Virus record (IMG/VR): IMGVR_UViG_3300034106_004022 | Location: 1-64,000 of that record | Length of the DNA stretch: 64,000 nucleotides | Strand: one strand, 5' to 3' | Source: an uncultured virus (IMG/VR IMGVR_UViG_3300034106_004022) | Lineage: Duplodnaviria; Heunggongvirae; Uroviricota; Caudoviricetes | Shown: in pieces, positions 1-64,000 of the stretch | Position numbering within the stretch: the stretch's first letter is position 1 | How the letters are laid out: every line of letters starts with the position of its first letter | The notes under the pieces: generated by a model | Database searches by the model: none | Told to the model about the DNA's origin: nothing | The model's input: the letters and a program-made list of their open reading frames with translations, nothing else | Translations under genes and position numbers: made by a program

Positions 1-221
1 TAGCTAATTCAAATACGGATTTCTCTATTGAAAAGGTAAGTGGTGGTGGATTCCAAGTGGCAGCATTAAACTTCTTAACTCCAATTACATCCGGAAGTTA
101 TGTAGAATTGTATTGGTCAAAAACAACCGCAAACGGACAATTGCAATATAAAGGAACGCAAGTATCACCAACTAGACCCGCAACACCATCGGTAATTGTG
201 ACTGTAACTCAAATAGCATAA
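1..221 (+). CDS. 3' end of a truncated gene, probably the C-terminal beta-sandwich of a virion or fibre protein
   Basis: The frame starting at nt 3 is open to TAA at 219-221 and reads ANSNTDFSIEK...YVELYWS...RPATPSVIVTVTQIA*. It is missing from the ORF track because the start lies outside the window. Confidence 0.6.
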   Translation, partial: ANSNTDFSIEKVSGGGFQVAALNFLTPITSGSYVELYWSKTTANGQLQYKGTQVSPTRPATPSVIVTVTQIA

Positions 222-263
222 TTTTATATAATCCCATTCTAAACCACTATTCTTTTTTTTCTT

Positions 264-272
264 ATATTTATA
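264..272 (+). promoter_or_regulatory. Putative phage late promoter (ATATTTATA)
   Basis: The same 9-mer recurs in intergenic gaps upstream of many late genes; here it ends 29 nt before the ATG at 302. Confidence 0.6.
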
Positions 273-301
273 GGTAAGATAAAATTAGAAAGGAATAGTA
301 A

Positions 302-1450
302 ATGGCAATAGAATACATATACCCAGGTTCATCATCATTCTTTCCGGGAGAAACTCCATTTGGAACTTATGATAACGATTATGAATTTAGTGAAGATGCT
401 CCAAAGGTAGCCCACTGGGTTGCTACTCGTTTGGGATACCCAATTCAAAATGTGGAATTAGTAGATGCAAGTTTATTTGCTTGTTTCGAAGAATCCGTAT
501 CTGAATACGGTGCACAGGTAAATCAATTTAATATCAGAAACAATTTGGATGTACTTAAGGGTAATCCAACTGGTACCGATTACACTGGTAAATTTGTTGA
601 AGGTTCATTCTTACCAACTCTTATTGGTATTGTTGAGGCATATGGTACATTAGCTGGTGCTGGTGGAAGTACTGATATCAAAAAAGGTAGTGTTGATTTA
701 GTGGGTGGACAACAAAATTACGATTTACAAACTTTATTTGCTGATGTAAGCGAGTCTGGAAAGCGAATACAAATAACAAAAGTATTTCACGAACCAACAC
801 CTGCAATCAATAGATTCTTTGACCCGTATTCAGTAAGTGGACAGGGAACTCTTAACTTAATTGATGAGTTTGGATTTGGTTCATTCTCACCAGCAGCTCA
901 ATTTATCTTAATGCCAATTTTCGAAGATATGTTAAGAATTCAAGCAATTGAATTTAATGATGAAATTAGAAAATCAGCACACTCCTTTAATATTACTAAC
1001 AACAAATTACAAATATTCCCTATACCAACTACTGCTGGTAAATTATATTTTGAATATTTTGTATCCGATGAATTTGTAACCAATTCTACAAAGGTAAAGC
1101 CAAATGTAGTTTCTGATTATGCTAATATTGGATATAGTTTTATTCAATATGAAAGTATAAATGATGTTGGTAGACAATGGATTAGAAAATATACACTTGC
1201 TCTTGCTAAGGAATTATTAGGAGCAATTAGAGAAAAATATAGTTCAGTTCCAATTCCAGGTTCTGAAATTTCATTAGATGGTGCTGCTCTAAGAGCTGAA
1301 GCTCAAACTGAAAAGGATAATTTAATGGAACAATTGAGAGAAAACTTAGAGGAGTTGAGTAGAAAAAACCAATTCGAAGTTAAGGCTCAGGAATCAGAAC
1401 ATCAGCAAGAGATGTTGAAAAAAATTCCATTACTAATATATGTAGGATAA
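302..1450 (+). CDS. Neck / head-tail adaptor protein (T4 gp13-like)
   Basis: 382 aa. The C-terminal WIRKYTLALAKELLGAIREKYSSVPIPGSEISLDG...EA segment is typical of gp13-like neck proteins, and it is the first gene of a neck-terminator trio. Confidence 0.8.
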   Translation: MAIEYIYPGSSSFFPGETPFGTYDNDYEFSEDAPKVAHWVATRLGYPIQNVELVDASLFACFEESVSEYGAQVNQFNIRNNLDVLKGNPTGTDYTGKFVEGSFLPTLIGIVEAYGTLAGAGGSTDIKKGSVDLVGGQQNYDLQTLFADVSESGKRIQITKVFHEPTPAINRFFDPYSVSGQGTLNLIDEFGFGSFSPAAQFILMPIFEDMLRIQAIEFNDEIRKSAHSFNITNNKLQIFPIPTTAGKLYFEYFVSDEFVTNSTKVKPNVVSDYANIGYSFIQYESINDVGRQWIRKYTLALAKELLGAIREKYSSVPIPGSEISLDGAALRAEAQTEKDNLMEQLRENLEELSRKNQFEVKAQESEHQQEMLKKIPLLIYVG

Positions 1451-1451
1451 T

Positions 1452-1907
1452 ATGCCAAGATTTGCATTAGATAGAGATATCCGATTTTTTGAAGGAATAT
1501 CAAGAGAATTGGTAGATGCAGTTATTGAAACAACTGTAGTTCTATACAAACTTGTCATTTCTGATATGAAAACAAATTTGTATGGGGAATCTTTAAATAA
1601 ATCGTATTTTCAAGGAACACAATGTACTGCTGTAATTGAGAGAGATGATACTGGTATTTCGTATGAAGGATTTGGACCAGATAGTGGACAGACTGTACAA
1701 TTCCGTTTTAATCGTTTCACATTAGAGGGAAAGGGATTCTATCCAGAAATTGGAGATATTATTTCTCATAATAATGCATACTTTGAAATTGATAATGTAA
1801 GAGAGGACCAATTAATTGGTGGACAGACTGGAGAAAAATTCTCAATTATATGTTCTACATTTATGACACGTAGAAGTTCTATACAAACTGAAATGAGAGA
1901 TATCTAA
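1452..1907 (+). CDS. Neck / head-closure protein (T4 gp14-like)
   Basis: 151 aa with NLYGE and PEIGDII...YFEI motifs, directly after the gp13-like gene. Confidence 0.7.
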   Translation: MPRFALDRDIRFFEGISRELVDAVIETTVVLYKLVISDMKTNLYGESLNKSYFQGTQCTAVIERDDTGISYEGFGPDSGQTVQFRFNRFTLEGKGFYPEIGDIISHNNAYFEIDNVREDQLIGGQTGEKFSIICSTFMTRRSSIQTEMRDI

Positions 1908-2989
1908 TGAATAAAAAAGAAACAAATAGAGGTTTACAGCGTTCGATATCTAAAGAGTTCACTAAAGGTGTAAAACTTATTGATATAGATACTACCATAG
2001 CTGAGTATATGGTAGATACCATTATTCCTGATGTGGAAGAAAATGGTAATGCGGTTAAAGTACCACTTATATATGGTAATGCAGAACGTTGGAAAAACGC
2101 TAGAGTAGATGGGTATTTGAGAGATGCTAGAGGTAAGATTCAAATACCATTAGTAATGTTCAAACGAAACTCTATTGAAAGAGATGCCGCTATGGCTCAA
2201 TTCAAAGATGTTAATACGTTACCTGCTTATGTAAGATACTCTAAAACAAATAGATACGAACGATTTTCATTACAAAGTGGTACAAAACCCGCATATGAAC
2301 AATATGAAGTTTCGGTACCCGACTATGTAACAGTAACTTATGAGGTAATGGTGTGGTCATCATTCACCGAGCATATGAATAAAATTGTTGAACAATTTCA
2401 ATACGCAACTGATAGATATTGGGGAACTGAAAATGGATTCAAATTTAGAACTCGTATTGATTCGTTTGATAATCAACAAGAAGTTGGAGAGGGTTCGGAA
2501 AGAATTATAAGAACAACATTCACAATGGTGGTAAATGCATATTTACTTCCTGAAACTCGTGATGAGGCACCAGTTGTTAAAAAATCATTCACACCAAAGA
2601 AAGTTGTATGGGGTGTAGAAACGGATTTAAGTGGTACTATGTTCACCAATCCTAACATATATAATGAATATCAGTTTGTTATAGATTTTGTTGCTATAAG
2701 GGGTTCTCAAGCAGCACAATTTGTAGGTATAACTGGTGGGGTAAATAGAGGTGTTGTTAAATTAACAAATGTTAGAAAACCAATATTACCAAATGAACTA
2801 ATTGGTTCGTTTGATACTTTAAATTGGTTTAGAGTTTATGTTAATTCAGAATTTAAACCAGCATCAACTTATAGTTATTCTTTTAACGGAACTACAAATG
2901 AAATCGTTTTTACATTTAATAATACATTAGGATTTGATATTGATATAAATGATGAAGTGGATATTGTAGGAAAATTTGAACAACTATGA
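1907..2989 (+). CDS. Tail terminator / sheath stabiliser (T4 gp15-like) with an extra C-terminal beta domain
   Basis: 360 aa with VPLIYG..ERW, IPLVMF and VPDYVTVTYEV...HMNKIVEQF motifs; gp13-gp14-gp15 synteny; TAATG overlap with the upstream gene. Confidence 0.7.
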   Translation: MNKKETNRGLQRSISKEFTKGVKLIDIDTTIAEYMVDTIIPDVEENGNAVKVPLIYGNAERWKNARVDGYLRDARGKIQIPLVMFKRNSIERDAAMAQFKDVNTLPAYVRYSKTNRYERFSLQSGTKPAYEQYEVSVPDYVTVTYEVMVWSSFTEHMNKIVEQFQYATDRYWGTENGFKFRTRIDSFDNQQEVGEGSERIIRTTFTMVVNAYLLPETRDEAPVVKKSFTPKKVVWGVETDLSGTMFTNPNIYNEYQFVIDFVAIRGSQAAQFVGITGGVNRGVVKLTNVRKPILPNELIGSFDTLNWFRVYVNSEFKPASTYSYSFNGTTNEIVFTFNNTLGFDIDINDEVDIVGKFEQL

Positions 2990-3360
2990 ACATAAAGACT
3001 CTTAAAAATATAATGAAAGAAGTTAACGAACCAAATGAATTCATTTTGGAACCCGTTGATTTGGTACATTCATTATATTGGATATGGAAAGCTACAAATT
3101 GTAGATTAAAAACATTAGATAGTAGAGTTGCTGATAAAAGAAGAACTGCTGCTAGATTTGATGTATTTGTATGGGGTGGATTTATTGCCGCAAGAGATTA
3201 TCAATTTGAACAAGTTGGAAATGATTTTCACATAAAATTTATAAGAACAAATTTCCCAACAACAATTGAAAATACAAATGACCCAAATTATGGACAACCT
3301 TGGGCATTTGAATCTAATGATGAAGTAAAAATAGAAGGTGATTTAGAAAATATTAATTAA
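2986..3360 (+). CDS. Hypothetical virion protein
   Basis: 124 aa, ATGA-coupled to the previous gene; its C-terminal half resembles the neighbouring proteins. Confidence 0.6.
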   Translation: MNIKTLKNIMKEVNEPNEFILEPVDLVHSLYWIWKATNCRLKTLDSRVADKRRTAARFDVFVWGGFIAARDYQFEQVGNDFHIKFIRTNFPTTIENTNDPNYGQPWAFESNDEVKIEGDLENIN

Positions 3361-3740
3361 TGGCTAGATTAAAACCAAATATAGATATAGGTAGTATAAC
3401 TACAAAGAGGGATAGAGAATCTTTTCAAAATTTTGTGTTGGAAGTAATCAAAGATACGTTTATCTATGAGGCAACTCCAACATCAATTTCTTTAAATGGT
3501 GAACTATTTACTTTAAATTTGGATGATTTTAGATTTGTTTATGAAGATTTAATCGTTGCAGATTCCAAGGATTATTTAGATGTATATTTATACGGAGTGA
3601 AGCAAACAAACGATAGATATTCGGTAACATTTGATGATACTTCTATAACTATAACCTTTACTGAAAGTATAACAAGAGTTCCGGCTGACGTAGTTAGAAC
3701 TGATTTTGAAATTAAAGGTAAAATTACACAAATAGTATAA
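3360..3740 (+). CDS. Hypothetical virion protein
   Basis: 126 aa, TAATG-coupled at both ends; LDVYLYG...ITITF...FEIKGKI domain. Confidence 0.6.
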   Translation: MARLKPNIDIGSITTKRDRESFQNFVLEVIKDTFIYEATPTSISLNGELFTLNLDDFRFVYEDLIVADSKDYLDVYLYGVKQTNDRYSVTFDDTSITITFTESITRVPADVVRTDFEIKGKITQIV

Positions 3741-6700
3741 TGGCTAGATTAATACCACAGAAACAAATAGAAGAAGTAAATCAGTTTAGGGATAGTATAT
3801 CCGTAGGCAACTCTGTATTTATATCTGGCTCTTTATTAGTATCACAAAGTATTGATATTGGTACTCGTACTTCGGATAAGCAAAGAATAACTGGTTCGGT
3901 TGAAATTACTGGGTCATTACAAATTGATGGTGCATTATCATTTGCCAATGCGGCAAGTAGATTGGATGCAACTGCATCTTTTTCTGATATATCGGTTGAT
4001 ACACAAAGATTTGGTGGAATATTAGTTGAGGATTTTGCAAAAAGTGATTCAACTATCTATGTATCATCTACAAATGGTAATGATAATAATAGTGGTACTT
4101 CACCGCAATTTCCATTAAGAACTATTAAGAAAGCTGCTCAATTAGCAACTCCGGGTGATGATGGTAGATATGGTTTACCAACTGGTTCTCTTTTTAGTGG
4201 ATTTAGAATCACTGTTGATGCGGGTACTTATTTAGAAGAAAACCCAATTGAACTTCCAAGAAACACAACTGTTTGGGGAGCTGGATTAAGGGTAACTAAA
4301 ATTATTGCTAAAAACGAAAACGAAGATTTATTTTGGGTAAATAGTGGTTGTTATCTTGCTGAGATGACATTTGCTGGTTTGAGAGTATATCCATCGGTTG
4401 ATGATTCTCAAAGTGGATTCGCAATTGCATTCGCACCAAACGCATTTATTACAACATCACCATACGTTCAGAACTGTTCTATGATTTCAAATCAGGAGAA
4501 CTCATTCCTTGAGCTGTATGAGGATATTCCTGCTGGAGGTGGTGGATTGAACGTAGATGGAAATAGAATCCATCCTGATTCTCCATTAGCCTCTATGGTA
4601 TTGGATGCATATACACAGGTTGCACCAAATGGTGTGGGTTGTCAAGTTGTTGGAAGGGGATTCATTCAGTTGGTATCATTCTTCACAAACTTCTCAGCAT
4701 ATTCAGTAAAAGTTATCGATGGTGGACATGCGGTATTACTTAACTCTAACACCTCATTTGGTGATTATGGTATGTACGCATCTGGTTCACGTTTTATTAC
4801 GGGTAGTGGTGGTAACTTTGATGCGTTCTTAAATGTACAAGATAATTACTCAATTATTGTTAATACTATTGAAGGTGGATTATCTACGATTCCTGCATTG
4901 GTACCAAATACTGAAAACGGAATTAGAGTAACTGACCCTAATGTTTTACCACAATACTTTTTATCGGAAGATTCTTCGAATGAAGTGTCTGATATAGTTA
5001 AAGCTGATTTTAAATTAATAAGTTCAATTATTGACAATGGAATTGTAAATAAACCAAGTTTAATTGCAAAAAGTAGTATAAATGGATATTCATCGCAATC
5101 TGTTTACAATATTTCTGGTGAAAATCAATATACTTCATCAACAACCGCATCATTACAAAATATTGCAAGTGTTGATACTAATTTTAATATATTATATGAT
5201 ATAATTGAAAGAGGAAATCCTGCAACCGAATCATATGTTCGTATATCAAATGTATCTCATTCAATTCAAGCAACTGATATTGTTCAATACAAAACCTCAG
5301 CTGTAGATTCACCTACAATTACTACAACTAATAATAGTTTTGATACAATTATGTCTATTGTAGCTGGTGGTATAGCTCCAAATATTGTAAGTAATACATC
5401 TGCTAGTTTTAAATTTAGTAATGTAAACCAATATCAAACAGGTACAACATCATCTTTACAAACAATAAATTCGGTATCATCATCATTTTCAATTGTGTAT
5501 GATACTATTGAATATGGGACTGGTGATTTACCTACAATTATACCAAGTAGTTCAAATGCTAGCACATCAAGTGAAAAACAAAACGCATATAATTTACTTA
5601 TAAATAATATACCATTTATACAATCTGAAACTATTGCATATATGAGTTCGTCTTGGAGTGAGTTTTCATATAATGAAACAACTTGTAAGAGAGATATTTC
5701 ATATATTGTAAGTGGAGCTGCATATGATATTCTTTATGGTGGAAATGAAGAATCTATAAAGAGTGCAAGATTTTATTACTTATATCCATCCGAAGCTACT
5801 ACAACTCAATTAGAACCAACATTAACTGCGGTTAAATACGCAAGTGGTGTTGCACAAAATATTTTAAAAGGAAATCAATACATAACATCATCCGCTAATA
5901 TTAATAATGGATATAATATTATTTTTAATAACAAAGATTTTGTTAGAGCAGAAACCATTGCATATATTTCATCATCTTGGTCTGAATTCGAATATAATGA
6001 GGTAAGTTGTTCACGTGATATTGGATATATTTTAGATGCAGTAGGAACTGATTTAAAATATGAAGGTAACGACCGAAGTGTAACTGCTGGACAATTCTAC
6101 TTTAGATATCCATCGGAGGCAACAACTACTCAGTTAAATCAAACATTAGATGCTATTAGATATGCTAAACGATTAACTGAAAAATTATTAAACAACGATA
6201 CATTTGTAACGGCATCTAATTCTGTAATTGGGGCTGTTGATTTAATGAGAAAAAATCGTAGTTTAATTCAAACTGAAACTATTACATATATCAATACTCA
6301 ATATCCTAATTTAGATTATAACCAAGCTAAATGTAGAAGAGATGTTGGATACATTGTTGATAATATTACAACTGATTTATTGTATGGTGGTAATGAAAGA
6401 ACTGAAACTGCTGGATTATATTATTTCTTATTTCCATCAGTAGCAAATACTACTCAATTAACTGAAACAATAAATGCACTTCAATATGTAAATGCGTTAA
6501 CCGATAAAATTTTAATATCAGAAATATTACCAACTCCAAAAATTGGATTAAATATTGATAGTAACATAAAAGTTACGGCATTTAATTCGGTAACATCATC
6601 TATATCTGCAAGTAATACTGAAGTTACATTAGTATCACAATCATTTGGTATTATTGAGGATATTATTAGATATGGAACTGATTATATACCATCGGCAATA

Positions 6701-9700
6701 GTTGGTAATTCAAACGATTATATTTGGAATATAAATAATCCAATAAATGTTAGTGGTATAACACAAATTCAATCAACGTTAGCAAACGCAAATACTCAAA
6801 GTATTTCTAACAACGTTAATACAATTATTAAAATAATTGAAAGTGGTAGTTCAGTTACAACCGAACAAACAATTGGAACTGATAGAAATGGGGCTCCGAT
6901 TTCAACGGTTGGTATTCCTAAAAATTCATATGGAAGTAATTTAATAACAACTGTTATTGGAACAACTATTCCTGCTGAAATTCAATTGGTTAAAAATACT
7001 GCAGCTGGTATTAAATTTGGTAATGGCTTACAAATCACATCATCTATATCTGCTAGTGCTACTGAAATACAAAAAGTATCATCATCATTTTCAATTGTAA
7101 CTGATATTATCAAATATGGTATTAGTGGAAGTTTGAGTTTAAGTGGTTCATCTGAATACTCAACTTATTATGAAGTAATTGCATTTGAATCTGCAAATTA
7201 TTTATTTAATGAAAATCAATTAAATAAATTTGATAACGTATTAACTGCATCTATCGAAGATGGTAGTATAGACCCTACTTTAACATTAAAGAGAGGTGAA
7301 CTTTATACATTCTCTGTAAATTCACTAAATATTGTAAATGCAACTGAATTAGATTTTAGACCATTTTATATTAAAACTGATATAAAACCAGGTCTTAGAA
7401 ATCAATATACAAAAGGTGTAACTAATAATGGTGTTACCTTTGGAACTTTAACATTTATTGTACCATTCGATGCACCTGATACTTTATACTATGTAAATGG
7501 TAAAGATATTGAAGCAAGTGGAATTATTAATATTGTTGATGAGTTACCAATTTCAGATACGCAAAGATATATTGAAATACCATCATTGGGTGATTTTGAG
7601 GTTGTAGCAAATACTATTAATAATATTAAAGTTACTAACATACCACAAATTCAATCAATATATACTGCTTCTATATCAGAATCATTATCAGTAAGTTCAT
7701 CATTCGCAACTACAATTGATATTTTATTTAATGGTGTGAGTAATTTACCAACTACAATTACAAATGTAAGTGGATTAATTAAGAAACGTGAACTATCACA
7801 ATATACATCATCATTTGCGGTATCATCGGCATTAAGAAATACTATAAGTTCATCATTTAATATTGTAACTAATATAGTAACAAATGGTACGGGCTCAGTT
7901 CCAGCATTAATTGAAAATACTAACGATTTAATTAAAGTAACTTCGGTACCTCAAATAATTGGATTACAATCTGGAAGTATAACTCAGGTTAACAACGTAA
8001 GTTCATCTTTTGCTAATATAATTAATATTATTAAAAATGGTACTGGTTCAATTCCGGTTGAAATTAGTAATATAAATGGATTAACTAAGTTTAGTAGCAC
8101 AGAGCAATTTACAGCCTCTTTAAGCGCTAGTTTAGAAGATGTAACCTTTGTATCCAATTCGATATCAATCGTTTCTACAATCATTACAAATGGCAGTGGT
8201 TCGTATATTACGGCTAGTTTATATGGAGCGGCCTCAACCCAACCATCTACATTAGCAGCTTATCAAATTATTAAGCAAAATATTCCATTTATTCAAATAG
8301 AAACTTTATCTTACTTATCTTCTTCTTGGAGTACGGCTTCATATAATGAAGCAAGTTGTAGTAGAGATATTGGATTGATTGTAAGTGGAGCAGCTGAGGA
8401 TTTATTATATAATACTATTTCATCATCAATTGTGAATGGTAAGTATTATTTAGAATACCCATCGGCAGCAGAAACTACTCAAATAAACCAAACATTAGAT
8501 GGTATTGAGTACGCAAGTAAATTAACACAAAAATTAATTCAAAATATAATTTTTGAAACCGCATCAATGGAGGTTTCGGCATCTTATAATTTGATTAGAA
8601 AAAATAGAGAATTTGTTAAGAGTGAAACTATCGCTTACTTATCATCTTCTTGGAGTACATTCGATTATAACGAATCATTATGTAGAAGAGATATCGGACA
8701 TATAATTGATGCAGTTTCTACGGATTTATTATATGGTGGAAATGAAAGAAGTAACACCGCTGGTGAATTCTATTACAAATATCCATCATCTGCAACTGTT
8801 AGTGGTAGTGTATCTCCAACAACCGCAGCACAATTATACCCAACATTGGATGGTATTAATTATGCTAGACGATTAGTTCAAAATATTGTTGTAAATAATC
8901 AATTTGCATTAGCACCTGATAGTAGAACAAACGCATATGATTTAATCGTTGAAAATAAATCATTAATTCAATCGGAAGTTGTTTCTTATGTATCATCTTC
9001 TTGGAGTGGTGTATTATACAATGATATAAGTTGTTCTCGTGATATTGGATATATTTTAGATGCAGTAGCAACTGATACCTTATATGGTGGAAATGAACGT
9101 AGTTCAGTAGCTGGTGAATTCTATTATCTATTCCCATCAAGAGCAACAAATGGTGGTGTTCCATCTGAAAATAATCAATTAGATTCAACTTTAAGTGGTA
9201 TTAATTACGCTAAAGGAATGGTAAATCAGTTATTACAAAATAATATCTTTGTAACTGCTTCATTACAAACCATTGGTGTAACAAATTTAATAATCGATAA
9301 CAAACCATTAATTCAAAATGAAGTAATTTCATATATTTCTTCATCTTGGAGTAATTTTCAATATAACGAAGCAAGTTGTAGTAGAGATGTTGGATATATC
9401 TTAGATGCAGTAGCAACTGATTTCTACTATGGTGGAAATGAAAGAAGTATTACCGCTGGAACATTCTATTACCTATTCCCATCAGCAGCAACTGTTAGTG
9501 GAAGTTCATCCCCAAGCGTTGATGCTCAATTATACCCAACGGTTGATGGTGTAACATACGCACAAAGATTGACTAACAAAATAATTAATAATATAACATT
9601 AGTAACTGCTTCATTAGAAAGACAAACTACATATGACTTATTATTAGATAACAAATTATTAATCCAAAACGAAGTAATTTCATTTATGAGTTCTTCTTGG

Positions 9701-12058
9701 AGTGGATTTGAATATATTGAATCTAAATGTAAGAGAGATGTAGGATATATTGTAGATGCAGTAGCAACCGATGTATTATATGGTGGAAATGAAAGAAGTG
9801 TAACTGCTGGTGAGTTTTATTACTTATATCCATCACAAGCTACTTCGGTTCAATCCGACCAAACAATCACCGGTGTAAATCATGCATTTGGTTTGGCTGA
9901 TAAAATAGTTAGAAATACTTTATTAGTAACCGCAAGTGCTGAAACTATTGCAAATTATGATGTAATATTAGATAATAAAGGATTAATACAAACAAACGTA
10001 ATTTATTATATAGATTCAGTATATCCATACTTTACTTACAATAGAACTAAGTGTAGAAGAGATGTTGGTTACATTGTAGATGCAATAGCAACCGATTTAC
10101 TATGGGGTGGTAACGAAAGAAGTATTGTAGCAGCTGATTACTATTATAGATATCCATCTGAAGCTACAACTATTCAGTTAAATGAAACTACTGAAGCAAT
10201 ATCATATGTTAAAACAATTATAAACAAATTAATTCAAAATAATATATTACAAGTACCAACTGTAACTTCAAATACTAATAATAATATTAAATTTACTAAT
10301 AGTAATCAAATAAGTGGAGCAGGTACATCTAATATTAATGTATTAAACGCATTAAGTTCATCATTTGGATTAGTAATGAATACTATAACAAATGGAACGG
10401 GTTCACTCCCAGCCATTTCTCAATATACTGCATCGTTAATAGATTCTGGAACTTTACAAGCATATTCATTAATAAAATCAAATATACCATTTATCCAAAA
10501 TGAGGTAATTGCATATATTAGTTCTTCTTGGAGTGGATTCGCATACAATGAAGCTAGTTGTAGTAGAGATGTGGGATTAATTGTAAGTGGGGCAATTGAA
10601 GATTTACTATTTGGTTCAGTATCAGCATCAGTAGTAAATGCTAAATACTATTTTGAATACCCATCAGCGGCAACTGGTTCACAACTATATCAAACATTAG
10701 ATGGAATCAAATACGCAGCTAGTTTAAGTAATAAAATAGCACAAAATATTCAATTCGTAACTGCTTCAAACGAAGTATCTGCATCTTGGCATTTATTAAG
10801 AGATAATAAGGAGTTTATCCAAAATGAGGTAATCGCTTATGTATCATCTTCTTGGAGTGGTGTTTATTATAATGAAGATAAGTGTAAGAGAGATGTTGGT
10901 TATTTAATTGATGCAGCTGCAACTGACCTTTATTATGGTGGAAATGAGAGAAGTGTAACCGCTGGTTCATTCTATTATCTATTCCCATCTGCGGCTACTC
11001 AAAATGGAGTTCCTTCAACAACTTCTCAATTGGACCCAACTGTTGATGGTATAATATACGCAAGTGGATTATCACAAAAAGTAATTCAAAATGTAGAATT
11101 TGTACAACCATCGGCTTCAGTATTAGTAGGTGCTGATTTATTAATTGGAAATAAAAGATTCATCCAAACTGAAGTAATTCAATATCTTTCATCATCTTGG
11201 AGTGAATTTTATTATAATGAAGCAAGTTGTTCTCGTGATATTGGGTATATTATAGATGCAGCTAGAACGGATTTAGTTTATGGTGGAAATGAAAGAAGTA
11301 TTAAGGCTGGAACGTTTTATTACTATATTCCATCGGAAGCAACAACTAAACAAAAACCACAAACAATTGATGGTATTGATTTTGCTAAGGGAATGGCTGA
11401 AAAGGTAATTTTGAAAGAACAATTAGTAAGACCATCATTCCAAACAAAATTATCGGTTGATTTATTAAGGGGAAGTAAAAAAACATTACAATCAATCGCA
11501 ATATCATATACCGCTGGAGCATTTCCTAACTTTGTTTATAATGAAGAAAAGTGTTATAGAGATACTGGATTTATTGTAGATGCAATAGCAACGGATTTAT
11601 TATATGGTGGAAATCTAAGAAGTGTTAGAGCAGCATCATCATATTATACTGGGGTATATGGTTCAGCAGCAGTAGTTGTAAACGAACAAAAGAAAGAAAC
11701 AGCTGAAACTAATAGATATTTAAGAACACAATTCCAAAGAATAGTGAGAAATGCTCCTGTTGAAGAATTTGGTTCTTTGATAATTACTACTGGACATGAC
11801 TTTTCTTATTCTGGAGCTGGAGTAACTTATAAGGCATTACCTTTTAACCAGGGTGGAGCTGGAGTTGCTGACCCAACGAAAGAAATTACCGAATTGGCTG
11901 GAGGTAGAGTTTACTTTACATCTGGTAACGAGCTTGGTGACTTTAAAATTGGTACGGGGCTTATAATTAATCAAGCAACCGGAACATTGCAAGGTAGAAC
12001 ATTCTCTCGTTCATTGTTCTCATTAGTAACACCATTCTCATTAGCATTAGAAGGATAA
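3740..12058 (+). CDS. Giant virion structural protein: beta-helix-like domain interrupted by 13 Cys-containing phycobiliprotein-like helical repeats and a degenerate cupredoxin-like domain
   Basis: 2772 aa. N-terminal IYVS..NGNDNNSG...PLRTIKKAA, GTYLE and SPYVQNCS motifs; 13 copies of C-x-R-D-(I/V/T)-(G/S); C-terminal GHDFSYSGAG...GGRVYFTS...GDFKIG segment; lies in the tail module. Confidence 0.75.
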   Translation: MARLIPQKQIEEVNQFRDSISVGNSVFISGSLLVSQSIDIGTRTSDKQRITGSVEITGSLQIDGALSFANAASRLDATASFSDISVDTQRFGGILVEDFAKSDSTIYVSSTNGNDNNSGTSPQFPLRTIKKAAQLATPGDDGRYGLPTGSLFSGFRITVDAGTYLEENPIELPRNTTVWGAGLRVTKIIAKNENEDLFWVNSGCYLAEMTFAGLRVYPSVDDSQSGFAIAFAPNAFITTSPYVQNCSMISNQENSFLELYEDIPAGGGGLNVDGNRIHPDSPLASMVLDAYTQVAPNGVGCQVVGRGFIQLVSFFTNFSAYSVKVIDGGHAVLLNSNTSFGDYGMYASGSRFITGSGGNFDAFLNVQDNYSIIVNTIEGGLSTIPALVPNTENGIRVTDPNVLPQYFLSEDSSNEVSDIVKADFKLISSIIDNGIVNKPSLIAKSSINGYSSQSVYNISGENQYTSSTTASLQNIASVDTNFNILYDIIERGNPATESYVRISNVSHSIQATDIVQYKTSAVDSPTITTTNNSFDTIMSIVAGGIAPNIVSNTSASFKFSNVNQYQTGTTSSLQTINSVSSSFSIVYDTIEYGTGDLPTIIPSSSNASTSSEKQNAYNLLINNIPFIQSETIAYMSSSWSEFSYNETTCKRDISYIVSGAAYDILYGGNEESIKSARFYYLYPSEATTTQLEPTLTAVKYASGVAQNILKGNQYITSSANINNGYNIIFNNKDFVRAETIAYISSSWSEFEYNEVSCSRDIGYILDAVGTDLKYEGNDRSVTAGQFYFRYPSEATTTQLNQTLDAIRYAKRLTEKLLNNDTFVTASNSVIGAVDLMRKNRSLIQTETITYINTQYPNLDYNQAKCRRDVGYIVDNITTDLLYGGNERTETAGLYYFLFPSVANTTQLTETINALQYVNALTDKILISEILPTPKIGLNIDSNIKVTAFNSVTSSISASNTEVTLVSQSFGIIEDIIRYGTDYIPSAIVGNSNDYIWNINNPINVSGITQIQSTLANANTQSISNNVNTIIKIIESGSSVTTEQTIGTDRNGAPISTVGIPKNSYGSNLITTVIGTTIPAEIQLVKNTAAGIKFGNGLQITSSISASATEIQKVSSSFSIVTDIIKYGISGSLSLSGSSEYSTYYEVIAFESANYLFNENQLNKFDNVLTASIEDGSIDPTLTLKRGELYTFSVNSLNIVNATELDFRPFYIKTDIKPGLRNQYTKGVTNNGVTFGTLTFIVPFDAPDTLYYVNGKDIEASGIINIVDELPISDTQRYIEIPSLGDFEVVANTINNIKVTNIPQIQSIYTASISESLSVSSSFATTIDILFNGVSNLPTTITNVSGLIKKRELSQYTSSFAVSSALRNTISSSFNIVTNIVTNGTGSVPALIENTNDLIKVTSVPQIIGLQSGSITQVNNVSSSFANIINIIKNGTGSIPVEISNINGLTKFSSTEQFTASLSASLEDVTFVSNSISIVSTIITNGSGSYITASLYGAASTQPSTLAAYQIIKQNIPFIQIETLSYLSSSWSTASYNEASCSRDIGLIVSGAAEDLLYNTISSSIVNGKYYLEYPSAAETTQINQTLDGIEYASKLTQKLIQNIIFETASMEVSASYNLIRKNREFVKSETIAYLSSSWSTFDYNESLCRRDIGHIIDAVSTDLLYGGNERSNTAGEFYYKYPSSATVSGSVSPTTAAQLYPTLDGINYARRLVQNIVVNNQFALAPDSRTNAYDLIVENKSLIQSEVVSYVSSSWSGVLYNDISCSRDIGYILDAVATDTLYGGNERSSVAGEFYYLFPSRATNGGVPSENNQLDSTLSGINYAKGMVNQLLQNNIFVTASLQTIGVTNLIIDNKPLIQNEVISYISSSWSNFQYNEASCSRDVGYILDAVATDFYYGGNERSITAGTFYYLFPSAATVSGSSSPSVDAQLYPTVDGVTYAQRLTNKIINNITLVTASLERQTTYDLLLDNKLLIQNEVISFMSSSWSGFEYIESKCKRDVGYIVDAVATDVLYGGNERSVTAGEFYYLYPSQATSVQSDQTITGVNHAFGLADKIVRNTLLVTASAETIANYDVILDNKGLIQTNVIYYIDSVYPYFTYNRTKCRRDVGYIVDAIATDLLWGGNERSIVAADYYYRYPSEATTIQLNETTEAISYVKTIINKLIQNNILQVPTVTSNTNNNIKFTNSNQISGAGTSNINVLNALSSSFGLVMNTITNGTGSLPAISQYTASLIDSGTLQAYSLIKSNIPFIQNEVIAYISSSWSGFAYNEASCSRDVGLIVSGAIEDLLFGSVSASVVNAKYYFEYPSAATGSQLYQTLDGIKYAASLSNKIAQNIQFVTASNEVSASWHLLRDNKEFIQNEVIAYVSSSWSGVYYNEDKCKRDVGYLIDAAATDLYYGGNERSVTAGSFYYLFPSAATQNGVPSTTSQLDPTVDGIIYASGLSQKVIQNVEFVQPSASVLVGADLLIGNKRFIQTEVIQYLSSSWSEFYYNEASCSRDIGYIIDAARTDLVYGGNERSIKAGTFYYYIPSEATTKQKPQTIDGIDFAKGMAEKVILKEQLVRPSFQTKLSVDLLRGSKKTLQSIAISYTAGAFPNFVYNEEKCYRDTGFIVDAIATDLLYGGNLRSVRAASSYYTGVYGSAAVVVNEQKKETAETNRYLRTQFQRIVRNAPVEEFGSLIITTGHDFSYSGAGVTYKALPFNQGGAGVADPTKEITELAGGRVYFTSGNELGDFKIGTGLIINQATGTLQGRTFSRSLFSLVTPFSLALEG
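5581..11760 (+). repeat. 13 protein-level repeats of about 108-117 aa, in blocks of 3, 6 and 4
   Basis: Invariant Cys codons at 5684, 6008, 6332, 8357, 8681, 9032, 9377, 9728, 10052, 10559, 10883, 11228 and 11552. Confidence 0.9.
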
Positions 12059-12068
12059 AAATAAAATT

Positions 12069-12929
12069 ATGGCAGACGTATTTGTACCACTTAACGCATT
12101 CAAATCGGTAGTAACGACACTAACCGGTGAAGAAGACCAAGTATACACCACTCCGAGTGGTGTATCTACTATTATACTATCGACTCAAGTTACCAATAAT
12201 GGTAATCAAACTGAAGAAGTAACAATTAAATTAGCTTCGAATAGAGAAATACCAGTACCACAAGTTGCTGGAATTATCAACACCGGAAGTATGTATAGCG
12301 CATCAGCGCTTTTAGAACAAAATTTAACATTTTTGAAAAAAGAAGTAGCAGCTTATACTAACTTCAATAATAACTTAGCAGAAGTTCCATTTGGATTTTC
12401 ACAATCTAGATATGAAGCATATGTGGATACTGCAGTAAATGCGGTAGTTTATGATATTCAAAATGGGGGTACTATCCGAACAAATAAAGCAGCTTTATCA
12501 TTTTATAATAAAAATGGTGAAACGTTAGTTCCAACTGGACAGGTAACGGCATCTTACGAAGCAATTAATTATACAGATACATTAGTAAAACAAATTTTAA
12601 TTAACCAATCCATCACTGGTTCGGTTAATGTGGATAGAATTTATCAAACAATTTTCACCCAATCATTCAATTATGGTTTAATTGCAGAAACTGGGTCACA
12701 AGAAATTATTTCTCAACTATTTACTGTTATATCGGATACTATTTATGACCCGGTGAGAGAAACGCAAGAGGCGGTAGAGTTAGTAAGGAACTATCCTATC
12801 CCAAAAAGTGATTCATTTTCACCCGTAGTGGCTGGTAAATTAGTATTAGAGCAAGAGTTTGGATTACTATTCTCAGGTTCTACCGATTTGAAAATAGTTT
12901 TATCACTTCTTGAAAGTGCAAATGAGTAA
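12069..12929 (+). CDS. Virion adaptor-like protein with one inserted Cys-less copy of the helical repeat
   Basis: 286 aa. The N- and C-terminal parts (NAFKS...VYTTPSG...KLVLE...VLSLLE) resemble 26666..26998, and the middle resembles the repeat of the 2772-aa protein. Confidence 0.6.
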   Translation: MADVFVPLNAFKSVVTTLTGEEDQVYTTPSGVSTIILSTQVTNNGNQTEEVTIKLASNREIPVPQVAGIINTGSMYSASALLEQNLTFLKKEVAAYTNFNNNLAEVPFGFSQSRYEAYVDTAVNAVVYDIQNGGTIRTNKAALSFYNKNGETLVPTGQVTASYEAINYTDTLVKQILINQSITGSVNVDRIYQTIFTQSFNYGLIAETGSQEIISQLFTVISDTIYDPVRETQEAVELVRNYPIPKSDSFSPVVAGKLVLEQEFGLLFSGSTDLKIVLSLLESANE

Positions 12930-12951
12930 TAATTAAGTTGAAAAAACATAA

Positions 12952-15900
12952 ATGAGTCAATTATTAAGTGGTAAGGTAAAAGTAACGCTTCCTCAGAATG
13001 TTTCTGAAGATAGATATGAGTTTCTTCAACTGAATGAAGCAGAACCTAATTTAGGGGTACCTATTAGTGGTAGTTTATCGAGCGGTTCAGTTGCTTTATT
13101 AGCATCTGATGAGTTTGGTAATCGTTTATTTGTAACAAAATTACAATTTCCTGAGTATAGTGGTTCATTTAGTGGTTCATTTCAAGGAGATGGTTCACGA
13201 TTAACCAATTTACCCTTAGTAAAAGATGCTTCTAGATTAATTTCTGGTTCAGCATCGGCATCAATTTCACCACAAACCGGATTTTTAGTAAATGTATCAT
13301 CATCTTTTGATGGTGATATGGATATAAATGGTGATGTTAGGGTTACTGGTGACTTATATGTTAATAATAGGATAGTTGCAAGAGAAATATTGGTTCAAAT
13401 CATATCATCTTCAATTATTTTTTCATCTGGGTCAAACCGATTTGGAAATTCATTAGTAGATTTACAAGAATTCACTGGTTCTGTATCAGTTACAGGTTCA
13501 TTTGATGTAAATGGTGAGGGTAGATTCAGTAATAACGTTTACATATCAAATACAGCTTCAGCATCCTTCTTTGAGGGTGATGGTAGTAAGTTATTTAACC
13601 TTCCTGCGGCAGCAGAATCACCAAGAATCGTTGATGGGGCTGTTACGGCATCCGTTAATGAATCTTATGGGTTTAGATTAGAAGGAACTACAAGAGCAGA
13701 GTTCAGTTCTTCACTTTTTGTGAGTGGAAACATAGAAATTGTTAGTGGTTCATCATTTAGTGGTAGTGGTGCTAACTTATTTGATATTCCGAGGGCAGCT
13801 TTAACGCCTGACGCTCTTCTGTCGGCATTTATTACATCAGGTTCGGTCACCGCATCGGTTAATCCAAATTATGGGTTTCGATTAGAAGGTACCAATAGAG
13901 CAGAATTTAGTTCTTCACTATTTGTAGCTGGTAATGTAACCGCATCGATGTTTACTGGTAGTGGTGCTGGTTTATTCGATATTCCAAGGGCAGCATTAAC
14001 ACCGGATGCATTGGTTTCTCCATTAATTGGTAGTGGAAGTGTAACGGCATCGGTTAATCCAAATTATGGATTTAGATTAGAGGGTACCAATAGAGCAGAG
14101 TTTAGCTCATCGGTATATGTAGATGGTAATGTAACTGCATCAATGTTTAGTGGTAGTGGTGCTGGTTTATTTAATATTCCGAGAGCAGCTTTAACGCCTG
14201 ATGCACTTGTATCACCATTAATTAGTAGTGGAAGTGTAACCGCATCGGTTGACCCTAAGTCTGGATTTGTTGTAACTTCAATCGAAAGCGGTTCACAATT
14301 TACAGGTTCATTATTTGTAAGTGGTGGTATTTCTATAAATAGTGGTTCAATTTTTAGTGGTAGTGGTGCTGGTTTATTTAATATTCCGAGAGCAGCATTA
14401 ACACCTGATGCATTATTGAGTACATTTATATCATCGGGTTCAGTAACAGCGTCTGTTTCTCCAAACTTTGGATTCAGAGTTGAATCACAACAAAGTGGTT
14501 CTGAGTTTACAGGTTCAGTTGATGTTAGTGGAAACGTATCCGCATCAATGTTTAGTGGTAGTGGTGCTGGTTTATTTGATATTCCTAGGGCAGCATTAAC
14601 ACCGGATGCATTATTATCAAATTTAATAACAAGTGGAAGTGTAACGGCATCCGTTGACCCTAAAGCTGGATTTGTAGTAACTTCAATCCAAAGTGGTTCA
14701 CAATTTAGTGGTTCAGTTAGATTTAGAGATAATCTTATAGTAGCTGGTAATGTAACCGCATCGATGTTTACTGGTAGTGGTGCTGGTTTATTCAATATAC
14801 CAAGAGCAGCATTAACACCGGATGCACAATTATCAAATATAATAGCAAGTGGTTCAGTTACCGCATCGGTAACTCCACAAAATGGATTTCAAGTAATTTC
14901 AGTTGCAAGTGGTTCGGAATTTACAGGTTCGGTTAGACTTAGAGATAACCTTAATGTAAGGGGAACTGTAACTGCATCAATGTTTAGTGGTAGTGGTGCT
15001 GGTTTATTTAATATTCCATTATCTGCATTAGCTGAACAAGTAGCTCAAGCTACTAGGATAGCAACCGGTTCAGTAACGGCTTCTGTTGGAAGTAATTTTG
15101 GATTTAAAGTAGAATCTGCACAATTTGGTTCTGAATTTACTGGTTCAATTGATGTAAGTGGTAGTGTAACTCTTAAATCTGGTTCATTTTACTCTGGTAG
15201 TGGTGAGGGATTATTTAATATTCCATTATCAGCATTATCTGAAGAGGTAATTAATAGAAATTTCATAGCAGATGGGCAAGTAACTGCATCTGTTGATAAT
15301 ATAAATGGATTTGTAGTAACATCACCATTAAGTGGTTCTACATTTAAAGGTTCAGTTTATGTTACTGGGTCTGTAAATGTAAGTGGTTCATTATTTGTAA
15401 GTGGTGGTGGTATTATTCAAGCATTAACTGGTTCATTCTTTAGTGGTAGTGGGCAGGGGTTATTAAACATACCTCGTTCGGCATTAACTGAAGATGCACT
15501 TATTTCAACTGAAATAAAATCAGGTTCAGTAACGGCATCGGTATCTCCTAATATTGGATTTGTAGTAAATTCGGCTCAAAGTGGTTCGGAATTTACTGGT
15601 TCAATAGATGTATCTGGTTCGGTATCAGCATCTTTATTTAGAGGTGATGGTAGTGGATTAACAAATATAACTATACCTGTAATTACCGATGGTAATGTAA
15701 CTGCCTCAGTTGATGATTCTAATGGATTTATAGTTACATCTCAGGCATATGGTTCACAATTTACTGGTTCTGTTAGAGTTAATACATTTGTAACTGCATC
15801 TGAATTTAGAGGTAATTTTGCAGGAGATGGTTCTCAAATTACTAATATTCAAATATCTATTATCCAAGATGGTGAAATAACTGCATCTGTTTCAAATGAG

Positions 15901-18900
15901 AATGGTTTTGTAGTTGATTCTTTCAAAAGTGGTTCAACTTTCTATGGTAATATAATAGCAAATAATGGTATTGTATCTAATGATGATATCATAGCAAATG
16001 GAAACATACAAGCTAATATTGGTTCATTCTTTAGTGGTAGTGGAGCTGGATTAACTAATATTCCTTTATCTGCATTTGCTGAAGAGGTAATTGCATCAAC
16101 TCGTATCCAAAGTGGGTCTGTTACTGCATCAGTATCTCCTAATTTTGGATTCAAAGTAGAATCATTGGATAGTGGTTCACAATTTACTGGTTCTGTTAAA
16201 GTATTAGGGCAAGTAAAAATTCTATCTGGTAGTGGATACTTTAGTGGTAGTGGTGAGGGGTTAACAAATATCCCCCGTTCAGCATTAACTGAAGATGCGT
16301 TACTTTCATCATTCATTGTAAGTGGAAGTGTAACTGCATCGGTAGCACCAAATACTGGGTTTGTTGTTATATCATATCAAAGTGGTTCAACTTTCTTTGG
16401 TGATATTCAATTAGCAACTGGTTCTTTCTCTGGTAGTGGTGCAAGATTATTTGATATACCAAAATCAGCAATTTCTGATTTAGATACTTCTAAAATATTT
16501 AGTGGTTCGGTTACCGCATCAACTCACCCTCAAAATGGATTTATTGTAACATCAGTTGTAAGTGGTTCAACTTTCTTTGGTGATGTTCAATTGGTAACTG
16601 GTTCTTTCTCTGGTAGTGGTGCAAAATTATTTAACATACCAAGAACAGCACTAACACCTGATGCACTTATTAGTACAACTATTACATCTGGTTCAGTTAC
16701 CGCATCAGTAGCACCAAATACTGGATTTGTTGTAACATCAATTGAAAGTGGTTCAAAATTCTTTGGTAATATAGAATTAGTAACTGGTTCATTTAGTGGT
16801 AGTGGTAGAAATTTATTCGATATTCCTTTTTCTAATTTAACTGGAGATTCAAATAGAATTGCTAGTGGTTCTGCTACTGCATCTATTTCACCAAATTTAG
16901 GATTAGTTGTTAATACATCCGCATCTATTGATGGTGATTTAAATGTAGCTGGGGCAATCAACGCAACAGAAATAAATGTAACGTTTATAAATTCGGAAGT
17001 AATTTATTCTTCTGGTTCAAATATATTTGGTGATTCATTGACAGATATACAACAAATGACTGGTTCGGTTAAAATAACTGGTTCTTTGACTGTTGATGGT
17101 GTAATCACTGGTGATGGTAGTGGATTATTTAATATCCCACAATCAGCACTTACTGAAGCAGCAACATTAATTGCTAGTGGAAGTGTAACGGCATCGGTTA
17201 ACCCTAATAACGGATTTGTTGTAACTTCAATCGAAAGTGGTTCTACATTTAGTGGTTCACTTTTTGTAAGTGGTGGTGTTTCTATAAATAGTGGTTCAAC
17301 ATTTAGTGGTAGTGGAGCTGATTTATTCAATATCCCAATATCAGCATTTTCACCTGATGCACAAGATGCAATTAATTCACTATTGGCAATCCAAAGTGGA
17401 ATATTGGCTAGTGGTAGTGTAACGGCATCAGTTTCGAATGAGTTTGGATTTAAAGTAGAATCAATTGATAGTGGTTCACAATTTACAGGTTCATTATTTG
17501 TAAGTGGTGGAGTAGAATTAAGTAGTGGTTCATCGTTTAGTGGTAGTGGTGCTAGATTGTTCGATATACCAAGAGCAGCATTAACGCCTGATGCACTTTT
17601 ATCAAACTTAATCGCAAGTGGTTCAGTTACCGCATCAGTAACACCTGATAACGGATTTGTTGTAACTTCAATCGAAAGTGGTTCTACATTTAGTGGTTCA
17701 CTTTTTGTAAGTGGTAATATTGAGGTTGTTAGTGGTTCATCATTTAGTGGTAGTGGTGAAAACTTATTTAATATCCCACTAACCGCACTTTCTACTGAAG
17801 CAATTGAAGCACTTATTTCAACTGAAATTAAAAGTGGTAGTGTAACCGCATCAGTAACACCTGATTTTGGATTTGTAGTAGTATCAGCTGAAAGTGGTTC
17901 TGAATTTACTGGTTCAGTTGATGTAAGTGGAAGTTTATATGTAACCCAAACTATAAGTTCAAGTATTGTAAAAGCAAATGAATTATCTGGTTCATTCTCT
18001 GGTTCATTCTTTGGAGATGGTGGTGGATTAACTAATATTTCACTTGCTAACTTATCATTTGATGTATATCGTTTAGTGAGTGGTTCAGTTACGGCATCCG
18101 TAACACCAACTGAAGGATTCAAAGTTGAATCTTTGGATAGTGGTTCTAAATTTACTGGTTCAATTGATGTATCTGGTTCAATAACTATTGATGGTATTTA
18201 TACTGGAGATGGTAGTGGATTGACAAATATTGATATTGCTAATTTGGCAATTGATACTTCTAGAATTTACACTGGTTCCGTTACTGCTTCGGTATCTACT
18301 GATGGCCACTTTAGAGTTTTAGATGGTACTACATTAAGAGCAATTAAATCCGAATTTAGTGGTTCAGTTTATGTATCTGAATCAATATATGTAAACAAAT
18401 TTATATTTGGTGATGGTACTTTTATCACAAACGTAACCGCTGCAGCATCTCCAAGAATTTCATCTGGTTCAGTAACGGCTTCAGTTTCACCTAATTTTGG
18501 ATTTAAAGTAGAATCCGCACGAAGTGGTTCTGAGTTTACGGGTTCAGTTGATATTAGTGGTTCAATATCGGCATCTTTATTTAGTGGTGATGGTAGTGGG
18601 TTATTCAATATTCCATTAGAAGCACTTGAAGATTTACAATTAGTAAAAATTAACTCTGGCTCTGGTATAGCAATTATTGACCCATTAAAATTAGATGTAA
18701 ACGTTCCAATAACAGCATCTCGATTTGATGGAGATGGTAGTGGATTATTTAACATTCCTGCAAACGCATTACAAGACCTTCAATTAGATAGAATTATATC
18801 TGGTTCAACTCAGGCGGTAATTTCACCTGATAAAGGATTTGAGGTTGGTACAAAAACATCTATATCTGGTTCACTTAGTGTAAGTGGTGGATTATTTGTA

Positions 18901-21900
18901 ACTGGTGGAAGTGTTATTTTATCTTCTGGTTCATCATTTGTTGGAGATGGTAGTGGATTGACTAACATCAATATAGCTAACTTATCATTTGAAACTTCAC
19001 TTTTACAAAGTGGTTCATTTACAACGGTACTTTCACCAAACTTTGGATTAGTTGTTAACGCATCCGCATCAGTTAGTGGAAACTTAAGTGTTGAAAAAAA
19101 TATATACGCACCTGTAATTTATGGTGGACAAATTACCGGTTCATTCTATGGTGGATACTATGGAGAGGGTGATGCTGAAGATAGAGATATTCTTATCTAT
19201 GATGCGGCCCGTTCTAAATATGTACCTGTACCTGAGAGTACACCAACAACCGCAGAACCATTTACAAATGTAACTGAAGTAACGGTTGTACACAACTTTG
19301 ATGTTGATTATCCAATCGTACAAGTTTATGAAGCTGGTACAAATGGAATGATTATACCTCAAGCTATCATACCATTGGACAGTGATAGAGTTAGAGTAGT
19401 ATTTAGTGGTTTAACTTCTGGAGTTGTAGTAGTTGGTAGTGGTGGTTCAAAAATAAGTGGAGCAATTAGTGGTAACAACGTAATTGGAATTGTACCATCA
19501 GCGTCTAGAGCAATTTCAGCAGAAACTGCTGATACTGCATTAAATGTAGCTGGTATTGATTCGGCATCTCTTGCATTATTAAACGATTTACAAAACTTTG
19601 TAAGAAACGAACAAACATCATCTATGACGGTGTTGAGTTCATCTTTCGCTCTTACTGCATCTTACGCATTAAATGCTGGTGAAGCTGGTAGTGGTGGAAC
19701 TGATTTATTCATTTACTATACAAGTTCGTTAGTACAAACTGAAACTGGAAAAATTAACTTTACTGGTTCTGGTGTAAGTGTAATTGATTCTGGTTCTGAT
19801 GGTATATTAGTAACTATCTTAGGTGGCGGTGGTACTGGTGATGGTGATTTACTATCATCTCAAACCGCATCAATGTATGTGTTCTCATCATCATTTGCAT
19901 CAATAGCCGAATACGCATTAAACGCAGTTGGTGGTGGAAGTGGTACTGGTTTCCCATTTGAAGGTTATGCTGCACTAACGGGAAGTTTAAATGTATCGGG
20001 TAGTTTAATTGTAACTGGTAGTACATTCATACAAAATTTACCATTAGGTTCAACAAATTTAGTGGTTACCTATAACCCAACAACTGGAAGATTAGAACAA
20101 CAATCAATCGATGCAGCTGTTGGTACGAGTGGAGTAGATGGTACATCTGGAACTGGTGGTACATCTGGAACTGGTGGTACATCTGGAACAAGCGGAACGA
20201 GTGGAACGAGTGGAAGTAGTGGAACTTCTGGTACGAGTGGAACATCAGGTACATCTGGAACATCAGGTACATCTGGAACAAATGGTACGTCTGGTTCATC
20301 TGGGACAAGTGGAACAAGTGGAACATCTGGAACGTCTGGTACTTCAGCAACATCTGGAACATCTGGAACGTCTGGTACTTCTGGAAGTAGTGGAAGTAGT
20401 GGTTCATCTGGAACAAGTGGGACAAGTGGAACATCTGGAACGTCTGGTACTTCAGCAACATCTGGAAGTAGTGGAACATCTGGTTCTTCTGGAAGTAGTG
20501 GTTCTTCTGGAACATCTGGTTCAAGTGGTTCTTCTGGAACATCTGGTTCAAGTGGTTCAAGTGGTAGTAGTGGTTCATCTGGAACATCTGGTTCAAGCGG
20601 AAGTAGTGGTTCAAGCGGAAGTAGTGGAAGTAGTGGAACCTCTGGTTCATCAGGTTCGTCTGGTTCATCTGGAACAAGCGGAACGAGTGGAAGTAGTGGA
20701 AGTAGTGGTTCTTCAGGAACATCAGGTTCGTCTGGAACCTCTGGTTCATCAGGTTCATCTGGAACAAGTGGTTCAAGTGGAAGTAGTGGTACGAGTGGAA
20801 CGTCTGGTTCAAGTGGTACTACTGGTACATCTGGTTCTTCGGGAACATCGGGCACTTCTGGTTCTTCTGGAACATCTGGTAGAGAAGGTGGTAGACTTTT
20901 CGAAGTAATTAATGATGGATTCAATTATGCATTTGATGGATATGATGATGCTACATTCCCAACCTTAACATTAGTAAGAGGTGAATTATTTTACTTTGAT
21001 GTAAGTGGAGTTTCAGCATCACACCCATTTGCATTAAGATTATCAAGCGGTAATACTTCAGTTGTAGATGGTACAATAAATAATGACCCATTAAATGGAT
21101 TAGCTGGAACAACTGATTTAATAGCATATAGAGTACCTGAAGATGCACCAAACAATATTGTTTATCAATGTGCAGTTCATTCATCAATGATTGGAATTAT
21201 TGAAATTGTTGATAAAAACGGAACTTCTGGTACATCTGGTACTTCTGGTAGTAGTGGAACATCTGGTACGAGTGGAACTTCAGGTTCTTCTGGGACAAGT
21301 GGAACCTCTGGTTCTTCTGGAACAAGTGGAAGTAGTGGTACTTCTGGTACCTCTGGAACGAGTGGTAGTAGTGGAACTTCTGGTTCAAGTGGTAGTAGTG
21401 GTTCAAGTGGAAGTAGTGGAAGTAGTGGAACATCGGGTTCATCAGGAAGTAGTGGAAGTAGTGGGACATCGGGTTCTTCTGGTTCATCTGGTTCATCTGG
21501 TTCGTCTGGAACGAGTGGAACGAGTGGAAGTAGTGGTTCTTCTGGTACGAGTGGTACGAGCGGTGAAAGTGGTTCATCTGGAACTTCTGGTTCAAGCGGG
21601 ACAAGTGGAGTTGATGGTACTTCTGGTTCAAGTGGAACAAGCGGATTAGATGGAACATCGGGTACATCTGGTACATCGGGAACTTCTGGCACTTCTGGTA
21701 CATCTGGGACAAGTGGTACATCGGGAACTTCTGGAACTTCTGGAACTAGTGGTGAGAATGGTTCATCTGGAACATCTGGTTCTTCTGGAACATCGGGAAC
21801 GAGTGGAACATCAGGTACATCTGGAACAAGTGCAACATCTGGAACCTCTGGTACAAACGGAACGAGTGGAAGTAGTGGTACTTCTGGTTCATCTGGTTCA

Positions 21901-24900
21901 ACCGGTACTGATGGTACATCGGGAAGTAGTGGTTCTTCTGGGACAAGTGGTACGAGTGGTTCAAATGGAACAAGCGGAAGTAGTGGAACATCTGGAACAA
22001 GTGGTTCAACGGGAACGGATGGGACAAGTGGTTCTTCTGGAACAAGTGGTACGAGTGGTTCGAATGGTACATCAGGAAGTAGTGGTACTTCTGGTTCTTC
22101 TGGTTCAACTGGTAGTAGTGGAACTTCTGGTACTTCTGGTTCTTCTGGGACAAGTGGGACAAGTGGTTCGAATGGAACGAGTGGAAGTAGTGGAACTTCT
22201 GGTTCAAGTGGTTCAACGGGAACGGATGGTACATCTGGTTCATCTGGTTCATCTGGAACAAGTGGAGTTGATGGAACGAGTGGAAGTAGTGGAACTTCTG
22301 GTTCAACTGGAACGGATGGTACATCTGGTTCATATGGTACATCTGGAACAAGTGGTTTATCTGGTTCAAATGGTACATCTGGAACTTCAGGTTTAAATGG
22401 AACTTCAGGTTCGTCTGGTACAAGTGGTTCATCTGGTTCATCTGGTACTAATGGTACGTCTGGTTCATCGGGAATTAGTGGAACTTCTGGGACAAGTGGA
22501 AGTAGTGGAAGTAGTGGTACATCTGGTTCAAGTGGTACATCTGGAACATCTGGAACCGCAGGTACATCTGGTTTAGATGGAACTTTATTTGGAAGTAGTG
22601 GTACTTCGGGTTCTTCTGGTTCAACTGGAACATCGGGAAGTAGTGGAACTTCTGGAACAAGTGGAGTTGATGGAACATTCTTCGGTTCTTCTGGTTCATC
22701 GGGTACTTCTGGTACAAGTGGAAGTAGTGGAACAAGTGGTTTGAGTGGTTCAAGCGGTACATCTGGAACTTCTGGAACAAGCGGACAAGATGGAACATTC
22801 TTTGGTTCATCTGGAACCTCTGGAACATCTGGTGTTGGTACTAATGGTACATCCGGTTCAAGTGGTACATCTGGAACTTCTGGAACAAGCGGACAAGATG
22901 GAACATTCTTTGGAAGTAATGGAACTGCTGGTACATCTGGTACATCTGGTTCATCTGGAACAAGCGGAAGTAGTGGAACTGCTGGTACGTCTGGAACAAG
23001 CGGACAAGATGGAACTTTATTTGGAAGTAGTGGTACATCTGGTACATCAGGTCAAAGTGGTTCATCAGGTACTTCTGGTTTAGGTACAAACGGAACCTCT
23101 GGAACAAGCGGACAAGATGGAACTTTATTTGGAAGTAGTGGAACATCTGGAACAAGTGGTCAAAGTGGTTCATCAGGTACTTCTGGTTTAGGTACAAACG
23201 GAACCTCTGGGACTAGTGGACAAGATGGAACTTTATTTGGAAGTAGTGGAACATCTGGGACAAGTGGTGAAAGTGGTTCATCTGGTACAAGTGGTATTGG
23301 GACAAATGGAACATCAGGTACTTCTGGACAAGATGGAACTTTATTCGGTTCGTCTGGAACATCTGGTACAAGTGGTGAAAGTGGTTCATCAGGAACATCT
23401 GGGTTAGGTACAAATGGTACTTCTGGAACAAGTGGACAGGATGGTACGTTATTCGGTTCATCTGGTACATCTGGAACATCAGGTGAAAGTGGTTCATCTG
23501 GTACTTCTGGGTTAGGTACAAATGGAACATCAGGTACTTCTGGGCAAGATGGAACTTTATTCGGTTCATCTGGAACATCTGGTACATCAGGTGAAAGTGG
23601 TTCGTCTGGAACATCTGGTGTTGGAACTAATGGAACATCGGGTACTTCTGGACAAGATGGAACTTTATTTGGTTCGTCTGGTACAAGCGGAACATCAGGT
23701 GAAAGTGGTTCTTCTGGAACATCTGGAGTTGGTACGAATGGAACATCAGGTACTTCTGGACAAGATGGAACATTATTTGGTTCATCAGGTACTTCTGGTA
23801 CAAGTGGTGAAAGTGGCTCATCTGGTACTTCTGGTATAACGGGCACCGCTGGTACTTCGGGAACATCTGGACAGGATGGAACTTTATTTGGTTCTTCTGG
23901 AACATCGGGAACATCTGGTATTGGTACTGATGGTACATCTGGTATAACGGGTACTGCTGGAACATCTGGGACAAGTGGACAAGATGGAACTTTATTTGGA
24001 AGTAGTGGTTCTTCTGGAACAAGCGGAGTAAGTGGAAGTAATGGAACATCTGGCATTGGAACAAATGGTTCATCTGGAACAAGTGGACAAGATGGAACTT
24101 TATTCGGAAGTAGTGGTACTTCTGGTACATCTGGATTAGGTACTAATGGTACATCTGGATTAGGTACTAATGGTACTTCTGGAACATCTGGGCAGGATGG
24201 AACTTTATTTGGTTCATCCGGTACATCTGGTACATCGGGTTCATCTGGATTGGGTACAAATGGTTCATCTGGAACCGCAGGTACATCTGGTTTAGATGGA
24301 ACTTTATTTGGAAGTAGTGGTTCATCTGGAACATCTGGAATGGCTGGTTCAAGTGGTTCAAGTGGTTTAAGTGGTACATCTGGTATTACTGGTGATGGTG
24401 GTTCATCTGGTACATCTGGTTCATCTGGGATATCGGCTACAATTACTGGAACTACTAATAACGGAGTTCTTACACTAAATGGGTCATCACCCAATATTAC
24501 AGCTGAAAGTGGACTTACTTATGATGGTACTTTATTAGATGTAACGGGTAACGCAACTATATCAGGTAATATAACTGGAAATAATGTAACTGCAAATACA
24601 TCAGTTTATACACCTAACTTTAGAGAATTATTTTCTAATTTAGGTACGGGTGGAAGTGTAACAATTAATTTAACAACTGCAAATAATTTTAGATATACGG
24701 CTAATGCAAATGTTACTTACACATTCTCAAACCCACCATCATCTCCTCAGGGATTTGGATTTACGTTGGTTTATGTGAATGGTGGTAACTTTACAACAAC
24801 ATGGCCGGCATCAGTAGATTGGGCTGGTGGTATAGCACCTGCGTTAACTGCAAATGGAACTGATATTTTAGTATTCTATACTTATGATGGTGGAACAACA

Positions 24901-24936
24901 TATTATGGATTCTTATCCGCAGCAAATTTAAGTTAA
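12952..24936 (+). CDS. Giant tail fibre / appendage protein: about 28 beta-rich repeats, a Gly-Thr/Ser-Ser stalk with an embedded cupredoxin domain, and a C-terminal beta-sandwich
   Basis: 3994 aa with SGSVTASV..GF...SGSGAGLFNIP repeats, (G-T/S-S)n, HPF...YQCAVHSSM and a C-terminal TWPASVDWAGG..P.LT..GTDILVFYTYDGG tip motif. Confidence 0.8.
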   Translation: MSQLLSGKVKVTLPQNVSEDRYEFLQLNEAEPNLGVPISGSLSSGSVALLASDEFGNRLFVTKLQFPEYSGSFSGSFQGDGSRLTNLPLVKDASRLISGSASASISPQTGFLVNVSSSFDGDMDINGDVRVTGDLYVNNRIVAREILVQIISSSIIFSSGSNRFGNSLVDLQEFTGSVSVTGSFDVNGEGRFSNNVYISNTASASFFEGDGSKLFNLPAAAESPRIVDGAVTASVNESYGFRLEGTTRAEFSSSLFVSGNIEIVSGSSFSGSGANLFDIPRAALTPDALLSAFITSGSVTASVNPNYGFRLEGTNRAEFSSSLFVAGNVTASMFTGSGAGLFDIPRAALTPDALVSPLIGSGSVTASVNPNYGFRLEGTNRAEFSSSVYVDGNVTASMFSGSGAGLFNIPRAALTPDALVSPLISSGSVTASVDPKSGFVVTSIESGSQFTGSLFVSGGISINSGSIFSGSGAGLFNIPRAALTPDALLSTFISSGSVTASVSPNFGFRVESQQSGSEFTGSVDVSGNVSASMFSGSGAGLFDIPRAALTPDALLSNLITSGSVTASVDPKAGFVVTSIQSGSQFSGSVRFRDNLIVAGNVTASMFTGSGAGLFNIPRAALTPDAQLSNIIASGSVTASVTPQNGFQVISVASGSEFTGSVRLRDNLNVRGTVTASMFSGSGAGLFNIPLSALAEQVAQATRIATGSVTASVGSNFGFKVESAQFGSEFTGSIDVSGSVTLKSGSFYSGSGEGLFNIPLSALSEEVINRNFIADGQVTASVDNINGFVVTSPLSGSTFKGSVYVTGSVNVSGSLFVSGGGIIQALTGSFFSGSGQGLLNIPRSALTEDALISTEIKSGSVTASVSPNIGFVVNSAQSGSEFTGSIDVSGSVSASLFRGDGSGLTNITIPVITDGNVTASVDDSNGFIVTSQAYGSQFTGSVRVNTFVTASEFRGNFAGDGSQITNIQISIIQDGEITASVSNENGFVVDSFKSGSTFYGNIIANNGIVSNDDIIANGNIQANIGSFFSGSGAGLTNIPLSAFAEEVIASTRIQSGSVTASVSPNFGFKVESLDSGSQFTGSVKVLGQVKILSGSGYFSGSGEGLTNIPRSALTEDALLSSFIVSGSVTASVAPNTGFVVISYQSGSTFFGDIQLATGSFSGSGARLFDIPKSAISDLDTSKIFSGSVTASTHPQNGFIVTSVVSGSTFFGDVQLVTGSFSGSGAKLFNIPRTALTPDALISTTITSGSVTASVAPNTGFVVTSIESGSKFFGNIELVTGSFSGSGRNLFDIPFSNLTGDSNRIASGSATASISPNLGLVVNTSASIDGDLNVAGAINATEINVTFINSEVIYSSGSNIFGDSLTDIQQMTGSVKITGSLTVDGVITGDGSGLFNIPQSALTEAATLIASGSVTASVNPNNGFVVTSIESGSTFSGSLFVSGGVSINSGSTFSGSGADLFNIPISAFSPDAQDAINSLLAIQSGILASGSVTASVSNEFGFKVESIDSGSQFTGSLFVSGGVELSSGSSFSGSGARLFDIPRAALTPDALLSNLIASGSVTASVTPDNGFVVTSIESGSTFSGSLFVSGNIEVVSGSSFSGSGENLFNIPLTALSTEAIEALISTEIKSGSVTASVTPDFGFVVVSAESGSEFTGSVDVSGSLYVTQTISSSIVKANELSGSFSGSFFGDGGGLTNISLANLSFDVYRLVSGSVTASVTPTEGFKVESLDSGSKFTGSIDVSGSITIDGIYTGDGSGLTNIDIANLAIDTSRIYTGSVTASVSTDGHFRVLDGTTLRAIKSEFSGSVYVSESIYVNKFIFGDGTFITNVTAAASPRISSGSVTASVSPNFGFKVESARSGSEFTGSVDISGSISASLFSGDGSGLFNIPLEALEDLQLVKINSGSGIAIIDPLKLDVNVPITASRFDGDGSGLFNIPANALQDLQLDRIISGSTQAVISPDKGFEVGTKTSISGSLSVSGGLFVTGGSVILSSGSSFVGDGSGLTNINIANLSFETSLLQSGSFTTVLSPNFGLVVNASASVSGNLSVEKNIYAPVIYGGQITGSFYGGYYGEGDAEDRDILIYDAARSKYVPVPESTPTTAEPFTNVTEVTVVHNFDVDYPIVQVYEAGTNGMIIPQAIIPLDSDRVRVVFSGLTSGVVVVGSGGSKISGAISGNNVIGIVPSASRAISAETADTALNVAGIDSASLALLNDLQNFVRNEQTSSMTVLSSSFALTASYALNAGEAGSGGTDLFIYYTSSLVQTETGKINFTGSGVSVIDSGSDGILVTILGGGGTGDGDLLSSQTASMYVFSSSFASIAEYALNAVGGGSGTGFPFEGYAALTGSLNVSGSLIVTGSTFIQNLPLGSTNLVVTYNPTTGRLEQQSIDAAVGTSGVDGTSGTGGTSGTGGTSGTSGTSGTSGSSGTSGTSGTSGTSGTSGTSGTNGTSGSSGTSGTSGTSGTSGTSATSGTSGTSGTSGSSGSSGSSGTSGTSGTSGTSGTSATSGSSGTSGSSGSSGSSGTSGSSGSSGTSGSSGSSGSSGSSGTSGSSGSSGSSGSSGSSGTSGSSGSSGSSGTSGTSGSSGSSGSSGTSGSSGTSGSSGSSGTSGSSGSSGTSGTSGSSGTTGTSGSSGTSGTSGSSGTSGREGGRLFEVINDGFNYAFDGYDDATFPTLTLVRGELFYFDVSGVSASHPFALRLSSGNTSVVDGTINNDPLNGLAGTTDLIAYRVPEDAPNNIVYQCAVHSSMIGIIEIVDKNGTSGTSGTSGSSGTSGTSGTSGSSGTSGTSGSSGTSGSSGTSGTSGTSGSSGTSGSSGSSGSSGSSGSSGTSGSSGSSGSSGTSGSSGSSGSSGSSGTSGTSGSSGSSGTSGTSGESGSSGTSGSSGTSGVDGTSGSSGTSGLDGTSGTSGTSGTSGTSGTSGTSGTSGTSGTSGTSGENGSSGTSGSSGTSGTSGTSGTSGTSATSGTSGTNGTSGSSGTSGSSGSTGTDGTSGSSGSSGTSGTSGSNGTSGSSGTSGTSGSTGTDGTSGSSGTSGTSGSNGTSGSSGTSGSSGSTGSSGTSGTSGSSGTSGTSGSNGTSGSSGTSGSSGSTGTDGTSGSSGSSGTSGVDGTSGSSGTSGSTGTDGTSGSYGTSGTSGLSGSNGTSGTSGLNGTSGSSGTSGSSGSSGTNGTSGSSGISGTSGTSGSSGSSGTSGSSGTSGTSGTAGTSGLDGTLFGSSGTSGSSGSTGTSGSSGTSGTSGVDGTFFGSSGSSGTSGTSGSSGTSGLSGSSGTSGTSGTSGQDGTFFGSSGTSGTSGVGTNGTSGSSGTSGTSGTSGQDGTFFGSNGTAGTSGTSGSSGTSGSSGTAGTSGTSGQDGTLFGSSGTSGTSGQSGSSGTSGLGTNGTSGTSGQDGTLFGSSGTSGTSGQSGSSGTSGLGTNGTSGTSGQDGTLFGSSGTSGTSGESGSSGTSGIGTNGTSGTSGQDGTLFGSSGTSGTSGESGSSGTSGLGTNGTSGTSGQDGTLFGSSGTSGTSGESGSSGTSGLGTNGTSGTSGQDGTLFGSSGTSGTSGESGSSGTSGVGTNGTSGTSGQDGTLFGSSGTSGTSGESGSSGTSGVGTNGTSGTSGQDGTLFGSSGTSGTSGESGSSGTSGITGTAGTSGTSGQDGTLFGSSGTSGTSGIGTDGTSGITGTAGTSGTSGQDGTLFGSSGSSGTSGVSGSNGTSGIGTNGSSGTSGQDGTLFGSSGTSGTSGLGTNGTSGLGTNGTSGTSGQDGTLFGSSGTSGTSGSSGLGTNGSSGTAGTSGLDGTLFGSSGSSGTSGMAGSSGSSGLSGTSGITGDGGSSGTSGSSGISATITGTTNNGVLTLNGSSPNITAESGLTYDGTLLDVTGNATISGNITGNNVTANTSVYTPNFRELFSNLGTGGSVTINLTTANNFRYTANANVTYTFSNPPSSPQGFGFTLVYVNGGNFTTTWPASVDWAGGIAPALTANGTDILVFYTYDGGTTYYGFLSAANLS
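13240..19100 (+). repeat. About 28 imperfect repeats of roughly 55-80 aa (SGSVTASV..GF...FSGSG.GL.NIP)
   Basis: Counted by eye from the recurring VTAS/GF motif in the translation. Confidence 0.85.
20122..24432 (+). repeat. Low-complexity Gly-X-Y (GTS/GSS) coding repeat, including a 108-nt higher-order unit
   Basis: Gly at every third residue. The GQDGTLF motif recurs every 108 nt from about 23005 to 23761. The run is interrupted at 20881-21216 by a globular domain. Confidence 0.9.
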
Positions 24937-24943
24937 GAAAGTT

Positions 24944-25822
24944 ATGAGTATAGCAAGAAGATTAGTAACAGCAGCCGGTGGTAGTGAGGTACTACCATTT
25001 CAATTCCAACTAACAGTTGGTGCTGGGCAATTATTTGAATTACCTTTAGTAACTGTTGGTGGTACTCAACCAAAAGTTCAAGTAGGATGGGGTGATGGTA
25101 ATTCATCACCTATTATAGAAAGTGTAACTGATATTAATAGATTTCATACATATGCAACCGCTGGTACATATACGGTATCTGTAATTGGTTCACTACCTGG
25201 ATTTAGGGTTGATAATAGTACATATAGAGTATTATATACTGCGATACTTGATTGGGGAAATGTTGGATTAAGAAGTATTAACTTTTATGGATGTACAAAT
25301 ATAACATCAATACCTGGTGGTGCAATTGGTTTAAGTAGAATAACTCAATTTAACAATACATTTAGGGGTACTGGTATAACATCAATCCCATCTGATTTAT
25401 TTAGTTATTCTCCAATAGTATTGGATTTTATAGATACATTTTCATTTACAAGAATAACATCAGTTCCAAACAATTTATTTGATGAATGTACTTTAGTAAC
25501 ATCATTTAACTCAACTTTTAACGCATGTACATCATTAGTGAGTGTACCAAATGAATTATTCAGATATAATACACAAGTAATTAACTTTTCATCTACATTT
25601 AGAAATAATAGAGCGTTAACAAATATACCAACATTTTCATATAATCCAAATGTTACGGTATTTACGAATATATTTAATATGAGTTCCATAACCAATGGTT
25701 CAGCTAGTTGGGGAACTGTTGAAGCACTTTGGTCTAGGTCACCTGAACCATTAGGTACAAACGCATTTAACAATTGTACTGGAATTACAAATTACGCATC
25801 AATACCTGTAAATTGGAAATAA
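24944..25822 (+). CDS. PKD-like plus BspA/leucine-rich-repeat-like protein, possible receptor-binding accessory
   Basis: 292 aa. WGDG...HTYATAGTYTVSV (PKD-like) is followed by ITSIPSDLF / ITSVPNNLF / LVSVPNELF repeats. Confidence 0.65.
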   Translation: MSIARRLVTAAGGSEVLPFQFQLTVGAGQLFELPLVTVGGTQPKVQVGWGDGNSSPIIESVTDINRFHTYATAGTYTVSVIGSLPGFRVDNSTYRVLYTAILDWGNVGLRSINFYGCTNITSIPGGAIGLSRITQFNNTFRGTGITSIPSDLFSYSPIVLDFIDTFSFTRITSVPNNLFDECTLVTSFNSTFNACTSLVSVPNELFRYNTQVINFSSTFRNNRALTNIPTFSYNPNVTVFTNIFNMSSITNGSASWGTVEALWSRSPEPLGTNAFNNCTGITNYASIPVNWK

Positions 25823-25829
25823 TAAAGAT

Positions 25830-26282
25830 ATGTATTTAAAATTAGAAAACGGAAATATAAGATATCCTTACACAATTAGTGAACTTAAATTGGAAAATCC
25901 AAATACAAGTTTCCCTGCGGTGTTAACTAATGAGGTATTAGAATCATTTGATGTATATTATGTAGAAGCTACTGAATATACTGATGATTATACAAAAAAC
26001 ATAGAGGAAGGTACTCCAATCCTATCCGATTCATCATATATTCAAGTTTGGAATATAACCGATGCAACTGAATCAGAAATTTCAGTAAAACTTGAAGAAA
26101 AATGGGTAGAAATTAGAATTATGAGAGATGCTTTATTAGCACAATCAGATTGGACCCAATTTCAAGACTCACCTATAAGTGGTACTACTTTAGTTGAGTG
26201 GCAAACATATAGACAATCTTTAAGAGATGTAACATCTCAACAAAATCCATATAATTTAAGCTGGCCGGCTAAACCAATGTAG
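25830..26282 (+). CDS. Tail fibre assembly chaperone
   Basis: 150 aa. The C-terminal W..IR..RDALLAQSDWTQ...WQTYRQSLRD...WP..P segment is the usual phage tail-fibre chaperone signature. Confidence 0.8.
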   Translation: MYLKLENGNIRYPYTISELKLENPNTSFPAVLTNEVLESFDVYYVEATEYTDDYTKNIEEGTPILSDSSYIQVWNITDATESEISVKLEEKWVEIRIMRDALLAQSDWTQFQDSPISGTTLVEWQTYRQSLRDVTSQQNPYNLSWPAKPM

Positions 26283-26298
26283 TAAAAGAAATTTGTTT

Positions 26299-26307
26299 AT
26301 ATTTATA
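26299..26307 (+). promoter_or_regulatory. Putative phage late promoter (ATATTTATA)
   Basis: Recurring motif, ending 26 nt before the ATG at 26334. Confidence 0.6.
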
Positions 26308-26333
26308 CCTATAAAGAATGGAATAAATAGCAA

Positions 26334-26654
26334 ATGAGAATAGATGCACCAAGTTTTTCGGGCTCAATTAACCAAGCACCTTCCGCATATGCAACCCTAA
26401 GTGGTTCATTTACTGGAAGTTTTACTGGTTCCTTTAAGGGAGATATTGAAGTAACAACTGCTGAATTTACTAACCTAAGTGTAAAAGATAGTTTACGATT
26501 AGGGTATGATAAAGGTAATACTACTCAATATGTATTGGTATCAAGTGGCTCTATTGCGGTTTCTGGTTCGATAGATTTACAAGGCGGTTCATTTAATGTG
26601 GATGGTGTAAATGTATTGGATTCAGCGATAGCATTTGCGATTGCATTGGGATAA
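26334..26654 (+). CDS. Small virion / fibre-associated protein
   Basis: 106 aa with SGSFTGSF repeats as in the fibres; ends in AIAFAIALG. Confidence 0.6.
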   Translation: MRIDAPSFSGSINQAPSAYATLSGSFTGSFTGSFKGDIEVTTAEFTNLSVKDSLRLGYDKGNTTQYVLVSSGSIAVSGSIDLQGGSFNVDGVNVLDSAIAFAIALG

Positions 26655-26665
26655 AAAAATAAAAT

Positions 26666-26998
26666 ATGGCAAATACATTTAAAAATAGTGTTAAAGGACC
26701 AGCCGGAACGGGTGGTTTAAGTGTTTATACGACTCCATCCAATGCTGTTGCAACGGTAATTGGGGTTAGTGTAGCAAATATTGTTGCTCAAAACATCAAC
26801 GTTGATGTTCAGATAACTGATAACTCAGCTGGGGTAACAAAATATTTAATTAAAGGAGTATTAATTCCACAAGGTTCATCAACTATTTTAGTAGGTGGTG
26901 ACCAAAAAGTAGTATTAGAAGCAAATGACTCTATTACTGTAACATCATCGGTGAACACATCAGCTGATGTTGTAGTATCAGTATTAGAAATTACATAA
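26666..26998 (+). CDS. Small virion adaptor-like beta-sandwich protein
   Basis: 110 aa, MANTFKN...VYTTP...KVVLEAND.I.V...DVVVSVLEIT; directly precedes a giant fibre gene. Confidence 0.6.
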   Translation: MANTFKNSVKGPAGTGGLSVYTTPSNAVATVIGVSVANIVAQNINVDVQITDNSAGVTKYLIKGVLIPQGSSTILVGGDQKVVLEANDSITVTSSVNTSADVVVSVLEIT

Positions 26999-27010
26999 AT
27001 ATAAAGATTA

Positions 27011-30000
27011 ATGAAGTACGCAGGTAAGAATCCAAATGGTATTAATCAGGTCAGTCAAAGTTTACTATCGGTTGATGTAAACGGAGTACAGCAATTAACG
27101 GTATCAACGGCATCGTTAGATATCAACACTAAATTATCAGTTACTAATGGTGTTTTGGCATCATCATATACTGGTTCTGCTTTTAGTGGTAGTAAATTTG
27201 TTGGTTCTCAATTTTCCGGCTCATTCTCTGGTTCATTTAGTGGTGATGGTTCAAATTTAACCAAAATTCCATTTGAAGGATTAACCGCAGATGCACAATC
27301 TAAAATTCAAAGTGGAGATGGGACAGCTAGAATATCAAATAATAAACTTTCTATAAATGTTAATACTGATATAACCGGTTCTTTATTAACTACTGGAACG
27401 GTATCGGCATCTTTCTTAGCTGGAGATGGTTCAAACATAACAAATATATCAGCGGCATCGATTGGTGATATTAATCGATTAAAATCAGGTTCAGCAACCG
27501 CAACCATTTCTCCTAATAAAGGATTAGAAGTAAATGTAGGAATCGTAACTGAAAAATATTTAGGAGTTAGTGGTTCTGCTCAAATAGCTGGTAATTTAAA
27601 TGTAGATGGTACAACAACTTTAAAAAGTTTAAATGTAGCAGGTACAATTACCGCAACTGAATTAAAAACAACATACATATCTTCATCAATAATATTTTCA
27701 TCTGGTTCCAATAAATTTGGTGACCAATCTTCGGATACGCATGAATTTACTGGTTCGTTAAGAGTTAAAGATACAATACAAATACCATCATATACATCAA
27801 ACCCAGTATCTGGTAAAGTTGGTGAAATATATTATAACACTTCAGATACTAACATATATCGTTGGACTGGATTGATATGGGAACCTGCGGCTGGTACGGC
27901 TGGTACATCAGGTACGAGTGGTACTTCAGGTACTTCAGGTACGTCTGGGACAAGTGGTACTTCTGGGACAAGTGGTAGTAGTGGTTCTTCTGGAGCTAGT
28001 GGTTCAAGTGGAAGTAGTGGTTCAAGTGGAAGTAGTGGAACATCTGGGACAAGTGGAACATCTGGTAGTGGTGGAACATCTGGTAGTGGTGGTTCATCTG
28101 GTACAAGCGGAAGTAGTGGTACGAGAGGAACTAGTGGTTCATCTGGAACTTCTGGGACATCTGGTACAAGCGGAAGTAGTGGAAGTAGTGGAAGTAGCGG
28201 TACATCTGGAACTTCTGGAACAAGTGGAACTTCAGGTTCATCTGGTTCAAGTGGATTCGGTTCAAGCGGAACATCTGGAAGTGGTGGAACATCTGGTACA
28301 AGTGGTACACGTGGTACCTCTGGTTCTTCTGGAACCTCTGGTTCATCTGGAACATCGGGTTCTTCTGGAATAAGTGGTTCGTCTGGAACATCAGCAACAA
28401 GCGGAAGTGGTGGTACATCCGCAACAAGCGGAAGTAGTGGTTCAAGTGGAAGTAGTGGAACATCTGGTTCATCTGGTTCATCGGGAACGAGTGGTACTTC
28501 TGGAACAAGAGGAACTTCGGGAACTTCAGGAACTTCTGGGACTAGTGGGATATCTGGTTCGTCTGGTTCTTCTGGTTCTTCTGGAACATCTGGAACATCT
28601 GGAATATCTGGTTCAAGTGGTAGTAGTGGTTCAAGTGGAAGCTCGGGAACTTCTGGAACAAGTGGTACTCGTGGTACTTCTGGAACGAGTGGTATAGATG
28701 GAGTTGTTGGAGATGGTGGTACATCAGGTTCGTCTGGGAGTAGCGGTAGTAGCGGAACCTCTGGAAGTAGTGGTTCTTCTGGAACCTCTGGAACTAGCGG
28801 TTCATCAGGTACAAATTCAACGGCTGGTACGGGTGGAACGTCTGGTTCATCTGGAAGTAGTGGTTCATCTGGTACAAGTGGAACGAGTGGAACTTCAGGT
28901 TCTTCTGGGACAAGTGGAAGTAGTGGTTCTTCTGGAACATCTGGTTCTTCTGGAAGTAGTGGAACATCTGGAACATCTGGAACGAGTGGAATAAATGGAT
29001 TAATAGGAAGTAGTGGTACAGGTGGAACTGCTGGAACTGGTGGTACATCTGGAAGTAGTGGTTCGTCTGGAACATCTGGCACAAGCGGAACTTCTGGAAC
29101 ATCTGGTACAAGCGGAACTTCTGGAACAAGAGGTACTGCTGGTAGTGGTGGTTCAAGTGGTTCTTCTGGAAGTAGTGGAACATCTGGAACGAGTGGAACA
29201 TCTGGTTCTTCTGGAAGTAGTGGAACTTCTGGGACAAGTGGAAGTAGTGGAACTTCTGGGACAAGTGGAAGTAGTGGAACTTCTGGAACAAGGGGTACTG
29301 CTGGTAGTGGTGGTTCATCTGGGACTAGTGGAAGTAGTGGAACATCTGGAAGTAGTGGAACTTCTGGTTCGTCTGGTTCAAGTGGAACTTCTGGAACGAG
29401 TGGAACTTCTGGAACGAGTGGAACATCTGGTAGTAGTGGAACATCTGGTTCATCTGGTGTATTAGCATTAACTGGTACAACTGATAATGGTGTAATCACA
29501 TTAAACGGAACTGCACCAAACGCAACCGTTGAAAGTAATTTAAGATTCGATGGTACTACATTAGCAGTAACTGGTAACGCTACAATTAGTGGTGACCTTA
29601 CTGTAAGTGGTACAACAACATATATTAATACAACAACTCTTAATGTAGGTGATAATATCATTACATTAAATGCAGATATTGGAGCAGCAACTGCACCAAC
29701 TGAAAATGCTGGTATAGAAGTTAAGAGAGGAAACGCAGCAACAAAACAATTTTATTGGAACGAATCAACTGATAGATGGTACGCTGATTCTGATTTACAA
29801 TCTGCTGGTAATTTATATGGTACTCAAATAGATACTGGGCAAGGATTAACTGAAGTTCATTTGATGAACCAAAACGTTCGTACATCTGATACTATAACAT
29901 TTGCTAGACTAAATCTTACAACAACAGGTAATGATTATTATTTTGCAGCAAATGGATTGACAATGACAAGTATCTCAACTGGTGAAACCATTTGGAGAAA

Positions 30001-33000
30001 CTTATCATCTTTACGTTTTACTGATAATAATGATTGGGATTATAATAGTTGGGCAGGATTAAAATTCATAAACGCATCTAAGAGAATTGTATTGGGTGTA
30101 GGGGGTAATGTTTTTACAGCAAACTCAGCACAAACTGGTAACTTATTGTTGGATAGAATTGATACAATGTATTTATTCGATACAACTTATTATTTAAACA
30201 CCGGTACTTCAAACTTAAACTCATTAACATTAGCTGGTAATTTAGTAGCAGCTCAAGTTAATACTGGGCAAGGATTAACCGAAGTTCATTTGATGAACCA
30301 AAATGTTAGAACTACTGATAGTGTAACTTTTGCAAATATAACTGGTAATACAATTTATGTAGGTGGTGGCACTACATATTTTATTAATAATGATATATCT
30401 CGATTAAATTATATAAATGCTAATGCTTTCGCACAAGAGCAAGGTAGTGTATTAAAAATAACATATCCAAATGGAGGTACATTAAATAATAGTACATCAT
30501 CCGTAACTGGAGCAATAAAGATACGACTTCCTCAATCGTGGACAAACACTATGATGGAGTTAAAAGTTCGTATTTACAATTATAGTGGAGATACTTATTG
30601 GGAATACTCAATGGGTGGATATAATTATTCACCATCAACATCTTGGATTAATACAAATGCAAGTGTTGCTGGGGCAGCTGGGGCACCTGCATATACTGTT
30701 AGATTTGCACATGATGGTACTTATTGTACAATATTCATCGGTGAATTAGCAACAACTTGGTCATACCCTAAAATAGTTGTTACTGAGTTTATTGGTGGAC
30801 ATTCAAACTTCGCTGTATCTCAATGGGATGGTGATTGGGCTCTATCATTTGAAACAACATCATTTGGTACTGTAACATCCACTAAAACTCCAACATTAAG
30901 AACTGGTAATTTTATAGCAGATGGTACAATAAGTGGTACATCGATAGATACTGGACAAGGTTCAACTGAAGTTCATTTAATGAACCAAAACATTCGTACA
31001 ACGGATGATGTTACTTTTTCTACGATAAGAGGTACTAATTTTAGAGCATCAAACGCGTATTACTTAGGTGAAAATAATTTTTATCTTAATTTAACAAATG
31101 GTGGTTGGTATTCTAATGTAAGGATTGCATCTGAAGTAGATATGAGGGCACCTATATTCTATGATACGGATAATACTGCATATTATACAAATCCTGCTGG
31201 ACTTTCTGTACTTAGCCATATCCAATTAGTAAATAACTGGGCTAACACTACTCCTAATGATGGTGCAATAAATATTAGAGGACAGTATCCATCTATGACA
31301 TTTAGAAATACTATATCCAATAATATGTGGTTAAGACATATGGATGGTAGTGGTGATATACAACATTATTTTGCATCTGGCGTTGATAGTACTTCTTGGA
31401 GTATAAGACACTCAATGTTTACAAATGGTAGATTCTTCTCAGCTGAAAGCATGAGAACACCAATATTTTATGATTCAGATAATACCGCATACTATTTAGA
31501 TGCAGCTAGTACTTCAAATATAAATGAAATAGTATCAGTAAGAGGGCAGTTTAGAAAAGCACAAACAAACAACAATTATACTACCGCTGCTTTATGGACT
31601 GAATCATATAGCACTACAACCACTGGTATTGCTTTTCACATTAGTGGTGTTGTTGGTAAGTATTTGGAAATGCGTACTGATGGTATTCTTTATTGGGAAA
31701 ATGAAAAAGTTTGGACAGGTAGTACAGATGGTGCTGGTTCTGGATTAGATGCAGATTTATTAGATGGTCAACAAGGGACATATTATGACCATAGAATATA
31801 TACTTCTACTGGAAATATTGCTGGTTCTTTTTTAGGAGGACATTATTCATCTGGGGGAACTGAAAAACCTAACTCAGCTACATTCGGAGCTGGTAAGTTA
31901 AAGGTAGCCATGCTTAGTAACGGAAACCTTGGATTTGGTGGAAGTTGGAATGATGTTCTATGGATGTCAACTTATAATGGTGGTGATGTTAAACAAAGTT
32001 ACGCAATTGTTGGAGATAAGTATGGTGATAACCTATGGTTCTCAAGACAAGCATTTGATTCTGCAACTTGGGGTACTGGTAGAAGATTGTGGCATAGTGG
32101 GGATACTACCATATCAACAACAGGTGATATGCGTTCTCCAATTTTCTATGATTCGGATGATACAACATATAGAATTGATGGAAATAGTACATCTGTTCTT
32201 AATAACTTAAATATTGCTGGAACTCTTACTGTAAATGGTACAATAAATTTAGGTAATGATTTCCAAATCGGTGATTATAAATATTTTGGAATCAATAACT
32301 TAGGTGCATCTGCAACTCAAGCTAGAAGATTTGAAGTTGCACGAATTGGTATTGATTTTAATGATTGGAACTCTGTTGGTTTATTTGAAGTTGAACTTTC
32401 GGAAAATTACTACGATAAAGGTTTAAGAAAAAGATATATAGTTTCTTATGGATATGTTTCTGCAGCATCAGTTCAATTAGTTGAAGCAAATGGTATAGGT
32501 TCAAATCACTTCCAAGTAACTATTGGTTCTGAAGTAGTTGTAAGTGGTGACCATAGATACATTCCTGTATATGTTGATGTTAGATATTACTCATCAGTTG
32601 ATGCTCTTATTAGAACTACACGAAGTATTACTACCAATACAAATAGTGCAATTGGTGCGGTTTATATTAACACATCACCTTCTGCAACTAACATTTCCGA
32701 TTTTACGGCAGATAGTATTGTATATCCAACTTCAGGTCAATTCGGTATTGCTGCACCAACATTCTACGATTCGGATAATACATCATATTATATAGACCCA
32801 TCTAATGGAGCAAATGGAATTTCTGCTAATTTACAGGGTAGAATTCAAGTTGGTACATTTAATAATTCTCAAACTAATACTGGTGAGGCTTGGATTGGTA
32901 GAGCATCTGATAGAGCAGCCGGTGTATTAACTGTACAATTAGGTGGTGGTGCAGGTAGATATTTAGAAGTAGTAGATAATGCTTGGACTACTGTTGAGTT

Positions 33001-36000
33001 TAGTGTAAATGATAGTGGTGTTGCTACTGCAGCAGCAAGTTTTAGAGCACCTATATTCTATGATTCGAATAATACATCATATTATTTAGACCCTACATCA
33101 ACAACATCGTTAAGAACTGTTGGTAGTTGGAGAAGTGATTCATCTACATGGGATGGTGAATTTAGTGGTAAGATTCAATATCATTCTAATAATTGGTATT
33201 TCCAAGCTGCTGGAGACTGGATTTGGAGAAATTCAGGTGGTAGTAACGTAATTTATGGTAACCAAAGTGGTGAATTGACTGCAACTGGGAACATGCGTTC
33301 ACCTATATTCTACGATTCTGATAATACTGGGTATTATACAAATCCAGCAGGAACATCTCGTATGAATGGAATTGCATTTGATGCAGCATCGCCTGTATAT
33401 AGTGTAACCGCTGGAACATCATATCAACAACATTTTCAAATTAGAGAAGCAGGTGCTAGTGGTGCAAATGGTTCGGCCATTGCATACGCACCATCAATTG
33501 GTTTCCATTGGAGTGGTGTAGTTGCATCCAATATTACAATGGAAGCAAGTGGTAGAATTTCAATAAGAAATAATCCGGGTACATCATATGAAAATTTGGT
33601 TGCTAACAATATGTACGCATATGCATTCTATGATGAAAATAATACTGGATATTACTTAGACCCTGCATCTACTTCTGTACTAAACGCAATTAGATTGGGT
33701 ACATCTGCAAATAATTCTACATTATCTGGAGCTGGTGATTGGGGTGTTAGATTTACTACAGACGTTGGATACATACAAATAGGACCTGCAAATAGTTCAT
33801 ATGCTCATATCTATACGGATAGAGGTAATTTCTATATGAACGTAAATGACCTTTATCTAAATGGAAACCTTGTACCCGCATTTGGATATAATAGAGGTAG
33901 TGGTAACTTATTTGCAGCAATTTATTATGATGCAAATAATACTAATTATTATATAGATGGAGCATCAACATCAAACCTAAATGATTTACAAACTGCGGGA
34001 AGAGTTGTAATTGGTGGTAACTTTAGTAATAACGCATACAATTCAGTAGGTTCTGCTAGATTACATTTTGGAGGAGGTAACTCTGATGCAAATGATAACT
34101 ATTACATAGGTACTAATATAGAAGGTTATGGTGGTTCATATACTAAATTAGATTTAAGATGGCATACTGGTATCCGTATGGGTGCACAACCTGGATATGG
34201 TGGTATTCGTTTTTATGATACTGAAGATTTAGGTACGCTTATATTCTCAATTGGTACTGGTGATGCACATGTTAGGGTAACTAATAATTTATATGTAAAT
34301 GGATACACTTATTTAGGAAATGGTAACGCTGATGAAACTCATATTAATGATACTTTAAGAGTTGGTGCAACCGATAGTGGTGATTCTCATTTCTATTTTG
34401 GAGAAGATTCATCATCTTGGTATGGTGACCATTGGTATTGGGATTCTGGATATAATGTTTATAGATATAGTAGATTCGCTGGAACTGATTCCCTAATTCA
34501 CTACCATGATACGAGAGATACTACTAGAATTACATATGCTAGAAATATTGTATTTGATGATTTCGGAAAAGGTATAGTTGGTAACTATTCAGCAGAGAGA
34601 TTACAATTGGTATTTGCTATGGGTGATTCATACAAACCAAATACGGCAGGTACATCAACGGCAAATATGTATGGTATTGGTTGGTCACATCCAAACGCAG
34701 GTGGATTAGGTGGAGCTAATAATCTTAATGACCACGGTTTATTGATTATCAATAATGGTACATTTAGAGCAGCAATTTCATCTAGAATTGTGGCATCTGA
34801 AGAAGTAAGAGGTACATTATTTAGAGATTACAATGATAGTGGGTATTATTTAGACCCTAATACAACTGGAATTTCTTTAAGAATAGGTGGAACTGTTCAT
34901 TCAGGTGGAGCATTTAGTAGTGATGGTTATTCATCATCATCACCAAACGTTGTGACACGAATAACTGCACCACAAGGAGCAGCATTTTCATCAGATGGTT
35001 CTACTGGAGCTATTAGAATTAAATTACCATTTAGGGGAAATAACCCTATGTGGACTATGAAGGTTCGAATTTATAATTACTCTACTAACCAAACATCAGA
35101 ATATCTATTAGGTAATTATGCTTATGACCAAGGTGGTTATAACTCATCTGCTACTTTTATAGGTGGAGCAAGTGCAACTGCACATACTGTAAGATTTGGT
35201 AATCAGGACGGAGTTGATTGTGTTTGGATAGGTGAAACAAATACTGGATGGAGTTATCCGGTAGTTAGTGTTATTGATTTTACATCTGGATTTAGAAGTT
35301 CAAACGCTGATTCACAATCTAGAAATTGGAATATAGCAGTAGTAACATCATTTGGTACAGTCCAAACTGCAATAACGCCTGAAATTAGATTATCTAATAC
35401 ATACGCTCCTACATTTAGAGCTGATACGGATATGAGGGCACCAATTTATTATGATACCAACACTGCGTATTATATAAATGGTGATGGTGCATCAAACCTA
35501 AATACTCTACAAACTTATTCATATCAAGGTAATGGTAACGTAGGTGGAACTGGAAACGCATCTTGGCATCCATCTGGTATCTATTCAGCTGGTTATAACT
35601 GGTTGTATGGTGGTATCAATATGAATGGTGGCACATTAGATGGAGCAGGTCCAATTTATGGTACTATATATTATGATAGAAATGATTCAGGATATTATGC
35701 AGACCCTGCATCAACATCTAATTTTTATAATTTAAATTTAACTGGAGCTAAACATACCTACCTTACTATAAACCCTGGTAACGGATGGGAAGCAATGGTT
35801 CGTTATATTGGTGGTAGTGGTAGTAGTTGGTATGTTGGTAAACGTACATCAACTCAATTGTTAGGTAGTACTGATGCATTCCATATGTATTCTGAAACTG
35901 CCGGTAGAACAGTTGGTGGATATGATACTGCTGGTAATCATTACGCATATGGTTCATCAAGAGCTACTATATTCTATGATATAGATGATACTACATATTA

Positions 36001-38794
36001 TATGAACCCCAATAGTAACACTTACTTATATGGTACATTTCAAGTAAATGGTGGACATGGGGATTCTCAAATTGGAGTTAGATTATTGTCTGGAAACAAT
36101 GGTGCTGGTGCAGGTGAAATTAATTTAAGAATGTGGGTATCTGAACCTGGTGTAACGTGGAACTGGGGTGGATTTGGATATAACGTAACTAATAATAATG
36201 GTTCACCAAACGGATTTGGTAGAATAAATACCGCACACGGACAGGCATATATGAGATTTAGTGATGGTGGTGATTTGTATTTCTATAATACAAATACATC
36301 TGGTACTAGAGTTACTAATATGGAAATGTATCCAAATAATACCGTATTATTTAACAACTACGCTACGGGTGGTAACTCATTAAGAGCACCAATATTTTAT
36401 GATTCGGATAATACGGGATACTATGGTGATTTTGCATCAACATCTCGTATAAACGCTATTAATTATGATAATTTATATTGGGCGGGAGATACGAGTTATG
36501 GTTTCATTGGTAGAAACGTATATGCTGATACTGTAAATGGTAGAGGTAGTGACCCGTTAGAATTAAACTATTATGATGGTGGTGATGTTTACATTGGACC
36601 TGGTGGTGGTAATAAAAATTTAAGAGCTAATCTTTACTATGATTATGCAAATACTGCATATTATTTAGACCCTAATGGAACTGCTAGATTATCATATGTA
36701 GTAGCAAATGGTGGTATCCGAATTGATGGAAATGAAAACCTTTACTTAGATAACAACTATGGACAATCAATTGTAGGTGTTTATACATCTGTTAGATATC
36801 AGGGTATATTTGCAATGGGTAATGCATATAAATTAGCAATTGATGGTACTGGTACTGGTAACTTATATGGATTATCTTGGTCACATCCTAATGCTGGAGG
36901 ACAAGCTGGATTCTTAAATGACCACGGTTTATTGGTAATGAACTATGGTACAACTTTTGCGGCAATATCATCACGTGGTTGGTTCAGAACTTCAGTTCAG
37001 GCACCTATATTCTATGATAATGATGATACTGGATACTATGGTAATTATGCAGGTGATAGAAGCACCAGCGTTAATGGATTTACCGCAAGAACAGTAGAAG
37101 GAACCAAAGGAACATGGAAATACAATATCCCAAGATTTATTCATACGGGCGACTCTAATTATTGGGTTGGAAGTATGGGTTGGGGTACAACTGACTTCAA
37201 CACTATGATGACATGGGGTAGTGGATTCATTGATTCTTGGTCAAACCCATCAAATCAACCATCTGGTACTTCACATTGGGTAGGTACTCAAGCATATCAC
37301 TACACCAATGCATACAATAGTGCATATGGTTGGCAGTTGGTAGGTGGTCCAATTGGAAATTTACGATTCCGTCAATCTTGGCCAAATGCTGGTACTTGGA
37401 GAACTGTACCTATGCTTGATGTGAATGATGGAAATAGTGGAGCAATGTATGCTGGAATTTATTATGATTCGGCTGATAGTGCATATTATGCAGACCCAGC
37501 ATCAACATCTCGTTTAAATATAACTAAGACTGCATTAAAAGCTCATAATGATATGAGTGGTTATGGAGAAGGAAACTGGGTTTCAGATTTCAATCGAACT
37601 CCAATAAGTTCATTTACGTTTGGTGAAGATAAATATAATGGTGGTCCATCTGGAACTTGGTGGTTCCAGGTAAATATGAGACATGCAAACTCAAGTAACT
37701 ATTGGGGAACTCAATTGGCATATGGATGGGAAGATAATGCAAATGAAATTTATCAAAGAAATATTACCGGAGGAAGTTTCAGCGGATGGGTTAGATATCT
37801 AAATTCAAACAACTATTCTGGTTATTCAAATTTCGGAACAGGTACAGTTTATGGTGGTATATATTACGATGGTAATAACTCTGGATACTATGGTGATTTT
37901 GCATCAACATCTCGTTTCAATACAACCATAACTGATACAACATACTTCGGTTCAGATACTAATAAAGGTAGAGCACAGGGATATGGTACTTGGTCAAATT
38001 CATTCCATAAAACGGCATACATGTCATTTGACTGGAACGCGAATTATGACACTTATTCAAATCATGGTATCGCATCTACTGATTTAAATGGTTCGTTTAG
38101 TGATTCGATGAGTATTAACTCATTTAATGATATCAACTTAAGATTAGATTCAAATGATAATAATGCAAACTCATATGTAAGAATACATGATAATACTACT
38201 GGCCAGTCAGTTTCCGTAGCATATATCGGACGAGAGAGTGGTAACCCTATTGCATATTTCAATAATAGAGTATATGGTAACGTATATTACCACAACAGTG
38301 ATACTGCATATTATTTGGCTCCGAATGGTACTTCCAGATTGAATAGAACAAACTATGATTATGTTTATTCTTATAACTGGGTTTACGCACAGGGTGATGT
38401 TATTGCATACTACTCTGATGAAAGATTAAAAACTAAAGTTGGTTCTATTGAAAACGCTTTAGATAAAATCTCTAAATTGAATGGATTCTATTATGTTGAA
38501 AATGATTTAGCAAAATCATTCGGATACAAAAACGAAAAAAGACAATTAGGTTTATCAGCACAAGAAGTACAAGAAGTTTTACCTGAAATTGTGACATTAG
38601 CACCATTTGATACGGAAACTGATAAAAATAATAATATTGTAGGTTCCAAATCTGGAGAAGATTACTTAACTGTAAACTACGCTAAAGTAGTTCCTCTTTT
38701 AGTTGAAGGTATTAAAGAACAAACCGAAATAATCAATTCTCAGCAAAAACAAATTGATGAATTAAAAGAAATGATTAAATCTTTGATAAAATAA
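27011..38794 (+). CDS. Giant modular tail fibre with a C-terminal peptidase S74-type intramolecular chaperone
   Basis: 3927 aa with a GTS stalk, about 18 RAPIFYDSDNT.YY-type linkers, and a C-terminal YSDERLK...ALDKI..LNG...GLSAQEVQEVLPEIV...VNYAKVVPLLVEGIKE segment plus coiled coil. Confidence 0.85.
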   Translation: MKYAGKNPNGINQVSQSLLSVDVNGVQQLTVSTASLDINTKLSVTNGVLASSYTGSAFSGSKFVGSQFSGSFSGSFSGDGSNLTKIPFEGLTADAQSKIQSGDGTARISNNKLSINVNTDITGSLLTTGTVSASFLAGDGSNITNISAASIGDINRLKSGSATATISPNKGLEVNVGIVTEKYLGVSGSAQIAGNLNVDGTTTLKSLNVAGTITATELKTTYISSSIIFSSGSNKFGDQSSDTHEFTGSLRVKDTIQIPSYTSNPVSGKVGEIYYNTSDTNIYRWTGLIWEPAAGTAGTSGTSGTSGTSGTSGTSGTSGTSGSSGSSGASGSSGSSGSSGSSGTSGTSGTSGSGGTSGSGGSSGTSGSSGTRGTSGSSGTSGTSGTSGSSGSSGSSGTSGTSGTSGTSGSSGSSGFGSSGTSGSGGTSGTSGTRGTSGSSGTSGSSGTSGSSGISGSSGTSATSGSGGTSATSGSSGSSGSSGTSGSSGSSGTSGTSGTRGTSGTSGTSGTSGISGSSGSSGSSGTSGTSGISGSSGSSGSSGSSGTSGTSGTRGTSGTSGIDGVVGDGGTSGSSGSSGSSGTSGSSGSSGTSGTSGSSGTNSTAGTGGTSGSSGSSGSSGTSGTSGTSGSSGTSGSSGSSGTSGSSGSSGTSGTSGTSGINGLIGSSGTGGTAGTGGTSGSSGSSGTSGTSGTSGTSGTSGTSGTRGTAGSGGSSGSSGSSGTSGTSGTSGSSGSSGTSGTSGSSGTSGTSGSSGTSGTRGTAGSGGSSGTSGSSGTSGSSGTSGSSGSSGTSGTSGTSGTSGTSGSSGTSGSSGVLALTGTTDNGVITLNGTAPNATVESNLRFDGTTLAVTGNATISGDLTVSGTTTYINTTTLNVGDNIITLNADIGAATAPTENAGIEVKRGNAATKQFYWNESTDRWYADSDLQSAGNLYGTQIDTGQGLTEVHLMNQNVRTSDTITFARLNLTTTGNDYYFAANGLTMTSISTGETIWRNLSSLRFTDNNDWDYNSWAGLKFINASKRIVLGVGGNVFTANSAQTGNLLLDRIDTMYLFDTTYYLNTGTSNLNSLTLAGNLVAAQVNTGQGLTEVHLMNQNVRTTDSVTFANITGNTIYVGGGTTYFINNDISRLNYINANAFAQEQGSVLKITYPNGGTLNNSTSSVTGAIKIRLPQSWTNTMMELKVRIYNYSGDTYWEYSMGGYNYSPSTSWINTNASVAGAAGAPAYTVRFAHDGTYCTIFIGELATTWSYPKIVVTEFIGGHSNFAVSQWDGDWALSFETTSFGTVTSTKTPTLRTGNFIADGTISGTSIDTGQGSTEVHLMNQNIRTTDDVTFSTIRGTNFRASNAYYLGENNFYLNLTNGGWYSNVRIASEVDMRAPIFYDTDNTAYYTNPAGLSVLSHIQLVNNWANTTPNDGAINIRGQYPSMTFRNTISNNMWLRHMDGSGDIQHYFASGVDSTSWSIRHSMFTNGRFFSAESMRTPIFYDSDNTAYYLDAASTSNINEIVSVRGQFRKAQTNNNYTTAALWTESYSTTTTGIAFHISGVVGKYLEMRTDGILYWENEKVWTGSTDGAGSGLDADLLDGQQGTYYDHRIYTSTGNIAGSFLGGHYSSGGTEKPNSATFGAGKLKVAMLSNGNLGFGGSWNDVLWMSTYNGGDVKQSYAIVGDKYGDNLWFSRQAFDSATWGTGRRLWHSGDTTISTTGDMRSPIFYDSDDTTYRIDGNSTSVLNNLNIAGTLTVNGTINLGNDFQIGDYKYFGINNLGASATQARRFEVARIGIDFNDWNSVGLFEVELSENYYDKGLRKRYIVSYGYVSAASVQLVEANGIGSNHFQVTIGSEVVVSGDHRYIPVYVDVRYYSSVDALIRTTRSITTNTNSAIGAVYINTSPSATNISDFTADSIVYPTSGQFGIAAPTFYDSDNTSYYIDPSNGANGISANLQGRIQVGTFNNSQTNTGEAWIGRASDRAAGVLTVQLGGGAGRYLEVVDNAWTTVEFSVNDSGVATAAASFRAPIFYDSNNTSYYLDPTSTTSLRTVGSWRSDSSTWDGEFSGKIQYHSNNWYFQAAGDWIWRNSGGSNVIYGNQSGELTATGNMRSPIFYDSDNTGYYTNPAGTSRMNGIAFDAASPVYSVTAGTSYQQHFQIREAGASGANGSAIAYAPSIGFHWSGVVASNITMEASGRISIRNNPGTSYENLVANNMYAYAFYDENNTGYYLDPASTSVLNAIRLGTSANNSTLSGAGDWGVRFTTDVGYIQIGPANSSYAHIYTDRGNFYMNVNDLYLNGNLVPAFGYNRGSGNLFAAIYYDANNTNYYIDGASTSNLNDLQTAGRVVIGGNFSNNAYNSVGSARLHFGGGNSDANDNYYIGTNIEGYGGSYTKLDLRWHTGIRMGAQPGYGGIRFYDTEDLGTLIFSIGTGDAHVRVTNNLYVNGYTYLGNGNADETHINDTLRVGATDSGDSHFYFGEDSSSWYGDHWYWDSGYNVYRYSRFAGTDSLIHYHDTRDTTRITYARNIVFDDFGKGIVGNYSAERLQLVFAMGDSYKPNTAGTSTANMYGIGWSHPNAGGLGGANNLNDHGLLIINNGTFRAAISSRIVASEEVRGTLFRDYNDSGYYLDPNTTGISLRIGGTVHSGGAFSSDGYSSSSPNVVTRITAPQGAAFSSDGSTGAIRIKLPFRGNNPMWTMKVRIYNYSTNQTSEYLLGNYAYDQGGYNSSATFIGGASATAHTVRFGNQDGVDCVWIGETNTGWSYPVVSVIDFTSGFRSSNADSQSRNWNIAVVTSFGTVQTAITPEIRLSNTYAPTFRADTDMRAPIYYDTNTAYYINGDGASNLNTLQTYSYQGNGNVGGTGNASWHPSGIYSAGYNWLYGGINMNGGTLDGAGPIYGTIYYDRNDSGYYADPASTSNFYNLNLTGAKHTYLTINPGNGWEAMVRYIGGSGSSWYVGKRTSTQLLGSTDAFHMYSETAGRTVGGYDTAGNHYAYGSSRATIFYDIDDTTYYMNPNSNTYLYGTFQVNGGHGDSQIGVRLLSGNNGAGAGEINLRMWVSEPGVTWNWGGFGYNVTNNNGSPNGFGRINTAHGQAYMRFSDGGDLYFYNTNTSGTRVTNMEMYPNNTVLFNNYATGGNSLRAPIFYDSDNTGYYGDFASTSRINAINYDNLYWAGDTSYGFIGRNVYADTVNGRGSDPLELNYYDGGDVYIGPGGGNKNLRANLYYDYANTAYYLDPNGTARLSYVVANGGIRIDGNENLYLDNNYGQSIVGVYTSVRYQGIFAMGNAYKLAIDGTGTGNLYGLSWSHPNAGGQAGFLNDHGLLVMNYGTTFAAISSRGWFRTSVQAPIFYDNDDTGYYGNYAGDRSTSVNGFTARTVEGTKGTWKYNIPRFIHTGDSNYWVGSMGWGTTDFNTMMTWGSGFIDSWSNPSNQPSGTSHWVGTQAYHYTNAYNSAYGWQLVGGPIGNLRFRQSWPNAGTWRTVPMLDVNDGNSGAMYAGIYYDSADSAYYADPASTSRLNITKTALKAHNDMSGYGEGNWVSDFNRTPISSFTFGEDKYNGGPSGTWWFQVNMRHANSSNYWGTQLAYGWEDNANEIYQRNITGGSFSGWVRYLNSNNYSGYSNFGTGTVYGGIYYDGNNSGYYGDFASTSRFNTTITDTTYFGSDTNKGRAQGYGTWSNSFHKTAYMSFDWNANYDTYSNHGIASTDLNGSFSDSMSINSFNDINLRLDSNDNNANSYVRIHDNTTGQSVSVAYIGRESGNPIAYFNNRVYGNVYYHNSDTAYYLAPNGTSRLNRTNYDYVYSYNWVYAQGDVIAYYSDERLKTKVGSIENALDKISKLNGFYYVENDLAKSFGYKNEKRQLGLSAQEVQEVLPEIVTLAPFDTETDKNNNIVGSKSGEDYLTVNYAKVVPLLVEGIKEQTEIINSQQKQIDELKEMIKSLIK
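27893..29458 (+). repeat. Second Gly-X-Y (GTS/GSS) low-complexity coding repeat
   Basis: About 520 codons of near-continuous G-(T/S)-S triplets. Confidence 0.9.
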
Positions 38795-38797
38795 TTG

Positions 38798-38873
38798 ATA
38801 TTTATATAAAAGAAGAAAAACTCCCAATCATACAACCAAAATTTATGTTTTGGGATTTTTCTTTATATTTATA
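38798..38873 (+). promoter_or_regulatory. Two putative late promoters (38798-38806 and 38865-38873) flanking an imperfect inverted repeat
   Basis: ATATTTATA occurs twice, with AGAAAAACTCCCAATCATA ... TATGTTTTGGGATTTTTCT between the copies. Confidence 0.55.
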
Positions 38874-38921
38874 TGTGTATTTGATATTATAATCAAACTA
38901 AACTTATTGGAGAAATAAAAT

Positions 38922-41258
38922 ATGGCAGAAAGAATTGTATCACCCGGAGTATTCACAAGAGAAAACGATTTATCGTTCTTGGCTCAGGGTATCGGAGAAA
39001 TTGGAGCAGCGTTTATAGGACCTTTCAAACAAGGACCTGCGTTTGTTCCCACAATCGTAAGAACACAATCAGAATTCGAAAACATTTTCGGAACACCTGA
39101 TGGAACATACTACACAGAGTATGCGGTTCAAAACTATTTAAGAGAAGCAGGTACTGTGACTGTTGTAAGGGTAATGGATACCGGAGGATATACACAAGCT
39201 ACACCAATTGGTTTAGTTGCTAGTGGTTCTGCTGGTAAGAAATTAATCTCTACTATTCACTCAACCAACAATGGTGATGCTGAAGTAGGATTTGGTCCAT
39301 TTACTGTAACACCATCATTAACTATATCTGGTTCATTTGTAGTTTCTGGTTCTGGTATTGGTTTTGTATCATCATCTTTAGTTCCATCGGCAACTAATGA
39401 TGTAAGTGATGTATTTGGTGAATCACCATTTGGTTCAAAAGATGGATATGTTTATTCATACTTTGAAAATGAAGCATCTGCATTTAATTACAATACAAGC
39501 AATCCTGCTGGAGCAGTTGTAGCAATTGCATTACCATCTCAAGTATTTGGTGGTACTGATTTAGGATTAGGAGCACCTTCGCAAGCTGGAGCATCTCCTG
39601 CACAAACTCCTTATGTAAAATCACAACTTATTTCTGGTGAGAGATATGAATTATTCCGTTTCCATACATTAGGATATGGTAACAACGAAAACACAAGATT
39701 TAAAATCGGTATTTCTAATGTGAAAGCAGCTGGTGAAGATGGAGCAACTGATTACTCTACATTCTCTGTATCTGTAAGAGCATACAATGATACTGATAAG
39801 AGAAAATCAGTATTAGAAACATTTAACAACGTAAACTTAGACCCTGCATCTCCTAACTTTATAGCTAGAGTAATTGGTGATAGATTTATGACAATTGATT
39901 CAACTGGTAAAATTACTGAATATGGTGATTGGTTGAATAACTCAAAATATATTAGAGTAGAAGTTAAAGAGCAAGGTTCATACCCTGTATCAGCAGCACC
40001 ATTTGGACATGGAGCTTATACTAATCCAATTGAAACAACAACAACAACACAGGCCGAATGGATACCTGCTGTTGTTTTCCAAACTGGTTCAGTAGATAAT
40101 ACTGCTGGTTCACCAATTTATTTTGCTGGTTTTGATTTCGAAACAATTGGTATTAAATTAGATAACGCTAATTATTTGGCACCATTACCAACTACTAAAA
40201 TTGGAGCAAACGTAGATTTCGGATTTGATTCTCAACTTACTTATGTAATGAGTGGTTCTGATTCAACTGATATGGCTAAGAGACAATTTATATTAGGTTT
40301 CCAAGGTGGATTTAACGGACAATCTCCGGCAACTCCAATTAACTTAGGAACGGCAATATCAGCAGCTAACTCACAGGGATTTGATTTATCAACTTCTGTA
40401 GCTAGTGGATATGAGGCATACTCTAAAGCAATCAACGCAATTTCAAACGCTGATGAATATGATATCAATATGGTTGTAACTCCGGGTGTTATTAGAAGAT
40501 TACACACTCCGGTTACTACTAAAGTAATTGATATGGTTGAAGCTAGACAAGATTGTTTCTACATCGCTGATTTTAACGCAGCACCTGATACAATAGCACA
40601 AGCTACTACTCAGGCAGCAGCAGTTGATTCAAACTACGCTGGTACTTACTACCCTTGGGTTAAGATGGTTGATTCAAACACTAACAAATTAATAAGTGTT
40701 CCACCATCAGTATTGTTACCTGCTGTGTACGCATCAAATGACGCTATTGCGGCTGAATGGTTCGCACCTGCTGGTTTGAATAGAGGAGGAATCGTAGGAG
40801 CTGTTTCAGTTCTTAATAGATTAACACATTCTGAAAGAGATACTTTATATGAAAACAAAGTAAACCCAATCGCTTCTTTCCCTGGGCAAGGTATTGTAGC
40901 ATTTGGACAAAAAACGTTGCAAGATAAAGCATCAGCATTGGATAGAATCAACGTAAGAAGATTATTGATTACCGTTAAAAAGTATATCGCATCTACTTCT
41001 AGATTCTTAGTGTTCGAACAAAATACCGCAGCAACTCGTGGTAGATTTATCAACACTGTACAACCTTACTTAGAAGGAATTCAACAAAGACAAGGTTTAT
41101 ACGCATTCAAAGTAGTTATGGATGAATCTAACAACACACCTGATGTAGTAGATAGAAACATTTTAGCAGGACAGATATTCTTACAACCAGCAAAAACTGC
41201 TGAATTTATTGTAATTGATTTCAATATCTTACCTACTGGAGCAAGTTTCTCAGCATAA
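38922..41258 (+). CDS. Tail sheath protein
   Basis: 778 aa with N-terminal SPGVFTREND and C-terminal WFAPAGLNRG, LYENKVNPI, GQKTLQ...SALDRINVRRL and P.KTAEFI motifs. Confidence 0.95.
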   Translation: MAERIVSPGVFTRENDLSFLAQGIGEIGAAFIGPFKQGPAFVPTIVRTQSEFENIFGTPDGTYYTEYAVQNYLREAGTVTVVRVMDTGGYTQATPIGLVASGSAGKKLISTIHSTNNGDAEVGFGPFTVTPSLTISGSFVVSGSGIGFVSSSLVPSATNDVSDVFGESPFGSKDGYVYSYFENEASAFNYNTSNPAGAVVAIALPSQVFGGTDLGLGAPSQAGASPAQTPYVKSQLISGERYELFRFHTLGYGNNENTRFKIGISNVKAAGEDGATDYSTFSVSVRAYNDTDKRKSVLETFNNVNLDPASPNFIARVIGDRFMTIDSTGKITEYGDWLNNSKYIRVEVKEQGSYPVSAAPFGHGAYTNPIETTTTTQAEWIPAVVFQTGSVDNTAGSPIYFAGFDFETIGIKLDNANYLAPLPTTKIGANVDFGFDSQLTYVMSGSDSTDMAKRQFILGFQGGFNGQSPATPINLGTAISAANSQGFDLSTSVASGYEAYSKAINAISNADEYDINMVVTPGVIRRLHTPVTTKVIDMVEARQDCFYIADFNAAPDTIAQATTQAAAVDSNYAGTYYPWVKMVDSNTNKLISVPPSVLLPAVYASNDAIAAEWFAPAGLNRGGIVGAVSVLNRLTHSERDTLYENKVNPIASFPGQGIVAFGQKTLQDKASALDRINVRRLLITVKKYIASTSRFLVFEQNTAATRGRFINTVQPYLEGIQQRQGLYAFKVVMDESNNTPDVVDRNILAGQIFLQPAKTAEFIVIDFNILPTGASFSA

Positions 41259-41281
41259 ATTAACAAATAAAAAAATAACTA

Positions 41282-41290
41282 ATATTTATT
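41282..41290 (+). promoter_or_regulatory. Putative late promoter variant (ATATTTATT)
   Basis: One mismatch to the recurring motif; ends 20 nt before the tube gene ATG. Confidence 0.5.
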
Positions 41291-41310
41291 AGTATAATAG
41301 GAGATAAAAC

Positions 41311-41799
41311 ATGGCAGAAGTATTAGAATTTTCACAAATGATGTTTACCAACTTCGAACCGAAGATGAAGAACCGCTATATTATGGAGATTGACGGAATT
41401 CAATCTTACTTAATAAAATCAGCGGCTAGACCATCTATCACTTTCGAACCGGTTAAACTAGACCATATCAACACTTATCGCAAATTGCAAGGTAAGGGAG
41501 AATGGCAGGACATTACAATAACATTGTATGACCCAATCGTTCCATCTGGAGCACAACAAGTAATGGAATGGGTTCGTTTAGGATATGAATCGTTAACTGG
41601 TAGAAAAGGTTACGCCGATTTCTATAAAAAGGACATCGATTTCTATATGCTAGGGCCTGTTGGTGATAAAATCGAACAATGGAAGTTAAAAGGAGCATTT
41701 ATTGTATCTGCTAACTTCGGAGATTTATCATTTGATTCAAACGATGCAGCTGATATCGAATTGACATTGGCTTATGATTACGCAATTTTAGAATTCTAA
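41311..41799 (+). CDS. Tail tube protein (T4 gp19-like)
   Basis: 162 aa after the sheath gene, with FEPK..NRY, W.DITITLYD, YKKDI, W.LKGAF and L.YDYA motifs. Confidence 0.9.
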   Translation: MAEVLEFSQMMFTNFEPKMKNRYIMEIDGIQSYLIKSAARPSITFEPVKLDHINTYRKLQGKGEWQDITITLYDPIVPSGAQQVMEWVRLGYESLTGRKGYADFYKKDIDFYMLGPVGDKIEQWKLKGAFIVSANFGDLSFDSNDAADIELTLAYDYAILEF

Positions 41800-41825
41800 A
41801 ATAAAAATCAATAATTACATTAATT

Positions 41826-41862
41826 AGAGAGGTTCTTTTATTAAGAATCTCTCTTTTTTTTT
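41826..41862 (+). terminator. Rho-independent terminator
   Basis: AGAGAGGTTCTT-ttatt-AAGAATCTCTCT forms a 12-bp stem with one G-U pair and is followed by a T run. Confidence 0.85.
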
Positions 41863-41879
41863 AATTTTTCAAAAAGTAT

Positions 41880-41888
41880 ATATTTATA
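41880..41888 (+). promoter_or_regulatory. Putative late promoter (ATATTTATA)
   Basis: Lies just after the terminator and ends 22 nt before the ATG at 41911. Confidence 0.6.
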
Positions 41889-41910
41889 TACAAACAAATA
41901 AAGGTTAATT

Positions 41911-42684
41911 ATGAGCAATACTAAATTCGATTTCCCAACGGAAATTATTGATTTACCATCAAAGGGGTTAGTGTATCCCGAAAAACACCCATTAAGAAAG
42001 GGTAACATTGAAATCAAATACATGACAGCTAGAGAAGAAGATATCCTTGCATCACAAACTTTAATTAAAAAAGGTGTGGTATTGGATAAATTATTCGAAT
42101 CTATTGTTGTTGAAGAAGGTGTTAATATCAACGATGTATTTATTGGAGATAAAAACGCAATTTTAATGGCAACAAGAGTATTAGGTTATGGGGCTGATTA
42201 TACTGTTGAAATTACTGACCCATTTACATTGGAAAAACAATCAGTAACAATTGATTTATCTAAGGTGAAAACTAAAGATGTTAATGAATCTCTATTAAAT
42301 GGTGAAAATAGATATAAATTCAAATTACCAAAATCAGGTAAAGAGTTGGTATTTAAATTACTAACACACGGTGATGAAACTGAAATTACAAAAGAAATTC
42401 AAGCATTAGAAAGATTATATAAAGGAAAGGGAGAAAAAACATTTGATGTTACTACTCGTTTGAAATATATGATACAATCTGTTGATGGAAATGAAGATAA
42501 AGGGTTTGTTACAAGCTGGATTCAAAATGGATTCCTTGCATTGGATACTAAGGCATTTAGAAAATATGTTAAGGAGTTAAGTCCGGATATGGATTTAAAA
42601 TTTGATTTCACATCAGATGTAACAGGCGAAACGGAGGCGCTAGATATCCCATTTGGGATAAACTTTTTTTACCCTACCGAGTGA
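41911..42684 (+). CDS. Tail / baseplate-hub assembly chaperone (T4 gp26-like)
   Basis: 257 aa between the tube and tape measure genes, with LPSKG..YP, MTAREEDIL and C-terminal IPFGINFFYP motifs. Confidence 0.75.
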   Translation: MSNTKFDFPTEIIDLPSKGLVYPEKHPLRKGNIEIKYMTAREEDILASQTLIKKGVVLDKLFESIVVEEGVNINDVFIGDKNAILMATRVLGYGADYTVEITDPFTLEKQSVTIDLSKVKTKDVNESLLNGENRYKFKLPKSGKELVFKLLTHGDETEITKEIQALERLYKGKGEKTFDVTTRLKYMIQSVDGNEDKGFVTSWIQNGFLALDTKAFRKYVKELSPDMDLKFDFTSDVTGETEALDIPFGINFFYPTE

Positions 42685-42877
42685 TTATAGTATTCAACTC
42701 CATACTCAAATTTGGGAGTTGGTTAATTATGGTAATGGATTCAGCTGGAATGATGTGTATTTCATGCCATCACAATGGAGAAAATTCTATTTTAACAAAT
42801 TAATTGAGTTAAAAAAGAAAGAATCCGAAGAACATAAAAAAGCACAACAACAATCGAAAGTGAGGATTAAAAGATAA
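42662..42877 (+). CDS. Startless ORF, probable frameshift extension of the chaperone (T4 gp51-like)
   Basis: The +1 frame is open from just after TAA 42659-61 to TAA 42875-77 and reads TFFTLPSDYSIQLHTQIWELVNYGNGFSWNDVYFMPSQWRKFYFNKLIELKKKESEEHKKAQQQSKVRIKR. It overlaps a T7 run at 42664-42670. Confidence 0.7.
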   Translation, partial: TFFTLPSDYSIQLHTQIWELVNYGNGFSWNDVYFMPSQWRKFYFNKLIELKKKESEEHKKAQQQSKVRIKR

Positions 42878-42892
42878 TCCTCACTTTTTTTT
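42860..42892 (+). terminator. Rho-independent terminator
   Basis: GTGAGGATTA-aaaga-TAATCCTCAC forms a perfect 10-bp stem followed by T8. Confidence 0.85.
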
Positions 42893-42898
42893 ATCTTT

Positions 42899-42907
42899 AT
42901 ATTTATA
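42899..42907 (+). promoter_or_regulatory. Putative late promoter (ATATTTATA)
   Basis: Lies directly after the terminator and ends 24 nt before the ATG at 42932. Confidence 0.6.
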
Positions 42908-42931
42908 GGAGTACGAATAACATAAATTATT

Positions 42932-43126
42932 ATGGGAAAGAAAAATTTAAACGAAGGTTCAATTGTTGGATTCATAAATCGTTTTTTAGATGACCTTCAA
43001 AAGGGTACTCAAGACAGGTTTATACAACAAGCCAAAAAGAAAGGAGTTCCTACTCACGTTACTGCCAGATTAACAACCATTGAAAAAGAAATCAAAGAGT
43101 TAGAGAAAATTCTTAAGGATTTATAA
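42932..43126 (+). CDS. Small hypothetical helical protein
   Basis: 64 aa filling the gap before the tape measure gene; has its own upstream motif and a coiled-coil-like C-terminus. Confidence 0.6.
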   Translation: MGKKNLNEGSIVGFINRFLDDLQKGTQDRFIQQAKKKGVPTHVTARLTTIEKEIKELEKILKDL

Positions 43127-43132
43127 TAAATT

Positions 43133-46100
43133 ATGGCAGATAGCAACAGTCTACTTAAAGAAAGAGTTGAGATACTAAAACAAATTAAGCAAATTCAGCT
43201 TGAGCAGGGAAAAGATGCCGCTAAGTTGGATGAAACTTATATTAAATTAAAAAGTAGATTAGAGGGAATAGTAGGTACTTTAAAGACATTTGTTGATAAT
43301 CAAAATAAAACAGTACAGGGTGCTGTTACATTAGAGCAAGAAGCTAAATCGTTGGGTACAATATACTCAGCTGTTTCTAATGAAATGCGAACTCAAGCGA
43401 TATTACAAAGAGATATAGCAACTAGTGTATCAGACCAATTAGCAAGAGGTAGTGAAATTTCTGAAAGAAATAAAACATCATCTGATATTGTAACTGATAT
43501 ATTATCACAATATAACGAACAATCATCGATAGCAAAAGAGTTAGCTCAACTAACCGCTGATGATATTGTTCAAAAAGCTGAATTAGAAGATAAATTAAAT
43601 TCAATTAGTGACCAAATTCAAGAGCAAGTTAATGCATTGGATAAGAGAACTAATGTAGCTAAACAATTTCTAAGTATTCAAGGGCAAATAGAAGCATCCA
43701 TTGAATCTCAGGTTGTAGCTGCAAGGGATATGGCATCTCTAACACAAGAACAAAAAGATATATTAGAAGAACAGGCAACTGCGTTTGATGCTATAAAGAA
43801 AAAAATAGGAGCATTAGGTTCAACCTTAACAACATTTTTACTAAGACCTCAAGCAGCTATTGGAGCATTAGTAATTGCAACTGGTGCGTTCGCCAATAAA
43901 TTTGGTGATATGAATAAAGAGTTGGGGCAATCATTCTCACAAGGATTGAACTCTTCAACTACATCCGCAACTGCATTAGGATTTATATTTGAAGATACTG
44001 CTAGTACTGTAAAATCATTAGCATCTGAATTCGGAGATGTATCTGCTGCAACATTCCAAACACAAGCTAATGTTGGGTTAATAGCTGCTAATATGGGTAT
44101 AACAAATACCGAAGCAGTTGGATTAATGGGTTCATTTGCAAGGTTGAATGGTGGTTCAACCGAAATAGCAGCAAATATGATTAAAACCACTCAGGAGTTT
44201 GCAAACCAAAATGGAATTATACCTGCCGATTTAATGGCAGATTTAGCTGGTTCAGCTGAAGAGTTTGCATTATTTGGAAAAGATGGTGGTAAAAATATAT
44301 TACAAGCAGCAGGATACGCTAAGAAATTAGGTGTAAATATGAGTACCATTAGTGGTGTTGCTGATAACCTATTGGATTTCGAATCATCTATTACTAAGGA
44401 ATTAGAATTAGGTGCAATGCTTGGTAAAGATATCAACTTAGATAGAGCTAGAGCATTAGCATATGAAGGTGATATGCAAGGTGCAATGAATGAAACCTTA
44501 AGTGCATTAGGTGGTATTGAAGCATTCAACAAAATGGATTACTTCCAAAAGAAAGCATCCGCTGATTTATTAGGAGTTTCGGTTGCAGAATTGGAAAAAA
44601 TGGCTACAAACCAAGAGAATGCCAATACAATGGGTGCTGCTGTAAATGAAACGTTTAGTGCTATGGGGGAAACCCTTAACATGGGATTAAATAAATATTT
44701 AGGTACTGGATTAGAGGGGCTTGGTGGGATGATTACAATGAGTGGTCAACTTGGCCAAGGGTTTAAATCATTGGGCATCGATATGGGTGGTATAGTTACT
44801 AAATCAGCTGATTTCTTAAAGAACTTAGTTAAGATGGGTGCACAAAAAGTAGCTGGTTTATTTGGTGGGGGTGCTACTGATGCTGTTGCTGGTGGAGCTA
44901 AAGATAAACTTTTAGCTGGTGTTGGTGATAAAGCAAAAAGTATAAAAACACCGGATACCGATGCTGGGGATAAGATGGGTAAAATGGGTAAGGGTATTAA
45001 GGCAAATGATTTAATTAAAGGAGCCGCAGCTATGTTAATTATGGCAGCCGCATTATATGTAGCAGCTAAAGCATTCCAAGAATTTGCAACTGTTAAGTGG
45101 GAAGATGTTGGAAAGGGTTTAGTTGGGGTAGCTGGTTTGGCCGCAATTGCTTATGTATTAGGAAAAGCACAAGGTGATATGATAAAAGGAGCATTGGCAG
45201 TAGCAATATTAGGATTAGCATTAGTACCATTTGCATACGCAATGAGTTTAATAAGTGGATTGGACATTGGTTCAGTAATAGCAGCTGGAGCTGGTTTAGT
45301 AATATTTGGAGCAGCTGCATTCGCATTAGGTTCATTAATGATGACTGGTGCAGGAGCATTTATATTTGGAGCTGGTTTATTAGCATTAGCTGGATTAGGA
45401 ATTGCAATGATGACATTGGGTGCTGGTTTATTAGTTGCCGCAGCTGGATTTAACGCAATTGGTGGTTCTATGGGAAGTGTAATATCATCAATATCACAAA
45501 TCGGAGATGTATTGGCTGGTATATTCGCATTTGTAGGACCAATGGCTATGTTATCACTTTCATTGGGGGTACTATCATTCGCATTGATAGGATTTGGTAT
45601 GGCTGGTTTAATAGCCGCACCTGGTTTACTTCTTGTGGGAGCTGGTATAATGATGGTTGGTGCTGGATTAACACTAATATCAACTGCACTTACTACATTA
45701 AGTGGTGGATTAGGAAGTGTGTTAGGAATACTTCCACAAATAGGAAGTGTATTGAGTGGAATGTTTGAATATGCTGGACCGATTGCTATGTTATCACTTT
45801 CATTAGGTACATTATCGTTAGCATTGATGGGATTCGGATTAGCCGGTTTAATTGCCGCACCTGGTTTACTTCTTGTGGGAGCTGGTATAATGTTGGTTGG
45901 TACTGGATTAAGTTTAATAACTACTTCACTAGCTACATTAGGTGGTGGATTGACAAGTGTTATAACGGCAATGTCAACGGTTGGTAGTGTTATTGGAGAA
46001 ATGTTCCAATACATTGCACCAATAGCCGCTCTATCTCTTGCGTTAGTAGGATTAGCTGGAGCATTGACTTTAGTAGGTGTAGCTGGTATAGCTGCATTGC

Positions 46101-46342
46101 CTGGTTTAATGGCTGTAGCTGCTGTTGGAGCAATAGCAGTTGGTGTTGGTTCAATGTTAGGAATGGGTGGTGGAGAAGGAGCCGGTGCTGAAGGTGGTGA
46201 TACCGCATTATTAGATGAAATTAAAGGTTTAAGAGCTGACCTTAGTTCTGGTAAGGTTGGTGTTTATATGGATGGAACAAAAGTATCAGCCGCAATTGGT
46301 AGAGTGGTAAATAAGGTAGGAAGTAATTCATACGCAATATAA
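43133..46342 (+). CDS. Tape measure protein
   Basis: 1069 aa with a coiled-coil N-terminus, an Ala/Gly-rich hydrophobic repeated C-terminal half and a VYMDG.KV end motif; canonical position after tube and chaperone. Confidence 0.85.
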   Translation: MADSNSLLKERVEILKQIKQIQLEQGKDAAKLDETYIKLKSRLEGIVGTLKTFVDNQNKTVQGAVTLEQEAKSLGTIYSAVSNEMRTQAILQRDIATSVSDQLARGSEISERNKTSSDIVTDILSQYNEQSSIAKELAQLTADDIVQKAELEDKLNSISDQIQEQVNALDKRTNVAKQFLSIQGQIEASIESQVVAARDMASLTQEQKDILEEQATAFDAIKKKIGALGSTLTTFLLRPQAAIGALVIATGAFANKFGDMNKELGQSFSQGLNSSTTSATALGFIFEDTASTVKSLASEFGDVSAATFQTQANVGLIAANMGITNTEAVGLMGSFARLNGGSTEIAANMIKTTQEFANQNGIIPADLMADLAGSAEEFALFGKDGGKNILQAAGYAKKLGVNMSTISGVADNLLDFESSITKELELGAMLGKDINLDRARALAYEGDMQGAMNETLSALGGIEAFNKMDYFQKKASADLLGVSVAELEKMATNQENANTMGAAVNETFSAMGETLNMGLNKYLGTGLEGLGGMITMSGQLGQGFKSLGIDMGGIVTKSADFLKNLVKMGAQKVAGLFGGGATDAVAGGAKDKLLAGVGDKAKSIKTPDTDAGDKMGKMGKGIKANDLIKGAAAMLIMAAALYVAAKAFQEFATVKWEDVGKGLVGVAGLAAIAYVLGKAQGDMIKGALAVAILGLALVPFAYAMSLISGLDIGSVIAAGAGLVIFGAAAFALGSLMMTGAGAFIFGAGLLALAGLGIAMMTLGAGLLVAAAGFNAIGGSMGSVISSISQIGDVLAGIFAFVGPMAMLSLSLGVLSFALIGFGMAGLIAAPGLLLVGAGIMMVGAGLTLISTALTTLSGGLGSVLGILPQIGSVLSGMFEYAGPIAMLSLSLGTLSLALMGFGLAGLIAAPGLLLVGAGIMLVGTGLSLITTSLATLGGGLTSVITAMSTVGSVIGEMFQYIAPIAALSLALVGLAGALTLVGVAGIAALPGLMAVAAVGAIAVGVGSMLGMGGGEGAGAEGGDTALLDEIKGLRADLSSGKVGVYMDGTKVSAAIGRVVNKVGSNSYAI

Positions 46343-46343
46343 T

Positions 46344-47918
46344 ATGGCACAAACATTAGAAGAATTATTTAAAAGTAAACAATTAGCATCTCAGGATGGT
46401 AAAACTGCTGCCGTTGCTTATGATGTACGAAATAGTAAAGATATTAGGATATCTACTACTGATTTATTAGTAAATAATACTGGATTTGCAGCTGCAAGAT
46501 TATTAAGAAAAGTAATTGGTGTAAGAAGAAGTGAAACTTTATTAGAAGAAGAGTTGACAGGAGTTCGTATAATCAGAGGATTATCAACACCTGTAATATA
46601 TGGTAATGAACTAACGAGAATTACACTAAGAACTACACCAATGTTGGATGCTATGAAATCAGCTACATCGGGTGAATTGAGTGATAGCGGTAAGATTGGT
46701 GGAAAGGTTTCAAAATTAAGAGATAGTGTAAATTCTAAATTAGGTATTCCAATAGGAGCAACTCCAACTTATGTAGTTGGTAAATTGATGGCAGGTGGAA
46801 CGCTTGGTACTGAAAAAATAAATTTAGGATTGGTTCAAGATAGAATGAATGATTTAGCTGCAATTAAAAAATCAGCCGAAGGTTCATTATTAGGTAAGTT
46901 ACTAAAAGGTTTAGGTGGTGGTAATTTAAAAACTATTGGTAAACAAGCATTAGGAGCCGCTATAAAACTTGGTAAAGATGCGCTTAGAAATAAACTATTT
47001 GGAGGTTCGGAACGTACTGGATTAAAAACAGAAGGAACTGTAATTGTAAAGGGTAGTGTTACTGGATTTACTAAAACCAGTACTGATTTTTTTGGAGTTG
47101 TTTCAACTAATTATGGATTTGATAAAGATGCAACTCCATCAACTAAACCTGAAAATGGACAGCTTGATGCAAAAGGTGCATCTTATACTAAAACAATATT
47201 TCCAGAAGGAGATACACCTAAAGATAGAAATGATTTATCATATAAGCAGGAATTAGAATTCAAACCAATTATATTCTCAAAAGAACCTGATAAAATAAAA
47301 AAATTCTCAGAATCTAAAAAACAATCTAAGTGGGATAAGACTACATTTTTAGAAACTGATAAGCGTGGTATGTACACCAATAGGGATATAATAAATGAAT
47401 TGGATGTAAATGCAAAAAATGAAGATGCTGATTTTGTTGCTTTAAGATTTCAATCAGTAGCTGATAAAAAGCTTGTTCAATTTAGAGGTACAATTACCGC
47501 ATTAACTGAAACAATGTCACCAAGTTGGGATTCTAATAAATTTATAGGTTCACCATTTAATTATTATACATATACTGGAATTGAACGTAGTGTTAGTTTT
47601 AATTTTAAAGTATTTTCTTTAAATGAAGCTGAACATACAATTGCTTGGAAAAAATTAGATGCGTTGACTGGTATGACTTATCCAACTGCATATTCTGGGT
47701 TATCTGTTACACCACCTTTAATGTATTTTACAGTGGGTAACTTATATAAAGGTAAAGAGGCATTTATAGATTCATTATCATATACAATTGATGATAATTA
47801 TCCTTGGGAAATTAAAAAAGGTATGGTATTGCCAATGATAGTTGATGTTGCTATTAGTATGACACTAATTGAAAGTAAATCAACAACTTATAACAAATCA
47901 AAATATGCATATAAATAA
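46344..47918 (+). CDS. Baseplate / tail tube initiator-like protein
   Basis: 524 aa after the tape measure gene. The C-terminal FRGTITALTETMSPSW...YTYTGIERSVSFNFKV...PP...FTVGNLY...IDSLSYTID..PWEI domain resembles tube-fold initiators. Confidence 0.65.
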   Translation: MAQTLEELFKSKQLASQDGKTAAVAYDVRNSKDIRISTTDLLVNNTGFAAARLLRKVIGVRRSETLLEEELTGVRIIRGLSTPVIYGNELTRITLRTTPMLDAMKSATSGELSDSGKIGGKVSKLRDSVNSKLGIPIGATPTYVVGKLMAGGTLGTEKINLGLVQDRMNDLAAIKKSAEGSLLGKLLKGLGGGNLKTIGKQALGAAIKLGKDALRNKLFGGSERTGLKTEGTVIVKGSVTGFTKTSTDFFGVVSTNYGFDKDATPSTKPENGQLDAKGASYTKTIFPEGDTPKDRNDLSYKQELEFKPIIFSKEPDKIKKFSESKKQSKWDKTTFLETDKRGMYTNRDIINELDVNAKNEDADFVALRFQSVADKKLVQFRGTITALTETMSPSWDSNKFIGSPFNYYTYTGIERSVSFNFKVFSLNEAEHTIAWKKLDALTGMTYPTAYSGLSVTPPLMYFTVGNLYKGKEAFIDSLSYTIDDNYPWEIKKGMVLPMIVDVAISMTLIESKSTTYNKSKYAYK

Positions 47919-47929
47919 AATAAAAGTAT

Positions 47930-48220
47930 ATGGCAAGTAGATACGAAAATACAGAAATCAGAAATACTAATGATGGTAGACGAGTATATCGTTCAAAGAT
48001 ATACCCTGATATTCCATTAAGTGATACTGATATCTATGTAGTTACTGAATCAGATGATAGATTTGATACTCTAGCATATCAATACTATGAAGATGCATCA
48101 CTTTGGTGGATAATTGCATCTGCTAATAATATACATGATGCACCATTTGGAATTCAAGATGGAACTGTATTAAGAATACCTACAAATTATATAGAGATAA
48201 GCAACAATTTTAATCAATAA
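47930..48220 (+). CDS. LysM-like baseplate wedge protein (gp53 / tail X-like)
   Basis: 96 aa with DRFDTLAYQYYEDASLWWIIASANNI...G..LRIP. Confidence 0.8.
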   Translation: MASRYENTEIRNTNDGRRVYRSKIYPDIPLSDTDIYVVTESDDRFDTLAYQYYEDASLWWIIASANNIHDAPFGIQDGTVLRIPTNYIEISNNFNQ

Positions 48221-48223
48221 GTT

Positions 48224-49759
48224 ATGTCAACATTTCCAAATTTCTCTCAAATAAAAAGTGGAATTACATCCAAGTTAGATGGTAGAAAGGGTAATTCATT
48301 TAAAGTATCAGGTTTAAACGCGTGGGTTAGATTAACATCTGGAGCAAGTCCGGGTTTAACAATGTATTCAAATCCAAATGTAAAACTATTTGATGCTGCT
48401 GGTATTTATGGTAGCTCTAATTCATCTGGTATTATTGGAACTCGTTGGGATGGTAAATCTGCTGTTGGTGGTGGTAGTAGTGGACCTCAAAGACCTGCTG
48501 CTATTGTAACTTCATTAGAAATTGATGAAGGTGCAGGAAATCTTTCTAGAAAAGCAACATTTTCAATTACTTGTTTTAGTAAATCGCAAATGGAGGAATT
48601 ATCTAAATATTTCTTAGAACCGGGTTATTCCATATTCATTGAATGGGGTTGGAACACTGCTGCTGGAGTTGGTGGATTGGTTGGATTAAATGCGGCAACT
48701 GTATCATCATTTCAATCATTTCAAAAAACTGATGCACAAAGAAAAACGGGAGGTTATGAATACGATAACTACTTAGGATTTAATACTGGTGGAAGTATTA
48801 GTATAGATGGTGATAAATGGATTATTAGTGGCAAATGTACGGGATATACAGAGTTACCATCGTATTTAGTTACATCTGAAACTGGTGTTCAAAAGGATGG
48901 TGATGAAGGTACATTAGCAAGCGAACCTATTTATGGTGAAAATGATATAGAAACTGCTGGTGAAGCTGCTCTTGGTAAACAAAGATGGATGAAGTGTTAT
49001 AATTCACTTCCTGGTACAAGACAAACAGCTCATGTAAAAGCTTTGCAAGATTCTTTATCTGATGTAAATAATTTTATAGGATTTGATGAAGAGGTATCTG
49101 GGATGGTTAATGATTCAACTGATGGTAAAAGTTTATTTGGTATTACATTTGCTGAAAGTAAACTACTTGTTGGTGGTGAAAAAGTTTCATTTCCAAAAGG
49201 AACTAAAATTGTATCTGAGCAAAAATTTATAAGATTTAGTGCATTAATGGAAATATTTAATGCAATTGGTGTAGAGGGATATACTTTAAATGGTGAAGAT
49301 TCTAAAATAATTTCGTTTATATTAAATACAAAAGATACTGCATGTTCTGCATTTAAACATATGTATAGTATTGATTCTACTAAATTATTTATACCAAATA
49401 AAAGTACACCAGCTATGAAATTAGCAGGAATTTCAGATGTATTACCTAATATAAATGCATTAATCAGCGCTGCAACTGTTACTGATAATAGGGTTGGTGG
49501 AGTAGTAGAATTTCCAAACTCAGGTCCATTAAATCAAAAACAAACAAATGGTGCAGATACTATTACTAAAAACCCAGAAGAGTGGGGATATTTGCATGAT
49601 TTGTATATAAATTTTGATTTTGCAAAAGGTGTAATGGATACTAAAAACTTTTTTATTAAAGATGCACTTTATCAAATTTTAAATGGAATATCATCTGCTG
49701 TAAATGGTATGTGGGATTTCCAATTAGTAGAGCATGCTGTAAATGAAACAACTACATAA
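48224..49759 (+). CDS. Probable baseplate hub-like protein, N-terminal part (interrupted by an in-frame TAA)
   Basis: 511 aa after the LysM-like gene, with RKATFSITCF...YFLEPGYSIFIEWGW. The frame continues past TAA 49757-59 without further stops into the next ORF. Confidence 0.6.
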   Translation: MSTFPNFSQIKSGITSKLDGRKGNSFKVSGLNAWVRLTSGASPGLTMYSNPNVKLFDAAGIYGSSNSSGIIGTRWDGKSAVGGGSSGPQRPAAIVTSLEIDEGAGNLSRKATFSITCFSKSQMEELSKYFLEPGYSIFIEWGWNTAAGVGGLVGLNAATVSSFQSFQKTDAQRKTGGYEYDNYLGFNTGGSISIDGDKWIISGKCTGYTELPSYLVTSETGVQKDGDEGTLASEPIYGENDIETAGEAALGKQRWMKCYNSLPGTRQTAHVKALQDSLSDVNNFIGFDEEVSGMVNDSTDGKSLFGITFAESKLLVGGEKVSFPKGTKIVSEQKFIRFSALMEIFNAIGVEGYTLNGEDSKIISFILNTKDTACSAFKHMYSIDSTKLFIPNKSTPAMKLAGISDVLPNINALISAATVTDNRVGGVVEFPNSGPLNQKQTNGADTITKNPEEWGYLHDLYINFDFAKGVMDTKNFFIKDALYQILNGISSAVNGMWDFQLVEHAVNETTT

Positions 49760-49846
49760 TTAAGAGTATTTGAAACTAATTGTATAACAAATAGTACACC
49801 ATCTACCCCATATACATTTCAATTAACTGGTCCTGATTCTATTTTT

Positions 49847-50419
49847 ATGGAAGCTAGTCTTGATTTGGATATTAGTGGAGCAAAAATGAACCAAATTATA
49901 GGAAGTAGACTAGGTCAGAGTTTAAATGGGGATACTAAACATATACCAAAAGCTTTATTTAGTAGTAAAACGGATATGATAAAGGTTAAAATGAAAAAGA
50001 AAGACCCACCTCCTAAAATTCCAACAATGGATACGGAAGATGCTAAAGAAGCTAATTTAAATTTAATATTAGGTAAATTATCATTTTATCCTAAAGTTGA
50101 ACATACTGAGCAAAGTACATTAGATGGATTGGATTTATATGATATATGTTATTTAGGTGCATTTAATGACTCATCCATATTTTCAGCATTTAAAACTGGA
50201 AAAAATACCGAAGAAAAGGGAACAGCTCCATTAATGCCGATTAATTTTTCATTTTCAATACATGGTATAAGTGGTATTAAGAGGGGTGATAAATTTAAAG
50301 TAAATGGAATTCCATCTGCATATAATAGTGGATTTTTCCAAGTGTTATCTGTAAAGCATACAATCGAAGGTATGGTATGGACAACTGAAGTTACTGGTGG
50401 ATATAGACCAAAGCGATAA
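49847..50419 (+). CDS. Probable baseplate hub-like protein, C-terminal part (same frame as 48224..49759)
   Basis: 190 aa. PINFSFSIHGISGIKRGDKF.V.GIP..Y...FQVLSVKHTI....WTTEV is a typical hub-protein C-terminus. Confidence 0.6.
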   Translation: MEASLDLDISGAKMNQIIGSRLGQSLNGDTKHIPKALFSSKTDMIKVKMKKKDPPPKIPTMDTEDAKEANLNLILGKLSFYPKVEHTEQSTLDGLDLYDICYLGAFNDSSIFSAFKTGKNTEEKGTAPLMPINFSFSIHGISGIKRGDKFKVNGIPSAYNSGFFQVLSVKHTIEGMVWTTEVTGGYRPKR

Positions 50420-50422
50420 AAT

Positions 50423-50794
50423 ATGAATTTGGATAGATATAAAAATATAATTAAATTACCATTAGAGTATAGGCCGGTAAGGGTAGTTACGCATTTACCG
50501 GAACCAAGTGATTTTGATTATAAAAAAGGGTATATAACCAGATACTTTTTACAAAAGGCAAATGATTTTGATTCACCTATATATGAAGTTAAACAAAGTG
50601 CTATGATGAAATACGCTTCTAATAGTTTTTATACTGTTGCTTCATTAGATTGGAGATTAACAGGAACTAAAGAAGAGATTAAAGCTTCAAATTCATCATC
50701 ACTTAAATTAACATCACTTAAATTACCAAAGATAGCACTATATTTACCAAATCTTATACAATTTATTAAATATAATTTGGATAATTCAAAATAA
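50423..50794 (+). CDS. Hypothetical protein
   Basis: 123 aa, tightly packed after the baseplate genes; P.P...DY.KGYITRYF motif. Confidence 0.6.
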   Translation: MNLDRYKNIIKLPLEYRPVRVVTHLPEPSDFDYKKGYITRYFLQKANDFDSPIYEVKQSAMMKYASNSFYTVASLDWRLTGTKEEIKASNSSSLKLTSLKLPKIALYLPNLIQFIKYNLDNSK

Positions 50795-50807
50795 TTTCAT
50801 ATATTTG
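50776..50807 (+). promoter_or_regulatory. Bacteroidota primary-sigma-type promoter (-33 TTTG / -7 TAnnTTTG)
   Basis: TTTG at 50776-79, a 20-nt spacer, then TATATTTG at 50800-07, upstream of the GTG at 50827. Confidence 0.7.
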
Positions 50808-50826
50808 TATATAAAATTGTGCAATA

Positions 50827-51804
50827 GTGAAAATAAGTGTTATAGTTCGTACATACAACCGACCTGATTTATTAAAAGAAGCATTGGCATCTGTCCAACT
50901 TCAATCTCATACGAATTGGGAGGTTATTATTTTTGATGATTCAGCATCTGATGTTAATTTTAACATTTATAAAGATTTTAAATCACAAAATCCTAAAAAT
51001 GATGTTTTATACCACACATCAAATACTCCATACGATTTATTTAAGAATTCTTGGAAAATTGGAGTAAAACTTGCTAATGGTGAATTGATTGTACGATTGG
51101 ATGATGATGATTTATTGGCAGAAGATACATTAGAGTACTTATCAAACACATATACACAACATACTGAGTTAGATTTCTCATATGGTTCAGCTGTATTCTT
51201 TGAGAATACTACATTACAACAAATAAATCAAACTCAAACTCCATTAGAGGCCCCAAAGACAAGAGATTTATGGACAGCATATACAATTCCTAATAATCAC
51301 CCTTGGACTCATCCTTGGAGTTGGACAACTAACTATTATGATGAACCAAAGCATTTTACATCTATAATTCATTGTAGTAAAGCAAATATTATGTGCATTT
51401 ATCACACATATGTAATGAGAACCTCATCTTTACTAAAAGTAATCGATAAATTTGATGTAACTTCTAATTTCGTTGATGATTTGGAAGTTATGGGTAGTTT
51501 AGATTATTTAGGATTAGCACACACTTCAATAAAACGAATTTTGACTTATGCTAGAGTACATAATGAAGGTAGGGTAACTGATACTGGTTTAAAAGTAAAT
51601 GGAACTGATTTGTGGAACGATATATTCCATATCAGAGATAAAGTTGACTATTTAAGAACTGAAGGATTTCAATCCAACATATATCTACCTAAATTAGATG
51701 GAAATTTTAATGAAGGTAGTATAACATCAGCACATCAGCACTATTTTTCAAATTATATCTTTAAAATAAAACAAATATCTAATAAATTTGGTAAATTCAA
51801 ATAA
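50827..51804 (+). CDS. Glycosyltransferase family 2
   Basis: 325 aa, GTG start; ISVIVRTYNRP.LL.EAL.SV..Q...NWEVIIFDD.S and a DxD-type RLDDDD motif. Confidence 0.9.
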   Translation: MKISVIVRTYNRPDLLKEALASVQLQSHTNWEVIIFDDSASDVNFNIYKDFKSQNPKNDVLYHTSNTPYDLFKNSWKIGVKLANGELIVRLDDDDLLAEDTLEYLSNTYTQHTELDFSYGSAVFFENTTLQQINQTQTPLEAPKTRDLWTAYTIPNNHPWTHPWSWTTNYYDEPKHFTSIIHCSKANIMCIYHTYVMRTSSLLKVIDKFDVTSNFVDDLEVMGSLDYLGLAHTSIKRILTYARVHNEGRVTDTGLKVNGTDLWNDIFHIRDKVDYLRTEGFQSNIYLPKLDGNFNEGSITSAHQHYFSNYIFKIKQISNKFGKFK

Positions 51805-51818
51805 TTTTCGTATATTTG
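51787..51818 (+). promoter_or_regulatory. Bacteroidota primary-sigma-type promoter, probably leaderless
   Basis: TTTG at 51787-90, a 20-nt spacer, then TATATTTG at 51811-18, ending 4 nt before the ATG at 51823. Confidence 0.7.
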
Positions 51819-51822
51819 TAGG

Positions 51823-53088
51823 ATGGTTATAGTAGAGTCACAAACTGAAGTAACGGAGTTTTTAAATTTATGGAATACTAAGACATCCATAATCATTCCA
51901 ATATGGTCTGATTTGGAAAAGCATCCTATACATAACAAATTATCATTTCTATATGTTAGATTTGATGATAAGGACTTTATTGTACCATTTAACCATATTG
52001 ATTGTAAGACTCCTACGATTGATTTGACTACTTCTAAGGAAGCAAAATGGGTAATCAACAAAAAGGGATTACTTCAATGTAATTTGGGTTTACAAAACCT
52101 AAATGATTTACAATCTGATGCATTTTTTCAACACAATAAATTATATCCGATAGGTTTTGAGGACCAACCATTTATAACTCACTATACCCGAAGAGGTATA
52201 CGAGATAATTTGGGCAAGATAGCACCTATTATGAAATGGGGTGAGTATCTTAGAGTGATATCTTCTACTTTTACTATTGGTATAGAGAATGATTGGGTTG
52301 GAGATTCGATGATTCCCCTTCTTTCAGATATAGAACATTTTGGTGTTCGGGTCGATAGGGAAAAATTTCTTGATAGATGGCCTCAAGCTTCTAAACATTT
52401 ACACAACGATATCGTTTACACCCAATACAACCCATACACCATTACATCCCGTCCATCCAACCGATTTGGTGGAATCAACTTCTCTGCCCTAAACAAATCC
52501 GATGGTACGAGAGAGGTGTTTATCCCAAAACCAAACCACATATTCCTACAAATGGATTATGATGCGTATCATCCACGTATTATTGGTAAGTTGATTGGTT
52601 ACGAATTACCCAAAACATCCGTACACCAATGGTTAGCTGACCAATATGGTTGTGAGTATGGTGAGGGTAAAGGAATTACGTTCCAATTACTATATGGTGG
52701 TATACCTGAGGAGTTTGAGCAAATACCTTATTATAAGGGTGTTAAGGAGTTCATTGAGAAGTTGTGGGATAAGAGTACCAAAGCTGGATATCTTCAAACA
52801 CAACATAGGAGAATCCCCTTAGATTGGATTGAAGGAAACAATCCGCAAAAATTGTTCAACTACCTACTTCAAGCGACCGAAACCGAATTAAATATGGAAA
52901 GGGTAGCTAAAATATTGGAATTTATCAAAGATACCGATATAGAACTTTCCCTATACACATACGATTCATTCTTATTTTCATATCCTGCTAATTCCGATGT
53001 ATCTCAAGCTAAAAAGTTAAAAGAGATAGCTGAAGGTGGTGGATTCCCCATTAATGCTAGCTGGGGAACTGATTACTCGAAACTTTAA
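51823..53088 (+). CDS. Short family A DNA polymerase-like protein
   Basis: 421 aa with T.TSRPS...INF, motif A (MDYDAYHPRI), motif B (K..TF..LYG) and motif C (YTYDSFL). Confidence 0.85.
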   Translation: MVIVESQTEVTEFLNLWNTKTSIIIPIWSDLEKHPIHNKLSFLYVRFDDKDFIVPFNHIDCKTPTIDLTTSKEAKWVINKKGLLQCNLGLQNLNDLQSDAFFQHNKLYPIGFEDQPFITHYTRRGIRDNLGKIAPIMKWGEYLRVISSTFTIGIENDWVGDSMIPLLSDIEHFGVRVDREKFLDRWPQASKHLHNDIVYTQYNPYTITSRPSNRFGGINFSALNKSDGTREVFIPKPNHIFLQMDYDAYHPRIIGKLIGYELPKTSVHQWLADQYGCEYGEGKGITFQLLYGGIPEEFEQIPYYKGVKEFIEKLWDKSTKAGYLQTQHRRIPLDWIEGNNPQKLFNYLLQATETELNMERVAKILEFIKDTDIELSLYTYDSFLFSYPANSDVSQAKKLKEIAEGGGFPINASWGTDYSKL

Positions 53089-53096
53089 TATTTATA
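53088..53096 (+). promoter_or_regulatory. Putative late promoter (ATATTTATA)
   Basis: Recurring motif, ending 29 nt before the ATG at 53126. Confidence 0.55.
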
Positions 53097-53125
53097 TAAA
53101 ATATTGTTTCAGAGAATCAGAAATT

Positions 53126-55135
53126 ATGGAGAAAAACGACTTCCTTTTAGACTTATTGCATGAGTTAGCCTATCGTTCCGATGAAGGTTATCCTATATTG
53201 AGTAAACAATCACACATTTATCTTATATCTGAGATATTAGATGAGTGGGGATATACTCATATAAAAAATGAACTTATTCAAAATCTTACTGAAGCTAGTG
53301 AAGAGAAACACTATTCATCACCCGCACTTAATAAGACCGTTAAATACAAAGATAGAGATGGTAAGGATAAAGAAGGTTTAGTTGGTTCATTACTTAGATT
53401 AGCTAAAGACCAACCTGGTAGAGAAGCGGCTGAAAGAGCATTACCTGCTGATGGAACACCTGAAAGAGAAAAAATAAATAATGAATTAGGTGGTGAAGGA
53501 CAACCTAATAGAAATATAGAAAAAGAAAAGGAAGATAAAGCTGATGTTGAAGCTGGAAAGGCTGGCGAAGCACCTGCTGAAGCGGAACCACCACAACCTG
53601 CTGTATTTGCTGGACAGGGTGGTGATTCATATAGAGCTGGGTTATCACCTAATGACCCTGCGTATCAACCAACTAAGGATACTGCTGAAAAAGAAATGGC
53701 ATCTCCTAAGAGAGAAATAGCTGGTAAAGATAAAACACTTACTAAAATAAATTCAATTGAAAGTGAGGAGTTTAATAAAAGTATTCAACCAAGCGATGAG
53801 GAATTTGATATTAAAAATAAAAAAATAGCAAATCCGATTCCACCTCAACCATATAAGTTACCAGCATCATTAATTGAAAATCCTAAATTTCCTAAAAAGT
53901 ATTTAACTGCATTGGAAAGAATGATGAATACAAAACCAACTGGAGATGGTACAAAATGGACACATTATAGTGATTTACCTGGAGGACAAGGCCAAATATC
54001 TGCACAGGCCGGTGAGTTAATGACGATGATGGGTACATCTATGAATGCTGATGAATTTAATGAATTTACTGATTCATTATCAACGCATGAGGCTGAGTTA
54101 ATAAAAAACAATCCAAAATTAAAAACTGAAGGAAGTCGTATTATAACAAAGAGTTGGATTCAATCCGCTAGAAATAATAGACAGGCTATTTTAAATAGAA
54201 TTACAAAAGAATACCCAAACTCAAAAATAGTTGCAACTGCTTGGGATACTAAAGATGATGTTGAATCATTGGGATTATCAGATTATGGTAAAAACAAAGG
54301 ATTCTCAACTGATATGTATATTAAGATAAAAACTGAAAATGGTGATGAGATATTAGATGAGGTTTCTTTGAAAAAATCAACTGAAGTAAACTTTTTAAAT
54401 TCTGGTGCTGGTAAATTTATGGAATGGGATTCTGATTTACCAGATAACATAAACCAAAATGTTTATAAAGAAAATCAAAGAGCTAGATTAAGTGAAACTG
54501 GTACAAACCTAAAATCAGAAATTGAAAAATTATTAGCTAGTGGTTCAGATGAGTCTGTAAAGTTAAAAACTATATTTGATGAAAAGGGAACTACATTTGC
54601 AGATGCATTAAATGACCTTATTAAAGGTAAAGGAAGTAGAGCTAAATCTAAAGTGATATTAGCAAGTATTAAAACATTAGCAGATGGTGGAAATGATATA
54701 GCTAAACAATATATTATGGAAAATGATAAAATCCATAAAGAATTCCAATCAAATGCAATAAAGGCAATTACGGAAAATCCAAAAATGAAAGAAGGTATGT
54801 TAAATGAGATTCGTTCTGAATTTCCACTCAAAGCTGTTTCTGATGGTGAAGAATCTATGGCAATTGGTTCAAATTCATTAGATAAAGCTATTATGAAAAA
54901 CATATTTGGAACATCTGATTACGATATGATAAAAGAAAAGTTGAGTGCTGAAACAGGTCCTCCTCCATTTTTAGGATATCAAGCTGAAGTGGGTGGAAAG
55001 ATAATTCCATTGGCTGAAATTAAAGTTAGAGAAGATGGTGTTGGGTATGGTGGACAGATTAAATTTGAAATGACATTGGATAAACGATTTGCTAAAGTAT
55101 TGAAAACAGCAAATGATGAAGTTTACAAATCATAA
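53126..55135 (+). CDS. Large hypothetical protein with a possible PD-(D/E)xK nuclease-like domain
   Basis: The ATG at 53126 is preferred because the 53036 start overlaps the polymerase gene. Contains QAGEL...STDMYIK...DEVSLKK and an acidic, Pro-rich linker. Confidence 0.55.
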   Translation: MEKNDFLLDLLHELAYRSDEGYPILSKQSHIYLISEILDEWGYTHIKNELIQNLTEASEEKHYSSPALNKTVKYKDRDGKDKEGLVGSLLRLAKDQPGREAAERALPADGTPEREKINNELGGEGQPNRNIEKEKEDKADVEAGKAGEAPAEAEPPQPAVFAGQGGDSYRAGLSPNDPAYQPTKDTAEKEMASPKREIAGKDKTLTKINSIESEEFNKSIQPSDEEFDIKNKKIANPIPPQPYKLPASLIENPKFPKKYLTALERMMNTKPTGDGTKWTHYSDLPGGQGQISAQAGELMTMMGTSMNADEFNEFTDSLSTHEAELIKNNPKLKTEGSRIITKSWIQSARNNRQAILNRITKEYPNSKIVATAWDTKDDVESLGLSDYGKNKGFSTDMYIKIKTENGDEILDEVSLKKSTEVNFLNSGAGKFMEWDSDLPDNINQNVYKENQRARLSETGTNLKSEIEKLLASGSDESVKLKTIFDEKGTTFADALNDLIKGKGSRAKSKVILASIKTLADGGNDIAKQYIMENDKIHKEFQSNAIKAITENPKMKEGMLNEIRSEFPLKAVSDGEESMAIGSNSLDKAIMKNIFGTSDYDMIKEKLSAETGPPPFLGYQAEVGGKIIPLAEIKVREDGVGYGGQIKFEMTLDKRFAKVLKTANDEVYKS

Positions 55136-55158
55136 AATAACCTTTGAAATTTAATTTT

Positions 55159-55167
55159 ATATTTATA
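55159..55167 (+). promoter_or_regulatory. Putative late promoter (ATATTTATA)
   Basis: Recurring motif, ending 37 nt before the ATG at 55205. Confidence 0.55.
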
Positions 55168-55204
55168 TGGGATTAATAACCCCCTTTATAATAAAAACTA
55201 ATAT

Positions 55205-55600
55205 ATGAAAACACAATTATTGTGTACATTTACAACGAAAGATGGATTACAACAAACTCTACAAAATATAAGAGAGACATACGTTATTGTCTATAATTAT
55301 ATTTATATTTTACAGAACAAAACTGATTTATCCGAATTGTACATAACGTACAATATCAATACCGAATATAAACCAACATATCCATTAGAGGATACAATTC
55401 TTATTCATAGAAAAAAAGAATCAAATACCTTATACACAATTAATGCTTTAAACCAATTGGTGAAAGAAGAAAATAATGGAGTATTGGATAACAAATTTAT
55501 GTTGGATTGGGCCAAATTTAAGAACTCAATAATACTTACCAATACAGATGGTACAAAACGAATACAAACTAGAGTATTTGAGGTTATAGAATTTAAATAA
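55205..55600 (+). CDS. Hypothetical protein
   Basis: 131 aa, QLLCTFT...TYNI...HRKKESNTLYTINALN; function not recognised. Confidence 0.65.
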   Translation: MKTQLLCTFTTKDGLQQTLQNIRETYVIVYNYIYILQNKTDLSELYITYNINTEYKPTYPLEDTILIHRKKESNTLYTINALNQLVKEENNGVLDNKFMLDWAKFKNSIILTNTDGTKRIQTRVFEVIEFK

Positions 55601-55626
55601 CAAAAAAACAATAAGGAATATCTAAA

Positions 55627-56022
55627 ATGTTTATACCAAATCATTTACATTTACTTGTAAAGGGAAGCATTAAAACTCCACCTCAAACGGAAAAAATACT
55701 AAACGTTTGGTTTAGTGAATTAGTTAATAAAGTAGGAATGAAAGTAGTTGCCGGTCCTACATCGGTTTATGTTAACGAACCGGGCAACGAAGGAATAACG
55801 GGAACAGTAACATTAGCAACATCGCATGCTAGTATTCACGTTTGGGATAATGATAATCCACCAATGTTCCAATTTGATTTATATAGTTGTTCAGATTTTA
55901 CTGCAACTCAAGTATTAAATCATATAGATGAATGGTTTGGGTTGATAGAAGCTCACTACCAAATGATAGATAGAAATGGAAATGACTTTAAAATTATAGA
56001 TTCCGGTCATTTTAAAAAATAA
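55627..56022 (+). CDS. speD: Pyruvoyl-dependent S-adenosylmethionine decarboxylase-like proenzyme
   Basis: 131 aa with HLLV, G.TG...LATSHASIHVW and FDLYSC, matching the class 1b AdoMetDC pattern; the self-cleavage site reads T-SH instead of E-SH. Confidence 0.8.
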   Translation: MFIPNHLHLLVKGSIKTPPQTEKILNVWFSELVNKVGMKVVAGPTSVYVNEPGNEGITGTVTLATSHASIHVWDNDNPPMFQFDLYSCSDFTATQVLNHIDEWFGLIEAHYQMIDRNGNDFKIIDSGHFKK

Positions 56023-56044
56023 CAATTAAATAAAATAATATACT

Positions 56045-56866
56045 ATGTTAGTTAAAAAAGGTGATAATAACGAAAATGTAAAAAAATTACAAGCAAAATT
56101 AGGTTTAACCGCTGATGGAGTTTTTGGTGCTGGTACTGAATCAGCTGTAAAAGCTTGGCAAACAAAAAATGGATTAACTGCTGATGGTATCGTTGGTGAT
56201 GCTACTTGGGAAAAGATGGGATTGGGTGCAAGTACTCCAACTCCTTCTGTTGCTGTACCAGCATCTTCATTTAAATTGGCAGCTCTTAAAGGACACGTTC
56301 CTGATTCTGTAATTGCTCAAATTCCAGACACTGCTTCTAAATTCAATATTACAACTCCTCTAAGATTAGCTCATTTCTTAGCACAATGTGGACACGAAAG
56401 TGGTGGATTCAAAGCCGTTACTGAGAATGTTAACTATTCAGCAGATGGATTAGTAAAAATCTTCGGAAAATACTTTAATTCAACAACTGCAGCTGCATAT
56501 GCTAGAAACCCTGAAAAGATTGCATCTAAAGTTTACGCATCAAGAATGGGTAATGGTGATGAAGCATCTAAAGACGGATTTAAATTTCGTGGACGTGGTT
56601 ATATTCAATTAACTGGTAAATCTAACTATACTAACTTCGCTAAATTCATTGGTGAAGATACTGTTGCAAATCCTGATTTGGTAGCAACTAAATATCCATT
56701 AGCTTCTGCTGCATTTTTCTTTGATTCAAATAAACTTTGGTCTATTTGTGATAAAGGTTTTGATGATGCTACTGTAACATCGGTAACTAAAAGAGTAAAT
56801 GGTGGTACTATTGGATTAGCTGATAGAATCAAACACTTCAAAGAATACTATAACTTATTAAAGTAA
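56045..56866 (+). CDS. Endolysin: peptidoglycan-binding domain plus GH19 catalytic domain
   Basis: 273 aa with LQ.KLGLTADGVFG..TE.AVKAWQ.KNGL.ADGIVG, then RLAHFLAQCGHESGGF, FRGRGYIQLTG..NY and TKRVNGG..GL.DR. Confidence 0.92.
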   Translation: MLVKKGDNNENVKKLQAKLGLTADGVFGAGTESAVKAWQTKNGLTADGIVGDATWEKMGLGASTPTPSVAVPASSFKLAALKGHVPDSVIAQIPDTASKFNITTPLRLAHFLAQCGHESGGFKAVTENVNYSADGLVKIFGKYFNSTTAAAYARNPEKIASKVYASRMGNGDEASKDGFKFRGRGYIQLTGKSNYTNFAKFIGEDTVANPDLVATKYPLASAAFFFDSNKLWSICDKGFDDATVTSVTKRVNGGTIGLADRIKHFKEYYNLLK

Positions 56867-56879
56867 TATGGGGGTTGGT

Positions 56880-57335
56880 TTATTTAACTAAACCATAATA
56901 TTCTATATTCTTAAGTGCGTTGTTAACCAACCAAGGTTCTACATTAGGTATTTTTGATAGGAATTCCAATTCATAATGATATGCTAATATTTCCTCATAA
57001 TTCGGAGGTAATTTTATGTTATGCTTTAAATAAAATAAATGTTTAGATTCATGCACTAATATAGCTGCTATGTTATTTATTGAATTAAACCTCATATCTT
57101 TTTGGGATATCATTATGGTAACTGAATCTTCTGTTGTTGAAAAATCACCATCCCAATAGGTGATATGTTTACATACATCATTAATTAATTCATATTTATT
57201 AGGGTCAACTTGTTTTATTAGTGATAATGAAGTAGCTACCTTTGCTTTCCAATTATCACCAACATCATCGATTTTAATTTGTGAGTAACAATCAAACACA
57301 AATAAAAAATTAATTAAAAGTAGAATCAGTTTCAT
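56880..57335 (-). CDS. Secreted HExxH zinc-metallopeptidase-like protein
   Basis: 151 aa with a signal peptide (MKLILLLINFLFVFDCYS-Q), ILVHESKH and a downstream EE..AY. It is the only credible minus-strand gene and has ATATTTATT on the minus strand at 57344-57352. Confidence 0.65.
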   Translation of the reverse strand: MKLILLLINFLFVFDCYSQIKIDDVGDNWKAKVATSLSLIKQVDPNKYELINDVCKHITYWDGDFSTTEDSVTIMISQKDMRFNSINNIAAILVHESKHLFYLKHNIKLPPNYEEILAYHYELEFLSKIPNVEPWLVNNALKNIEYYGLVK

Positions 57336-57384
57336 ATTTTATCAATAAATATTTAAAAAAGTTAGATAAAATTGTAATCGCTAC

Positions 57385-57393
57385 ATATTTATA
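57385..57393 (+). promoter_or_regulatory. Putative late promoter (ATATTTATA) heading the secreted-protein cluster
   Basis: Recurring motif, ending 20 nt before the ATG at 57414. Confidence 0.55.
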
Positions 57394-57413
57394 GGAAACA
57401 TTATATAAAACGG

Positions 57414-59318
57414 ATGAAAAAACTATTATTTTTACTGCTGGTATCATTAGTACCAATCTTTGGGTATTCACAAACTTGCCCAACGCCAACAACTTCTGGT
57501 GTTTTTATAACACTTGATTCAAATTATTTAGCTGGTACGGTAGCTGAAGGTTATACTAATGTAGGACTATGTTTTTACAACAATACAACAACTGATATAA
57601 CAGCATTTCAGTTTAGAGTTTATTATGATACACAAGCTTTCACTGGGGTAGACACACTTACTACATTGAATACAACATTTTCTCAGAACCTAAAATATGT
57701 TGATAATCCGGCTGCTGGTTATGTAACTGTCACAATGACTTATACTGGTAGTTCATCTACTTTTGAAATTCCAAATGGACCAATTGTTCAGTTGAAATTA
57801 ACTCACGTAGCTGGATTTGCATCATTATCAACTATTGCTGATATGTCATTTGGAGCGGTAACTTATCCAGCAATTGCATCAAAGCAAAATGGTATGGATA
57901 ACGCACTTACATTACAAAACTTTGGTGGTAATATTATACCTCAAACAATGTCTTATCATGGTAAATTTAAGAACGTAACTGGAACAGCTGCTAAGAATTT
58001 AACTGTAGCTTTAGAAAAGAAACTTAGACCAAGTGGAGCTTGGACTCAGGTTACAACTGATATGACTGATATAAATGGTGACTTTGCATTTAATGCAATT
58101 GCAATTGATACAACTGGTTATGATGTTAGATTAAAAATACAGGGAGATACGTTATCAGTTGGTAATGTAATATCTACGGCAGATGCACAAAGAGTACAAG
58201 ATTATGTATTAGGTACACAAGCACCAACTGGATTTGATTTTTACGCATCGGATGTTAATGGTGATAATGGTTTAAGTATATCGGATGCATATGGTATATT
58301 TGGTAGAATTTCTGGTAGATTCACCGCATGGCCTAATAGTGTTCAAAATGTAAAATTCTTTACACAATCTGAATATACTACTATTAATGGCTCAACAACC
58401 AATTATACATCAACAATTCCTGGTGTAACTAACTTTACGTTTAATATTGTTGCTGGACAACCTGATTCGGTTACATTCTATGTATTAGTACCGGGTGATG
58501 CAAATGGAACGGGATATCGTATGGCACGTATTACTCCAATTGAGGTTTTAGTAGGACCACAACCTGGCGTTCCATCTCAAATTTACAATGTAATTGATGC
58601 TAGGGTAGAATATGATTTTCCAACAACTTCAATTGAAGTAAATGTTCCAACATTATCAGTTCAGGAAGGTAATTTAGTTAATATACCTGTAAAGGTATTA
58701 ACAAATGGTACTGAGGTTGGTTCATTACAATTTGGATTAAAATACAACGATACTCTATTGGAATTTAAAGGAATTGAATCGAAATCAGCTACTTCAAGTT
58801 GGTTAACATATTTGAATACTAATAATAATGAAATTTCTTGGGGTGGATATGATATTAGTGGTACACATATAAAACCATTAAGAGATGGTGATGATGTTGT
58901 AACTTTAAAATTTATTGCAAAAAGACCTCAAGACCAATGGAGTACAAGTCCTCTTTGGACTACTAACAAATACGCTGGTAACAATCAATGTGTTGATTTA
59001 AGTATCACACCTACAAATGGTATTATACAGGTATTTAGAATGGCAAATGTTACTATTGATGAAATAGAGGGTATGCAAATATTCCCTAACCCAACTGATG
59101 ATTATGTTAACGTAAAATTTGAAGTTAAAGAATTTGGACCGGTTAGGTTATCAGTATATGGTCTTAATGGTATTGAATATAGGGTAGTAGTAAATGATAA
59201 TATGCCTGAAGGTAATTACCAATACCAAGTTAGTTTAGGTAACTTAATTCCAGGTGTTTATGTTGCAGTTCTTAGAAAAACTACCAATAACCTATCGAAA
59301 AAAATTATATTAAGATAA
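57414..59318 (+). CDS. Secreted protein with cohesin-like, Ig-like, dockerin-like and second cohesin-like domains and a T9SS type A C-terminal sorting domain
   Basis: 634 aa. Signal peptide ending GYS-Q; ITAFQFRVYYD and VNIPVKV...VGSLQFGLKYNDTLLEF (cohesin-like); ISTADA...DVNGDNGLSISD (dockerin-like); IFPNPTDD...LIPGVY...KKII (T9SS CTD). Confidence 0.8.
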   Translation: MKKLLFLLLVSLVPIFGYSQTCPTPTTSGVFITLDSNYLAGTVAEGYTNVGLCFYNNTTTDITAFQFRVYYDTQAFTGVDTLTTLNTTFSQNLKYVDNPAAGYVTVTMTYTGSSSTFEIPNGPIVQLKLTHVAGFASLSTIADMSFGAVTYPAIASKQNGMDNALTLQNFGGNIIPQTMSYHGKFKNVTGTAAKNLTVALEKKLRPSGAWTQVTTDMTDINGDFAFNAIAIDTTGYDVRLKIQGDTLSVGNVISTADAQRVQDYVLGTQAPTGFDFYASDVNGDNGLSISDAYGIFGRISGRFTAWPNSVQNVKFFTQSEYTTINGSTTNYTSTIPGVTNFTFNIVAGQPDSVTFYVLVPGDANGTGYRMARITPIEVLVGPQPGVPSQIYNVIDARVEYDFPTTSIEVNVPTLSVQEGNLVNIPVKVLTNGTEVGSLQFGLKYNDTLLEFKGIESKSATSSWLTYLNTNNNEISWGGYDISGTHIKPLRDGDDVVTLKFIAKRPQDQWSTSPLWTTNKYAGNNQCVDLSITPTNGIIQVFRMANVTIDEIEGMQIFPNPTDDYVNVKFEVKEFGPVRLSVYGLNGIEYRVVVNDNMPEGNYQYQVSLGNLIPGVYVAVLRKTTNNLSKKIILR

Positions 59319-59321
59319 TAA

Positions 59322-59347
59322 TATGAGGTTACAAATGTGACCTCATA
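59322..59347 (+). other. Intergenic stem-loop without a clear U tract
   Basis: TATGAGGTTAC-aaat-GTGACCTCATA forms an 11-bp stem with one G-U pair. Confidence 0.6.
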
Positions 59348-59392
59348 ATTGTTATAATCAACTCAAAACAAATTAAACAAAAAAACAATACT

Positions 59393-59716
59393 ATGTCAGA
59401 AGAAACAAACGCACCCGAATCAGAAGGAACTTGGTCAGGTTTAAAGAAAACAATTATTGGAACTCTATCAACTGCTGTATTAGCAGGTGGAACTTGGGTT
59501 ACAACAACTCTATTTAATGGTGGAGATGATAAAGAAGAAACTAAAACAGAACAAGCTGCTCCAGCTGCACCTGTAATTATCAATCTACAAAATAATAACA
59601 CTAATCAACAAAAACAATCGGGTGGTACAAATACAATTATTAAAGAAAAAACAATTGTAGAAAAACCTGCACCAGCTGCAGCACCTGCTAAACCAAAAGA
59701 AGAGGATTCTTGGTAA
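59393..59716 (+). CDS. Small membrane-anchored protein
   Basis: 107 aa with one hydrophobic segment (IIGTLSTAVLAGGTWVTTTLF) followed by a Pro/Ala/Asn/Gln-rich tail. Confidence 0.6.
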   Translation: MSEETNAPESEGTWSGLKKTIIGTLSTAVLAGGTWVTTTLFNGGDDKEETKTEQAAPAAPVIINLQNNNTNQQKQSGGTNTIIKEKTIVEKPAPAAAPAKPKEEDSW

Positions 59717-59717
59717 T

Positions 59718-60437
59718 ATGAAAAAATTAATATTAATAATTTCTTCAATTTTATTATTTTCTATTGTTAGTAATGCACAAACAATTGGAACTATTAAAAC
59801 CGAAGAATATAAAGCTGATTTTGAAAAAAAACAATCTATTGCAGTTGTAGGTGACTATGATGGTGATATCGTTTTACCAATTCAAGTTTTAAAAATTGGT
59901 ATTAACGAAGAACTTTACGAAATGTATCCTGAGTTAAAGGATAAGAGAGTTGGGCTTGGTGTTGCTAATATTGTTTTAGAATTCTTAGAGTCAACAGATA
60001 GATTTAAGTTTACTGAGGACCGTGAGGAGATTAAACAAAAAATGATTGCACAGGATAAGGCATCTGATAAGGGTATATCAAGTAATAAGATAGAAGTGAA
60101 GGGTAATGTTATTTTAGCAAAATACTTCGTTTATATTGAGGTATATGACTTTTCAGTATCCGAAGATGAACAAATCAAAATGACTGATGGTTCAAAAACA
60201 ACTCAAACAACTCGTTTGGGTTTACAGGTTAGATTCGTTGATGCTGAAACTGGTGAAATTATTACCGGTAGTGGTTTGGGTGAAGCAAGTACAGTTAAAA
60301 CTGCATCATTATTAGATGGTGTTGATGACATTAAATTTAACCAATCAACTATTGGTATATCAACTAAGAAAGCTCTTGAAACTGGAGCATCTAGAGTTGT
60401 TTCAAAAATGATTAAAAAGGGAATATTTAAAAGTTAA
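59718..60437 (+). CDS. Secreted CsgG/HfaB-like protein
   Basis: 239 aa. Signal peptide ending SNA-Q; LGVANIVLEFLESTDRFKFTE, AKYFVYIEVYDF and LQVRFVDAETGEII match the CsgG-family pattern. Confidence 0.7.
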   Translation: MKKLILIISSILLFSIVSNAQTIGTIKTEEYKADFEKKQSIAVVGDYDGDIVLPIQVLKIGINEELYEMYPELKDKRVGLGVANIVLEFLESTDRFKFTEDREEIKQKMIAQDKASDKGISSNKIEVKGNVILAKYFVYIEVYDFSVSEDEQIKMTDGSKTTQTTRLGLQVRFVDAETGEIITGSGLGEASTVKTASLLDGVDDIKFNQSTIGISTKKALETGASRVVSKMIKKGIFKS

Positions 60438-60442
60438 ATATA

Positions 60443-60805
60443 ATGGGCAAAATAAGTGAATTTTTCGGTGGTAAATCTGATTATGTTAAAGTAGATGATA
60501 AAAATCGTTTCTATTTTATGTTGCAACAAATGCAAAATAATCGTTGGAGAATTACCGCAATTATATTAGGGTTATTTACCTTAATTATTGTTGGAATCAA
60601 CTCTGGTGTATTTTTTGGTGTAGAAATTGGACAAGACTGGAAAGAAATGTTATTAATTTTATTAGGTGCCTTTGTTGGTAACTTAAATAAAGTTATAGAT
60701 TATTGGTTCAACTCTGAAGATAGAGACAAAATGTTAATCCAAAAGGTAGATGAAGAGGATGGCGTATCTTTATCTAATACATTGGATTCGCAAGATGAAA
60801 ATTAA
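60443..60805 (+). CDS. Two-transmembrane membrane protein
   Basis: 120 aa with two hydrophobic helices followed by VIDYWFNS. Confidence 0.6.
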   Translation: MGKISEFFGGKSDYVKVDDKNRFYFMLQQMQNNRWRITAIILGLFTLIIVGINSGVFFGVEIGQDWKEMLLILLGAFVGNLNKVIDYWFNSEDRDKMLIQKVDEEDGVSLSNTLDSQDEN

Positions 60806-62012
60806 AAAACTTTTAATAACAATAAGTTTTTTGTTCTCTACTATGGTGGTGTTAGGACAAGGGTTCTCATATACATTTACAGACCCATGTACCTTAAAAT
60901 CCAAAGATATTTTTATTAATAGCCCAAATGGTAGCGTATCATTAATATATTCTGGGCAAATTCAAAGTTTTACTCAAACACAATTACAATCCGGTGCATT
61001 AGAAAGTTGGATTAATCAAGTTAATGCGAGTAATCCGCAAGGTTCCGGCCCTTGTGGTGGTGTTGGTATAGCACAAAGTACCAATTTAAATGTAACGGTT
61101 GCAGCTAATAATATAGCAGTGTTAACAAGCGTTATGTCAACCATGTCATCACTTTCATCTATAAGTGGAGCAGCTGGTTCAGCAATACAAGGTACAGTTC
61201 AGAGTAATGAAAAAGTCGCATCTAACGGCAATAAATCAGATGATAAAAATGGTACATCTGGTAGTTCATCGCAATCAACTAAATCAAAAGGAGAATCGGA
61301 AGAAAAAACAGGTGAAGAAAAAGCTGAAGAGGCTGTATCATCTTCATCATCTAATTCATCTCAGGTTAAAGCTAAAGTAGCAGCTGTTAAACGTGGTAAT
61401 ATTATGATGACTGGTGATATTGTTACTATATCAAGTGCTTCTGGTAATGAACCACAACAACTTAAAATTAATATGAGTTTTATCACATCAAATACTGAGA
61501 ATACATTTGCTAAAGGGGCTTTGGTAAATTATACTACTGCAATTGATAATTCTTGTATAACACTATTTGCAGCTTGGAGACGTAAAAACTTAACATCAAT
61601 AGTTGCAAATTCATCTATGTTGAATTTTGAAAAGGATTATTTTAATACAACATCGATAATGGAATCGTATAAAATAAAAAAAATAACAGCAACGTTGGGA
61701 GTAAATTATACTACTGGTAATATTGGTGAATCCAAATTCCAAAGTTTATCAACTTTAGGCGGAGTTGTTGGTAATTTCGATGTAGGAAAAAAAATGAGTA
61801 CTACATTGATGTTTGTTACAGTATATTCACCATTTGTATATTATTATGAAGGCATGTGGTATCAATCGGGACTATTAGCAGTTCCATTTGTTGCAATTGA
61901 TTACAAGCTAACTCAGAAATTTAAAATGAACATCAGTTTTAGTGGTGTTCAACAATTTAAGAGTGATGCTATAAACTACCAAGTATTACTTGGTGCTAAA
62001 GCACTTTTATAA
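60795..62012 (+). CDS. Secreted protein with a probable C-terminal outer-membrane beta-barrel
   Basis: The ATG at 60795 gives the signal peptide MKIKKLLITISFLFSTMVVLG-Q. A Ser/Lys/Glu-rich linker follows, and the last roughly 190 aa show alternating amphipathic strands ending YQVLLGAKALL. Confidence 0.6.
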   Translation: MKIKKLLITISFLFSTMVVLGQGFSYTFTDPCTLKSKDIFINSPNGSVSLIYSGQIQSFTQTQLQSGALESWINQVNASNPQGSGPCGGVGIAQSTNLNVTVAANNIAVLTSVMSTMSSLSSISGAAGSAIQGTVQSNEKVASNGNKSDDKNGTSGSSSQSTKSKGESEEKTGEEKAEEAVSSSSSNSSQVKAKVAAVKRGNIMMTGDIVTISSASGNEPQQLKINMSFITSNTENTFAKGALVNYTTAIDNSCITLFAAWRRKNLTSIVANSSMLNFEKDYFNTTSIMESYKIKKITATLGVNYTTGNIGESKFQSLSTLGGVVGNFDVGKKMSTTLMFVTVYSPFVYYYEGMWYQSGLLAVPFVAIDYKLTQKFKMNISFSGVQQFKSDAINYQVLLGAKALL

Positions 62013-62013
62013 A

Positions 62014-62463
62014 ATGAAAAAATTATTATTACTATCTTTGATGTTAATCACATCATTAACTTATGGACAAAAATGCTACACTGTTAAAAATGTAGAGAGT
62101 CTTGCTAAAATTGAAAATATAAATCCTAAAAGATTTACATTAGGTGTTAAACAAATAACTGAAGAAATTCTATCTGAAAAATATAGTATATGTGAAGATG
62201 GTGAATCAGTAATGGTTGTTGTTAAGAGTATTGAGGCACCTACAACAAGTATTTCAATTGGACCATTTGAAAAGAAAAGAAAAGTTACTATTGTGACTGT
62301 TGATTTAATTATTAATGGTAAAGTATATACTGGAATTGGTGAAAGTAAGACTGATGTAAAATCTACATTTATTGAATTGCAAGATGAAAATATTCCATTT
62401 GAAAAATCAGCGTTTTCAGCTGCATTAAAAAAATCATTAATAAGTGCTATTAACCAAATGTAA
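62014..62463 (+). CDS. Secreted short paralog of the CsgG-like protein
   Basis: The ATG at 62014 gives the signal peptide MKKLLLLSLMLITSLTYG-Q. KRFTLGVKQITEEILSE and TGIGES...F..SA...ALKKSL align with 59718..60437. Confidence 0.6.
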   Translation: MKKLLLLSLMLITSLTYGQKCYTVKNVESLAKIENINPKRFTLGVKQITEEILSEKYSICEDGESVMVVVKSIEAPTTSISIGPFEKKRKVTIVTVDLIINGKVYTGIGESKTDVKSTFIELQDENIPFEKSAFSAALKKSLISAINQM

Positions 62464-62464
62464 T

Positions 62465-64000
62465 ATGAGAAGATATCTCACCCTGTTATTATTAATAATA
62501 TCCAATATTGTATTTGCTCAAACATTTACATATTCGGGTTATATGTATAATGCGGGTGGATTACCAGCTCAAAATGTTGCTGTAAAATTATATAAACGTA
62601 CTACACCAACTCTTACTGGGTTTACATCACAAACCAATTATAACGGACACTCTTACTATCGTTCTACTGGTTCAATGACTTGGACTAATGCAAAGGTTGC
62701 TTGTGAAAATATGGGAGGTCACTTAGCTACCGTATCTAATTCAGCTGAGAACAATTTCTTATTTAATACATGGCCATCTGGTTGGATTGGATATTATCAA
62801 GATAGAGTTTCTGGATATACTTATTCGGAAGCAGCTGGTGGATTTCGTTGGACAGAAACTAAAGTAACTGATGGATTGGTTGCTGATTATGATGTTTCTT
62901 CTTATACATCAGGAACCACACTAACTGATATTGTATCTGGTATTAATTCTACATTATACAATACACCATCATACTCAAGTACTGGTGGGAAATATTTAAC
63001 ATTCAATGGAACTAATCAATACGCAATAACAAATAATTTAGCATCCAAATTTTCGAATAATAAAATAACTATAATGGCTTGGATATATCCAACCGGAAAT
63101 GGAGTTATATCATCGGAATTAGGTGTTGGTAGTCCTACATCAGGTTGGCATGAATCAATAATGGAAATCACTGGAAGTAATACCCTTAGAGTTGGATTTT
63201 GGAATGGTAGTGGAATTACTCAATTAAGTACATCTATTACATTAAACGCTTGGCATTTGGTTTCTATTACTTATGATGGGGCATCAATGAAAGGATATTT
63301 AAATAATGTAAATTTTGGAAGTACTAATTTTACTAGAGATGTTCCGTATGTGTATTCGGGAAACGGACAATATTTCGCATTTGGATTAAGTGATGTTACT
63401 AATATGGGTTCTGGAGCTTATGGTAATTTTAGATTAGGTGATTATCAAATATTCAATAGAGCTATAACAGCCGATGAAATTGATAGAACATATAACTTAT
63501 ATGCATATCGATATAAATTAAATCAATACACAAATTGGAATTCCGGAGAACCTAATAACTCACCCAGTGAAGATTATACACAATTTGTTACAGGTGGTAA
63601 ATGGAATGATTTAGGAAATACATCTTTACCTTATGTTATAGAATTTGATTATATTAACGATTTTACTCCATGGGTTTTACATCAAACAGTTTATACTAAC
63701 TCTTCTGGATATTATTCATTTTCTCAATCAACCAATCCAGCAACCGAATGGTATATTCAATATGATATTCCAACACCTACAACACAACTAAGTACCAGTG
63801 ATATTAATTCTATAATGTACAAAGTTATTAGTAATTCATTTAATGGATTAGATTATTATAAGTACGATGTAAATAATGATGGTGAAGTAACTGTATCTGA
63901 TGTTTATTATATTCATATGAAAAAAGTTGGGATGAAATCTATATGGGAAAATTCTTTACCAAATGTTAGATTATTTACCCAATCACAATATAATATAATA
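62465..64000 (+). CDS. Secreted lectin-like protein (Ig-like, C-type lectin, LamG and dockerin-like domains), truncated by the window end
   Basis: Not in the ORF track. Open for 512 codons: MRRYLTLLLLIISNIVFA-QTF...NGHSYY...TWTNAKVACENMGGHLATV...WIG...[LamG: TIMAWIYP, WHLVSITYDG, QIFNRAIT]...NWNSGEPNN...KWNDL...YVIEF...DVNNDGEVTVSD. Confidence 0.8.
   Translation, partial: MRRYLTLLLLIISNIVFAQTFTYSGYMYNAGGLPAQNVAVKLYKRTTPTLTGFTSQTNYNGHSYYRSTGSMTWTNAKVACENMGGHLATVSNSAENNFLFNTWPSGWIGYYQDRVSGYTYSEAAGGFRWTETKVTDGLVADYDVSSYTSGTTLTDIVSGINSTLYNTPSYSSTGGKYLTFNGTNQYAITNNLASKFSNNKITIMAWIYPTGNGVISSELGVGSPTSGWHESIMEITGSNTLRVGFWNGSGITQLSTSITLNAWHLVSITYDGASMKGYLNNVNFGSTNFTRDVPYVYSGNGQYFAFGLSDVTNMGSGAYGNFRLGDYQIFNRAITADEIDRTYNLYAYRYKLNQYTNWNSGEPNNSPSEDYTQFVTGGKWNDLGNTSLPYVIEFDYINDFTPWVLHQTVYTNSSGYYSFSQSTNPATEWYIQYDIPTPTTQLSTSDINSIMYKVISNSFNGLDYYKYDVNNDGEVTVSDVYYIHMKKVGMKSIWENSLPNVRLFTQSQYNII

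What the first reader, a model, noticed from the sequence alone, without database searches (positions are those of the whole stretch)
56880..64000. Phage-encoded cell-envelope display system: T9SS cargo with cohesin/dockerin-like modules, CsgG-like proteins, a beta-barrel and a lectin
Seen: eight adjacent genes after the endolysin all encode exported or membrane proteins (six with signal peptides, two membrane-anchored). One has cohesin-like, dockerin-like and T9SS CTD motifs, and a paralog carries lectin domains plus the same dockerin-like segment (DVNGDNGLSISD...WPNSVQNVKFFTQSEY versus DVNNDGEVTVSD...WENSLPNVRLFTQSQY). The cluster begins at the same ATATTTATA motif as the virion genes. Known: the T9SS is essentially a Bacteroidota system that exports CTD-bearing cargo, cohesin-dockerin pairs assemble multi-protein surface complexes, and CsgG forms the curli export pore. 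Inference: the phage uses host Sec and T9SS late in infection to build a modular glycan-binding surface complex. Possible roles are aggregating new host cells around the infected cell, masking receptors against superinfection, or deterring grazers. Virion proteins assemble in the cytoplasm and need no signal peptide, so this is not ordinary tail machinery. I do not know of a described phage system like it.
Basis: partly seen in the sequence, partly recalled or inferred. Interest (0 to 1): 0.9.

Follow-up and report, generated by a model that had tools for sequence, protein, structure and literature searches.

The report
Phage cohesin-lectin envelope display module
A large phage of Flavobacterium-like bacteria carries a conserved block of genes whose products all go into the infected cell's envelope and probably hang a swappable sugar-binding protein on a scaffold at the cell surface; what the phage gains from this has not been tested.

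Summary
The block is real, phage-borne and under purifying selection. B is a cohesin-X-dockerin-cohesin protein with a T9SS type A CTD. H is a dockerin-tagged lectin whose payload is swapped among relatives. A complex model docks H's dockerin on B's first cohesin (0.65 against a best control of 0.29; it may pass by likeness to solved pairs). B, C, D, F, G and H travel together in 19 of 19 dereplicated D loci and in cultured Flavobacterium phage immuto. D was not found in 400 sampled Bacteroidota genomes. D and G are CsgG-fold, but D has short, charged hairpins and no CsgF or curlin, so it is probably not a curli pore. Gene A is divergent and looks like a HExxH peptidase. A second subtype has no CTD on its scaffolds and carries small lipoproteins instead, so T9SS use is not universal. 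Best reading (0.5): late lectin display on the infected cell. No expression or function data. No paper found; this scan noted the module before (53 notes, at least 48 genomes).

The parts
56045..56866 (+). Flanking endolysin (PG-binding + GH19)
   Evidence: Pfam PF01471 and PF00182; phrog_181
56880..57335 (-). Gene A: exported 151-aa protein with invariant HESxH and downstream EE..Y..E; gluzincin-like zinc peptidase (inferred); accessory (10 of 19 loci); divergent from B
   Evidence: Alignment A5; weak SprT-like/MPTase hits in 2 of 22 members; co-occurrence
57344..57352 (-). Variant motif ATATTTATT, 8 nt before the start of A
   Evidence: Reverse-strand print
57385..57393 (+). ATATTTATA, candidate late promoter, 29 nt before B
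   Evidence: TATTTATA within 100 nt upstream of 16/43 full-length B genes, against 52/616 other ORFs and 0/71 D, 0/63 F, 0/62 G (not dereplicated)
57414..59318 (+). Gene B (634 aa): signal peptide, cohesin 1, X (Ig-like) module, dockerin-like, cohesin 2, T9SS type A CTD; split into BN and BC genes, each with its own signal peptide, in about 25 loci
57495..57944 (+). B cohesin 1 (aa 28-177); modelled docking site for H's dockerin
   Evidence: VIA Z 14.7, rmsd 2.8, 139 aligned to 3ul4_A; complex model
58149..58343 (+). B dockerin-like segment (aa 246-310): second Ca-loop intact, first degenerate
   Evidence: Profile A4 hits ScaB dockerin 4uyp_B at E 3e-4; Pfam below cut-off; low pLDDT
58632..59033 (+). 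B cohesin 2 (aa 407-540)
   Evidence: PF00963 E 6e-11; VIA Z 13.8 to 4dh2_C
59079..59312 (+). B T9SS type A CTD (aa 556-633)
   Evidence: PF18962 38.1 bits (cut-off 27); TIGR04183 26.6 bits (cut-off 23); profile matches C-terminal stretches of proteins in 225 of 301 Bacteroidota genomes
59393..59716 (+). Gene C (107 aa): N-terminal membrane anchor, Pro/Gln-rich extended region, invariant C-terminal Trp; core gene; envelope tether (inferred)
   Evidence: Last residue W in 38 of 38 representatives; 19 of 19 loci; sequences
59718..60437 (+). Gene D (239 aa): CsgG-fold envelope protein with short charged hairpins; core gene
   Evidence: AF2 pLDDT 61.6; Foldseek 4uv2 E 7e-9; VIA Z 12.4 to CsgG, then 9-10 to CT253, Cj1090c, FlgT, PelC, LptE; hairpins
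60443..60805 (+). Gene E (120 aa): two-helix membrane protein, holin-like by shape only; accessory (8 of 19 loci)
   Evidence: Sequence; no family above cut-off
60795..62012 (+). Gene F (405 aa): N-domain with two invariant Cys, long low-complexity linker, C-terminal outer-membrane beta-barrel of about 205 aa; core gene
   Evidence: Atlas model resembles autotransporter and DUF481 barrels (TM 0.55/0.72); alignment A2; alternating hydrophobic pattern; no Pfam family among 29 members
62014..62463 (+). Gene G (149 aa): short paralog of D, about LptE size; core gene
   Evidence: hhalign D vs G probability 96%, E 3e-9, signal peptides included; G profile hits D proteins at E about 1e-4
62465..64000 (+). 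Gene H (557 aa; ends at genome 64138): signal peptide, Ig-like module with an inserted C-type lectin (EPN 362, WND 380) that itself holds a LamG domain, then a dockerin-like tag; no CTD
63800..63934 (+). H dockerin-like helices (aa 446-490), modelled on B cohesin 1

Best explanation
Late in infection the phage sends six proteins through the host Sec translocon and builds an adhesin in the infected cell's outer envelope. B is an adaptor scaffoldin. Its first cohesin binds the dockerin tag of H, the exchangeable sugar-binding subunit. Its own dockerin and second cohesin hold the two halves together, or link B to B, as the natural BN/BC split requires. In this phage the CTD hands B to the host T9SS, probably with H bound. 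F (outer-membrane barrel), D and G (CsgG/PelC/LptE-fold barrel partners rather than a pore of their own) and C (inner-membrane tether) form a phage-made anchoring or assembly platform. The result is an infected cell coated with a lectin that sticks to glycans on neighbouring host cells, particles or matrix, so that progeny are released near new hosts; it may also mask receptors. Shown here: domains, folds, conservation, gene linkage and payload swapping. Modelled: B-H binding. Inferred: timing, T9SS export, piggy-backing of H, the role of C, D, F and G, and the benefit to the phage.
For: Core genes co-occur in 19/19 dereplicated D loci (H counted 18 by the script; the 19th, in L053, was mislabelled and is a GEVED-bearing H) across different flanking genes. 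pN/pS is 0.19-0.47 for all eight genes. Export signals follow the Bacteroidetes Q-rule (PMC5837995 abstract). Two cohesin folds, Z 14.7 and 13.8, and a CipA-like cohesin-X-dockerin match, Z 14.0. B-H complex scores 0.65 against a best control of 0.29; the mark was reached by 116/157 solved and 2/215 mismatched pairs; runs agree in at least 97% of contacts; partner pLDDT 76; the interface is cohesin 1, as the split form predicts. The H payload varies (Lectin_C, Lectin_C+LamG, PA14, GEVED, Ig_7, or none named) on a constant tag, as expected for an outside, variable target. EPN..WND is present in 31/31 CTL-bearing H. The subtype without CTDs has lipoproteins with acidic residues after the Cys, resembling the Bacteroidetes surface-export signal (PMC5080379), so both subtypes point outward.
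Against: H has no CTD, and co-export of a CTD-less partner by the T9SS is not something I can cite. The subtype's B-like and H-like proteins lack CTDs in all 11 loci. The dockerin is below the Pfam cut-off and poorly modelled. Cohesin-dockerin complexes are solved, so the complex pass may reflect likeness rather than binding. The motif also precedes non-late genes. A lysin lies within 2 kb in 11/19 loci, which fits a lysis role as well. For the analogous curli cluster of phage Melnitz, no clumping was seen (PMC9004378, section 9).
Confidence: 0.5

Rival explanations
1. Periplasmic trans-envelope assembly tied to lysis. C (inner membrane), D/G and F (outer membrane) act as a spanin-like or lysis-delaying bridge, and B/H stay in the periplasm.
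For: The block is flanked here by two lysin-type genes (GH19 at 56045; 64171, phrog_33083 E 4e-12). A lysin lies within 2 kb in 11/19 loci; E and another small membrane protein are often adjacent. A lysis role was proposed for phage CsgGF (PMC9004378). H has no CTD.
Against: 8/19 loci have no homolog of these two lysins nearby. In immuto the block sits between RNR/nuclease and thioredoxin genes. A swappable lectin payload and a kept CTD make little sense for a conserved periplasmic target. A weak Rz-like spanin hit exists elsewhere in the genome (E 9e-5).
Confidence: 0.17
2. C-D-G-F is a phage-made export or anchoring system (a CsgG-fold ring plus barrel, like PelBC or LptDE) that puts B/H on the surface without the host T9SS. 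The CTD, or the lipoprotein in the second subtype, is only a docking or anchoring module.
For: C, D and G are kept in all 11 CTD-less loci and F in 9 of them. D's fold neighbours PelC and LptE are barrel partners. The subtype lipoproteins weakly resemble CTDs (Pfam E 8e-4 and 4e-3 in 2/14; hhalign E 0.003, probability 9.5%).
Against: D's hairpins look too short and polar to span a membrane, and F's barrel of about 205 aa is too small for folded cohesins (inference). No D-F or D oligomer model was run. The lipoprotein-CTD likeness is weak.
Confidence: 0.15
3. The proteins fold in the periplasm and act after lysis, on virions or in outer-membrane vesicles, as an accessory adhesin that tethers particles to glycans.
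For: Shared upstream motif with virion genes. Payload variation resembles that of receptor-binding proteins.
Against: No PHROG structural hit for any of the eight genes. Membrane-embedded F and C do not fit a virion accessory. The block lies outside the tail gene cluster.
Confidence: 0.1
4. The CTD-bearing scaffold (or the CTD-like lipoprotein) occupies the host T9SS or its receptors, cutting secretion or gliding and excluding other phages. The lectin is secondary.
For: CTD kept on B in 19/19 loci; free CTD-like lipoproteins in the second subtype, weak match only.
Against: It does not explain why C, D, F, G and a variable lectin are always kept.
Confidence: 0.08

Closest known systems
Flavobacterium phage vB_FspM_immuto gp013-gp019 (NC_055915.1)
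   Same: Same block: H, BN, BC, C, D, F, G; D 78% identical; same upstream motif before gp013 and gp014. It is the only match in 50,697 GenBank phage records (4 records).
   Different: B is split in two, H has only the C-type lectin, A and E are absent from the block, and it sits among replication genes. It is annotated only as lectin, cohesin or hypothetical; I found no functional description.
Curli (T8SS) clusters of pelagiphages and Methylophilales phage Melnitz (PMC7029224, PMC9004378, PMC9599517)
   Same: Large aquatic phages encoding a multi-gene host-envelope module with a CsgG-fold protein; the 'sibling capture' idea was proposed there.
   Different: Those carry true CsgG (37-40% to E. 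coli CsgG), CsgF and curlin repeats. D does not match them by tblastn and has shorter polar hairpins. This block has no CsgF or curlin motif, but has cohesins, dockerins, a lectin, a barrel and a T9SS CTD.
Cohesin-dockerin assemblies (C. thermocellum CipA cohesin-X-dockerin, A. cellulolyticus ScaB/ScaC adaptors; non-cellulosomal cohesins)
   Same: Cohesin folds, X-dockerin dyad, adaptor layout and a modelled dockerin-on-cohesin interface.
   Different: Phage-encoded and in a diderm host; the cargo is a lectin, not a glycoside hydrolase; first Ca-loop degenerate; anchoring by CTD or lipoprotein rather than SLH or sortase.
T9SS type A cargo of Bacteroidota
   Same: B has a Sec signal with Gln+1 and a C-terminal Por_Secre_tail above cut-off.
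   Different: Virus-encoded. In the 301 genomes searched, the listed chromosomal matches cover only the C-terminal part (from profile position 442 or later; 4 candidates scored per genome). The partner H has no CTD.
CsgG-fold barrel partners: PelC in PelBC (9h80), LptE in LptDE, FlgT
   Same: D's fold neighbours at Z 9-10; D and G sit beside a barrel gene.
   Different: No sequence-level membership; most D copies and all G copies have SPI-type rather than lipoprotein signals; a D-F or G-F contact was not tested.

Membership tests
T9SS type A cargo (B) | N-terminal Sec signal peptide | tested here: met
   Heuristic (hydrophobic core + small residue-Gln) met in 24/24 full-length B and 12/14 BC; SignalP not available
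T9SS type A cargo (B) | C-terminal type A CTD above curated cut-off | tested here: met
   PF18962 38.1 > 27; TIGR04183 26.6 > 23, and 44 bits in two BC proteins
T9SS type A cargo (B) | CTD fold like solved CTDs | tested here: inconclusive
   Z 9.3 to mirolase CTD, 8.9 to RgpB, 8.8 to RemA CTD, tied with unrelated Ig folds
T9SS type A cargo (B) | Secretion depends on the host T9SS | not testable with these tools
   Needs T9SS-null host
T9SS type A cargo (H) | C-terminal CTD | tested here: not met
   No Por_Secre_tail in 42 H-type proteins at E<=1e-3; no TIGR04183 in this H
Cohesin-dockerin assembly | Cohesin domain | tested here: met
   PF00963 above cut-off for cohesin 2; Z 14.7 and 13.8 for both
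Cohesin-dockerin assembly | Dockerin with two Ca-loop-helix repeats | tested here: inconclusive
   Second loop motif in 23/24 B and 30/39 H; first loop degenerate; Pfam below cut-off; profile hit to 4uyp_B E 3e-4
Cohesin-dockerin assembly | Dockerin binds cohesin | tested here: inconclusive
   Model supports binding, 0.65 vs control 0.29, but may pass by likeness
Cellulosome | Dockerin-tagged polysaccharide-degrading enzymes | tested here: not met
   No glycoside hydrolase domain in 42 H-type proteins
Curli secretion system (CsgG/T8SS) | PF03783 above cut-off | tested here: not met
   No hit for D or G. Distant relatives found with D's profile do pass (11 of 30 tested), so D is in the wider superfamily
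Curli secretion system (CsgG/T8SS) | CsgG fold | tested here: met
   Foldseek E 7e-9; VIA Z 12.4, rmsd 3.6, 160 aligned; model pLDDT only 61.6; hhalign A6 vs E. coli CsgG 94.7%
Curli secretion system (CsgG/T8SS) | Two long amphipathic transmembrane hairpins | tested here: not met
   D segments 20/20 aa with 0/1 aromatics and about 6/5 charged, across 24 rows; E. coli CsgG 23/30 aa with 3/5 aromatics. Sequence-level judgement
Curli secretion system (CsgG/T8SS) | Lipoprotein anchor | tested here: not met
   No Cys in this D signal region; lipobox-like motif in 10 of 22 orthologs
Curli secretion system (CsgG/T8SS) | CsgF and curlin subunits in the operon | tested here: not met
   No such Pfam hit for the eight genes; recalled curlin motif found 0 times
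Curli secretion system (CsgG/T8SS) | Nonameric ring | not tested
   The one complex job went to B-H
C-type lectin (H) | Lectin_C domain with EPN and WND Ca/sugar motifs | tested here: met
   PF00059 above cut-off; EPN..WND in 31/31; the meaning of the motifs is recalled; sugar binding untested
PorV/SprF-type CTD-binding barrel or autotransporter (F) | Family profile match | tested here: inconclusive
   No Pfam family in 29 members; structure-level likeness to autotransporter/DUF481 barrels only
Gluzincin-type zinc peptidase (A) | HExxH plus downstream Glu | tested here: met
   H95 E96 H99, E114 E115, E122 invariant in 22 sequences; family hits weak; no solved relative; activity untested

The most novel reading that the evidence does not exclude
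Large Bacteroidota phages encode a widespread surface-display machine of their own. A trans-envelope platform (C tether, CsgG-fold D/G, barrel F) carries a cohesin-dockerin scaffold loaded with interchangeable lectins. It plugs into either of the host's two surface routes: the T9SS through a CTD, or lipoprotein export through small CTD-like lipoproteins. This makes the infected cell an adhesive particle that captures the next hosts before lysis.
Probability: 0.3. Interest if true: 0.9.

Novelty: categorically new. Interest (0 to 1): 0.75.

Why it matters
It would be a virus using the T9SS and a cellulosome-type cohesin-dockerin scaffold, neither of which I found described for phages. The module is common: D has 6,485 relatives at 90% clustering and at least 194 viral-contig hits. 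It would change how infected Flavobacteria stick to particles and to each other in lakes and coastal water. It also makes the open 'sibling capture' question, raised for pelagiphage curli clusters, directly testable, because a cultured phage-host pair (immuto on Flavobacterium sp. LMO8) carries the block and F. johnsoniae has T9SS genetics.

Tried and rejected
Mis-joined host DNA: rejected. Ten other viral contigs carry the identical full-length B with the same flanks, GC is flat at 0.30-0.32, and a cultured phage has the block. Host operon picked up recently: rejected. D's profile matched 1/401 Bacteroidota genomes (the seed MAG) and 3/301 Flavobacterium genomes: two on 2.6-3.7-kb contigs holding only module or lysin genes, and one weak hit at E 7e-4. 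The 254-kb MAG contig L096 has phage-like neighbours; the third genome-contig hit was a 41-residue fragment. Plasmids: no match with a distant D relative. Curli pore: rejected on hairpins and missing partners. Sequence searches of the PDB gave nothing for D, only S1-protein noise for G, and nothing for A or the subtype lipoproteins. The Atlas gave only viral hypothetical clusters for G. Expression: no RNA holder listed. The supplement of PMC9723584 lists a few cohesin or lectin genes that I could not tie to this block. 'Block inserted only in this phage': 21 of 23 SSB-selected loci with at least 4 kb upstream lack it at this site, but 2 of 2 complete ones carry D elsewhere; in a second set 2 of 12 records had D (1 of 2 near-complete; that one is identical to this phage). 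So the block is mobile and not universal. Membership in the bS21 phage clades of PMC9723584 was not established. The search was too loose to be informative. No tRNAs in genome positions 56000-131432. The D tree groups the module D proteins (support 0.95) but the CsgG root is too distant to order events.
Full report
Setting. The window is the first 64 kb of G000, a 131,432-bp linear virus record estimated 71% complete. PHROGs places it among T4-like myophages: sheath, tube, baseplate, T4-type SSB, UvsX, clamp and clamp loader, B-family polymerase, RNR and bS21 (115 of 118 called ORFs scanned). A Bacteroidota host is inferred from the export signals and from the closest cultured relative.

Observation. 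Eight ORFs, A to H, lie between a GH19 endolysin and a second lysin-like gene at 64171. H ends at 64138 without a CTD. A is on the minus strand. None of the eight has a PHROG hit. A heuristic for signal peptides ending in small residue+Gln is met by nearly all A, B, D, F, G and H representatives and by 44 of 779 other ORFs. This is the Bacteroidetes Q-rule (PMC5837995, abstract seen), which marks Sec export but not sorting. ATATTTATA is enriched and strand-biased. TATTTATA falls outside ORF bodies in 21 of 28 plus-strand cases in a 95%-coding genome, before neck, sheath, baseplate-hub and lysin genes but also before the SSB. In relatives it precedes B or H but never the internal genes D, F or G. 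It is a candidate late promoter and nothing more.

Conservation. D has 194 hits in viral contigs, of which 80 were kept, and 6,485 relatives in the 90% protein collection. I analysed 71 D loci (one for the ten identical copies). Of these, 45 had enough flank and collapsed to 19 at 95% identity. B with CTD, C, F and G were present in 19/19, H in 19/19 (one mislabelled by the script), A in 10, E in 8, and a lysin homolog within 2 kb in 11. Flanking genes differ between groups. In about 25 loci B is split into BN (cohesin-X-dockerin, 363 aa) and BC (own signal peptide, cohesin, CTD, 243 aa). pN/pS against one relative is 0.19-0.47 for all eight genes. [quoted passage not shown] D was not found in the Bacteroidota chromosomes sampled, apart from short contigs that hold only module or lysin genes. 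B's profile matches chromosomal proteins through its C-terminal part. Relatives picked by SSB lack the block at this site in 21 of 23 informative loci, yet both complete ones carry D elsewhere, and a 97%-complete relative lacks it. The block is mobile, common and not universal.

Anatomy. The B model (pLDDT 72) gives cohesin 1 (28-177, Z 14.7), a match to the CipA cohesin-X-dockerin stretch (29-301, Z 14.0, rmsd 9.4), cohesin 2 (Z 13.8) and an Ig-like CTD. The B profile hits the ScaB dockerin across both helices (E 3e-4). A GDxNGTG motif about 70 residues after the intact Ca-loop is kept in 21/24 B and ends 12/13 BN proteins, but is absent from 39/39 H. It may complete the degenerate first loop by circular permutation (inference). 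In H the lectin is inserted into an Ig-like module, and LamG is inserted into the lectin. Among 42 H-type proteins the payload is Lectin_C+LamG (12), Lectin_C without LamG (17, one with Ig_7), GEVED (5), PA14 (2), weak Ig_7 (1) or unnamed (5). All 31 CTL-bearing H keep EPN..WND. The complex model puts H's dockerin helices (447-490) on B's cohesin 1. It scores 0.65 against a best control of 0.29, with at least 97% contact agreement and partner pLDDT 76; the mark was reached by 116 of 157 solved and 2 of 215 mismatched pairs. Such complexes are solved, so this shows likeness and supports, but does not show, binding.

D, G, F, C, A. The D model is weak (pLDDT 61.6), but its best match is CsgG by two methods (E 7e-9; Z 12.4), followed by CT253, Cj1090c, FlgT, PelC and LptE at Z 9-10. 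D's profile reaches lipoproteins, 11 of 30 of which pass the PF03783 cut-off. Against E. coli CsgG its two hairpin segments are shorter (20 and 20 against 23 and 30 residues), charged and nearly free of aromatics in all 24 rows. There is no CsgF or curlin. I therefore read D and its short paralog G as periplasmic partners of a barrel, as PelC and LptE are, rather than as a pore; this is inference. F has a cysteine-bearing N-domain, a variable low-complexity linker and a C-terminal barrel resembling autotransporter and DUF481 barrels, with no named family. C has a membrane anchor and an invariant terminal Trp (38/38).

A second subtype. The two complete relatives carry a variant: G, a B-like gene, C, D, F and an H-like gene (lectin or PA14), where the B-like and H-like proteins end without a CTD. 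In 11 such loci (two with identical D) the CTD profile hit no large protein, and a 112-126-aa lipoprotein gene lies between G and C in all 11. These have acidic residues just after the Cys, like the Bacteroidetes lipoprotein export signal (PMC5080379, abstract and section 11 seen). Their likeness to CTDs is weak. The T9SS is thus one option, not the essence of the module. The constant part is cohesin/dockerin cargo plus C, D, F and G.

How it works. I put 0.5 on late display of a swappable lectin on the infected cell through a cohesin-dockerin scaffold, with B exported by the host T9SS in this phage and C, D, F and G as the anchoring platform. The likely gain is adhesion near new hosts, or receptor masking. 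The rivals are a periplasmic lysis-related bridge (0.17), a phage-made export route independent of the T9SS (0.15), a post-lysis virion or vesicle adhesin (0.10) and T9SS jamming (0.08). The weakest steps are how CTD-less H gets out, the timing, and the benefit. There are no expression data.

Literature. Searches for phage + type IX secretion + cohesin + Bacteroidetes (4 unrelated papers), phage genome/T9SS/sorting domain/Flavobacterium phage (3 papers, listings only), bacteriophage + cohesin domain + dockerin + C-type lectin (0 papers) and immuto (8 papers, listings) turned up no description of this block. The nearest published kind is the phage curli cluster: PMC7029224 (passages), PMC9004378 (passages and section 9, part 1) and PMC9599517 (passages). 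It uses true CsgG, CsgF and curlin, and E. coli CsgG finds those phages but not immuto. I also saw passages of PMC11285876 (CTDs are species-selective and fold-based), of PMC9723584 (plus a search and part 1 of its supplement) and of bioRxiv 10.1101/2023.04.13.536721. The immuto isolation paper, subscription journals and bioRxiv supplements were not visible and could bear on the novelty claim. This scan has noted the module before, in 53 notes on at least 48 genomes; these are leads, not support.

Verdict. Observation confirmed; interpretation partly supported. No described system has this composition, so I class it as categorically new, with phage curli clusters as the functional analog. Interest 0.75.

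Noticed in passing
L348:4697-13256 (G698) and L349:4229-11927 (G699); L350-L359: Second subtype of the module: cohesin proteins without CTD plus one or two small acidic-signal lipoproteins with weak CTD/DUF3244 likeness.
   Followed up: partly
L348:184-2901 (-): A full TonB-dependent receptor gene (CarboxypepD_reg, plug, barrel) in a 252-kb virus record, 1.8 kb from the module.
   Followed up: no
L349:3482-4219 (-): Class 3 lipase gene directly downstream of D in a subtype-II locus.
   Followed up: no
L096:13513-14334 and L096:4205-4948; L349:6800-7696; L101:1038-1457: Extra signal-peptide-bearing, barrel-like genes inside or near the module in some phages.
   Followed up: no
L058/L099 gp012; L030, L036, L078, L088, L092, L094, L095 (family f19): A signal-peptide-bearing DNA/RNA endonuclease G-like gene is often inserted in or beside the block.
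   Followed up: no
window 58494-58514 (B aa 361-367): GDxNGTG kept in B and at the very C-terminus of BN but absent from H; may complete a circularly permuted dockerin Ca-loop.
   Followed up: partly
window 51823-53088: A second, PolA-type polymerase-like gene (phrog_17) beside the tail region, although the genome also has a B-family polymerase at 79797-82313.
   Followed up: no
window 55627-56022: S-adenosylmethionine decarboxylase gene directly before the endolysin.
   Followed up: no
window 3740-12058, 12952-24936, 27011-38794: Three giant tail-fibre-like genes (2772, 3994, 3927 aa), two with collagen-like repeats.
   Followed up: no
G000:C1:87243-101951 (L002/L003): A run of about 15 glycosyltransferase and sugar-modification-type genes, and two Mom-like DNA modification genes at 74960-76921; bS21 at 107990.
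   Followed up: no
P0213, P0216, P0219, P0221, P0229: Distant D-family domains fused to caspase-like peptidases or Ser/Thr kinases in cellular-looking proteins.
   Followed up: no
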